Below, piece by piece: positions 1 through 63,886 of a DNA stretch of 63,886 nt. Source of the DNA: Gnetum montanum (lineage: Eukaryota; Plantae; Gnetophyta). The translations under genes and the position numbers were made by a program. The notes under the pieces are model-generated. The model did no database searches. It saw nothing but the letters and a program-made list of their open reading frames with translations, and was not told the DNA's origin. The first letter of the stretch is position 1; the number at the start of each line of letters is the position of its first letter. The stretch covers positions 62,115-126,000 of the forward strand of contig MNCI01001288.1 in NCBI GenBank assembly GCA_015680685.1, in the 5' to 3' direction.

Positions 1-410
1 GGGGGGGCTGGGCTTGGGGGGCAGTGTGTTGGAGGTCAGGCGTATCTGGCCCTTACGGCCCATGGTGATCCATGCGCCCCCTTCGAACAGTTGTCTGGCC
101 TGGGCCCTTGGTTTTTGTGGCTACGGCCCCTGCACCCGACAAGCCGCTTCCTGATGGCCAGGGTTTCCACAGCGCACGCAACCGGTTGTGTGGTTTCCCT
201 AGGTTGTAGGACTATGTTTGGGGCCCGCCGCCGCCTCCAGGTTCTCAAACTCAACCTGGAGTTTTTCTTCCCCCTTGGGGAGTTCCAAGACAACCTCACG
301 AATAAGGTCCTTCTCCAGCAACCGATGCCAAATGCAGAAGCGGGCGAAGCCCATGTGTTCCATTGACTGTGTAACCCGGTCGAAGGCGATGAATTCGCCA
401 AAGAATCCTG
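1..410 (-). mobile_element. L1 LINE ORF1 (DUF4283-type) fragment, 5'-truncated, continues beyond window start
   Basis: GC-rich block with a sharp boundary near 410; the - frame reads GFFGEFIAFDRVTQSMEHMGFARFCIW...EVVLELPKGEEKLQVEFENL, matching the plant L1 ORF1 pattern G..I..D..T......FAR.C......V.YE.L. Confidence 0.7.
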
Positions 411-429
411 CGATAGAACTAATACACGC

Positions 430-1765
430 TTTTGGGTAGAATTGCCTTTTTGGTTTTATAAGCTCACTTTACATCGACACCTAAGCTTGCTCGTAGAACC
501 ATTCTTTTAACTTCTTTGTAGAACCATTTTTCGGTTCTACAAACCTTCTTCAATATTAGGAGCTAACGTTGTAGAACCGATTTAGAGCTAGCTTGTAGAA
601 CCAATTTTTTTGGTTCTACAAACCACACTTTAATTTTAAGCTTATGTGGCTTCCAATGATATGAACAAGCTTCTTCCTCATAGAACCTAGCTTTTCACTT
701 CTGCTAGATCATAGCTAGCTAACGTGGTAGAACCAAGAATGAGCTCATTCTACAAGTTTGAACTCTATGAACTTACGTTTCTTATAAAAATGAATTATAC
801 TTTCTCATAGAGCTAAGTTTTTGGCTCTACAAAGCTCATCTTTTTTATGGTAGATGTCTTGAGCTTTTTTAAGAATCAATTATATTCCTCCTTATAGAAC
901 CTAATCTTTGGTTCTATAAACCAAGCTTCCATTATTCAATCCGTGTGGCATATAATATGAGCTTTACTTGTAGAACGGATTTGGTGTTCCCTTATAGAAC
1001 TAAATTTTGGGTGTTCGAACCTTCATTAATAAGGCTTGCAATGACGTGGAACTGAGCTTCAAGCCTTTAGTCAATTGACATGGTAGAATTGATTTTTGGT
1101 TCGTTTGTAGAACTGATTTTTGATTCTACAAGCTTACCAATTCCATGAGCCAACGTGGTTCATAGAACCAAATTTAAAAATTTGTGATTTTTAATAGAGC
1201 CAAGTTTTGGTTCTACCAAGCTTTTCTTCTCTGAATCCAATGTGGCAAATAACATGAGCTTTCTTTGTAGAACCAATATTTGGTTCAATAAGCCTTTTTA
1301 GATATAGCTCATGATGGCGTGGATCAATGCTTTTTCACTTAAACTTTGTAGAATAGAAATTTAAGCCTTTCGTACTTAAGCACCCATGTAAATATTGACA
1401 CATCACTAGCTAACATAGTAGAACTGAATTTAGGTTTGTTCGTAGAACCGATTTTTGGTTCTATGAACCTTTCATTAAAGGAGATTCTTCCTTCAAGCTA
1501 TACTGGGCTTCTGATCTCATAAACTTTCTTACTGCATAAGCCAACTTCTGTTATCCGATATGGCAATTCGTCCTTAAAATCAAATTATAAGTCTGCAAGA
1601 TCTTTATTTTAACAAATGCTCATCAGATTTTTTAAAAAAAAACTGATTAAGGTGCAATCTTTTCTATTTTCAGCCTAAACATATTATCTTAAATCCGACA
1701 TGGAAAAAGGCAGAACCAAAGGAGCTTGAACCGAAATCTGGTTCTAAGCTTAAACAAATGGGCCC
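430..1765. repeat. Degenerate array of GTAGAACC-N7-9-GGTTCTAC palindromes; probable non-autonomous DNA transposon (Tourist/PIF-like end)
   Basis: Palindromic units near 516, 593, 895, 1108, 1267 and 1442 plus many half sites; right end AAACAAATGGGCCC resembles a Tourist TIR; left TIR not clear. Confidence 0.5.
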
Positions 1766-3225
1766 ATCAGAAAATAAATATACTTAACTGAACAATAATT
1801 TTTGGGATCCACTAAATTAGATAATACCCATAGCTGCAAATTGATCCCAGGACCTTAGCTTGATTAAACAGTCTCTTTGTACTAATTCTTAGGCATTTTC
1901 CTGAACAATTTCCACTACAAGCTTTATTCCTCTTCTAGGGCTCCCCATGTCATGCATTTGTGTGTCCGTAGAACAAATTTATGAGCTACAATTCAACGTG
2001 AATCTTTTCACTTTTCCTTAACAATCTCCTTCAGAAGATTATTCTGTTTGCTTGGTGAGCAAGATTCATCAATTTCCATTATAATTGTTTTTATTACTTA
2101 GGGAATAGCCTATTCGCAAGGGAAATTTTCTGAACATTTTTACTGAATGGGCTTAGCAACTTCAACTTGTTGTTCCATATAATGGTAAAATTAGGACAAC
2201 ATACTGTTATGCTTTATTTGAATTGATAGTTGTCGATGTTGGTCTATATGCAAGTTGAATTTTTGATAATTGATGAACTGTTTGAAAAAAAAAAAAAAAA
2301 AAGTTCACCCTTGCATTTTCAGCCAGCTTGGTGGGGGCTTTGGGTGTTAACTCTTGCTCCCTACAGAAGGGTGTATACATTCCCACAAGAATAACTTTGC
2401 AAATTACAACTTAAAATGATTTTTCTTGGGTAATTTAATCCACAAGAAAACAAAGGACCATGTGATTTTCCAACTAGAAAAGGAAAGTTGTCTTTTTTTA
2501 TGAAGAGCTGCAATTACAAATTTGTAGTTATTGACTTATTGTGAAATAACACTGATTAACCTTCTTAAATAGTCATTGCAAATTTTCTACGGAGAAAATG
2601 GCGATGCAGAGATACACATCATAGCAATGATAAGAAAATTTCAATGTGATTCCAACTTTGCCTAATCCTAGCACGAGAAAGGTGGAATTATATCACAAAC
2701 CATAAAACCTAATGTGGGATTGCCCTTATCTTTTATTCTTGATTGTTGATATAAAAATTTATGTTTAGATCATTATACTAAATGGCATGTAAAACCTCCC
2801 ATTCTATTCATTGACTCAAATTCTCTTCTGCTGGGGAAAGCCAGTAAACCCTCGTTCTCTGGTGTTATCTAGAACTTTTATGTTTCTAAGCCTGTTTATT
2901 AGATCTCTTCTGAGGATTCTTTTTTTCATCAATATGTAACATCTTCAACCATAATGATAGTGTTCCAAATTTATAGCAGATTTTTGGTCTGAACAATTCC
3001 ATGTAGAGAAGTCAATTTGTTATCAAATGACACTAACGTAAAACCCTTTTATAGCATTGACAGTTGCTGAGAATATCAAAATTGTAAAAGATAATAAAAC
3101 TTCTCTAAACTGAGCCTTTAAGAATATACAAATGAAAGAGTTCCAAGCATAATAGCATTATGTCTCAACAATCAAGATGATGCTTTAAATTCAGAAAATG
3201 AAAAATCAAGATTGAATTTTCGAAC

Positions 3226-3378
3226 CTCAACTTGAGAGCCTTTGACCCTTTTGCAAAGTGCCATTAATGCAGTTTTTGCCTTCTCACCAAATGCATTAAT
3301 ACGAGCAATAATATTTTCGCCTGAATGTGCGAGGATATCAGGTTCAGCTTTTTGAAAGTCTTGCAAGCTCACAACTGA
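3226..3378 (-). CDS. Host gene exon 9 (SVVSLQDFQKAEPD...GSQVE)
   Basis: TGCAG|TCA acceptor, GAG|GTTCGA donor, 51 codons, family motif. Confidence 0.92.
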
Positions 3379-6300
3379 CTGCATATGCAAGATGGAGTAA
3401 ATATAAATTCAATGGAGCTACAGATGATATTAACAAACTAATACTCTATAATCCGTATTCCAGTTAAAATTAGTTACCATACTACTTTCCACATGTAGCC
3501 TAACAAAAAAGACCACTATATGATGAATTGAAGATATTTCAAAAGAAACATGTCAAAGAAAGTGATTTTGAGAGAATGTTCAGGATTATATTACTGGAAA
3601 TTAAAATACAAGAGATAGAACAAAATTTGGGTCACCAGCGGTGGCCCACATGGGAGCCCTTGAGCCTCAACAAATGCGAAAACCGAAAAGAGAAGAGGGA
3701 GGTAGGGGGGGTGGGTGAAGATGTCGCATGCCCAAACCACACAAAACATACAGTCAAAAATGACATCGTCTAACACCACGGTACAAGGGCCAAAGTTGTT
3801 AGCGGAGGTAGCAACCACGCTATGGGCATGTCGACAATCTATGACAAGCGCAGTGTGGATGCTCGATGGCATGGAGGATATCCAACATGTTACGATGTAG
3901 CTTGGAATCCACAAAATTGGCGGCCTGTTGAATAGCTTGCATGGTCGACCCTTGCCGATTTTGTTCCTCGACTAATGTCCCCCTGTTCGGGTGGAAGTGC
4001 ACAGATGTTCGGTGGATGTGTCATCGGAGCTTCCCCCACAAGCAATTGTAGCTGATTCCCAAGACAATGTACAAACACCATCCATCCCGAAGCCATTGGC
4101 ATGCACTTTGCTCGTGTGCCCGATCCAATTGCCTCTATCTTTGCCTTTCCTCGTCTTGTTCCCGCTCTTGTTGTGCCCGCTCAGCCTCCTCATGTTCTTT
4201 GCGAGTGGCTTCCTCCTGAAGCAGCTCCTCCCGGACTTGAGCTCAGATCTCATCCACCAATTGGGCTTGGGCAGCCTCCGCCAGCAAGGCTTGATACCAA
4301 ATTAGCTCCTATTCCTGCTCTCAGAAATAGGTCTCCAACTCAGTCTGCGCAAGAGCGAGGGCTTCATCCCATTTGGCCTTCCACTTACAACGCTCTTCAA
4401 CACGTGCAATGACTGCAGCCTCCACTGTCGCACAATGCAATTCCTTATCTCGAATCACCTTGTGATCCAACGCCCCACGTGGGGAAACAGCTGGCACCGT
4501 CATGGGGTTGGAGGCCCTCAACCCCCGATGATCACTCCTCCTTCAGGAGTGAGTCACCGTAGGTCCAACCCCCAACACCCTAGGAAGGACTGAAAGGGAG
4601 GGTCCATGCAAAAGTGGGTCCCCTTGCCGCAACCCCCTACTTGGTGATGAGAGTCTCCCCCCCACCCCCCACATTGAAAGAGAAGCTTGCTGAGGATTGC
4701 AAGGTGAATGCAGAGTTGAATAAAACCTGGGTCAAAGCCTTTTTTCCACATAATGACGGCCAAGGCCTCCCAACTGAGTGTATCATAGGCCTTAGTGATG
4801 TCTAATTTTAGACACAACCCAGGGAACTTCGAACAACGAAGAGAGTGGAAAATCTCTTGCATTAGGAGAACTTGGTCCTGTAAAGTCTGGCCTTGCACAA
4901 ACCCTGTCTGATTGACCCCCACTAGTTTGGGCATTAGAGGAGCAAGTCTACGCATAATCATCTTAGAGAAAATCCGGATCAGGATGTTGCAAACCCCAAT
5001 GGGTCGAAAACGTTCCGAGAGAGATGCATCCGCATGTTTGGGAATGCACACAATTCAGGAGCAATTAAGCTCCCAACGAACCTACTTCTTGGCCAACATT
5101 AGATTGAAGGTATGAAGAATGTTCGGCCCCACAATATCCAAGAAGGTCTTGAAGAATTCAAGACTCCAACCATCCGGCCCCAATGCCTTCCCCCCAGGCA
5201 TGTCCACAATCGTTGTTGTTAGTTCTTGCCAAAAAAAAAAAAAAAAACAGGGCCAGCAATCTAACATTATCCTCTTCATTCAACACCCACGGAACTTGAA
5301 TCAAAATGGGTGTTGTGGGTTGCTTTGCACAAATCATCTTCCAATAGTGTGCAACCTCTCTAGCCATGCCATGCGGATCATCGACTATCTCTCCCCTGGT
5401 AGTCACCAACCTGTGACATTGGCTCCACCCACGTGTCTTGGCTGCAAGAAAAAAGAATTCCGTCTCCCTATCCCCCTCCCGAAGCCATCTGATCTATGAT
5501 TGTTGTTTCCAATATGTCTCCTCTTCCATGTCTAGTGCCTGCAGTTGCATCAGAATATTCTACTCCTCTTCATGCAAGTCCTCCCCAGCTTCTTGTCAGG
5601 ACTACACCTAGGTCAACTTGTTCCGGAGTGTCATACGACCTGTCTGGCACAAGAATTTGTCCTCCACAGGTAAAGATTGGATAGCCCACTTCAAACGAAG
5701 AAGCCCCTCCCTGAGAAAATTCCTGATTGGATATGAATGTACAACACCATGAAATAATTCATTGGTCATAATATTTATTGCGCTGAAACACAGGCTAAAA
5801 AATAAACAAGTACATTGAATTGCTGTATATGCATCTTTTTTATAATTCTATACTTCTTTATATGCACAACTTCTGGTTGAACTCATTGTTGGTTTGATTC
5901 ATGTTATCGATACCTCGTATAGCTAAATTCTCATGTTTGCTATCATCCATAGAAGTGTCACAACCTTTAACTTTGACTTGTCGTTTCATAACTAGCCATA
6001 ACAAGTCATTTGTTATGTTCGCCGTGGATAACTAAATACATCGTCACATGACAGTGATTTCCAGATAACTTCTATTTTTAAGAATGTTACGTTTGCTACA
6101 AATGTGTCAAACCTTAACATAGATAACATATATGTAACTAGAGTTGTAATGTGAAGGAACAGTTGCAAGAAAACAACTGCAAGCAGGTTCAATTAATGAA
6201 AACAATAATTTTTGAATTTAGATTAGATGTTTCCTTTGAATCTACAAGCATATTAACACAGACCAAACATTAATGGTGCACCTTTCCAATCTATCCTAAT

Positions 6301-9300
6301 AAGCGTAAGAAGTTTCCAAATGATGTTCCATTTTGATTTTCATAAACGCTGGATAAACCCATATGATTTTAGCACTGCAGAATTTGAAGACACTGAAAAA
6401 TGTAATAATTCTGGATTTACTACTGTACCTCAAGCCTGTCCACTAGGATTTTGCTGATGTTAGCATTGATTCTGATTTTAATTATTGTAGTTGAACCTTG
6501 TGTCCATCCAGATTTCATGTCTAATGAGGGTTCCTCCATGTGGCTCTATGTGATAGCAACTTTTCTCCTCTTCTGAAGTTCTACCTTTGAAATGTCATTC
6601 TGCCTACTCTTTTGAAATATCATTCTACCTACTCTTTCTTGTTTGCTCTGAGTATTCTTTGATGCCCCACTTCCTATTTTCTTTTGTAAACTTCGTCTCC
6701 TTGCTATTAATCCTCAATTTGGTTATGGACCATTTCATAAACTTCCAAATAGAAGTGGTTTGCAACATAAAGACACGATGCTTTGGATTCCGGTGTGGTA
6801 GTTCTTACAATCTCATCAGATCTTCTAGCTCCGATACCATGTTGATTTTTTGTTTACAGTCTAATCCAAGTTGTTTAAAACAATTTTTACTTCGTCAGCC
6901 TTTGCATGGATGAGATTTCAGTTAAGAACTTGATAGTGAAAATTCATAATAAAGGTTATCCGTTAAAGAGAATCAATTATTTAAATTATTTAACTAATTT
7001 TGTAGAACGTTTATGATATGAATTGTTAATGACACTAAGGTGCATTTGAAGAACTGGCTAAGGACTTCTTAGCCTAACTGTTTAGTAATGCAATGAATAG
7101 TTTCTGCTATACAGCTAGTAAGTACCACATCGTACTTGGACTCCTAGACTCTCAATTAACTCGGTAGCAAGCATGGGCTAAAGGCCAACTTCATAGTCTA
7201 GTACTTCACTACAAATACATCACCCCAAGTGCTGTTCTATTTGAGTTGAACTACTGTTCCATAGCTATAGTTGTGTGGGGCTATTATTGCACAGCTGCAA
7301 CTCACTACACTACTTTACACGATGCATGTTCACCTTAATGAGTGAACTATCTACGATGAACTGCATATCCATAATTTACTCCTTTTCTTCCTTACACATT
7401 TAGGCATCTTCATTGGCAATCGTCTTCCCAGCTGTTGCTTCCATGAAGGTTGTCTTTTCTTTACCTACAGTTGTCTTCTATTAACTTGTTTGTGTGTACT
7501 CACCCCCAAAGTACTCTGGATGAGGTTTTAACTTAGTTGTGAAGCCATCTTCATTGGCAATCGTCTTCCCAGCTGTTGCTTCCATGAAGGTTGTCTTTTC
7601 TTTACCTTCAGTTGTCTTCTATTAACTTGTTTGTGTGTACTCACACCCGAAGTACTCTGGATGAGGTTTTAACTTAGTTGTAAATTATATGTTATCTGGT
7701 TTCAACCACATCCATTTATTTAAAAATAACAAATGTGTTCAAATTGATTGTTCTCCATAGTTACGAAATTGGTTTTAAGATTGCAACTTTAACACTATAT
7801 AAACTATTACGATTGAACCTGTTATTTAAAGATGCAAGTTACAAGCCTTAACTAACAAGCTTTATCCATAAGATTTATCAAAAGAGGATCCTAATGGTTG
7901 CACTCCCCAAACTTCTATCTGAAAGGAGTCCCTTTCAGGTGCAGCATTTTGAACAATTACTATATGCTGTATTAGCAAAATATTGGCATTTACTATGATA
8001 ACTCATTTTGTACTGGGTCACAATATTTAGAAAGCACATTTAAAATGACAGTTTATCAACGCAAAATGAAGCCCTACTTCCAAAACAACCAGAAATTCTG
8101 AATGTTTTCCTGAAGATGTTTTTTTGGTTATTCTGAGAAAATATGAGTCTATGCTACCAAACAGTATTTGCAACTTAAAGCAGCTGGTGTACTTACTTGG
8201 TTTCCATCAAATGAAGCAAGGTAAATCTTCAGGATTTCCAGCTTGTACAGTGAAGTTCCCAGCTCCATTTCTTCTTCAGTTTCTGATTCATATACCCATC
8301 CTGTTACATCAGAAAATGGTATATGCATTTCTGAATCAGATTCAGACTCAATTTCAACTTCGCTATATTCAAGCTCATCATCCTGAGTCTGGCTACAGTC
8401 TAATGTCTCTTTGTCTGAAAATTTATCCATATATGGTGATTTATCTACATAATTCTGCTCTGACAATACAGGTCTTATAAACCCAACAAAAAATAGGCCT
8501 TTTGAAGGTTTGTCCATCACCTTAGAATAATCAGTAGATGCAACCTACATGGTTCACATCTTATAATTAGAAAGCCATCAGTTGTATCATGTAGTCTGAA
8601 AACATCTCTTAAATAAAAACCATTCGAAAGTTTTGCCTCATAAAAAAAACCTCCAATATGCAAATGAAGAAGTAATTTTGCTATGACTTGATAGGATCAT
8701 GTTAAAATGATATTGAGAAATCAAAAAGAATAAACTTCAGATAAAGAAATTGAGCAAACACTAATATATGGATATCATATGTACATTCTGAATGTTCAAT
8801 ATCTTTGATAACCAATCTATCTACTGAAAGCAACAGTTTGAAGTCACTTTATGTTTGTTTGATCTTCACACAATCATATATATGCTTCTAACCTTTTGTA
8901 TAAACTATCTCTAGCCTTGACCCTTTTAATGCTCCTCAATGGCCGTCTATTGTCCAGAATAACAATACTTTAACATGCCGGCAAATAGGTCATGTTCGTA
9001 AAACAAGTGAATCAAAAAAAAAAAAAGCTGATGGAGTTAAGCCAGTCGATTAAAAAAACTGGGTCAAAAACTTCTGCAGGTCAAAAACCCACCAAAACAC
9101 ATCAAATTTCAAAAGTTCATAAAATATAGATGTACTTAAACTATATGTATGTATGTAGTATAAAAGTAACATCAGAACTCCATTTTTATATTATAAGAAC
9201 ATAAAACATGGAAAGTGTACATGAGCAATTATTAGAAGAAATTTCTTTACTACAGTTGAGGAAAACAAGAGGTAGACCAAAACATACTTGGTTTGGAAGT

Positions 9301-12300
9301 ATAAAAATATATCCAAAATTTTAGTTTTAATGCTAATTTGACTCTTAATCCTAGTAAATGGCAGAAAATATTTCATATAACCAATTCAATGTAATTGGGA
9401 TAAGGCTAAGATGATAATGATGAATAGAACATAAATGCTTGTAAACAAATGGGCTCAGTATATTGAGACAAAAATGAATAAATAATAAAATTCTTTCATA
9501 GAAAAAATATAAAAAAAAGCAAAACAAATAATGCATATATCTAGTACTAAAAGGATTTATTTGAAAGAAATTGTCAAATATTCCATAATGCAATTATCAA
9601 AAAATTTTACAATATGCAACAGCTCACTCTACATTCCAAACAATTTTTGATCATCATTAAAGGAAACATGACCAATTGAGAGAAGTCCTGACCATTTGCT
9701 AAATTACATATCATAATATTCAATCAAAGATGTAATTCATTTAAGAGAGAGACAAGGATCATTGTTGGTGATTTAAACCAAGTTGGGGTTTGTCCGTGAA
9801 AAAGTATTATAACTGGTGTGGACACCACCCTCATACCCAAGTTAATGTTGAGTATCTATGAGGTCAAATACTTTGACAATGGTTGTTGAGATGTGTTGAT
9901 TTTGTCCTAAGTTTCCAACTGACTATTTTTGTATGGAGTGTAAGTTAGAAAGCAGGTTGGGGCTAGGTTGAGGCTAGGTGATGACACTTTCAATGGCATT
10001 TTGTAACCTGTTGTAAGCCCTGGATGATAATAACTTGTGTCAGGGACCACTTGGTATTTGTGGTTGGAGGATTTGAAGCATGAGTTCCTTGATGCGGGCC
10101 CTTTTTAACTATGTGAGACAAAGATTTTCCTTTCCTAATCATTTTCCAGATGGCTTTAGCAAGGTTTCAGGGCTCCAAGTGCATTAACAAATCTTCATTG
10201 ATGCACATCAGTTAAGGAACATTACCCAACAAAGTTCAGATGATGTTTGAAAAGTGGGGAAACTGGGGAAGGATGCATTAACATAGATGCATTAATGCAT
10301 CTTAGTTAACGAACCTTCATTAACATAGGTATGTCAATGGATCCCCTACTACCTAGAATAAGCCAGATAGCCAGAAAAGCTTAGAAAGGTGGTCAGAATC
10401 AACACCTAGGCATCAACAAGCCTATGTCAGTGAGCCTTTGTTAACACACATCTCTGTTTTGAATCTGAAACTATAAATGTCCAAAGATAAAGGGAAACAT
10501 ATCTTCATTTTTGGTTTTCTAGTTTGATCAGTGCCCTCCATTTCTTGGTAAGTGTTCTCTTCTCTTGTCCCTTGTGTGTTTTGAGCCATCATTCACACTA
10601 ATGCAACAAGACTTTGTTAGAGTGTTGTGCCATTGATCTCTGATGTTAGGGCCCGTCAATCATAACAGATCCTGCGATTAGAAACAAAATATCAAAGTAA
10701 TGGATTAGCACAAAGGAAACAAAATCAACCACATACCTGAAGCCATAATTAAAGGCCATAAACTAAAAGTAAGTCCCAAGCCTGTACCAAACTAGGACAA
10801 ATGCTCAGGCAAGCAATCCCGTTATCCTTCATCTCAATTTATGTATGTGGCTCCTTTCAAACTAACCCAAGGTTTACTGAATCTAAAACTATTCTTCAAT
10901 TGCCTAGAAACTTCTAGAAAAGTCTAGTGGCCAATAATGTTAGTATTGCTATCTATTCCATCAATCACCCCTTCGATGTCAACTTAAGGAACAAACTTGG
11001 AAATACACTCCCTTAACAGAATCTTTCAAGCACATTTTTAGTTCTCAGATTCTTTTTCTTATTCTTTATTTTAAATGGCTTTAGGGAAGATTGAATCTGA
11101 GACTTGATTTTGGATCTTCTTTGTAGAAAAAAACATAATTGCCATGAAAAGTTGATTACATTAAAGAAACCAAAACTGAAACCTAAATGAATAATGATGG
11201 GTAGGCATAAGAAACAAGGGTAGAGAGAAAGCAAAGTAAAAGAAACGGAGAAAGGAGGATTGCAACTACTACTACTACTCAGCAACTATGATAATAGTGG
11301 ACACATCTTCAACAGTACACAAGTAAACAAATTAATAATAATAGCAACAACAGAGAATGAAAAAGATTGCCAAGGTACAACAATGGAAAACAAGAAATAA
11401 CACTTGATGGTTGGGAAAAAGGGGTCATTCAAGGAGATTTTCAGATTAAACAAGGTGGATGCATAGTTCCTTCCTTGTTTCATCTAAGGTTGAAATATGT
11501 TTACCATCCTGAATGCTTCCTTAATCTAATTTTTTAAAAAAAAAAACTGAGATCTTGGATTATTGAATCCTAAATTTTGTGAAATCTGTGTCCATCCTTG
11601 CACTTTCAAGCCTAAATAACTTGGCTGACAGTTGTTTCTAGATGGACTTGGGAACACCCATAAAGATTAACGGTAATTTGGCATAACGATTTGCGAATAG
11701 GGGCCAAGGACATCTGATATGATGATTGGTACCATTGGCAAAAATAGAGAGCATCCTGGGCCCATCTTGGTTTTGGAAATCTTGAAATAAATTCCTAGGT
11801 ATTGACATTATAGTGATTCCTCACGTTTGGCCTTGATTTTCTTTTTATAGATCCAATCTTGGACATCTTTTTATGAATCACCAACTTGTGGAATTCTTAA
11901 CTCTATATTAAGACCTTCTGTGTTCTAATTTAGTTATCTTTGTACAACTTACTGAGCAGAGAGGCTAATTAAAAAAATCTAACTTAAAATGTTTTCTTCT
12001 AACTATAAATTTGCTGAATTATTGGTTGTGGATTCTTGAAAATCTAGATGAATATAATTGGAGTAAATTTTCCTTTATCTTTTCTCCTAAGATGGGTTGG
12101 CTACTATGCTGTATAAATAGCTTGATAAGAATAGTTTCCTCTTTCCTAGTTGAATTTTACTTTATCGTTATAGGTATAACAAATTATTATATCAGTAATG
12201 ATTAAAGCTTTGTTTAGCTTGGTCTAGTAGCAAATGAATTTTGTATGTTTTCCTTATAGATTGAAGCTAAAGCTGGAAGTGTGGTCTTTCTGGATAGTTT

Positions 12301-15300
12301 GATTAAATTTTAGTAACATGCCTTATAATATCTCATCTTAAAAGAGTTAAATTGAAATAAGTTTGCATTGATGAGTGTTTCAGAAAAAAAATAGAAAAAT
12401 ATTATTATTCCAATAAATAGATATGAAAGTACTGATCTATATGTTCATTGGGGCCAAGTGTTTAGTTGAAAGATTTGTTGATGAACAGCATCCGGTATAT
12501 TTTTATGGCCTAAGAAAAATCAGAATTTGATCCTTAAATTTAAAAAAAAAAAAAGTCATATCTGTACACCGTATGAGAGGGAAATTGACAAACTTTTACA
12601 ATGGCTATTTGTAATTCATGATTATCTTTTATTTCATAAAATCAATATTAGTTAAAACTAAAATTTGAATATGGTGTTCTGTGCAACTTAGATGGCATTG
12701 ATCTGTCTTGGAAATCTGATATTGTTTTCTTTGAATTATTATTTCAATGTGGAACTATTAGAACCATTCATTTTATTGGGGAACTTGTATCCTCTATATC
12801 AGAAAATCTGAGATGCAAACTGTGTTAGAAGAACTGGAATATGACTTTCTATAATAGATCTTCAGCTTTTGGCCCATAAACATTTATATATATATTGTAT
12901 GCAAATTTTGAGGTTTTTGTAGCACTATTACCAGAAAGTAAGCAACATAACTGATATAGTTTTCTTCTATTTCAATTGTAGTTTATCTATTTTATGAATA
13001 ATATGAATTTTTTTGAGCAAGTTTTCGGGAATATATTAAAGAAAAACAGAAATATTTACAACGCAGGGATAGACCCTGCCCAACACAACCACCACCAACT
13101 TTGGAAGGGACACCAACCCCCCAACCCAATGCAAAAAGAAAGGGGGAGAAGAACCCACTCCCCCAACAAAATAGATGTTAAACATGAACCCCATAGACAC
13201 CCGACACCAATCACCAAGGATGGGTTTGAAAAGGAGAGCGCCCCCCAGCCCAAACAATGTACAATCTCCCAATAAAACACTGAATTTCAATTTACCATTT
13301 TTGTTATTGAGATTCTAGATACCATATGTATGAGAACAAAGTGTAGTTAAATTTTATCATTTAATAATTTAATGCTCTCACGTTTCTTCTATATTAAAAA
13401 ACACAAATGTGCCAGAAACAAACCATATGGATAAAAGCAATTCAGTTTACTCGTATTGCACACACCTCGGCTAATATTGTTGAAAACTCCATTGGGTCTA
13501 TAAACCTCATGGTATCCACATCTGTCCAACCACCTAAAGGCTCCTCTAGATCAGAATCATCCAACTCATCAACGCTAGAAACGAGTTGGTTCCAGAACTA
13601 CAGCATTGCAAATTCAAGACATGCTCGCATCAGTAAAAAGTTTTAAAATGGTAATCAGGACATCTAAGCTAACAAGTCAATGATATAATTTATAGCAGGG
13701 ATGTGTAGATTGTCATGATAGACATTGCATAATGTGTACTTCATCATAAAAGTCTCCATCATCCATATCTGTATCATCTTGTTTCTCAGAATTGAAGAAT
13801 CTGTCACTGATACTAACTGAACTTTCTTCTCTTTTAAAGGCTTCTAAGCTTTCCAGTCCAATCAAACAATGCTGGCAAATTCACTCAGCGTTAGGGTATC
13901 TAAATTAATTTAAAAAATAATGAAATTGATTTTTAAAATGATGGAAAAAAAAAACATCACCAACATAAAGGTATGCAGTACCACAGGACTGTTGCTTGTA
14001 CTCAAACTCCGTAAAATATCCTCATCATTCTTGACCTGGAAATAGATGTCTGCAACAAATTAAGAGGCATACATACAAAGACAACATTAGGAGTAACTTA
14101 GAACACAAAATGGAAATTTTTGTCATCATTAGATTCATCTGTTATATATATGGAAAATGAGTATCTAGTTTACAGACCTCCATACTCATCGGTCACATAT
14201 TGATAATGTATTGGCAATAGAGTGAATGTCTCAGAAGGTGACCTAATTAACATCCTTGAGGACATAACAACTGCTTCGTTGTTGGCCTTCATACATTAAA
14301 ATAATTCTCAGTATTAAAATGCTAAATGATTTAAAGAAAAGCTAGAGCATTAGTCCCAGTTTCTAAATAACCTCAAGTATGGTCCTTGCAGTTTCAGCAT
14401 CTGTTAATGCTATTTCAGCTTTTTCAATTTTTGCCGAACCCAATGCTTCTGAGGAATGATAGCCATGGTTGAGTTTATAGTTCATAGCATCAGAAGTGGG
14501 ATCTGGAAATTCGGATGTTGCATTAACTTTGATATGATCGCAATTTTTTCTTGAGCAGATGCGATCATCCCATGACTTGATAAATGCATCTCGACGGCCA
14601 TAACTGACACAAAAAATGATTATGTCCAACGATGAATAGATATGAAACAGAAAAAATGATACACAACTACAAAAGAAAAATTCAAAAAACATTTTTTTGG
14701 GTGTTAAATGCAGAGGTTGTTAGGCAGACAAATACTATGAAAGATAAATTATTCTATAAGAATAGTTTATTAAGATAGAGTAGTGTTAGGTATTGACATT
14801 TGAAGATGATATTTATCAACCAGTTCAGCCACTCCTGCTATATAGTTCAGCCAAAATTAGTTATGCACTTTATATGGATCAGCACCCCCATAAGTTTGGA
14901 TGGTTTTGGGACTACAACTACATAATAATATGAAATTAAATATTTTTTGGAGAAACAGGAGTACCCAGAGGAAACTTCTATGCAAAATGGAAATGCTTCC
15001 TAAACACTAACAATGGTGGCTCAGACAGCCTTAATTCTACGTGGTAGTAACAATCCAAATGAGGTGTTGTTTAGTCCTAGTTGATTTATGAACTGTTCAA
15101 ACTTCACTCCAAGTGGCTTTGTCAGGATGTCTGCAACCTGCTTAGCTGTTCAAAAATGTTGCAATTCAATCATCATATTGTAAACCAATTCACATATCCT
15201 ATGAAACTTTGTGCCAATGTGCCTTTTGCAATTGTGATCAACAAGGTTCTTACCCATGTAAATTACAGAATAATTATCCATGAATATTTTGGTTGGTCCC

Positions 15301-18300
15301 TTCTGCATGAAGTCAAGTAAAGATAGTAACTTCCTTATCCAGTCCACTTCCTTCACTGTTTCTGAGGCAACTCTATGTTCTGTTCCTGCTGAGGAATCTG
15401 CAACTATATTCTACCTCATTGATCCCTAGGAGATTGGTGAAGATCCTAAGAGAGCCAGATAACCTAACGTTTTTCTTGAACACACATCCAAGGTCCTTTG
15501 TCTTTTTAAGTATCTAAACACACATACAGCTGCATTGTAATGACTAGTCTTGGCTCTAGGTATGTACCTTGCAAGTACTCTAGCGGCATAAGGTATGTAA
15601 GGCCTCGTGTTGGTGACATATATTAAGCTTCCAATAATCTTCCATTAGAGTTGAGACTGATTTCACTTTATTAATTCCAAATTTCTCTAGAAGATCACTG
15701 ATGTACTTCTCCTAATTGAGTTTGATTTAATTCTCCTTCTTAAGTACTTCAATTCCTAAGTAAAATCTCATCAACCCTAGATTAATGATCTCAAATCCTT
15801 TTCTCAAGCTACTCTTCTCCATTTCAATGCTTGTTTCACTATCACCTATAATTAGGATGGTGCCACATACACAAGAAGATATATGCTTCTACCATTTGAG
15901 TGTTAGATGAACAGTGTTGCATCTACATCCTAGACGTCACACACTTGAAAGCCCAAATTTACTAAGCTCTCATTTTTCTTAGTGTACCAAGCACAAGGTG
16001 CCTACTTTAGACTACACAATGACTTCTTTAGCTTACACACTTTTTGCTATTGTCCTTCAACCTCTAAATCTCTATTGAGAAATCCACTCTTTACATCAAG
16101 TTGATGTATCTTCCATACCTTATGTAAAGCCAATGCAACAACAATTTAAATGGTTTGCCATTTAGCTATTAATGTGAAAAGTTCTTTTTAGTCAATGTCA
16201 TGATTTTGCATGATTTTATGTTAAGTGTTCCATCTAAGTGGAATTTGTCATGGAAGTCGCAACAATTCTTGATGGGAACCTAGATGGATGAGAGACTAAG
16301 CTCAACCATTCCTAATGGTAGCTTTTGTTTAATACTAATCTTATAGTTGCTCTATGTTCCTAGCATTTTTGTTTGATATGAAAATTAAATAGTAAGATGT
16401 GATAATCATTTGATATCGTATTGGGATAGTAATAATGAGTTGTTAGACTAGTGGTAAGACTCTTAATTTGGAAACTCCCAAGTTATGGGTTCAATTCTAG
16501 TGGATAACACTGAGTTATAAAAGTTCTACTTAAGTCCTAAAAAAGTTTTGTGCTTCAGATTTATTGCTAGTCATGTATTTTGCACAAGTTCATTTGTTTG
16601 ATAGATCCTTTGGGTCTACACATTGATCCCTTGGGTCTACACAAATGTAATAAAATATTGATTTCAGTTTCATAATTATGGATGTTAAGTTTATAGAATT
16701 TAAGCTAATGGTGTTATGCAGATGTGGACCCTATCTTCCAACTTCATTCTGGGTGGCACCAAGGTTAATTCTATCTACTTGAAGGTGTTCTACCCCTTCT
16801 TGCATATGTTCTATGCAGATGATTCGTGTTTAGGAAGGATTGGATAGAGAAAAAATGTTATTGGACATGGTTAAGTCTTGTAGCCAATTGAAGAGTTTAA
16901 GCAATTTGATGCTAATTAATATTGTTTTTATTTCATAATGTAATTCTTTTTTTTTTTTTTGAGTAAAAGTCGAGATGCATTAAACGAAAGAAAAGGTAAT
17001 GTACAATGGTGGCAGCGCATGGCCGACACCTGCAAGAAAGGGCAAGAGCCCCATGGCAGGCCACAAAAACCCCAGCCCACAACCCTAAAGTAGAACTTTG
17101 CTAGATGGTGGGCCCAAAGTCCACACAAGTGCTTCTGAATTAGACCCCCAAAATAACCCCCACCCCTCTATCCCAAAAAAAACCGACACCAAACGGCCAG
17201 GACATCAAAATCAGCCTTTCTCCACCTACATCATACTATCCACTGAAACACCACTAATTTTGGGCTCTTGCAGTTCAATGGCAAATTTGTCTAAGTGTCA
17301 AAACTTGGGCAAAATTTTTTCTAAGTTTGGTGTCACGTTGTGCAGCGTAGACAACGTAGCACACTGGGAGTCCTGTGTTTGCAGAATTTTTCTAAGTCTG
17401 CCTGCTACACTCCCTAGCACAGCCAACGTAGCACATGCTTCCAAGGCCAGTTTGCACAAATGTCAAGCCAAAAGCAGTCAAGGGTCACTGAGGATGGACC
17501 AAACAGTTTGGCAAATTTTCTATCTCTCAGACTGTCAAGCTTGCTACGCTCTCCAACTTGCTTAGCTTGACACATGTTCTGGTCACCAGTCCACCCAAGT
17601 ACCAGGCTAGAGGTTGTCAAAAGTGCTTAGGATGGACGAAATAGTTTGGCAAATTTTCTATCTTTTGGGCCTGTCACACTTTGCTACACTGCACAGCGTA
17701 GCCAGTGTGACAATTTTCAGGGCCAAATTTTCCTAAGTGTTGAACAAGGATCCGTCAAGCTATCTAGACATGGAAGATGCATTTAGCAATTTTCTGACTT
17801 CTGAGGCTACCTGTCTTGTTGCACCCTAGAATGTGATCAGCATGCACAAAAAAACATTGCAAATATTGGCAAAATTCATCAAAGTACTTGTGCTATGCTC
17901 TGCTATGCTGTGCAGCGTAGACAGCATGATGAGCCAAAATCTGCAAAAATTTTCTAAGTGTTCACACTACGCTCCGTCACACTGTGCAACATAGACAGTG
18001 TGACACTTGGGAAATGCCTCCAAATGCCTCCAAAAGCTCCCAAAACTCAGCATTGATAGCTCTGACGTCCTTCTGATGGCCAAGATCGACAGTTTACTTT
18101 GCTTTTACACCCCCTGTTAATCCCCAAAGTTGTTCCTACACTTGACCCTACTCGGAAGAGGGGGAAGAAGTAGTCCCAGAGCGTGGGCTCCAAGTTGCAT
18201 TTGTTTTGGCATTGTTTGTAGGTACATGGCGGTCCTTCAACCTTTGGCACATGCAATCCAAGCGGTGTGGTCATAGTTTGGCAGATTCTCAGTTGTCGTT

Positions 18301-19625
18301 CCTGTCCTGAAAAGCGTTACACTTTGAGCGTAACACTCAGAGCTTGACACTTTGAGAGTAACATGTCAACGTGACTTGTTCACACCCATGCTACGTGGGA
18401 CCCAGGCCACATGGCATCCAATCCACATCCCACATCAACCCTAGCCCTATAAATACCCCAATAATCAGCATTTTAGAGGTTGATTGGCAAATCACTTTAA
18501 GCATCAAGCATTAGAGCACTCTTAGCATCTTCATCACTCTCGCACTCGAGCACCCGAGCTTGACATTTGGCTTAGTACCGTGACACAATCTTCATTGCAC
18601 CCACACAACATGACGATTGTAAGCCCAACAGGTCCAGCCTCCTTTGTAGCTGCCAGCACTGCATCTACAACATCCCAGAGACTGTGACCATACTACCACA
18701 CTACCCCGATGTGCCTGTCTGACACTACGTACCAATTTCACACACACTATTTAATCAAGAGTCACGTTCCCCGGTCTTGGGGTGGTGCATTTCTTCACTT
18801 AAACTCTCATTTCATTTTCCTTCAACATGTGTTTCAAATTTTAGCACAATTTCCTGTGTTTCCTACTACTAACACGTATTTTTACTTATTCGCGATACTA
18901 TTTTCGGGCCTTTGCAAACGGTTATTGTTACACCACGTAAGTCCTTGTTTGATCGACCAAATCGTTCAGGGCACCCCGTTTTCGTTTTCTCCAACACAGC
19001 CCTCCCACGGACTCGGGGTTACAGAAAAGGACTCACCAATGGCCTCCGAAACCATCCTACTATATGCGTGATAGTGCTGGAGAGGCTCCTTCCATCAACA
19101 CAGGTAATGTAGTGAGGGGGGCACAACTCATCGCTGAGACGATGAGATCAAAGATGTAGATTAAGAAGCCTCGCCCCGCAGAGGTGCCCATGCACAAAAT
19201 TGAAGAAAGGGGCAAGAAGTTATGTCTCAAAGTCAACGATGAACAATTAGAGTTTGCTGGTAAGTATACATTATTTAGCATAGTCACTTTATGTATATAT
19301 ATATTTTTTAGAGAAATGTTCTAACTCAGGTTTATGCAAAATAGGCGAGGAGGAGGCCCTTGTCGTAGAAGAGGAGCCCTTAGCAGAAGATGTCCCTCAG
19401 CCTTAGGGACACATGACAAACGAAAATGCTACCGAAATCTTGAGGCAGCTCGAAGAGGAGGGGCTACGATTTGAGGACGATGAGTTTGATTATTTGTTTA
19501 AAGACGTGCAGATGGGCAATCCCCCCACTCTCACCCCTGAGGGTTTGCTAGGTAGGAGCTTTGTACCACCATTTTCATTATGCTCTTCCTCTCCCTCTTC
19601 TCTCTCATCCTCTTCTCTCTCTCTT

Positions 19626-19660
<35 letters not shown>

Positions 19661-22600
19661 TTGGTGATGCTAANTGATGCTAACATGCTTTATCTTACAG
19701 CAAGTGATGTTTCCGCTAAGCGTCCTAAATCTATATCCACTTTCTGCTCACAACTGTGGGCGGAAACCCCAAATAAGTTTGCCTTCATGCAAGACATAGT
19801 GGATGACATGATTGACCGTTTGAAACAAATAGATCCTAAGATAGGTATGTTTGGATTATTGTTTTTTTCTTGTTGTGTTGTTTTTGTTTTTTCCTTTGTC
19901 TTACAACTAATGTTTCCCCTCTTTGGTGTAATAGCCTCACGACTCAAATGGGACCCGCGAAGGGTGGTCCAAGTTGATGTTGTACCTAAGTTCCCTCCTG
20001 AGGTAGAACAGGTGCCTTGTCGTATATATGACAAGGCAAGCAGATGCGCACTGCACTCGACACGATCACTGTGGGAGTGTAGGTGCATAAACGAGGATCT
20101 CTAGAAAAGGGTGCAAAAACTCAAAGAACAGAAGGCGAACCAGGCAACTCAACTAAAAGACTTGCAGTTGCGGTACAACTTCTTGGTGGCCCATGATAAA
20201 TCATACAGCATCTAGCATACAGCTATGATTGACTACGCCAGATATTGGTTGGTTGTCAAGGGCAAAAATGAGGTTACACGCGAGGTTATTGAGCAACGCT
20301 TATAGATGGAACTCTTGGCTCAGAAGAACCAAAACTGGAAGGACTACAGCACAGCTGTGATTGACTACGCCAGATATTGGTAGGTTGTCAGGGGCAAAAA
20401 CGAGGTTACACGCGAGGTTATTGAGCAGCGCCTATAGATGGACCTCTTGGCTCAGAAAACCAAGACTGGAAGGACTATAGCGCCAGAGTATATGAGTGGG
20501 GATAGACTCAAAAGAACCACAAGTATCATTACAAAATGGAACGTGCAACCCATTGTAAGAAATACAAAGATGAGTCTGTGGAGCGCCGAGGTTGCAACCT
20601 ATTCCTTGACACCATCAATGTGACATAGGCTTACAATAGGTTTGCAAAACACTTGGTGGTCAATGAGTCCCCGGAGAGGGAAATTGCTTTTCCTTCTGAA
20701 GAGGTTACATCTGCTACATTTTCTTCAGGGCCGCCCGTATGGACGACCATGGAAAAAGGGAAGACCCTCGCAAGCATTGACTTAGGAGAGGAGGATTGGG
20801 CAAATATGACAGAGGAGGAAATCCTCCAACGCTTAGAGGCTGGCCTCAACAGGATGCCCCCAGACATGGACATCGGCCCATCTCAGGTTGGTTAAAGTTA
20901 CTTTATTGCTATATATTTCATAATAATTTCACATGTTATCCTCTTTATTGATTGGTTTATCGTTTTGTCTCTGTTTTGCGTAGGATCCAAATGAAGACGC
21001 AGGACCTAGCGGAGTAGTAGATAAAGATGGAGGGGAAGAGCCTTAGCTTCCCATTAATACACATAAAATATTTGAGATGTAGCCCTGTTGTTGGGCAATT
21101 TTGTATCTTTTGATGTGGATGTAACCCTGGACTATATATTTTGTTTACAATTTAATAAAAAGCATGATACTTATTTTATCTCTCATTTTTTCATTTTAGC
21201 CTGTAACTCAATTGATATATTTCTTTCTTCCTCTCTTTTTTACTTAATATTTTCGTTGATGTAATTAGGCCCCATACGATAGTTTAAGGCCATTTCAAGC
21301 CATCGCTAGTTTAAGGCCATTTCGGACCATCGCTAGTTTAAAGCCATTTCGGGCCATGGCTAGTTTAAGGCCATTTCAGGCCATCACTAGTTTAAGGTCA
21401 TTTCGGGTCGTCACGTAAAAGAAAGTCGATTGCCAATTTTAAGACTTGGCAGGCCATGCAATAGTTTAAGGCCATTCCAAGTCATTGCTAGTTTAAGGCC
21501 ATTTCGGGCCCCACTTCTCTTTTTTGGTGTTGTGTTTTTTTTGTTTTTTTTTTTTTTGTGACTAAATGAAAGTATAACTAATGCAAAAAGTAATCATAAC
21601 ACAAACTGAAACTATATAGGCAAAAGGGGCTAAAGACAAGTCAGAGGAACAAGCAAGTTACGGACATGCCCTAATCGCGTAGATGTTTCCTAACCCGATG
21701 TGGGTTAGGTGATGCATAAGGCCTGGAGGGCACAAGGCAATACTCTCCTAGGCCATCATCTAGCATCAAAAAAGGCAATTCTGCCCATAGAGTTTCCTCA
21801 TGGGGATCACTTGTTTTGCTTGGTTCATCGGTCGAACAACATTGATTTTCATTGCAAACAGGTGGCATGTCTTCGAAGATTTCTACCTCCGACCCTTGCT
21901 TAGTGTCTACATTGTTGATGGCCCGAGGAGCTATGTTGTCACCAAAGATCACCACTTCTCCACCCTCATAAGGTAAGTGGATCTCTTGGTGGATTGGTGA
22001 AGAAACAGCCCTTAGTTGGGCTAACCAAGATCTCCCTAGGATTAAGTTGAATCCGGGCATCTCTTCAACCACAATGAACTATGCATTAGTGGGGAATTGC
22101 TCTCCTACTACGAAATCAATCATGACTATTCCCTTAACAACCACATGTGCTCCATTGAAAGACTTTAAACAAGTCGTTGTTGGTCTTTATCTCCTCCACA
22201 TGCCTTAAGAGACGGATTTCCCAAGGAGGAGGAGACTTGGCTTTTGGTTGGGCAGTGAGCTTTTGAGCCTCAGTGGTTGCTTGTTGCATGTGCATGTCTG
22301 TGTTGGTGGCTTTAGGCGATAAGGCCATGGGAACTGCTAACCGGGGGGGTAGGCTTAGGAGGACCCAGTTCAGCACGTTCCTTAGCCATCTTGTCAGCTA
22401 GACGCTCGTCACACTTCTTCAGGCAAGCAAGTTGCAATGCAATCCCAACCACTGGACCCTGAGCAGAGGGGGGGTCCGTACATTTTGACACCCTTATGAC
22501 AAAAGGTGCTTGGGTCGTTGCCACAATGTGTTGTGGGGTTCTAACCACGAAAGGTGTCACGAGCACCCGAAGTGGTGCCTTGATGAGGAAGGGGGCCTAT

Positions 22601-25600
22601 GGCCTAGTTGACATTGAGGCTTCAACGGCACCAGAGGGCACACAGACCACAAACGGTTCATGTATTGGCTTCGCATCATCATCAATGCTGATAACATTAA
22701 TGATGTATCTTGCACTGCTAGCATTTAATAGATCCTTATAGACATTCATGGACTAGTTCTCGGGCCGAACAGGGTTACTTTTATCAAGGACTAGCTTGCC
22801 TTGATCGATCATGCGTTGGATATCATCCTTCAGCGCTAGGCAGTAATCCATGTCATGGTCATGCAACTGATGGTAGTTGCAGAATCGGTCCAACCTAAAA
22901 TTTTTGGGTACCAGAGGCTCATTGGGCATAGCTACAGAGCAGTCTCAGAGGATCTTGCAATACCTCTCATGGCGTTTGCAAGCATCCTCTGACATTTGCT
23001 TGTGTTGAATGCACCTAGCACTAAGCAGTTGATCCAAAAGTTCTGATGGCTTAATCAGCAAAGGGGTATATTTTGAGCGATCCTTGGTGAGGTGAGAGAG
23101 GCCCTTGGTGGTTACAGAAAAGAACTCACCAATGGCCTCTGGGGGTTCCTGTGACCGTTTTGTGAAAAATAGATGGCAGATCCATGGCTTGGATATTTGG
23201 GTGCGATCTTGCACCATCCATAGCCCGTTTTTACGAACAACCAAGAATTCTGCAAACCTTCGCAAGCACGCCACAAAAAAGGCAAAATGTACATGAGAGC
23301 ATGCCTCGAGGTTGCCGCAAAGTTTGATTATTTTGGCTCGTAGGCCATCAACAAGGTATTTGGCCCAATTGTATTGTGTCCCTTCCTCTACTACGTCCCT
23401 CATAACCCAAGCCTACTCTACCCCAAGAACTTTTCCTTGGGAAAGTAGCTTAGGGAATGCGTGAGCCTGGAAGATGGGATAGAGGTGGGATAGAGGTGTT
23501 GGGCCGGCCACCAACAATTTTACTTGCTTCATGGGAATGCCCTTGCGGCCTTTCTCGGTGCCCAACCACTCTTCAATGTCCCCTTTGTGGTTTAGATCCT
23601 TGTTCATCTTTTCACCTACAGGTAAACCTTTAGAGGGGACACCAAAGAGATCTGAAAAGAGGTCATCTATGATCTCAAAGACCACCTGCACATTGTGAAC
23701 CCACGTGCAGAAGCAATCGGCACTCTCCGTGAAAGAGTCGACAAGAGCAATCATCTCTGCTATTAGGATGTTTGGGTTCACGGCCAAAAAGAGGTCCATG
23801 AGCCCAACCCATTGAAGATTTTGAGTAATCCTTGCTGGGGCCTCGTGGCACAACTAGCGCTGCGAACTGTCAACCTCGCCATACTTGAAAAGAAGGTTGG
23901 CCTCGATGCATCCTAAGACAATCACTGTGACCTCCCTGGACTTGGCTACAGCTACAGTAAACAAAAATAGAATCAGCAACGTGATGGAAACGTAAAAATA
24001 AAAAATGCATGAAAATAAACAAGTAATACGACTTACCTGGCATAAACGGTGTAGGAAATGGCAATACTTGGATTGAAACTTCTCCCACAGTGGGTATTCG
24101 GGATGCCTGCTCAACATCCAACCAGCCAAGATCTTGACACTTCACATAGGATTTGGATTACTTAGTAGGGTAATTCGCCATGTCCACCCAATTTGCCCTA
24201 TGACACCAGCATGCATGTTCTCAATGGATGAGAACTCTTGTAAGGCTATTTGAACTAGGGCTAATGTCCCTTCTTTGTTGTGAAGGTCGTCTTCATCCAC
24301 AAAAAATTTGGCAATAGGCAAAAGGGCAATAAGCATTCCAAGTCATGAGATAAAAAAAATTCACCATCGCAATAGGGCCCACCCTCCAACGCAGTAAACT
24401 ATTCCAGGTGGGTTCTAGAAGGTTGTGCCTACACAGCGCGCAATGAATACAGTGTTGTATTTATGATAGCACTTGAATTCGAGCATCTCCCAGATCCAAG
24501 ACAAGGGTCTGAGACCTCTTGGGCGCTAACTCAAGCTCCTTGCCCCTTTGCCTTCAGCAAGTTCGTTGAACATGAATTTTAAAATGCCTTAGTTTGCCCC
24601 AAGCAACAGCGTTTCAACTAGGACACCTGCTGCTTTAGCAGACAAGTGTGACCATATTATCACATTGAAGTGGTGAAGTAGGAATTTCAAGAATTCCTGG
24701 TGTCCTATGCATGCATGTGGGGCAAGGACATTGGGCAAAAGATTGCTCATACAGCACAAGATCCCTAGTAGTTCAACCACGACTAGGGCAGGTTTTAGTA
24801 GGACCCTGCAGTGCCATAGTAATGAAAACATCAATATTGGAAAAGGGCAATAAAAACAACAAAAGTAATAGACAAACGATGCATAAAATAAATAAATAAA
24901 TAGCTCAAAAAAATTTTCTAACTATTGGTTACGCTTCCGCAGAGCGTGACACTTTTTGAACATAATTTTTCTAAGTGTTTGTCATGCTCCCAGAGAGCGT
25001 GACAATTGTGGAACAACTAGCAAAGAGTCAAAAAATTTTGTAAGTGTTGGTCACACTCCTAGAGAGCGTGACAACTACACAATCATCGGCAGAAAAATTT
25101 GCACAAATTTTTTTAAGTGTTTGTCATGCTACCAACTATAAAATAACTAGCAAAAATTTAAAAAATAATTTCAACTGTTGGTCACACTCCCAGGGAGCGT
25201 GACAATGGCAGAATATGCAAAAATTTTCCTAGTGTTGCTCACGCTCCCAAGGAACGTGACAACGGTAGAATATGCAAAAATTTTCCAAATGTAGAACATA
25301 GCAATCCCAAAATTTTTCTAACTTTTTGATCACACTCTCAAGGACATTTAGAGCTTGACAACCAGCACAAGACACTTGTGGAACCCTTGTCCCATCCCAT
25401 TGAGTGGAACACACAAGAAACCCGTGTTACGCAACATAGGACGCAAAGCGCCCAAAACCCTCCCGATGCGCTACACTAAGCGGTACGTGTAAAACCCCGT
25501 TCCATCCCACGGCACGGAACATTACAACATTGCCCCATCCCACAACGTTGAACACCCAGAAACTCTTGACAAAACCCTCGCCTAGTGTTGTGGCACAGGA

Positions 25601-28600
25601 TGCCCTCAAACCCTGTTCACCATAAAATAAAAAAACAAACACACAAGATCCATGGTGTGCACTCCCTCCCCAGCCGCAATGGCGGCCATGGCACCGTGGC
25701 CGTGGCAATAGCGACAGCAGTGGCAATCCCTGCCCATGGCAGGCTGCCCTCTAAACCCCAAGACCCCAAAGCACAAACACATGGGAAGCAAAAAAGGAAT
25801 GAGAAATCATGAGTGTAGCGTGACGACTTACCTGGCAGACGGTGCCTCTTGGCGCTCTTCAATACGTGCCCTGGGAAGACGTCGTAGGGTGTGCTCGCCT
25901 TCACATTGGCAAGGCCAAGGTGTCTACGCTCACTCCTACTTACCATCTTCTTGTTGTCAAGCTCTAGCTCTTTTGTTGTCATGCTCTGTGGATGATACAC
26001 TCTACCTTGGCCACGCTATGCTCGAATGATTGTTGGCTCTAATAGTAAAAATGATAGGCTTACCATGGGTAAATCCCTATTTATACCCTTTAGGGTCAAA
26101 TGACACATCACCCTTCCAGGATGTTTCCCGCGCGTAACACAGAACATCCCGTGTCCCGCACAACGTAACACCTAGAGTTAGAAAAATTGTCTAATTTTTT
26201 CAGCTTTTTACACTTTGAAAATTTTTACAGTTTTTTTGCTTGCCCAATGAACATTCAGCTTGGCCCCATGCTTCAAACATTTTAAGCCTTGCTTAGACTT
26301 ACACCTTACACATAGTCTATGGTCCGCTATGACCTTAAACTGGCAATTTTGTGACCAATCAAGGCCACAGCAAAGAACACAAAAAATAATAAAATATACA
26401 TGAATAAATCACTTTAGATACTACATAGTTAATTTTCATAGCATTGTCTTCCTTATTTTATGCATTTTGCTTCATTAAAACAAGTGCCGCTTGACATTTT
26501 TCTGGTTATCTTCTAGGATCTCTTGAGAAAATGAACGCATACAAGAGTCTTGATTCGCCTTTAGCCTTGACTGAACCTCATGGCAGACTCATGAGATGCA
26601 TAAACACAAAACTTTTGGACTTCGAACTACTTCCTTATGACACCAACATAACATCCCTAGAGACATCACTAGATTGGCCAGAACATCTAGTCCGAGCTTT
26701 AGACTTAGAAGCAAGTGACGTGACTGAGGATCCCCTCATAGAAGTCCCTGTCACAACATGCAAAGGTGAGGCAAAAACATTAAAACTTAGTTCTTTACTA
26801 GAGCCTCAAATCCAACAAAGCATCTCTAGAGTTCTTAGCGACAATGTCAAGGTGTTTGCATGGTCTTACAAAGACATGTCAAGCTTAGACCCCTGTATAA
26901 TACAACATAACATTATCTTAGATCCGTGCGCCAAACCAATTAAACAAAAGGCTTATAAAATCAAGCCTGAGATCGCGTTGGCCGTCCATGATGAGGTCAC
27001 TAAACTTTACCAAGTCAATTTCATCCGAGCAGTTGACTATGCAGATTGGGTTTCAAACATCTTAGTTGTCCCCAAGAAAAATGGAGGTATACACATTTAC
27101 ATAGATTTCTGAGACTTAAACAAGGCAACCATTAAAGATGATTTCCCATTGCCTAGTATTGACCAACTCGTTGATACTACGGCCAATCATGCCTTGTTGT
27201 CCTTCATGGACGGGTCCTTGAGGTACAACCAAATTTGCATCAACCCAAAACACCAGCTTACCACTACTTTCATGACCCCTTGGGGTACATTTTGTTATAC
27301 AATGATGCCCTTTGGATTAAAGAATGCAGAAGCAACATATCAACGTGCAATGACATACATCTTTAGCGACTATCTACTAGAATTGTTCAATGACTACGTT
27401 GATGATATAGCGGTTAAGTCCAAAATGGCTCATGACCACGCGAATGACTTGGACCGTGTCCTCAAACGTTGCCGTAGACATGATCTTCAGCTTAATCCCA
27501 AAAAGTGTGTCTTTGGTGTTAAAACCAGTCGCATGTTAGGCTTTGTGGTATCAAAAACAAGAATATGCGTAGACCCTGACAAGGTCAAGGCTATCACCAA
27601 CTTGGAGGAGGGCGATATCATTTTGCCCACTACTCGAGGGCTATAGGATGCTGCCATGTTTTTCACTGGGCCGATGCCACGCATGCAGAGTCGGCAGGTG
27701 CCCAAATCCACTCTACCACCTGTCTGGGCTCGGGCTACTAAGCTAGTGGACCGTTTTTTTGTATAGTTTGGAAATGGGTCCAAGCTCCAAGGCATCCACT
27801 TTGCGTTTCTCAAATGTCTAAAGTTGGGGATTAGGGTAAATCCACCTCGCTTCTTTCTGGCTATTTTACAACAAGAGAAGAGGGGGCACCATTTTGGGCT
27901 TATTTTGGCCCTTTGGTGGTGGGCAACAGGGGTGTAGCTGCAAGCAGGGCCAAGACCGGGTCCTGACCCCTCGAGGTCATCCTTGCCTAGGCCCTCCTAG
28001 TTGGATCTGCCTGAGGTATCAAGGACTGGGCCTATGGTGCCTTATTCCCAAAAGTGGCTTGGCCACCGAGAGTCGAGTGCTTCCAACCCTATGGTGGTGT
28101 TAAACGTGTCTCCGTGAACGGCGTTAGGATGCGAGGTTTTACGGGATGAGGAGTAGCATTGCGTGGTGACAAAGGTTGCGGCCACTGCCAAGTGGGACGA
28201 AGCCCTAACACATGCACAAGCTAAACTAGAGACCCATTTCCAGGAACAGGAGCAAGAGCTGCTTTGGCAGCAAACTTTGCTAGCGGAGGCTGCCCAAGCC
28301 CAGCTGGCTAACAAGCTCTACACCCAGATCTAGGAGGAGGCTACTCACAGAGAGCACGAGAGGGCGAAGTGGGCACAATAGGGACGAGAACAGGATGAGG
28401 AAAGACAGAGATAGAGGCAGCTAGACTGACACACGAGCAAAGTGCACGCCAATGGCTTCAGGAGGGGCACTGTCGATACATTGTTTTGGGCATAAATTGC
28501 GACTACTCGTGGGGGGTGCTCCAACGACACATCCGCTAGACGTCCACACGTTTCCACCCAAATTGGGGGATGTCGATTGAAGAGCAGAATCGACAAGAGG

Positions 28601-31600
28601 CTACCATGCAAGCAATTTAGTAGGCCACCAATTTTGTAAATTCCAAATTGCACCGTAACACGTTGGATATTCTCCATGCCCTCAAGCACCCGCACTGCGC
28701 ATGTCATAGACTGCCAACAGATCCGTAGCACCAAGTTGCAATCCCCGTTGTTCCCCGATTGGCTGATCTGCCCTTTTGTGTTGTGATTTTATGATGTAAG
28801 TCTTTGCCATCTGGTTTTGTGGTTGGCCGCCCCNCCCCCACCCACCAACCAACCAAGGGGGGTGTTGCCCCTCTCCCCGATCATGGGATCATCCATGTTG
28901 GCCACCCCTAGTGACTCGATTTTGTATTTTACTTTCTAGTAATATTATCCCAAACATTCTAAAAAAAAAGATGTGTATGATGAAGTCACAACTCAAGTTT
29001 GTGCTATTTGTGGAGAGACTATAAACTTTCCTGCAAAGGCAAGGCTACACCAAGGATATGCTCTAAGCCCTCATTTGTCATTATTATGGATGAGCTTACT
29101 AAAGAAATAAAATATACTAAGCTTACTAAAGAAATAAAAGATACTATCCTTTGGTGTATGCTCTTTATAGATGATATTATATGAGTGAATAAATCTAAAG
29201 AACTTCTAGCTACGAAGATGGAGACTTGGAGAAGCACCATAGAACCAAAGGAGTTGAGAAATAGTTTTAGTAAAATGGAATACATGGAGTGCATTTTTCA
29301 TGAAAAAGTGAGTAATAAAAGTATGAATATTAGAACTTAAAACCAACAAGTTACTCAAAGTAAACAATTTCAAAACTTTGGATCACTTGCTCAAATAGAC
29401 AATGAGATTAACAATGAGGTAACAAACAAAATTAAAGCAAGATGAATAAAATGGGAAGAAGCGAGTGATATGTTTTGGGATAGAAGAATCCTTGCTAGGT
29501 TGAAAGAAAAGTTTTATAAAACTTTTATCGTAACTATGATACTTTATGGTGCACAATGTTGGCCTATCAAAAAGCATTAGGCTCAACACATGTATGTGAT
29601 AGAGATGCAAATATTAATGTGGATGTTGGATGTCACTAGGAATGATTGAATAAACAACTCTAATTAGAGCAACTTTGGAGATTGCACCCATAAATAAGAA
29701 GATTAATGGTTTGATCATGTATTGAGAAGATGAAGGAATGCACCTTTTTGAAGAGGTCATAATATTAAAGTTGAGGGGCAACAACAAAGAAGTAGACCTA
29801 AATATACTTTGTTTGTAAGTATAGTGAAAGATATACAAGATTTAAGTACTAATACTAATGTAGCTTTTAAGAGAAATGAATGTCGTAAAAAATTTCATAT
29901 AGCTAACCTTATATAGTTGAAATAAGGGTAAGATGATGATGATGATCAAACAATTGGTAGCAATGACAGAAATAGAAATCTCATCAAACAAAGCATGCAA
30001 TTAGTAGAAAAGCATGTCTTTTTGCAATATTTGATATTTATAAACCAATAACCACAATTGGTAAGAATAGGTATTTTCACAACATTTTCATTTGCACACA
30101 ATTATAACATTTTTGCTCATCTCATACTGGTGCCTAGTGGCCAACTAAATCCCCTAAGTAAGAACCCAATATCCCTACATGTACCCCACAAGTGACGAAA
30201 GAAGTTCACTACCTCAAACGATGTATAGTGGATTAGTCCTTCCTACTTGTTACCTTTTGTAGTGTATTTGTGAACACTGCTAAAATCCACTACCTTAATT
30301 AGAATTTGAGAATCTTCTAGCAACCCTTGTGATGTGGACATCAACTAGACCAATGTGCCATCTCTCCAATGCTTGAGTTTTGACATGTTTGGGAATGTTT
30401 TGAGCCTATTTATATGAGTTTAGGGGGTTCCAGGGTCAATGGGGACTTGTTTGGAGGTATCCAAAGGTTTTTAACATCAAAATAAGCATCTTTAATTTTG
30501 GCCTTGTCATGATAGACGTCTCCCTTGCATGATAGACATCTCCCCTACCATAGTAGATGTCTCCTCCCAAGACAAAACATCTTCTCTGAAGTGTAGATGT
30601 CTACCATATGAGATAGACATCTCCTATGCAAGCCTGCAACTTTGGGAAGATGTCTCCACCTCTTGCAAGGCATCTCCTCTAAGACATCTCCAGTATCTAT
30701 AAGACATCTTAGATCTTAGTTAGAACATCTCCTCTGCATCCAAGACATCTCCTTGTTGAAAAATAATGGACATAAATTTGTATTTAGGCACCAAAATATT
30801 GCAAAAATGTTATAAATAGGCATCAAGGCCTTTTCATTTTAAGGGGGAAGAGTCTAGGGAATTGAGTGAGTGTGTGATGTGAAAGAGAGAAGTGTGTGAA
30901 ACTCATCTTGAGCACTCTTGTTCTTCTTGTTTGTGTGCTATTATTGGCCATTAAGTGGAGAGGGTGAAAGAGAGCCATTATTATTTGGCTGTGTGAGAGG
31001 AGTATGATTGTGAGGATCTTGAGTGTTGTCTATCCTTGGGATGTTTGCTTCCAGCATTTGTATGAATATTCATATTTTCAAGCAAGAATAAAGAGTTGTG
31101 CTTCTTTTTTTGTTTTCAATTGTAGATTCCTATGAGAACTTTGTAGGATTTGGTTTCAATTTGGGGTGTTGGGACTTGGTCCTTACCACCTTGCTGACTC
31201 ATGCAGTAATTTGCCATGTGCACACAAAAATGGTTCCGTAAAATCTTGTGAATAAATAGCTGATGACTTCAAACCCAAAAAAATTTTGTTTATCTTACAA
31301 AACAAGGGTTGTGAATTGATGAGATAATTATTTTTTTATTCCTGAAGTAAAAGTATCCAACATTTGATCCAACAATACACAATATCATATTCATGTCAAA
31401 CTCACAATATTGAGATAGCAAAAACATTAATAGGATCACAACCAAAGTAGAATAGAAATAGGAGAAAAAGCCTTTCCCAGAAAGCCTAATGATTCAAGAC
31501 TGAGGCACATCTCAAATTCCTCCAGATTCAAACCTTAGCAAGAACCTCAATGATAGATTTCTATTCTGAAACAATAAAAATGCAGGTTGTAAAGTGAAAC

Positions 31601-34600
31601 TAAGCAAATGGATTGATGTGCCAAAACAAGAAGTGAAAACTAGGCATCAAAATTGGGCAAACAAGTTGATGTTTCAAAATAACACAAATGCAGGTCAGGA
31701 AGCAAAACTTAAGTAAAAAACATTTATGATGTGGCAGCAATATGGCAATTGGACTTTTACAACCTAAGGTTACCGTTAGGGTTAGGATTGTGATGAGGCC
31801 AAATTCACTTCACTTAGATTAACATTACTGGGATTAGGCTCTAATCCACCATGGCCTCACTACTATTTCCAATTGCATTCAAATAAAATAAAAAACTTAA
31901 TCTAACACCAAATACAAAATGAAAATGAAATTAACTTTTAAAACTATTATTTCTTGTAAAACACAATCTTGTAGCCACTATCATTTAGCATGATTACACA
32001 AATAGCTTAAAATCTGTCAAAGTGCACTAGGCTCAATATAGACATGTCACTGAAATGTAAATGCTAAGGTGGATGTTAGATATAGCTAGGAAAGATAGAA
32101 TTAACAACTCTATTATTAAGTGATGTTTCAAGATAGCAACCAGAGATGAAAAGATTAAGTCATGTTAGATGATTTAGTCATGCTAAGAAGACTAGAAAGT
32201 GCACCTATTAGAAGAAGTTGTTTTATTAAAGAGAATGGAAAGAAACAAAGATATAGACAAAAACAAACATGTTATGCATGAATATACAGAGATATCTAAG
32301 ATTTAGATATTAATATTAATTTTGTCAAAGTTGGTGCAACAGGGGCATCCTCAGCATTTGTGAATTGGACTCAACGTCAGATCTCTATTATTTTATTTTT
32401 GGCCTATGCTAAATTTGTGATTTGACCTCGGCATGGGATCACACTAGCCCAAAATGAGCTAAAAACAAGTGACTACAATTAAGCCACGAGTCCCAACGAG
32501 GCTTGAAACTAGCCACGGCAAGTTGGCCACAAGTTGAGATCTTTACAAAAAACTAACAATGTGTATGGGTTACTATATGTGAAGAAAACATGCCACAAGT
32601 AGACTGCAAGTCATGGTATGGACATAGCCATAGACAAAAAGAGTTTTGCTTACTATGAGTAGACCACAAGTGACAGTGAGGTTGCAACCCTTGTCAAGCC
32701 TAAAAAATAAATCTGCCATAAGTTGACCATGCATCATAGTCTAACAAAGGACCCCAAATTGGTTTACAACGAGTCATGGTGAAGTCACAATCTTTACCAT
32801 AGGTCATAGTGGAATTTGTTTATAGCTTGCAACTTGGTCATGGTGAGTCTAGGGTTTTCTCTAAGCAAACCATGAGTCACAGTGAGCCTAGAACCATGAA
32901 ACCTGCATAAAATTCATGCTCAAATTCATACAAACACATAACTTTAAGGCCAAAGATTGCAAACATTAAGGGGCCTTGTATCAATAATTGGCAAGTGATT
33001 TAGAGAAATTTAAATGAGCCATTCATTTGGGAATCGTTCCACAATTTGATTCCCATGGAAAAGAACAAAGAGGGCAAACTGAAATGGCTAGATGGACTTG
33101 ACAATTGGGCTCAATTCTAACATGTCTCTTCATTTAAGCATGATGTCCTTTCATAACTCGATCCAAAAAAATGACTTATGTGATTGATTTTTTATTTTCC
33201 CAAGAGTAATTTCAAGAATATCTGGATCTCATCATCACCACACTTGGAAGCACTTTGTGTGCAGAATTAGAAATAAGTGCTATATACTAACACCTTCAAA
33301 TTTTATGACTCGTATCATTTTATACTTCTCTAATGCTTAACAGTTCGTTACTTGAATGCATGACGATAGATGAGATAATAATTCTGTTTTGGCTACATTG
33401 ACCTTTTATTCTTCTTTGAATATATGGGTGTTGGACCCCAAAAATAAATATCTTAAAAATAAAAATTCAGAGTACAAAAGCAAAGAAGTAGAGGAGAAAC
33501 TCCAAAACAACAAAAAAAAAGCCCAACAGTTTTAAGGATGCCTTTTCAGGTTTTCATCCTTAAAAACAGTCCTAAAAAACCTCCTCTCTACAATAGGGAA
33601 AGGATTAGACTTTACCCTTGTTCAGAAACACCCAAATGAGTTTTCACTTCCTACTAAAGACTTCCTAAAGAAAAACTAAAGAGAGAAATATTTAGGAATT
33701 CAACTAAAGCATCAACTAGTGAATGATGTCACCTTGAACTGACAATGGAAGAAAATTAGTTAGAGAATTTCTATGAAAAACCACATTACATCAAAACTTC
33801 TAGATGGCATAAAGAATAATAGGACGAAAACAATGCCAAGTATGAAGCAGAAATCATTGAAGCTGAGGAGTGTCACCAAATAAAACTTCATCTAATCTTG
33901 GTTAAAAACCACGGAAATACCTACTATACCAAGTCCAAGAGCTACAAGAAATGGGATAAGCAAAAAACAATGGATTAATGTATCTTCAATGTTGCATACA
34001 GGACATCTAGGGTCATGCATACCCAAATGAGAGCGTTGAACACCAATAGGCAAACCTTGATGAATCAAATACCACAGAAAATGTCTAATTTCTGAAGGAG
34101 TTGTGGCATTTCATATCTTATAAATTCGTTCCTTCCATAACTACACATTGTGATTAACCTTCCAAAGATAATTGAATCTTGGTCAAATATCAATATTAGA
34201 ACTAATAAGAATATACATAATCTTGGACCAATATGGAAAAACATGATGGTCAATAATCCATGAAAAGTCAAGAAAACCATTATGAGAATCTTGAATAGTT
34301 ACACTTCTATCCAAACTATCCAAAAGAAAAAAGAAAAAATGTAGTCTTTTTAGAAACATTAATGTCATAGAGACTTTGACACTCAAACCAAGCAATTCAA
34401 CGATTATACATGCAAAGAGATAAAAGAGAGGAAATGCCAAGCTTACACCATGTATTGCAAAGGCATGGATGCTTAATAGCCCATGGTTCATTATTAATGG
34501 AAAGCCAACAAGGAGAAATCTTATCAAGCATAGAGGTAGAAATAGTAATATTATTGAAGTTCCAAAAATCACTAATAATACTCCAAGCCTTCCAAATGTG

Positions 34601-37181
34601 CTTTATGACAATAGAACCTAATATAATAATACCTTTTAGAAAAAAAATGAATATCTTTCTAGTTTTGGGTTGATCTTGGACTTGTTAGAAAACTCGTTCT
34701 ACAATCTATTAAATGGTAAAATTTCAAATTAATTGGAATTTATTTGATGATTCAAATCTGGCCCAAAAGGGAGGGGGTTTGGAATAAAATTGTTCAGCAT
34801 TCAAAATAGAAAATGCTGATTCGCAATATGAATATCTCTGCAATCCGAGAGAGTTATGGAGTGAATGAATACTTGATACAAAGTTCTTTCAACAATCTAT
34901 CTGGCTACAACGTTTGGACTTAATTTGTGCTAATTTGCTAATTGAAATCTGTAACGCAAGAGTGGCCCTAAATGTGATTGTTCAACTTCTTGATTAATGA
35001 GAATTGGTAAATAGGATGAAATGAGGATGGATGAACTTGTAATAGGATAAATTGGGAAATCGAGAATGGGATTGTAGATGACAAAGAGGATATGAGATAA
35101 TGGGATAAATTGTGGGATTGCTTCAATGACATCAATTGCTTCACTTACAAACATGATTTACCCACATATTTATAATGAAATGATGGGACCATAATAGAAT
35201 ATTATAGGACAAGCCTATTTTATGGGAAACTAGGCTGGAAATTCAAGAGACATAAGAAGTTGGGGCCATTCTCTAATTACATGGAGCAGGCGGGAGTCCG
35301 CTATGCAGGGCATCCAACAGGCGGCAAACTTCATGGACACTAAGGAGCATCGCAACACCTTGGGCCTGCTCCATGAGCTTGAACATCCGTATTGCGTCTG
35401 CCATCATTTGCCGACTCGCCCCTAAGGGCCCCTCCCCCACCGGCGACACAGGTTCTTTTTGCTCCTTCTTCCCCCCACGCTTTTGGTTTTTGCCCCCCTC
35501 CCTTTGTTGTTGATGGGGGTGCCCTCCCTTTGTTGTTGATGGGGATGCGCACTCCCCCCCCCCCCCCCCGGGGGAACGTTTTGTCGATTGGGATGCCGGT
35601 GTTTTGCATGGGGGTCTCCACCCCCTCCTTTTTTCTCGGCAGGCCATTTCTGATGACCCTCGAATTGTATACTCTTGTACTATAATTTTTCAATAATACA
35701 ATCCCGAACATTCTCTCTCAAAAAAAAGTAAAAATAATAGAATTTCCTATTTTGTCTTATGTGCCATAATAATTCAAATATAAATTACATAGCTTTGGTC
35801 CATATTTTAGAAAAAAGTTATTTTGGTTTCACTTGATTTTTCTCTTTTCTTGAAGTTTGAACTTTGTCTTCATGCTTTCACTTGTCTTTGTTGTATTTCA
35901 ATGTATAAATATGGCCTTCAATCACTTTGAATTTGGGCTTATTGAATTCATTTCTCTATCTTGCTTTTAAACTGCAACATAGGCATCTAAAATAAGTGGA
36001 GTAAGAATTTCCAAAGTGCATACTAGAACCAACATATTGTAAGTCTTAATACCTTGCATCACACCTTTCACCATGAAAGAAAAGTTAAAAAACATTGCTT
36101 CTCACATGTATGCCACACCTTCAATTATTTCACTAACCAATCCAGCATCTCCTACTAATTCAAATTTATCTTTTACGAGATACTCGTTACAAATTGACAT
36201 TTGTTTTTATATTCAAATTTTGATATTTTATGACATGTAGTATCGTTGATTGTTTTGTCCTTAAGGTTGCAACATAAAAATATAGCGAACCCTGGCATGC
36301 AAAATAATGAATACAGCAAATCATATGGGAAGAAAAAAAATGTGAACATACATGAATACAATAGAGTAAGCTAATTACTATAAGCAGGGGAGTTTTTATC
36401 TCAATTAATCTTCCTTCATGTAAGAATTTGTCAACATTTAAACTGGGCACGTCTTTCCTCCCTGAATTTGATCCCACCATTTACGTATTCAAAATATTTA
36501 CGTAAAGAAAACTAGGAGCAAAAACTTTCATAAGATTTTGACATATTCTCCTACAGGGATTGTTATACCATCAACTAATGAGTGGTCATTCTGGTAACCT
36601 TGTTACTAGCTGTCAGCAACAATTTTATAATTCTATGATTTTCGCAAAGAAACAATGCAGAAGACAGGCAGACTAGTCAAGCACATAGGTGTGCAATTTT
36701 GAGTTCTGCAGTGGCAGTGATTGATAAAAGACTTATGGGTATGGATGATTAAAAATAGAACTACAAATGGTTAGAAATGGTAACCAGAACAGTTGCTTCA
36801 CCTGAAGATCCCTAACTGTTTAGTGTATGCCGACAGGTACCTGAAAACTGGGCAAAAAGTTCTGTTGCCAGCCTTTTGAGATAAGAACTGAGAGCACCTG
36901 CTGATATCAGGCCCCTCGGCAGCAAGTAGCACCGAGCTACAACCTAACATCATCCACACAAAAATAAAATTAACACCCACTTAGCAGCGGATAATAACAG
37001 AGCTCAGCTGCTCAAGTGAAGTAAGCATTAAATTTACTTGTGAAACTTAAGAGATCGTCACAATCTTGGATTCAAGTTCGTGTGAGAATTTGTTTAAATT
37101 TTGCAAACGAAATCGAAGATGGATTAAAATGAAAGTGTTTTAACCTGTTGGACATAACCTGGCTGACATTGCCAGATTCAT
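3226..37181 (-). CDS. At3g59300/At3g49140-family uncharacterised protein (split-barrel-like, probably plastid-targeted); 9 coding exons, 3'-incomplete in window
   Basis: Exons 37145-37181, 36841-36943, 14372-14603, 14178-14286, 13982-14049, 13740-13871, 13466-13597, 8197-8544, 3226-3378 all have GT-AG borders and compatible phases (1314 nt = 438 codons, no stops). Family motifs recognised: GYH..E.L...LTDAETARTILEAN, YVTDEYGDIYFQVKNDEDIL, MDKPSKGL..G..RP, SLYKLEI, VSLQDFQKAEPDILAHS, ALMALCK. The expected final 'GVDSLG...LLFPR' exons were not found in 1-3225. Confidence 0.9.
3566..5715 (-). mobile_element. L1 LINE, 5'-truncated and internally deleted: ORF2 linker and N-half of RT joined to a coiled-coil/J-domain ORF and 3' UTR (copy 1)
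   Basis: EEETYWKQQS*IRWLREGDRETEFF, KALGPDGWSLEFFK, RFRPIGVCN, NQTGFV, LKLDITKAYDTLSW, RGLRQGDP (~4620); junction to the J-domain ORF (~4610-3820); 3' end TAATATAATCCTGAACATTCTCTC-AAAA. Confidence 0.85.
3820..4610 (-). pseudogene. LINE-borne ORF: coiled coil + J-domain (3880-4071) + HxxxHPxCxCH tail
   Basis: One frame interrupted only by TGA/TAG stops (CGA/CAG decay): KWDEALALAQTELETYF*EQE*ELIWYQALLAEAAQAQ...EEAERAQQEREQDEERQR*RQLDRAHEQSACQWLRDGWCLYIVLGISYNCLWGKLR*HIHRTSVHFHPNRGTLVEEQNRQGSTMQAIQQAANFVDSKLHRNMLDILHAIEHPHCACHRLSTCP*. Confidence 0.75.
6828..6847 (-). mobile_element. LTR-end/PBS junction of a decayed LTR retrotransposon (tRNA-Met PBS)
   Basis: - strand reads ...ATCAACA-TGGTATCGGAGC, near the canonical TGGTATCAGAGC PBS; element limits unresolved. 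Confidence 0.45.
7405..7681. repeat. Direct tandem duplication, period 141 bp, two near-identical copies
   Basis: CATCTTCATTGGCAATCGTC...TTAACTTAGTTGT starts at 7405 and 7546 with about 3 mismatches. Confidence 0.95.
8197..8544 (-). CDS. Host gene exon 8 (VASTDYSKVMDKPSKG...FDGNQ)
   Basis: ATGTAG|GTT acceptor, CAA|GTAAGT donor, 116 codons, family motifs. Confidence 0.92.
9763..10658 (+). mobile_element. Solo LTR (~896 bp)
   Basis: TGTTGG...CCGTCA termini, perfect 5-bp TSD ATCAT, TATA-like CTATAAAT at ~10471. Confidence 0.75.
13008..13280 (-). mobile_element. Short 5'-truncated LINE 3' end
   Basis: GT-rich UTR ending TAATATATTCCCGAAAACTTGCTC-poly(A); TGAATTT on both flanks (candidate TSD). 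Confidence 0.6.
13466..14603 (-). CDS. Host gene exons 3-7 (compact cluster with short introns)
   Basis: YGRRDAF...ARTILE | ANNEAVV...VTDEYG | DIYFQVKNDEDILRSLSTSNSPV | HCLIGLES...DFYDE | FWNQL...IDPMEFSTILAE; canonical splice sites. Confidence 0.92.
15050..16215 (-). mobile_element. Ty1/Copia RT-RNase H remnant
   Basis: WKIHQLDVKSGFLN, VCKLKKSL..LK*AP.AWY, KEVDWIRKLL...IFMDNYS...RHIGTKFH.I.E...QVADILTKPL; many stops and frameshifts. Confidence 0.85.
16438..16512 (+). mobile_element. Degenerate tRNA-derived SINE head
   Basis: A-box-like TAGACTAGTGG and B-box-like GGTTCAATTCT about 30 bp apart; no cloverleaf. Confidence 0.3.
16945..17210 (-). mobile_element. Short 5'-truncated LINE 3' end
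   Basis: Poly(T) on + followed by a GC-rich UTR; - strand ends TAATGCATCTCGACTTTTACTC-poly(A), related to the other LINE ends. Confidence 0.6.
18447..18456 (+). promoter_or_regulatory. TATA box (CTATAAATAC), candidate promoter of the + strand accessory gene
   Basis: Consensus plant TATA ~590 bp upstream of ATG 19039. Confidence 0.45.
19585..19657. repeat. (CT)n microsatellite in intron 2 of the accessory gene
   Basis: Imperfect then perfect CT run. Confidence 0.9.
20219..20481 (+). repeat. 132-bp (44-codon) tandem duplication inside exon 4 of the accessory gene
   Basis: ACAGCTRTGATTGACTACGCCAG...GGAAGGACTAYAGC starts at 20219 and 20351. Confidence 0.9.
21280..21510. repeat. 27-bp tandem array TAGTTTAAGGCCATTTCGGGCCATCGC (5 + 2 copies)
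   Basis: Directly visible; lies downstream of gag-pro, a usual place for arrays in Tat/Ogre elements. Confidence 0.9.
22945..26085 (-). pseudogene. Second spliced retroelement accessory gene, plant-mobile-domain/Transposase_32-like
   Basis: TATAAATAG on - at 26077-26085; CAG|GTAAGT donors at 25831 and 24036; segments LQWVGLMDLFL...LVDSF...FSDLFGVP and YNWAKYLVDGLR...HVHFAFFVACL resemble plant TE accessory domains; exon chain only partly resolved. Confidence 0.5.
24910..25370. repeat. Array of AAATTTTTCTAAGTGTT + GTCACGCTC-N5-GAGCGTGAC hairpin units
   Basis: About five hairpin units, 50-110 bp apart; related CTAAGTG-containing units at 17280-18010. Confidence 0.8.
26531..27603 (+). mobile_element. 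Ty3/Gypsy (Tat/Ogre-like) reverse transcriptase pseudogene, cut off by a LINE insertion
   Basis: VFAWSYKDM, WVSNILVVPKKNG, IDF*DLNKA, LLSFMDG..YNQI, TPWGTFCY.MPFGLKNA.ATYQRAM, YVDD, LNPKKCVFG, VDPDKVKAI. Confidence 0.92.
27604..28969 (+). mobile_element. 5'-truncated LINE 3' portion with coiled-coil/J-domain ORF (copy 2)
   Basis: Colinear with copy 1 from ~27990; KWDEALTHAQAKLETHFQEQEQELLWQQTLLAEAAQAQ...CRYIVLGINCDYSWGVLQRHIR*TSTRFHPNWG...MQAI**ATNFVNSKLHRNTLDILHALKHPHCACHRLPTDP* (stop 28728); ends TAATATTATCCCAAACATTCT-poly(A). Confidence 0.8.
28970..29946 (+). mobile_element. RTE-clade LINE 3' fragment
   Basis: RLHQG.ALSP, ILWCMLFIDDII, SKMEYMEC; (GAT)5 tail. Confidence 0.8.
30330..31188 (+). 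mobile_element. Solo LTR (~859 bp)
   Basis: TGATG...TACCA termini, perfect TSD CCTTG, AGACATCTCC repeats upstream of TATAAATAGG (~30811). Confidence 0.8.
33900..35280 (+). mobile_element. Highly decayed L1 ORF2 remnant
   Basis: Scattered motifs such as PK..GGLGI at ~34765; otherwise riddled with stops. Confidence 0.35.
35284..35727 (+). mobile_element. Short 5'-truncated LINE 3' end carrying the intact C-terminus of the J-domain ORF (copy 3)
   Basis: 35303-35425 MQGIQQAANFMDTKEHRNTLGLLHELEHPYCVCHHLPTRP*; C/G-run UTR; ends TAATACAATCCCGAACATTCTCTCTC-poly(A). Confidence 0.85.
36841..36943 (-). CDS. Host gene exon 2 (GCSSVLLAAEG...FCPVF-S)
   Basis: Acceptor TTAG|GT, donor TTCAG|GTACCT; ends phase 2 as the exon at 14603 requires. 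An in-frame alternative donor (CAG|GTGAAG, exon start 36802) would add 13 codons. Confidence 0.6.
37145..37181 (-). CDS. Host gene putative first coding exon (MNLAMSARLCPT-G)
   Basis: ATG at 37181-37179, donor CAACAG|GTTAAA; phase 1 matches the next exon. No family conservation in this presumed transit-peptide region, so inferred from phase only. Confidence 0.5.
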
Positions 37182-38199
37182 GGGATGGTTCAGGTTTTGC
37201 TGTGTTCACCGAAATGTTGCCCACTAAAGCTGCTGGAATAGCACGTGCCCAACCCGATGAACATCTCCGTATCTGCACACAGATGATTTCTTTCTCTGTA
37301 TCTCAGACAAAATATCTTATCTTTTTCGCAGGTACAAAAGAATGCTAATTAAAATTAGAATCCAGCCGGATCAGTATGCAAAATTTCATGGAAATTAGTT
37401 TGCACGAAGTATTTACTTAACGTTACGATGCCATGGCTTTTTATTTATTATTATTATTATTTTAACGTTAGGGTGCCGTGGCATGGTAATGTTCAAAGGG
37501 GAGCGACGAATGCTTTGCGATGAGTGCAATTTCAGGCATTTAGTCAACTTAATACTGTAAAAGAAATATAGAGCAAGGCAACGTTGTTTATGTCAGATTC
37601 TAAAGAGAAAAAATGAATAATAATATTAAAAAAAATAGAGGAAAGAACAAGAAGTCAAAGACACTTCCAAATGCAAAGAAATAAAGTAGATAAAGCAAGT
37701 TAGTCACTAAGCATTGATGCTTGGTTGAAAGTTGTTAGAAATTCTATATGTCTATATTCAAGCATGTTGTGCAACAAGACACTCAAAAAAAATGAGAAAA
37801 AGAGTCTTCACTTTCACAAAGAGGACTTTGAAGATAAATAATTTTCATATGTTTAAGACAAGTGTCGATGGAAAGATTATGACAAATAAGACCATACAAA
37901 ATACAAATTTTTGAAAAAATAGAAGCTCTCCAAATATCTCTTATTTTCCTCATCCAAAAGTGTAGTGATAATTGCATATTTCATGTATTATTGAATTTTT
38001 TATAAATAAAATCATTCTTTGTAATAATCTCATATGCAACTTTGGAGTTAAAAGGAAAAATAGATTTGCCATGCTTTTAAAAAATATCTACAAAAACTTA
38101 TTATCAACTTAAAAAAAATTCAAGGTTAAAAATTTCCTTTTAAAAATCTTTTTTTTTTCTCTTTCTATTTAAACCAAAGAGGCTAGAAGCCTCCCTTAA

Positions 38200-38958
38200 T
38201 GTAATCCATCTATTATGCATACATAGAAAGGAGTTGTTGTGATACCAAATTTTCTCTAAGTGGCACATAATCTAAATGACTTAGCAACCTAAACCCCTTT
38301 ATTAAAAGAAAGCCACCATAAGCTAATTTGTTGAAGCATTTCTTCTAAAATTGTAATATGATTGTAATTCCAATACTTACTAAGTTTGAACCATGTCTTT
38401 TAATTTTTTTTAAAAAACTAAAGAATCAAGGATAGCAGTAGCATGAGGAAAAAAAGATAATGAAGAAAGTTCTTAAATGACTAATTGTTATCATTTCTAG
38501 GTTTCTTGCATAAGTCTATTTCTTAAAAGGAGCATCCAAACATTATCTCCATCAAGGAACTTTGCAATCCATTTTGCTATGAGAAAAATACCGTAGTTAT
38601 AATAATTAATGAGGCCAAGCCCTCCATCTTTCTTGCAACTAGTGCAAATATTCCAAGTAACTCTAGAATAGCCTTCTTTTATGTTGCTTAGTAGACCAAA
38701 GAAACTAATGGATAATATGATTAATTCTATCATAAGAAATTTTATAAGGAGAGCAACAATTGAAGAAATAAATATGAGATGACTAAAGCATTTTCTTAAT
38801 AACTAAAACTTCGCTAGCAAAGCTGAGCTATTTTTCTTTCCATACATCAAGCTTGTTTATAATTTTATCAATGCATAATTCTACAATATAGTAAGATTAA
38901 GTTCAAAAGAAAAAGGTATTCATAAAATTTTGAAAATAAACTCTTTTTTCAAAAATGT
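38200..38958 (-). mobile_element. L1 ORF2 C-terminal remnant, target of the LTR element; probably continues at 46410-46800
   Basis: RVTWNICTSCKKDGGLGLIN...LIAKWIAKFLDGDNVWMLLLR. Confidence 0.7.
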
Positions 38959-41900
38959 TGATGAAGTGTATTTTGTCTAGCTTTGATATTGGAGGCCTAA
39001 TATCGGATACCCAATATTAGGGTTCAAGAAGCGATGTCGGATATTTGATATCATGGGAGGCATGCCAGCCTATAAATATAACACTTGGACACATGGTTTG
39101 GGCATTCTTTTGCCAATAGAGTAGTCAAACTCTTGCAATTTTATTCTATAGTCTCAGAGAATAGTTAGTGAGTGCCCAAAGTGTGGATCTGAGTCAATTG
39201 TACAACGTCATATTTAAGTGGCAATGTACCTGAACACATTCCATGAATAACAATAAGATCAAGATTGATTCTTATTCATTGCAGCACTTTGACTTAAATT
39301 AGATTTACTTTCCATGCAATTTACTTTTCATGTACTTAGTTAATATTTGTGTTTCCATGCATATTAATGAATTAGTGAAATGAGTGCGACCAATCTCAAG
39401 CATAAGCACATATTTGCTTGGTAACCCCAATAGCCGTATACTTATGTAGATGTACAACAAGCTACCACTTTGGACTAAATCATACGTGACAAAGCTACCA
39501 CTAGTCAAAATGGGAAGACAACGTCCTACGATCAATGCTTACCAATGTAGATGCCATACTAGTCCCATCCACAGAACTCAACTAGATCGTGCATGAACAC
39601 TTGTGAGTTGTATTGTTGGGTGTAGGAGGTACATGCCACTCATCATTGGTGCCATTGTCAAGGATGGTGCTAGCTATCTAGATTAGTTATATTATATACG
39701 ATCATTGTAAATACATTAGTGATTTATCTTTCAAAAAATATTAAGTCACACACATCATAAACTAACAACAATGTCTCTTTCACATGGAAGCGATAATGCA
39801 TCTTATGAAGAGAACATTCATTAGAGAACTAATGAGATATATATTGAAGAAAATTGAAGTGACCAACCTCATGCAAGGGGTTCATATGTTCGTGACCATC
39901 CTAACTACACTCAAGAACTACATTCACCTAATGCAAACAATCCTAGAGGAGATGGAGTAAGTTCTAGATTGGGGAGGGCCTCAAGGTCTAAGACCTCCTC
40001 AAAACCTAGAAAAGATAAATCAAGGTACCATTGGTAGAACTATAGAAGCCATGGTGATTCTCCATGTTTCTCATCTTCCTCTTCCTCTTCAACATCTAGT
40101 TTTGATGAAGATGAATGTAGGTATAGAGATAAAGCTCCACTATGAGGTCAAAATAAGGATAGAAATTAACACCAAGGGCAAAATCAAAGACATTAAAATG
40201 AACATAGGCGAGATTATCACAATCATACAAATAGAAATAGAAATTTTCACTACTATATGTTTGATGCTAGTGAACCCTTGTTGGCCACTAAGAGCATGAT
40301 GTAGATTATAGAGGCAATTAAAATACCCCACAGGCATTGAAGGAAAGGTTGCATCAAAAGGCTTGATATGAATAACATCCCTAAATTTGCGGGAGGCTAT
40401 AATTTTGATCCACAACATCATTTACAAGCCTTCCATGATGCCTGCATCTTACAAAACATTGAAAGTGAGTAGAAAAGCCTTAGGCTCTTTCCTAGGACAC
40501 TCATAGACAAAGCTGAAGTATGGTATAGATCATTGAAACCAAATTTAATCCATCGATGGTCCACAATGCTAGAACTCTTCAACGAGAAATACCAAACCTA
40601 TGCGATGGTGTCCAACCTAAGGAAATGAATCCAAGGATGGGAATAGGAACAACATGAACCCTTGGATATGGCTCTAAATAGATACTATTCTCTACTACAT
40701 AGATGTCCAAGCCATGAATTCTCTCAAAAAGAGCAACTTTTTCACGTCATAGATGGGCTTCGTAGTCAAATGAGAGAGACCCTTGTGATTTATGCCCAAG
40801 GTCGATTATACAAATTAAAAGCTCATTAGATACAAAGGCTAATCGAGCAAGTGGCAAAAGAAGAAGGAGAGCTATGTAAATGAGAGATTGTAAAGGAAAA
40901 TAACTGGGTTGCAACTCTCCAAAAGAAAAGGATCAATATCTATGATAAGGAAAAAGACACAGCTCTCAATGAGGTGATTTCACAACAAACCTTATCAATA
41001 CAAAAGTCTATTGATGAGCTTGAAGTAAGGCTAGATAAGGTGTGGGAGTTAATGAATGACAAAGTTACAAATTACATAAAAATCGTGGAGGAGAAAGTAA
41101 CACAAAATGAATCAAGTGATCAAAACAAGAGGAGGAAAAAGAACCAAGAAATAGTTAGGAACACTTGATGACAAAAAAGGAAAATAGCTATAGAAGAAGA
41201 GGTTATAGACTCAACCATAGAAGAGGATGATGGATGTGACATCTACCTATATGACCATCCAAAGGATTATTGCCTAGTCATGTTATATTTACATGAGTAT
41301 ACAACTTTTTCTTTGAATCCCAAGTTTGTACAAAAGTAAATGCTTAGGAAATTACCTTACTCATAAGGTAATTATAGATAGTCCTACAACCAACTATACT
41401 ATCTTAGTGGGACTTCTTATCAACCTTAAAACTACTTTCAACCACAATGGCAAAACCCATAATCATGGGGGAGGCCATCATCAAACTAGCACTACCCTTA
41501 TTGTCAGCTAGACCCATCTGGATACTATGTTCAACAACCTGTTTTCCCAACTAGTTCTACTTTCCCTACCTCAAATCACTACTACCACTTTCCTGAGTAT
41601 CATCAACTTGTAACATCTTATGAAGGATCACCATCTCACACCTCTCATCCTTCATCATATCCTCAATATTTTCATACTTCCCTCCACCATATGTCATCAC
41701 CAATAATATAGGAAGGTTTAGTATCACAACATCAATGAAAGAATGCCACTTGTGTTGTGAACATACATGGAAATGATAATGCTACTAGATCTCAACCACA
41801 ACCTTAGAAACATCCTTTCTTTAGGATAGTTCCCATGCATAAGCATAAAACACGTAGATCTACTAGCACATCAAAACCAACATAAGGCCAATCTGGTGCA

Positions 41901-44900
41901 ACAACTATCCCTGCCAAAACAATGCCTCCTAATCATACGCAAAAGCCAACAACCATCATCACTCTAGCATAGGATGGAAATGATGAACACATCATTGTGG
42001 AGAGACAGAAATCATCATGCATCACTAATAATGATAAAGGGTGTAGTTGTGAGTTGGAAATTCAAAATATTAACACAACCTACAACAAAGCTAAGGAACA
42101 AGTGTGTGAGCAAAAACTAGTCTACGTAGTAGCCACTAAACTAGAAGACACCTAGTGGCTTAAAAATGAGACTAGAAAGCTATTTCAAAGATGCATGGAA
42201 GCAACTACTCCACTTATAAGTTCTAGACTTAAGAAAACAAACCAAATAGAGGACTTAGACATAGATATCTTACACTTTAATTATACACTAGAAGAGGATA
42301 TTAAACATGGAGACCTAGGAATTAAAATAGAAAATCAAGAAGAAGAAGAAGCAAACACATCTGGATCTCCAAAATAGAAATACCTTCAAGTCCAAATGAA
42401 GATACATCTCTAAATGATCCAAATGAGACTATTACCAATGTTAGATGTGCTACCACACAATTAATTAAATCAGTAATAGTTTTTTTTGGAAAACTAGTGG
42501 TGTATAATTAGGGGATTGTGTGATCCATCTCCCAAATGTGTGGCCATAAGATTAGTCATGGGGGAGATGCTCTATCCTGGTTCAAGAACTAATAAATGTT
42601 TTTCACTTTTTTGTTTTACAATTCTTTATCATTTTCCTATTTCTTCCAAAATTTTCTGATTTTTAATATGTTTTCCATTTCTTAATATTTTTCTCTTTTT
42701 TTTGAGTTATTTTTTTATGTTTTATAAATTTTTTTCTTATGCTTTCATTAATAATATTGCCACTCATGATGCAAAAGTCAACGCTATGTGTTGAGAGTTT
42801 GTGCTATGCTATCAAGATGATTGGGTAAGTAATTGTGTAAAACAGTGAGACCACCTCATCCATCCCTCTAGTTCTCTAAATAAAAGGTCTTTTTCATGGA
42901 AAAAGTTTGGTTCTTCTTTCATGAAACTAAAATTAATCAATGATCATTGCACCTTGACGAAAGAGGGAATGACCAAGTGAGAATGGTAAGGGTGTGACCC
43001 CAAGGGGATTTGTTGGGTTCTCTTATTGACTTCCTTTATGTGGTTTATGACTCCTCAAGGAATGTATCATCACTCCTTTGTTGACCACTAAATAGGAAGC
43101 TATGTCTTTGCATGGTGTGGTTTCCATTTCAAAAAAATTTAAAATCCAAAAAAAAGACAACCAAAAAATGAAAAAATAAATAAAAAAATTATTAAAAAGA
43201 AGAAGAAGAAAAAAAAATAATAATAATGGGAATTCAAAGCACATCCCATAGACACAATAATGAGCTACAAGCATTGGTTATGGGGCTAGAAATACATGTT
43301 ATCCATGCCTAAAGGCACCTCTCTAACTAAGGCCCTTCCTTCCTTCTTCTCTTTTTGGAGTGATGATTATTCTTTGAGGTGGTTGTGGACTCATGGTTAT
43401 TGATGGGACGCGATATCGCATGGGTTGCGATATCACGTCGGCCCCTGCGATATCGCATACGTGATATCGCAGCCCATCGCCTTGTCTATAAATAAGAGGC
43501 ATCTTTCCCTTGTAAGATTATCTAGATCTAGACCCTTAGCTAAACTTTGGTAGTTTTACCATTCTAGAGATAGAATAATTTCCATGTGTCCACAGTAGGA
43601 GTCTCAAAGTGAACGAATCTTTATTCGAGCAAATTGTAACTGAGCACACATTTGTGTACCGAAATAAAGACAAACTTTCTGATAAACCTTGCAGTGCATG
43701 GACTAAGCTAATTATGATTTAATTAATGTTAAATGCTTAAATTCTTTCTTAGATAATTAATCTCTCTCAACCCTCAACTCCTACTTAAGTGCATTCAGTA
43801 TGACCGCTTCGAGCATGTGTGCTACGCTTGGTAACCCAGTAACGAATAGTGTTTGGTAATCCCAGTAGCGTTGCACTGGTTTAGGGTGTGTACGGCAAGT
43901 GGAAACGGATATTGATGCTAGGACGATTAAAGCTTAGTTAGTAAAAGTTAGTTACTTAGTCTCTTCACCCTTTCCTCTCTTAGCATAGGCGATAAAAAGA
44001 TAAAAGTTATAAAAATCATATACCTCAGACTTACTTAACCATACAACCGTGACAATACAAGTAAGTTTGGGAAGACAACGATTGATTAACCTTAAGTGTT
44101 CCATAAGGTGCATAAGCACTTAGTCCTTGGAGTTCGACTGGATCACGCGTGAGACGCTTGTATTCGTATGGTTGAGTGTAGGGGTACCTCGCCACTCATC
44201 AATTATCGAGAGGAAGGAACACATCAATGTGAGCTCACTATTCATGGTATGGACTTGGTCTGAACTTGGATAGATACTTATGCTGATCATTTTAATCATA
44301 TTTTTCACAATATCCTATTGTGGACATGGTTAAGTATCTTATATCTTGATCTTTGCAATCCCTTCTTATCCCATTATTCACCTCACTACTGCATGTAATT
44401 ATGAACCTTTTTATTTTGTGTAGTATAGTGCAACATTCCAACAATGACAGTTGTGTGTTGTTTGGAACAAAGGCATAGTCTACATTTAACTTCTTAGGTG
44501 CCCATGGACATCTATAAAAGTTGTTAGGCAAGGGCATTATGGTAGGAGCCTACTTTGTGGAGGACCCACTTGCATAACTTTTTGTTGATCATGGCTTCAA
44601 ACTAACCTTCACATCTTTGAAAACATCAATGATGATTTCTCTAAATTTATGCATAATTTTGGGACTAATTCTCATTCATTTCATTAATTTTTTCTACTTT
44701 TCTATTTCCATATCCATTAATATTTCTTGGCAATCTTCTAAATTAGAGCTTTGGTTTCAATTATTTGAAAACTTATGTGCTTTGAAATTTTTTTAAAAAA
44801 TTTCTAACATCCTATTTTCAAACATTATGGTAACTAATAATAATTGACCAAAATAAGATGAACAACTTGATGATTTTAGTTACCTCATAGCCTTGGGCAT

Positions 44901-46409
44901 AGTATGTTGTCATCACCTTGTGCTTAAATGCAAACTAAGGGATCCGAAAAGGGTTGATTATTAAGGAAAAATTTACCAAAACCAATGTTGATCCTTTGGT
45001 GACTACAGGTGATGCTAAAAGAGTCAGGTGATGCTAAAACAAATGCCTAAGGAAGAAGGTCTTTTTCTAGGCACGAAAATGAAGCCAATAGAGGGAGAAA
45101 GGAGGATATTCCCATGGATAAATTGTAGCACATACAAGATAGCAGCTCAAGAATTACATGTTTGCTAGATCCATGGAGCGAGGAGAAGAAATTTTAATCC
45201 TTCCTTCAAAAATGTTCTACATAACTAGAGAAGCATCAACATAATAACCAAGGTTGGAATTCTACCATCGCTAGCGGCAACAAGAAGAATCATCTTAAAT
45301 ATATTTTTAAAGACCTCTAAAAATTTTGTAATCTTCAATTTCTATCTGGTCTTTTTTTACTTTGTCATTTTGTATGCATCCACTTGAATAAAATTTTATA
45401 ATGCAACACTCAAAGTCAATTAGTAGTTAGCGTCAGTCAATAATTCCATACAATCTCAATATTTTGTAAGGGACTTGTTCCTCCTTTTATTCACTTAAGG
45501 ACAAGTTTTCATTTAGTTGTGGAGGTATGATGAAGTGTATTTTTTCTACCTTCGATATCGAATATTCGATATTGGAATCTTAATATTGGACACCCGATAT
45601 CGGGGCCCAAAAAGCGATGTTAGATATCTAATATGGTGGGAGGCATGAAAGCCTATAAATATAACACTTGAACACACAGTTTGAACATTCTTTTTCCAAT
45701 AGAGTAGCCAAACTCTTGTAGTTTTATTTTGTAGTCTTAGAAAATAATGAGTGAGTGCTTACAATGTGGATTTGAGTTAGTTGTATGATGTCTTATTCGA
45801 GTGGCAATGTGCCTAGACATATTCCATGAATGGTAATAAGATTGAGATTGATTCTTAATCATTGTAGCACTTTGACTTAGATTAGATTTACTTTCCATGC
45901 AATTTATTTTTTATGTACTTAGTTAATATTTATGTTTCCATGCATATTAATGAATTGGAGGAATGAGTGTGACTAGTCTCGAGTGTAAACACGTATTCGC
46001 TTAGTAACCCCAACAGTGTTATTGTTTGGTTCACCCAGTAGCATAACACTTGGTAATCCTAGTAGTGGATACATTGCTTTATGATGTGTGGGGCTAGCTA
46101 GGAATAAGCACTCATTGCCCATAGGCTAGTTTAGACTTTACTTTCCATTATCAATTAGATTAAATAATTAATTTCTCTATTATCATAAGATTAACATAAG
46201 GCCAAAACAACATCAATAATCATATGCCTCACTTTGGACTAAACCATACATGACAAAGCTACCACTAGTCCAAGTGGGAAGACAACGTCCTCGGATCAAT
46301 GCTTAACAATCTAAATGCCACGTTAGTCCCATCCATGAAACTTGATCAGATCATGCGTGAATGTTTGTGATTTGTATGGTTGGGTGTAGGGGGTACCCAC
46401 CGCTCATCA
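38959..46409 (+). mobile_element. Athila-like non-autonomous LTR retrotransposon (decayed gag, no pol)
   Basis: LTRs 38959-39645 and 45528-46409 (TGATG...CATCA), perfect TSD AATGT, PBS TGGTGCCATTGTCAAGGA (Athila tRNA-Asp type), gag PKFAG...DPQHHLQAFHDAC...LRLFP.TL.DKAEVWYRSL at ~40380-40600. Confidence 0.9.
43401..44201 (+). mobile_element. Solo LTR (801 bp) nested in the Athila-like element
   Basis: TGATGGG...CTCATCA, TSD GTTAT/ATTAT, GCGATATCGC repeats then TATAAATA; colinear with 60182-60984. Confidence 0.9.
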
Positions 46410-49400
46410 AATGTCTAAGGCTTAAGAGTAACCCACTCATCAAATCCATGAGTTGCAGCAAATGAAGTCTATATTCTCTATATTCTATTTATCACAAGTT
46501 GGTTAAACAATAGGGGAGTGAGGGTACTTAACACCAATCACTATTTTATGCATTTTAATGCTACACCATCAAACAAAAATTTTTTGGTCATGAAAAGAAA
46601 AGAAATGTTTCAAACATTTAATAATAACAAAAGCTACTTTCTCCCATTTTCTATGCTAAAAAATCCATCTATTTTTTTCATGAGAAACTTTATGAGGTTT
46701 GTAGAAGCACACTACATAGGAAGAACCATTTCTTAATCTTTGTTTGCAAAAGCACATTCTTCTCTTAATATATCCTTAGAGAGAGAAACACATTGTTGAT
46801 TTTTTTTATTAATTAAATTATTTACAATTGTTCTTTATTTTTAGTGTTATGTGCATAGATATTATTTCTCATTATAGCTATTATGTTTTGTACTGTAAAA
46901 TACTAATTCTTTACTTCTAACTGCACACACAACCATTCCAAACTATTCTAGTGTTGCAAAATAACTTTTCTTTCCTTTTTTTTTCTTGCTGCAGAGACAA
47001 CCATTGCCTACATATTGTATAAAAATAAGCAATGTAGGCTATTGTGGGCCTTCAATTATCTTGGTTATCTAACTTTATAATAATTTCTATTACTATAGAG
47101 GCCATATTACTTATTTAGAACTTAAAAGGAATACTTTTTATTAGTGTTATCACTAGTGATAAGGATCCTTCTAATACTAGCAATAACTAGTGGCAAGTAC
47201 CTCCCATCCCCTATTGTTAAACCTTCCCCTTATCTCTTATCATCTCTCTTATTGGAGCATGTGACTTGTGATCTATAAGTCATCGACTAAAGTGTTTAAA
47301 GTTTGGTGAATGTTGAAGGTTTCAAAAGCCAAGTGTTTAAAGTTTTGTGGATCTTAAGGGTTTCATTGTTGGATCTAATTCCTTTAGAATTATCATTCTC
47401 CCATGGAGGATTCTAAACTCCCCCCCATCTTCTTCTATTAATGCTACAATTTTTGCTTATTCTATTAATGCCAAAATATTTATTGATACTCATGATATAG
47501 ATTTATCAATTAGCGAATAGAAATTTTGTGACATATTTCTTTAATAATATTTATGCAAATAAGATGTTTAATTTTGTTTTTCTTAATAATTTATATTGAT
47601 CATTAGCTATTAATACAGTATTAATCATTCATAAATGGACTTCAGATTTTGATGCCCAATCTTAAGAATATTCTAAAGTTCCATGTTTTGTTGAGATATT
47701 TAATTTTCTATTGATTTTTTTAGAGAGATACGTAGCAAATTATTAGTTTTCTTCATCCCATTAAGGATATAGGATCTATTTCCATACCATTTGGTTCTTG
47801 TAAATGGTTTTTTTTGGTTGAAATCAAGCTTTTTAACCATAAAATGAAATTAGTATTATAAACAAGGAGGAAAACTTACATATAACCAATTACATATTAT
47901 AATCTTCCTAATTCTTATAATTTTTGTCATCATGGAGGACATTTATTTAATGTTTATCTTTTTTGGTTCAAGAAAAAAATGTTGAGAAAAAGAAAAAATG
48001 TGTTAAAGTTGCAAATACCAAAAAAGAAGAAGAAGAAGCTGAAGCTAAAGATACACAAAATCAAGTTAATGTCAATGATAAGAATTATTGAATGGTAATT
48101 AAGAAACTAGAAAAAGTAAAAGCTTCTATAAATACTTTTACTTTTACTATAGTATGTATTGATTAGTTTGAATAGATAGCTCATAAAGCGATGTTTTTCT
48201 TACTTGATAAAAATATTATCAACTCAAAGATTAAAACTATTAAATAAAATCCTTTGTTGCCCATGTGTAAAATAAATGAATATCATTTTGTAAACTTTTT
48301 GGATAGTAAATAATAGTGTTTTATAAATTTTCCAAGCACTTCCATAACTCCTTTTAATTGATCAAATCATAGACCTTAGGGAAATCTACAAATTAGATAA
48401 ATGTTTTTTTGTGTGAACCTTTTACTCTATTAAGAAGATATTTTAACGTGATGAAATGATCCATAGTAGAATGCTACAACCTAAATCTTGCCCATCTTCT
48501 AAGCATAGATTCTAGAATAATTCTAGAAGCTTGACAAAAATTATTGTTAATTATAATTAATCTATAATTATTTAGATCTTTTTTGTCTTCTTTCTTAAAA
48601 AGTAAATGTAATTTATTGATGTACCATTTCTTTTCTAACCCTACTTACATCACCAAATTTAACTTCTTCTAGATGGTGTTCCATACCAATGGCCTTCTCC
48701 ATTTAAGCATTTCTCCATGTAAGTTACTTACATTAGTAGCTTTTCTTAAGTTTGGCTACCTTGGGTATCATATATAAAACACATAAATGAAGTCTTATAG
48801 GCACATTAATTTGAAAAGATAAAATGATTAAAATATTAATATGCACATTAAGTAATCATCCAATAAAACACATGCTGAAATTGGAAGTAGATGCTAGCCT
48901 TCAAATATAATATTTTGGGTTTAGGTGGAGGTATATACTAAGTCATTATTTGTGGTGCAAAGTGGTAGTGATCACCTTGATGTTACGTTTCTTTTATATG
49001 TACTAGATTAATATTTTTTGATTGTATTATTATTCATTGGATACTAACCTCTGTGAGATGCAACAACCTTTGTGTGTGATTATTTAGGTTCTTAATATCT
49101 ATTTCATAACCTATCAGGGAGTAATTATAATTTATTTTCTTTGCTTTGATTTTTTAAAATAATTACATGCACATGTGAGAGGGATGGGTTTAAATCTAAA
49201 TCCAAAAAGAGACAATGTAAAGGGAAAAAACCTTACAAGGGTTGGATTTGCAAGAATGACATAGATGACATCCTTGGCCTGTGGAGGCCAATTAGGGGAG
49301 AGTAGTGATGGACCTTTTAAATCATTAATAGGAAAGTAGATTTCCTTCACCAATGCATTGAGGGACAAAGTTTGGTTTGCTACAAAGGGCTCAACTCTAT

Positions 49401-49960
49401 TTGATGATATGGACTTTGGAATTATTTAAAAAAAATAAGGCCCTTGCATTTACATTCCATGGAAGGCCCTAGAATCATAACAAAGGAAATTTTAATGGAT
49501 GTTTGTAGGAACTTTCAATAGCCACATGTCGCTTCTTAGAGATCTACAAGATTGGATGGCTGAGGCCTAGCATGAGATCCTAATTTAACTAAGAACTTTT
49601 CATGGTAATGTGGTTCTTTTATTTTCAAACACGAGAAAGATATTTTTCCATTGAATCTATGCTCGCTTGGTAGATAGGTCATCTTATTAGGTAAGTAGAG
49701 AAATAGATTTCATGGCACTTACCAAGGTTGAAGGAGATCAATGGCTATATCTAGACCAAGAGATGATTTGTAATGTAGCCTCAACTTCCTAGACTTTTGA
49801 TTGAGTTCTAGTTTGAAAGGATTTTATGCAAAATCATACATACTTTTAAGGAGCTGATGATGATAGACTTCTGAACCGCAAAAGCTCTTCCTAGTTTAAT
49901 GGCCCATATCTATGTGCATATGTCAAATAAAATTGTTATTTTCTTATAGATTATCCTATA

Positions 49961-50663
49961 TGATGAGATGCAGATTGCACAAGCCGCGATATTGCGTCTT
50001 TCCCTGCGATATCGTGTATGCGATATCACGGTCCGCCGCCATATCTATAAATAAGAGGCGGCACTCCCCTCATTTCTCATCCTAGGCGTAAAGTAGTGAA
50101 GCTCTGGCGGATTGATCACCCTAGAGTTAGAATATTTTCCATGTGCCCGCAGTAGGAGTCCCCCAAGTGAACGGTTCTTTATTCGAGCAGCTTTGTACCT
50201 GAACGCAAGTTGTGTACGGCAATAAAGACGAGCTTTGTGGATAAACCTTCCAGTGCATGGATAGGTTTAATTAATGTTATTTATTGCTTTCCTAGTGGCG
50301 CGGCATGAGTACAACTTGGTTACGAGCGTTGACGAACGTGTACGGCTAGNNNNNNNNNNNNNNNNNNNNNNNNNNNNNNNNNNNNNNNNNNNNNNNNNNN
50401 NNNNNNNNNNNNNNNNNNNNNNNNNNNNNNNNNNNNNNNNNNNNNNNNNNNNNNNNNNNNNNNNNNNNNNNNNNNNNNNNNNNNNNNNNNNNNNNNNNNN
50501 NNNNNNNNNNNNNNNNNNNNNNNNNNNNNNNNNNNNNNNNNNNNNNNNNNNNNNNNNNNNNNNNNNNNNNNNNNNNNNNNNNNNNNNNNNNNNNNNNNGA
50601 CCGGATCGTGCGTACACGCTCGTATTCGTATGGTTGAGTGTAGGGGTACCTCGCCACTCATCA
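49961..50663 (+). mobile_element. LTR (apparent solo) of the same family, spanning the assembly gap
   Basis: TGATGAG...CTCATCA, perfect TSD CTATA; similar to 43401-44201. Confidence 0.85.
50350..50598. other. Assembly gap (N run)
   Basis: Run of n characters. Confidence 1.
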
Positions 50664-53200
50664 CTATACAATCCTAACAACCAATTATTTCAATCATTGT
50701 TATATAATAATTATCCTAATGTTTGTACGGTTTATGTCTAGAAAGAACACATCTAAAATCAATGACTTGAAAATTCCTAGAATTCTTAGTGGCCTATGGA
50801 AAACCCTCAAAACCTTAATCCTCCATGGCATAAAACTCCCCCAAATCCTTCAACTCTTCCTCTGATCCCTAGATCATCAAAATTAGTTGAATTATTGAAT
50901 CCACCAGGCAATTCTACAAATGAGATGATGCTCATGAATCCACCAAAGAAACCTTCCTCTATGATTTCCACCTTAGACAGTATTTTTAATCAGGCTAAGA
51001 TGGATCTAGTAATAACCAAGTCTATAATAGCAGAGTGTGATCAAGTCTAGCAAGTGGTTACTTGCTAAAAGGCTAACAATGATAGTCATCTTGGTGCCTC
51101 TCATGATTCATCAGTCAAGGATTATTAACAAATCTTTTAACCAAAGCCAAAGCAAGGTAGATAGAAGTGATAATGTTGAAGTCTTAGATTTTGCTTTTAG
51201 CATTTGGTTTTGAGGCAATCCTCCCAATTAGGCTTTGGAAGCAAAGGACCTAGTCAACCTTTCAATTTTGAAAACTACTAGAAGAAAATTGACCAAGACA
51301 TTGTAGATGGTTAGTATGAGGCTTTGGATGCTCATGTGAAATACATTTTAAGTATGGTCTTGAAGCAAATCCAAGGAATGCATATTGATGAGAATGAATA
51401 ATCTCTTGTCAATCTTACCTTCTTAGGATTATTATTTTCTAAAATTATGTGGATCTTTAGGGACCCAATGAAAACCTAGTTTCTGGAAAACCTTGTTCAT
51501 GAAAAGTCTATGGATGTTCTCCTATTGTAAGAATCTAAGCTTATCTCTTTTCCTTAGCATTTATGGCTTGGCTAGGTAAGTGTTGAATATTTAGATTAGG
51601 GTATGAGTGAAGTCCTACTTTGCATGTGGTGTGTTAAGTAAATAGGTCTTTGTTTCAGCCCATTGCCTTAATATCATGGGAAAAGAACTACAAATTTTAA
51701 ATGTTTATGGACTAGTTTTACTTAGTCTTAGAACCAAGTTTAAGCAAGATATCATTCAAATTGTTTTTGATAAAGATTGAATTATTTGGAGGATTAAAAA
51801 TGATAAGAAAGATGGATGAGAGATTAAGTGGATCTATTCATGATCTGAAGTAATATTTCTTTCTTTACAAAGATTGAGTAGGTTTGTGATCTTGTGAAGA
51901 AGGTCTTCTTGTCTTGATAGCTGGGTGACATCTAGAATTGATAAATTTTTCTTACCCTAGTCCATTTGGTTTACAAGTCATCCCATGGATAAATCTCTTA
52001 TGTGATTTTACTTTGATTACAAACCCATTGCATATGAATGGGATTCATCTTTTACTTTCAAAGCCTTTTTTTTATTTTGAAAATACTTGGCTTTTTGAGA
52101 AAAAGGTTTGTGATGAAATAAGTAGAATTTGAAAAGGGTAGGAAGATCGTTATGGTTATATACATATACTTGATTAACTAGGCTTTCTTAAAATCTTCTG
52201 TAAAGGTCTTCAAAAGCATCCTTGAAGCACTACCACTTATGAGGTGATTCAAAATGTTGAGTCATTCCAACAATAGGTTGATTCTCTTCTTGACTAAGAT
52301 CACATTATGCCAAATCTTGCCTTTGTTAAGAAATGGGTCCATGCCTTGCTCATGAAACAGAGGTCTATTTGAAGCAAAGAACCAAAGAAAAATGGATCAA
52401 TGTGGAGGACCAAAACTCTATTTATTTTTACATGATTGCTAATGCTAAGAATAGTAAAAAATGTTTTGATCTTCTTTTATAATTCATTATTCACTAATCT
52501 AGATATGAATATTTCTAATTTCAAGGATTTATTTAGTACTAATATGAAAATGGAGTTTACCTTGTTGGAAGATCTTATCTCCTCTAAAGTTAATCCTAAG
52601 GATAATGCTCATATTCATAGGCCTCTAGTCCACTCTAATATTCAATAAGCTTTAACAAACTTTCTCAACAATAAGTCCCTTAGCCTAAATGGTTGAAATT
52701 TTGGGTTTTTGTAATAATGTAGAATATCATTGGTTAGCATCTAAAAGTTATGCTTATAGTTAGTTGCATTCATGAAATTTTTCTAAAAGCTTGGACTAAT
52801 ATTCAAATTGTATTACTTTCGAAGAAAGATTAGATCATGGCCTTGATAAATTACTAATCTATTAATCTTTGCAATTGTATATATAAGCTCTTGTTCAAAG
52901 TGGTGGTTCCTCAACTCAAACCTCTTCTTTGATGCATTGTAGAGAAGGATCACATAAGCTTTATCCCTAGTCAAGCCATTCATGATAGTGTGATTTCTAC
53001 TCATAAGGTTTTCTATTAGAGATTGTATCAATAAGAAAGAGATTTGTTTCATCAAGCTATATTTGACTAATGCCTATGATAAAGTTAACTTGAAAAACCT
53101 TATTTTTATACTAGCTAAATTGGATTTCAATCAATAGTTCTATGATTGGGTGTGTTTTATGATCACTATAATGATATACCAAGTCACTATAAAAGTTTAC

Positions 53201-56200
53201 TAATGAGAGGTAGAGTAATCCTATGTTCAACTATATAAATCATAAGCATTCTTGCATGATCCTATTGAATTCTATGGACTTAGGACTAGAAGAATGCCTT
53301 AAATAACTAAGTGATGAAATGCTAATTGTTGTTTTCCGAATCACACTTATGTTGGTTTACTTAGTATGGTTAAGTGTGATTGAGGTACATGATGGTTGTT
53401 TATTATCAAAATATTTTAAAATTTAAAATAATAAACTAATTAATCTAAGTACAAATAAATAATCTAAACTAGCCTAAGCATAGAGCATCCATTTCCAGCT
53501 TTCTATACATATCCTGAACCTGTACTAATGTTGCTAGGTTACCAAGTGTTCACTACTAGGATTACTAAACACTAGTACATTATTGATGAGCAGTGAGGTA
53601 CCCCTACGTCCAACCATACAAATCACAAAGTGCTCACGTGCGATTTGGTTGAATTTCATGGACTCTATAGTTTTCGATGCACTAGTCTTTTAGACAATGA
53701 ACCTTGCCCTAAGGTCATTCATTGTCTTCCTGATTATACTTGTGAAGTACAAAGGTATGGTTAAGTGAAATTGAGGCATATGATTTTTATCATTTTATAT
53801 TTTATGTTCTTTGGTGCTTTGAAGGGAGAGATAAAGTAATTTAATGACTAATCTAAATTAACTAACTAACTAATCCTAACATAAGCATCTGGTCCTACTT
53901 TCCGTACACATCCTGAACCCACATATCCACTGATGGGTTACCAAGTGCTATGCCATTAGGTGCACCAAGCAATAACATTGCTGAGATTACCACAAGCGAA
54001 TACATGTTATGCTCAAAGTGGTCATACTTATGTATTTAATCTATCTAGCTTATCTTACTTAATTAACTTAATTACTAGAAAACATTAAATAATTAGTTAA
54101 TAGCATTAAATGCATAAATGAAACATTTAAACTATCTAGAATGTTGCAAGGTTTATCAAGAAGCTTGTCTTTATTGTTGTACATACTATCATGCTTAGGT
54201 ACAACAATGCTTGAATAAAGATCCATATACTCAATGACTTCGACTGTAGGCACTCAAGAGAAATATTCTAACTTTCAAATGAACAAACCATAAGAGCTCT
54301 GCTATTAATATGAATTTGATGCCATAAATATGCCTAGTGAGCATGTATTTATTGCAAAAAATAGACCCTATGATGACGGCGCCACATAGATGCAGCAAAT
54401 AATGCGTCGATAAGGCCTCGTTGATGCAACCATCCACAACCCATCATACCTCCACAACTGAATGAAAACTTGTCCTTGAGTTCCTTTACAAATTTGGAAG
54501 GTATGGGATTATTGATTAACTCTTAACAAAACAAAAACAAACTGACTTGACAAAATTGAGTGCCCGAGTGTACAGATCAACACATTACAAAAATTATAGT
54601 GTTGATGACACAAAATTGAACACCATGACATGATTGTTCAAAATTGGACGACACTTCCTTTGATGGCATGAAGTCGGAGGAGAAGGTTAGACAGTCCAAG
54701 GTAGTGATGGCTCTTGAGGTTTTAAGGGATCTTTACTAACTTTAGGCACGTGCAACAGATGAGGTGGATATGGTTATCCTACTACTATTGCAACTTCTAG
54801 CAGGAAGTGAAAGGCATTTAGCAATGTCTTTATTTTCTTCTCCTTACTCCTGGGATCGTGCACTATCCACATAGCTTCCTTGATTTGAGTTAGAACAGGC
54901 ACATCCCAAGGACAGGGAATTGCTAGAAATAGCTCCTTAATGTTAACACACCAAATAGAAAATTGTTTGCTCTTGATGTCAAACACCTTAACTGTGTCTT
55001 TCAACTCCTGGTAATCATTCATTCTCTTGGCCAAGTTCTCAATAGTTAATCGTTGATCCATGAATTGTGCCCTAAAAACTTTGAGTTCAGCATTTGCTGT
55101 CTCAAGCTTTTTCTTGGTGTCTTTATGGTGCTTGAACTTGGCCTCATACAACATGTACAAGTTGGCCACTTGTTTTTCCAATTCTAAACAAGCTGTCTAG
55201 TAGTCAGCATTGCTAGGTTTGCATAGTGAAGATTGGCCAATTCCATGTATTTTTTCATTTCTTCAATATGCAACTCATTTAGTCAAATCTTCACTTTCTT
55301 ATAAGCATCAATCCCATCAATGATGGGCTACGGAACTTCTCTTCCTTGTTGGATTTTCTAGAGGGCTTCATTTACTTTTGCCTTAGTCATTTGAATATGT
55401 TTGTCATTTACCTCCTTCTATAAGCCAACTCGGTCTCTATAGTGATTTTTAACTCTTTTAAACTTAAGAGCCTTATTCTTCCAAGCGGTGATCTCAATGG
55501 TAGACTTTTGGCGTAAGGCTTGGATTTCCTCCATAGATAGATTTTGATTCTCCATGGCCAATTTCCTCAACTTAGTATTTACCTTGATGAGCTGCTCTTG
55601 CTATTGATGAATGAATTCCTGCACTTGTTTTTTTGTATCAACATTATACAAGTGATAATTTTCAATGGTCAATGATTCATTTTCTTGGCACATCTAAACT
55701 AAGTCCTTTTCAATTAAGTAGGTTTTTTCTTTTGCTATGGACTAGTTGAAGATGGCCATTACTGTTTCCTCCTCAACTTTTCTAAATTGATCTTGAAGCT
55801 ATTGAAAAGCTTCATCTTTGGTGATTGTTGGGTTGAGACATGTAGGATTAGTAAAATGGGCACATAGTTTAGCAACCAAGTGTTGGTTTTGTGCTTGGGC
55901 TATTTCAAGTTGTTCCTCCAAGATGATGCACTTGCCCTTTGCTTCCAACAACTTTGAATGGGTTGTAGTAATGTTATCTAGGAAATCAAAGATTTTTGGA
56001 ATTGGTTGCCCAGTCCCTACCAATTGATCCAACAATTCTTCATGTTGGACTGCATTCAATCTTCCACTAATCATGCTTGTAGACGTTTGCACATCTTAAA
56101 GTGTAGATACATTTGGTACAGACACTGTAGTTGCATTAAACACTTTAGCAACTTAGTTAGCAACTACTTCAACAATAGTTTCCTACCCTTGGTGCCACAT

Positions 56201-59200
56201 CACCAATATAGTTGTCCCCTAGCCTTCCTCCAAAAGCACCAAAAATGAGGCAACATTCCTAGAAATTTCTAGGAATAAATGGTGTTGAGATAAGGACACC
56301 ATCACCTCTTAGGCATTAGGATCCAACCTCGTAGGCAACTACATTCATTGGATAGAGAATATTAGCCCACCTATTTCCATCTAGCTAATTGTCCAAGCCA
56401 CCTCATTAAGGTGACTTATCACTGGTCGATATATAGATGGATCTGCACCACTCATTTTTGGATGTTGCTCTTGCTCACGCAAGAGCTGCTCTTGGATTTT
56501 GTTTAAGTGCTCAATGGCTGCATAGGCCTCTAATGTTGTTTCTTCTGTAGGTGGCAACTATCGCTCCCCTTCTTTAGTCACGGTAGGTGTCTTGTCCTTT
56601 ATTATTTCAAACCACGAGGCCAAAGGAGCATGTATGATAGTGTCATTTGCATAGAAAATGATCCCTACCCTTTTGTAAAGTTTCCAGATGAGGCATGAAA
56701 AATGTATGGTTTTCCTTCCACATTCATTTTCTTTGAAGCACTTCTTAATCTCTAAATAGATCAATTGTGGAAGGTTTGCTAGAAATCTTCTACTTAGAGC
56801 AGCACATGCTCAGGGGGAAAAGGTAGTTACCTTGCTAAGTCTCACCATTGGATTGAGATGGTAGGCTGTTATTTTGAAGTATATGCATTCTACCAATGTG
56901 AACACACCATATTCCTTATGGTCAACCCTATAACACTATTGAGTCCACTCCTTTTTGGCCTTAGGGTCACCTTTTGTTGACAGCTCTACAAGTTGTGTCC
57001 TAGTATTAGGCAACCCTAGTGCCTGTGTGATAGGTTCAGCTGAGTAGGACACTTGAATATCCTTGATCTTCACTATGAAGCTTAGTCTTCTGTTGCTCTA
57101 GAAGAGATATGTCTCTCCCATGTACCAGTCCCCACTAGAAGTGATGGCTGGCCACTTGGAAGAGATTTGCAATTGTGTTTTCACCTTTGCTGGAGCATGC
57201 TCTAAAAATGGTCCAAAGTTTAGTTCCTGGAGAACTGAGCGTTGGAGCACACGGGGCCTGATGGTGTTGAGGTAGGCTTGTGTTAGTGTGACTTAAAGCC
57301 TTGGTATAGGTCTTGGTGCTTCCCCTCACTGTGATTGTTCTAATGAAATTTCTTCTTCAGGAATTTGTCAAATAGATTCCACTTTGGGCTCCTCTTGAAG
57401 AGGTCCTATTGCATTGGTTGCCTCTGGTTATTCCTAGTCTTGCTCTTGTTGACCACTTCCAGTTCTAGGTTATTTTTCCCTTGGTTGAGGGGGTCCTCCC
57501 TCCTATGGTCATTTTGATCTTGGTGCCATCTGTAATCACAACATGACCATAGGTTAGTAATTTTTGTGTAACATGAAACAACTGAGATACCTAATGTCCC
57601 TAGGATAGTTACACTTGACTAATTTGTGGTTATGGCTAATTTAATAAATTCTAATCATTATTGTATTTATGCTTTAATGTTAACAAGTCATGTCAGAGGG
57701 TGTTGGAATGGTTAACTCTCAAAATGTTATGATTTCATATCATTGTATTCATTAACCCTTTGGGGGAGTTAGAAAAATTTTCAAAAAATTTCATCGGAAA
57801 CCTTAAGGTTTGTAGCTCCAACGACGAAGAGCTTACCTCCGGTAGTTTCAGGATTATGGAACTGTGCCAATGATGAGTGGCAAGGTACCCCTATGCCCAA
57901 CCATACAAATCACAAAGTGCTCACGTGTGATCTAGTTGAATTTCATGGACTCTATAGTTTTTGATGCACTAGTCTTTTAGACAATGAACCTTTCCCTAAG
58001 GTCATTCATTGTCTTCCTGATTATACTTGTGAAGTACAAAGTTATGGTTAAGTGAAATTGAGGCATATGATTTTTATCATTTTATATTTTATGTTCTTTG
58101 CTGCTTTGAAGGGAGAGATAAAGTAATTTAATGACTAATCTAAATTAACTAACTAACTATTCCTAACATAAGCATCTAATCCCTCTTTTTGTACATGTCC
58201 TGAACCCACGCATCCACTATTGGGTTACCAAGTGCTACACCACTGGGTGCACCAAGTAATAATGCTATTGGGATTACCAAGTGAATACGTGTTACACTCA
58301 AAGCGGTCATACTTATGTATTTAATCCATCTAGCTTATCTTGCTTGATTAGCTTAATTACTAGAAAACATTAAATAATTAACTGAAAGCATTAAATGCAT
58401 AAATAAATATCTAAACTATCTAGAATGTTGCAAGGTTTATCAATAAGCTCATCTTTATTGCCATACACATTGTCATGCTTAGGTATAATAATGCTCGAAT
58501 AAAGATCCATACACTTAATGACTCTTGCTACGGGGACTCAGGAGAAATATTCTAACTTTCAAATGAACAAATTGCAAGAGCTCCCCCACTACTATGAATT
58601 TGATGCTGTAAATGTGGCTGATGAGCACATATTTATAGCAAAAAATGGACCTTGTGTTGATGGGGCTGCACTGATGTAGCAAATGATGCATTGATGGGGC
58701 TGCATCGACAAGGCCCAGTCAATGAGGCTGCATCAATGAGGCCTCATCAATGTGGTGAACCATGATCCATCAATTATGCTCAAAGTACTCATGCTCATGC
58801 ATGTATGTTTAAGTGTGGAATAATAAAATTCTTAACTAATAACATGGAAAAGTAAATAAACATTAAGAGTAAAGTGAAAGAAAGAAAATCATAATGCTAG
58901 TCCAAGTTTTGCAATGGAGGAAACAAATCTTGATTTTATTGGCATCATGCATATGTGTTCAAGTACATAATGCACTTGAATGAAACTTCATACAACTTGC
59001 TTAATTCAAACTACAAGAACTTGGATGAAAAAATATAATAACTTTTGTGGAAGAAAGCTACAAGAGACTACCTATAGAATGACCAAATGGTGTCATAAAT
59101 GCTATGAGTATACACATTTATATAAACAAAGAACAGGATAGTGTTAACACATCATATGATGTACCAATACGTATGTGTCAATTAGGTTGTGTCAACATAG

Positions 59201-60181
59201 CTAACTTATTTATACTTCATCATACCTCCAAAACTAACTAAAAACTCATCTTTCGAGTGAACAATAATGAGACTAAGTTATTTACAAGATTGGTAAAGTA
59301 TGAAACTAATGAATTAATTAATTGACTATTAAAGACATGAGAGCTACATTACAACAAAATTATTTGAGGGATTACAATTAGATTTAACAACATTGGATGC
59401 TTTACAAAAATTTGAATAAAAATTGGACTAGATGTTATGTACAAAATGATCCAAGGTAGATGCTTCAGGTAGTACTAGGAGGTGGTTGTTTTTGTGGCTT
59501 TCATGATTGCTTCTCTTACCTTGGTTCTACTAGTAGTCTCAACTACTCCACTATTGCTACTACTACTTTTGATAATTGAAAGAAATCCAACAATGCCTTC
59601 ATCTTTTTTTTCTTGCTCATGGGATTATTTATGGTCCAGGAAGCATCGCCTAGATTTGATGGTGTAGGTACATGATGAGTGTTTAGAGAATTCCAATACT
59701 CAACCATACAAGTTATAAGTGTTCATATGTGACAAGATCCTAATCCATGAATGGACAATGCAAGTATATCAATGTGTTGATAGTAACTTTGTGATCATTA
59801 TCTTCCCACTTTGAGTTAGCAAGGTATAAAATATATGGTTTAATTCTTAGTGAGGTGTATGATAAAATGATGTTGGTCAGCTTTAAGTATGCTAAATGTA
59901 GACATAGTGAAAATGAATGGGATTTCTATCTCTAAGTATAATGAAAACATAAAGCTATTCTTGGCTATGGTGATAACTATCCATTCCTAGTTTTCTGTAT
60001 ATGTCCTTGGCAAACATAATTGTTACTGGGATTACCAAGTAACTTTACTACTAAGTGAATTAAGTAAAGTCACTACTAGGATACCAAATAATATACATTA
60101 GGCTCAAAACTAGGCTTACTTGTTCTACTTTACTAATGAACATTGGAATAATTAATGACTTGGAAAATGTAAATGACTTGG
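53201..60181 (-). mobile_element. Older related LTR (53201-59223, split by the 53584-58772 insertion) plus its 3' internal region
   Basis: Degenerate family LTR motifs on both sides of the ATTAT TSD; ends CATCA followed by TACCTCC (PPT side). Confidence 0.6.
53584..58772 (-). mobile_element. LTR retroelement with no gag or pol, only a spliced Athila env-like/Transposase_32-like coiled-coil ORF
   Basis: LTRs 53584-54446 and 57871-58772, perfect TSD ATTAT, PBS-like TGGCACAGT at ~57861-57869, leader intron 57530-57836, decayed ORF from ATG 57529 to ~54774. Confidence 0.85.
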
Positions 60182-63100
60182 TGATGAGTGGCGAGGTACC
60201 CCTACACTCAACCATACGAATACAAGCGTTACACTTGCGATCTAGTCGAACTCCGCAGACTAAGTGCCTACATGCCTTATGGAACACTTAAGGTTAATCA
60301 TTCGTTGTCTTCCCAGACTTACTTGTATTTGTCACGGTTGTATGGTTAAGTAAGTCTGAGGTATGTGATTTTTATATCTTTTATGTTTTATCACCTATGC
60401 TAAGAGGGAAAGGGTGAAGAGACTAAGTAACTAACTTTAACTAACTAAGTTCTAATGCTTAGCATCAGTATCTATTCCCACTTGCCATTCATACCCTAAG
60501 TTGATGCAACCTTCTGGGATTACCAAACGCTATTCGTTGCTGGGATTACCAAGTGTAATGCACATGCTCGAAGCGGTCGTACTAAATGCACTTAACTAGG
60601 AGTGTTGAGGATTGAGAGAGATTAATTAACTAATAAAGAATTTAAAAAATTAATAATAATTAAAGTCCTAATTAGCTTAGTCCATGCACTGCAAGGTTTA
60701 TCCAAAAAGTTCGTCTTTATTTCCGTACACAAACTTGTGCTCAGGTACAATATTTGCTCGAATAAAGATCCATTCACTTTGGGACTCCTATTGCGGGCAC
60801 ATGGAAATTACTCTAACTCTGGAATGGAAAAACTGCAAGAGTTTGGCTAAGGTCTAGATCTAGATGGAGAAACAAGGAAGAGCTACCTCTTATTTATAGA
60901 TTTGGAGGCGTGCTGCGATATTGTGTACACGATATCGCAGGGGAAGACGCGATATCGCGGCCCATGGTATATCGCGTCCCATCATACCCCCATGATTGAA
61001 TAAAAACTTGTTCTCGAGTTCCTTATAAAATATTGGGAAGGTATGGGATTATTGACTTGAATGGAACTAATGGTGAATGGGATGACATGTGAACGAATCA
61101 TCATTATAGAACATGACAAAACTGGTGTTCACGAAAACAAGAGTAAACAATTTATACATTTGATATTAGATCTTATTTGGTAGTTGAGAGAGAAGAGAGA
61201 AGAGAGAAGAAGTCTGCTGCTACCAACGCCAAGATTGCACTTTTCGTTGTCTATCCATAAGCGTGCCATCCATCTCATTCCTTGCATAACTGCTTCAGCA
61301 TCGATCCATTCCCAGTGTTCCCTCCAGATCTCATCCGTTGTTGTATGATTGCCATCTACACACACAACATAGTCTTTATATTAGCAAGGGTAAATGAATC
61401 ACAATGTAGTTGATACCTTGCTTTGGTGAAAAGTCCATTGGCTAAGTTGTGGTATGGTTGATTGTGGATTCTAGAGATATAATATTGGTGACTACTGAAG
61501 GTGTAGGGGTTAGGAGAAAATCAAAAAAATTGGGTAAGGACCCCCATGACTAAGAGCGAACCTCTGGTAGCGATAGAATGGAGAAAGACGAGGAATAAGA
61601 AAGATGAAGAAAAAGAGATAATTGTAATGTCAGTGAAATGGATGTCAAGATGGAAATGAACAAAATAGAGTTGATTGCAAAAAATGTTAAAGAAAAGAAT
61701 TTAATTAGTGCACCAAATAGGAAGGCTAGTGGATCCTTCCCAAAGTAGGCTCATGCCCTTAATCCCCTGACAAACCCACATTCAAAGAGTCTGTAGGCTC
61801 CAGGAATGTCATTTGGAAATAAGAGTTAAAGTCTTAACCATAAGAATTTACCAAAAAGAAAATGATGCATCACCCAAAATATGGACTACGGATACAACTG
61901 ACAATGAGGTGAACAATGGAGAGAAGGATGGAGAGAAGAGAATGGAATGGAATCCCAAGAACAAGGTGGTGTACAGCCCCTTGTGTATTTCATGGTTAAT
62001 GTGACTTAGCAGATCCCATTCCAAATCCAGCCTCAACAAACCATATCTAGTGAATTTGCATTAATACATTCGGCCAACCCATCCTCTTGAAGTAACAAGA
62101 ATGTCTCCACCAAAGAGTCACCAACATTTTGACGAAGCGAAAGATGAGATAGGAAGTGAGGGAGGGCCTTAGTTAGAGGGAACATTTTTATTTTTAGTTC
62201 CATAACCAATGCTTGTAGCCCAAGGGATTATTTTGTCTAAGGGGTGTGCTTTGAATTCTCACTTCTTATTTTTTTTTTGTGTTCATACGTGAGAACCACA
62301 TCATGTAAAGACTTATTATTTTTATTGTTATTCACTCAACTTCCCAGTAATATGGCAATCGCTGGAACGGTAAGAAAATTCAAGAAGAAAACATCCAAGC
62401 ACTCAAGAGAATGGCCAACACAAATGCATCAAGTATCCTTGAAGTCACATCCTTTTCAATCCTTGAGTCCTTCCTTAGTTTGAGAAATGCCCAGTCACTG
62501 ATTCGTTATAGTTCTTATTATTTTGGAGAAAGGGACTGTACAGTTCCAAGCCATGAGAGACCATAGAAATTTGTGGATGTATGGATGAAGTGGACTCATT
62601 GCCTATCATATCAAAAGAACCATACCTTAGTATCAACATCATAATCTTAAAGGTAAAAGCCAAACATTAGCAACCAGTAGAAAATAGTTCATACTATGAT
62701 TTAATAGCACTTATTGGATGACGAACTTAACAAAATGGATAAGACACACACATACACACAAATAAAAGAAAAAGTATGAACGATGTTGTAAAAGAAAAAC
62801 AAGAAAAGTTAAAGAAATTTGTAAAACAAAAATGTGCAAAACAAAAACTTAAAAGAAAATGAGGGCCTCAATTGATTAGCATAGGTGGCCATCTCCCCCA
62901 TGACTAAGTTGAAAGGGAGAGATCCAAAATAGTGAGTGTTTGTTTGAATTTCTCAAAAGTGTCCAACTTCTCCCAATTGATGTTTTTAGGTTAAGGGTTG
63001 GAAGTTGGCGATGCTCATACTCCAATGTATCTATGCTTTTGTTGTGGGTGCAAGTTGTTCCCCCCAGTTCATTCCATGCATGTTGGTGGGCTACTCTCTT

Positions 63101-63886
63101 GATTATCTGTCAACCACTGGGTGTCCTCTTGTTGTGTGGTTGCTACATACAGGCACCTTTGTATCTGAGTTCCTTGGGGATACCAGTTGCATGCAGGAGA
63201 TGCTCAGCATTCCTCCAAGTCATCACCCTCTGAGTCACTGTATGTGATGCATGGAACTTTCTTCTTCTTGATCTTTCCATAAATGTTTTCCTTAGATATT
63301 TCCAAAGAAAGATCATGGATTCCTAGGCACGCGTTGATGGTGCTGAGCCATGCCCTTCCCATTATAATTTGGAAGTCCCCTTTATTACCAACCATACACA
63401 ATGGTAATAATGTCCTCCACTAATCCCAAGGGAATAGTGATGGACTGGTCAGGTAGCTCTAGTTGAATATTGCTTTTCTTGAGTGGAGGCAGGTTCTAGG
63501 CTTTATACATTTCTCGTGAGATTAAGTTGACTTCGGAACCTAAGTTAATAAGAGCCTTATGAGGTTCATTCTTAGCGACTTGGAGATAAATTAGGGGACA
63601 TTCAGGGTCAGAGAATTTCCTGGGAAGGTGGCCCAGCTTGATCTAGTCAGTAACGGTATGTGTTAACATAACTGTATGCGTTGAGCTCTCTTGTTGGTTT
63701 GAAGGGAGCTCCGAAGCCTTCTTTGTTGGAGGAGCGTGTACGGACCCAACCACTTGTGGTTGTGAGAGCTTGTTTGGGCTTCTAGTTTTGAAGAAAGGTC
63801 TTCTCTTCATGTAGTTATTAGAACCAACAGTGGGTTGAAGGTTTACAGCTCTCGTAGCATTACGTTGCTACAGTTGAGTGGGGAGT
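60182..63886 (-). mobile_element. Athila-like element: 3' LTR (60182-60984), long non-coding region, aspartic protease remnant; continues beyond window
   Basis: PPT-like CATGGGGGTA abuts TGATGGG; LPRKFSDPECPLI...ALINLGSEVNLIS...IQLELPDQSITIPLGLVEDI...DFQIIMGRAWL at ~63200-63635; no RT/IN between protease and LTR. Confidence 0.85.

Follow-up and report, generated by a model that had tools for sequence, protein, structure and literature searches.

A many-copy poly(A) retroelement of Gnetum montanum carries a selected 3' reading frame with a probable, divergent J-domain

LINEs are thought to require two proteins, and extra genes held under lasting selection indicate what limits these elements in their host. 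Plant L1-clade LINEs resemble the Gnetum montanum element described here in the L1-type linker and RT of its ORF2 fragment, whose nearest protein has an endonuclease plus RT, and in the poly(A) end, 5' truncation and divergent UTR with a conserved tail, but the Gnetum element also has a selected 3' frame that encodes a long helix, a J-like domain and a His/Cys tail. Retention of a foreign domain at a LINE 3' end has a counterpart in insect R1 LINEs with a viral SF1 helicase domain, for which the available part of the account describes suppression of silencing as proposed and partly shown (PMC4686597); those elements differ in clade and host, and their domain is a helicase fused to ORF2 rather than a co-chaperone. 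Conserved extra ORFs near the 3' end, with no host parent, also occur in the plant LTR-retrotransposons Grande, RIRE2, Retand and PvRetro13, some with SMC-like coils or transposase_28-type domains; in the present element, by contrast, the extra ORF lies in sense orientation, LTRs are absent and the 3' end is poly(A), and the available sections of that account mention no J-domain for the LTR elements (PMC7264820).

Selfish elements that encode their own Hsp70 co-chaperone module are known among viruses, namely in polyomavirus T antigens (PMC8567380) and, according to the accessible text, in 11 RNA virus families (bioRxiv 10.1101/2022.02.15.480533), whereas here the carrier is a non-LTR retroelement and the J-domain is C-terminal, mixed in its HPD/HPN state and known from sequence alone. 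Arabidopsis SUVH1/3-DNAJ1/2 and MBD5/6-SILENZIO are J-proteins acting at methylated DNA that, as far as the available text goes, tip methylated chromatin to expression or silencing (PMC12902148); this host system may be mimicked, although its components are host genes and no sequence link to them was found. A literature search listed no retrotransposon-encoded J-domain, though paper supplements or Repbase/Dfam may hold an earlier annotation.

The window, meaning the whole 63,886-nt stretch that was analysed, contains three decayed, broken copies of one many-copy, A-tailed plant retroelement, and no fourth copy of its 3' frame (the J-ORF).

35285..35727, plus strand: copy 3, a 5'-truncated 3' end with the end of the J-ORF, 3' UTR and poly(A)
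35303..35425, plus strand: last 41 ORF codons of copy 3, stop-free up to the terminal TAA
~35303-35365, plus strand: putative last part of J helix III, then helix IV, in copy 3, followed by the His/Cys tail and TAA
35672..35727, plus strand: conserved 3' tail of copy 3 and A8, matching copy 1 in 39 of 46 columns
3566..5722, minus strand: copy 1, with a 5'-truncated half of an L1-type ORF2, J-ORF, 3' UTR and tail
4617..5722, minus strand: partial ORF2 of L1 type in copy 1, from the post-endonuclease linker into the RT as far as the QGDP motif
4605..4626, minus strand: junction in copy 1, in frame, where RT similarity ends and similarity to the copy 2 J-ORF starts
3820..4615, minus strand: J-ORF of copy 1, with linker, long helix, J-like domain, His/Cys tail and six internal stops
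~4380-4081, minus strand: Glu/Arg/Gln-rich helix within the copy 1 J-ORF
3880..4074, minus strand: J-like domain in copy 1, aligned to Pfam DnaJ over positions 2-63 of 63 with E 0.22
3993-3985, minus strand: HPN motif of copy 1, at which family reads have both HPD and HPN
3563..3567, minus strand: candidate 5-nt target-site duplication of copy 1, twin at 5728-5724, chance ~0.025
27597..28969, plus strand: copy 2, 5'-truncated within the J-ORF, with stop at 28726-28728, tail and A9
28555-28563, plus strand: HPN motif within the copy 2 J-ORF

The limits of copy 1 are the points at which family reads cease to match (5722 and 3566), while the 5' end of copy 2 is approximate and was placed at the end of an adjoining Gypsy RT. 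Copy 2 has ~130 additional N-terminal codons and a 1-nt frameshift near 28421. No target-site duplication was found at the ends of copies 2 or 3; 85 nt upstream of copy 3 lies a 10-nt match, but as it is AT-rich and off the boundary it was discarded. We lean towards the reading that the three stretches derive from a poly(A) retroelement present in many copies, probably a LINE of the L1 clade; its 3'-most ORF has been under purifying selection and likely encodes a J-domain that would recruit Hsp70.

The ends of the three J-ORFs align over 41 codons without a gap (copy 3, plus strand, 35303-35425; copy 1, minus strand, 3942-3820; copy 2, plus strand, 28606-28728), and a sequence-only reading of this DNA had noted the absence of indels and the identical stop position for copies 1 and 3. 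All 14 silent codon pairs that it listed between copies 1 and 3, TAG/TAA included, are exactly as stated, but its tally left out 14 residue-changing codons, the other 13 being identical. Differences between these copies fall 9/7/25 by codon position (25 of 41 at the third), and in 100,000 column shuffles the silent codons (p = 0.0017), residue identity (2e-5) and third-position differences (p <1e-5) all exceed chance. In-frame similarity of copy 3 reaches ~5-6 codons farther upstream, to ~35285-35288. The J part of copy 3 is only ~21 codons (end of helix III and helix IV) before a 19-residue His/Cys tail, and the HPD loop is missing. The 3' UTRs of copies 1 and 3, described as barely alignable, are so once the last 90 nt are set aside (local score 22, p about 0.065), whereas the last ~46 nt are conserved (p <= 0.005).

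Purifying selection on the J-ORF was borne out by a codon model, frame controls and a methylation-decay null. Between copies 1 and 2, omega is 0.32 (232 codon pairs; LRT 31.6, p 1.9e-8), with 0.11 in the J core, 0.19 in the helix and 0.18 in the last 41 codons; constraint on the linker is not significant (0.50, p 0.078). Silent sites are saturated between copy 3 and copies 1 and 2 (LRT 29.7 and 40.8), and in four of the five other reading frames pN/pS exceeds 1. An antisense coding frame was rejected, as it has stops and weaker constraint. Most of the selection signal falls on the long branch that leads to copy 3, where 18 of 29 differences are third-position. One conserved poly(A) tail terminates all three copies, which places the selection later than mobilisation. 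The comparisons are pairwise between single decayed copies and not between subfamily consensuses. The proposal that the protein was functional in distinct active subfamilies is supported, with "active" applying to the past, as neither an intact copy nor translation was seen.

The link to LINEs comes from copy 1, whose ORF2 fragment contains stops and frameshifts and matches Pfam RVT_1 (E 1.8e-12) with only the N-half of the RT present. The single homologue returned, 36% identical and carrying PF03372 and PF00078 (endonuclease, RT), aligns across both linker and RT. Domain order, together with linker motifs that we take to be L1-type, makes the element likely an L1-clade LINE. All three copies have a poly(A) 3' end, 5' truncation and no LTR, and A-rich loose ends occur at 3566 in all four runs. 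In copy 1 the RT and J-ORF lie on the same strand and in frame, and the candidate 5-nt duplication flanks both. The junction between them is, to judge by where the similarities change, a rearrangement, either a deletion or a template switch. The shared tail and many-copy depth put the divergence within a retroelement family; residence in an autonomous LINE is likely, on the evidence of one rearranged copy.

The strongest alternative, which we regard as possible but unlikely, is that the J-ORF belongs to a non-autonomous retroposon, an accessory gene that borrowed its LINE tail and depends on L1 proteins for movement in trans; copy 1 would then have arisen as a chimera through template switching, or from two insertions that a deletion fused. 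It would fit an RT that ends directly after the QGDP motif and a J-ORF that begins mid-linker, a duplication of only 5 nt, the low depth just upstream of the junction (~48-51 at 4656-4661, run X1), and the fact that no contig among those listed spans the junction. Copies 2 and 3 are also without ORF2, but 5' truncation by itself accounts for this. Against it, ORF2 and J-ORF read depths are of the same order in DNA and in RNA, the family being many-copy in both; summed contig depth in run X1 is 430-2585 for the J-ORF and 388-4263 for ORF2, with 97 in the mid-UTR and ~10 in the flanks. Lasting selection on a passenger gene would, moreover, be easier to explain if its lineage copied its own RNA. 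No intact copy or full-length element was seen among window copies, contigs or reads, nor were ORF1, the endonuclease or the C-half of the RT seen for the J-ORF family, and a search of indexed runs listed no RNA run that contains it.

A kinship with LTR accessory ORFs was also probed. In the N-terminal 125 or 275 residues of copy 2, no Pfam family reached E <= 10, the Transposase_32/ATHILA-type domains of those ORFs (PF20167, PF03078) included, a test of low power on one decayed copy, and this part did not match the window frame at 22945-23853 (E 1.4). Elsewhere in the window, two other L1 fragments lack the J-ORF, and Pfam returned only zf-RVT and one weak BofA match in 117 of 147 stop-free frames of >=66 residues; of the other 30 frames, some were scanned separately and the rest lie inside the three copies.

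The J-domain is divergent and probably real. Copy 1 matches Pfam DnaJ with 12.1 bits against a cut-off of 27.8. A family profile searched against 1.84 billion protein representatives gave a sole match, a J-protein with three J-domains (E 2.8e-5), and the four PDB matches at E <= 10 are all J-proteins (best E 0.21); copy 1 alone gave one unrelated PDB match (E 1.8). An AlphaFold model from three sequences (pLDDT 52) was uninformative on the J fold, and none of 372 pattern matches in metagenome contigs was confirmed.

Copies 1 and 2 read HPN, and J-profile similarity is weak, which leaves some room, though we think it improbable, for a pseudo-J: an element-borne, selected ORF whose HPN hairpin would bind Hsp70, or some other partner, yet not stimulate it, or would serve only as a scaffold. 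In a polyomavirus T antigen, the D-to-N change at the HPD site abolishes HSC70 binding, according to the available text (PMC8567380). Yet HPD occurs in four DNA contigs (47.5 of 81.6 depth) and in 16 of 19 aligned RNA reads, the other three having HPN. In this family D-to-N results from a G-to-A within a CHG site. Of 21 CWG sites only 3 persist in both copies, a loss of roughly 0.7-0.8 per copy; two HPN copies are therefore expected from decay alone. HPN is also present in 20 further RNA reads, which run X20 shows only as a loose end, and it may be a true subfamily state, since this 30-nt RNA piece keeps its CG and CAG sites and so looks only lightly decayed.

If a Hsp70-recruiting J-domain on a retroelement is the right reading, full-length elements would consist of ORF1, ORF2 and then a J frame of at least 377 codons, which would either be a third ORF or extend ORF2. 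The protein would be an adaptor, its N-terminal domain and long helix binding a complex on the element's RNA or chromatin and its J-domain triggering Hsp70 there, leading to remodelling. By analogy, a host silencing complex is a marginally better candidate for the target than the RT particle of the element itself, which the protein would then help to fold. Later C-to-T decay would kill the copies and would account for their stops and for some of the HPN motifs. More speculatively, and in our view doubtfully, an autonomous plant LINE lineage keeps its own Hsp70 adaptor against silencing complexes, with HPD (activating) and HPN (decoy) subfamilies. This would be a retrotransposon counterpart of the viral T-antigen J-domains and a rival to plant DNAJ1/2 and SILENZIO, retained long enough for silent sites to saturate. 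If the element does encode a J-domain of its own, host and transposon would compete for Hsp70 in the control of plant transposons, in which host J-proteins already act on methylated DNA.

That the copies are instead processed pseudogenes of a host J-protein gene or gene family, with selection having occurred in the host gene, we judge very improbable, and the earlier view that this is not passively transduced host DNA stands. Retrocopies too have poly(A) and 5' truncation, and the parent was sought among proteins, which leaves a small probability for a parent gene in the genome. These searches, however, gave no homologue of the copy 1 ORF among 909 candidates and none of the family alignment among 7993 scored candidates from longer proteins (the latter weak evidence), and the only match among the profile-searched representatives was the triple J-protein. 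Because the poly(A) tail is shared and depth is many-copy (40-260x flank), the divergence lies inside the retroelement family; omega is far below 1, where neutral divergence would be expected, and silent sites are saturated between copies with a common LINE-like tail. The RNA reads form a mixed population, with 1004 of 1167 and 824 of 955 below 90% likeness, and their depth does not exceed that over the RT part. Many of the transcribed copies are broken: at 4137, where copies 1 and 2 share a TAG stop, only 16 of 64 aligned RNA reads have C. A conserved read-through stop at this position was rejected as a family feature, with 346.9 of 549.9 DNA depth reading C and loose ends encoding Gln.

Finally, methylation decay or transition bias on dead DNA is almost certainly not the source of the third-position excess, an explanation already largely refuted: CHG/CG decay is heavy, kappa is high (8-18, copies 1 vs 2) and transversions taken by themselves fall short of significance between copies 1 and 3 (8 of 16 third-position, p 0.13), but with CG/CHG transitions removed 17 of 28 differences in this pair are still third-position and the excess holds in all three pairs (p 0.003, 0.0002, 0.039), none of 3200 neutral, context-dependent methylation-decay simulations reaches 24 third-position differences, and UTR differences show no codon pattern (31/24/31).

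The window is repeat-rich eukaryotic DNA whose element types suggest a land plant, and it holds three decayed, 5'-truncated copies of an A-tailed retroelement family whose 3'-most reading frame, the J-ORF, encodes an N-terminal part, a linker, a long helix, a J-like domain and a His/Cys tail. Self-comparison and a profile search in all six frames found these copies and no fourth in the window:

5722-3566, minus strand: copy 1 of the ORF element
about 27597-28969, plus strand: copy 2
about 35285-35727, plus strand: copy 3, whose J-ORF is reduced to the final two J helices plus the His/Cys tail

The J-ORF has been under purifying selection, as the sequence-only reading of copy 3 had concluded. 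dN/dS, which that reading had proposed for internal branches between subfamily consensuses, was obtained pairwise between single copies with the GY94 codon model and is well below 1: copies 1 and 2, compared over 232 sense codon pairs with 15 stop-containing pairs set aside, give an omega of 0.32 (p 1.9e-8). By part, omega is 0.11 in the J core, 0.19 in the long helix, 0.18 in the last 41 codons and 0.50 in the linker (p 0.078). For the copy 3 pairs omega is not estimable because silent sites are saturated, but both pairs reject the neutral value of 1 (LRT 29.7 and 40.8). A three-way split of differences at codon positions 1/2/3 assigns 5/6/18 to the branch to copy 3, 2/1/2 to copy 1 and 6/1/7 to copy 2, with 6 ambiguous.

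Copies 1 and 3 align without gaps through the final 41 codons to the same stop position, and the 14 silent codon pairs listed from sequence alone are exactly those found; 14 residue-changing codons had been omitted from that list, and 13 codons are identical. Differences at positions 1/2/3 number 9/7/25, and residue identity is significant by column shuffles (p 2e-5). The pN/pS ratio is 0.22 in the ORF frame; of the five alternative frames, four exceed 1, and the antisense frame with common third positions has 0.46 and contains stops. Methylation decay is strong. Only 3 of the 21 CWG sites left in either copy are kept in both, a rough figure that includes genuine silent changes, and the aligned part contains 14 internal stops, of which 13 occur in a single copy, 9 of these 13 lying opposite CAA, CAG or CGA. 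Methylation decay does not account for the codon pattern: with CG/CHG transitions excluded, 17 of 28 differences fall at the third position (p 0.003), and in 3200 context-dependent neutral simulations the observed 24 third-position differences were never attained and the observed residue identity once. Taken by themselves, transversions give no significant result for copies 1 and 3 (p 0.13).

The 3' ends of all copies have a common tail, then A's. The 3' UTRs had been called barely alignable, which holds outside the last 90 nt, where no alignment between copies is found (p about 0.065), and fails over the last 46 columns, 39 of them identical between copies 1 and 3. Because this tail stands behind the stop in every copy, the silent divergence probably arose once the ORF already sat on the poly(A) element, which agrees with the earlier proposal that the ORF diverged inside a retroelement.

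Copy 1 begins with a fragment of ORF2, the LINE endonuclease-RT frame (RVT_1 E 1.8e-12), for which a search of 104 candidates gave a single homologue, an endonuclease-RT protein 36% identical to it. The RT ends right after a QGDP motif, where J-ORF similarity to copy 2 begins, in frame. Here copy 2 has about 130 extra codons on its N-terminal side, so both the C-half of the RT and the J-ORF start were lost at the junction. A 5-nt duplication flanking copy 1 as a whole (probability by chance about 0.025) lends modest support to one insertion, and copy 1 is most simply read as a LINE copy with an internal deletion and with the J frame last. As none of the contigs listed spans the RT-J junction, copy 1 could instead be a chimera formed with a non-autonomous retroposon by template switching.

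Reads and read contigs aligned to copy 1 at 80% likeness point to many relatives in which the ORF is better kept than the UTR. In DNA run X1, summed contig depth, which is not copy number, is about 10 on either flank, 388-4263 over the ORF2 part, 430-2585 over the J-ORF, 97 in the mid-UTR and 5363 in the tail; run X4, with another species label, has a profile of the same shape. Two oligo-dT RNA runs gave 1167 and 955 reads across the ORF2 part and J-ORF, 1004 and 824 of them less than 90% alike to copy 1 and only 2 and 3 at 99%; relatives are therefore transcribed and copy 1 hardly. Both strands are about equally represented and many reads have stops, so much of this RNA may be passive transcription. 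The suggested search for intact copies revealed no intact message among these aligned reads.

Copy 1 matches nearly the full Pfam DnaJ profile (positions 2-63 of 63), but with a score of just 12.1 bits (E 0.22). Searched against 1.84 billion proteins, the profile of the copies gave a single match (E 2.8e-5), a protein with three DnaJ domains that aligns across the J region, and all four PDB matches at E <= 10 are J-proteins. Loose ends (unaligned overhangs) of family reads, translated by eye, supply the Pro-Tyr start of helix I lost from copy 1. A TAG at 4137 (minus strand) directly precedes the J-domain in copy 1, with TAG at the matching site of copy 2; DNA depth there is mostly a sense codon, and aligned RNA reads mostly are not.

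At the J-domain motif, copies 1 and 2 have HPN. HPD exists in the family, because Asp is read in 4 DNA contigs (47.5 of 81.6 depth) and in 16 of 19 aligned RNA reads, seemingly mostly one transcript type, with two of the three runs from one sample. HPN would often be expected from CHG decay; an HPN subfamily may also exist. A loose end in run X20 adds 20 reads with HPN and with nearby CG and CAG sites kept. D-to-N at this motif is reported to block HSC70 binding by a polyomavirus T antigen (PMC8567380). The His and Cys residues of the tail after the J helices are invariant in all three copies, and we would guess that they bind metal.

Extra domains in LINEs are already known, and extra conserved 3' ORFs are described in plant LTR elements (PMC7264820). 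Among the matches listed, from mostly non-subscription literature, none reports a retrotransposon-encoded J-domain. The favoured model makes the J-ORF protein an element-encoded adaptor: its N-terminal domain (no Pfam match) and its long helix would attach to a complex present on RNA or chromatin of the element, where the J-domain would trigger host Hsp70. A silencing complex seems the likelier target, because of the analogy with Arabidopsis DNAJ1/2, reported to promote output of methylated DNA, with SILENZIO in the enforcing role (PMC12902148), an insect LINE helicase domain that complemented a suppressor-deficient virus (PMC4686597) and an orchid Gypsy lineage encoding its own demethylase (PMC12786077). 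Nearly as likely, the adaptor would chaperone the element's own RT particle; a particle-type chaperoning role has been proposed for J-domains of RNA virus polyproteins (bioRxiv 10.1101/2022.02.15.480533).

Elsewhere in the window, 13010-13300 (minus) is a further short element, G-rich in its body and ending in poly(A), without J-ORF, its tail weakly like that of the copies (nhmmer E 0.51). Copy 2 is flanked by a broken-off Gypsy-type RT (26495-27596, plus; RVT_1 E 8e-20) and by a fragment that reads by eye as an RTE-type RT (28970-29300, plus); neither resumes beyond it. Frames at 14366-14719, about 13400-13900, 8152-8544 and 3175-3408 (all minus) resemble exons of one host gene, in an intron of which copy 1 would sit in sense orientation; those of them scanned against Pfam have no match, and 3175-3408 has no PDB match. 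Fragments of another L1 family, without J-ORF, lie at 33895-34600 and 38235-38800 (minus; zf-RVT E 9e-6) and match each other by tblastx. At 22945-23853 (minus), a frame about 300 codons long and interrupted by a single stop, without convincing Pfam match or match to the N-terminus of copy 2, resembles LTR accessory ORFs. Self-comparison also gave a non-coding LTR-like or MITE-like repeat family (71-87% identity, some inverted):

43400-44200, 49960-50660, 53584-54500, 57871-58700 and 60180-61050: LTR-like/MITE-like repeats
38959-39645 and 45528-46409: LTR-like/MITE-like repeats
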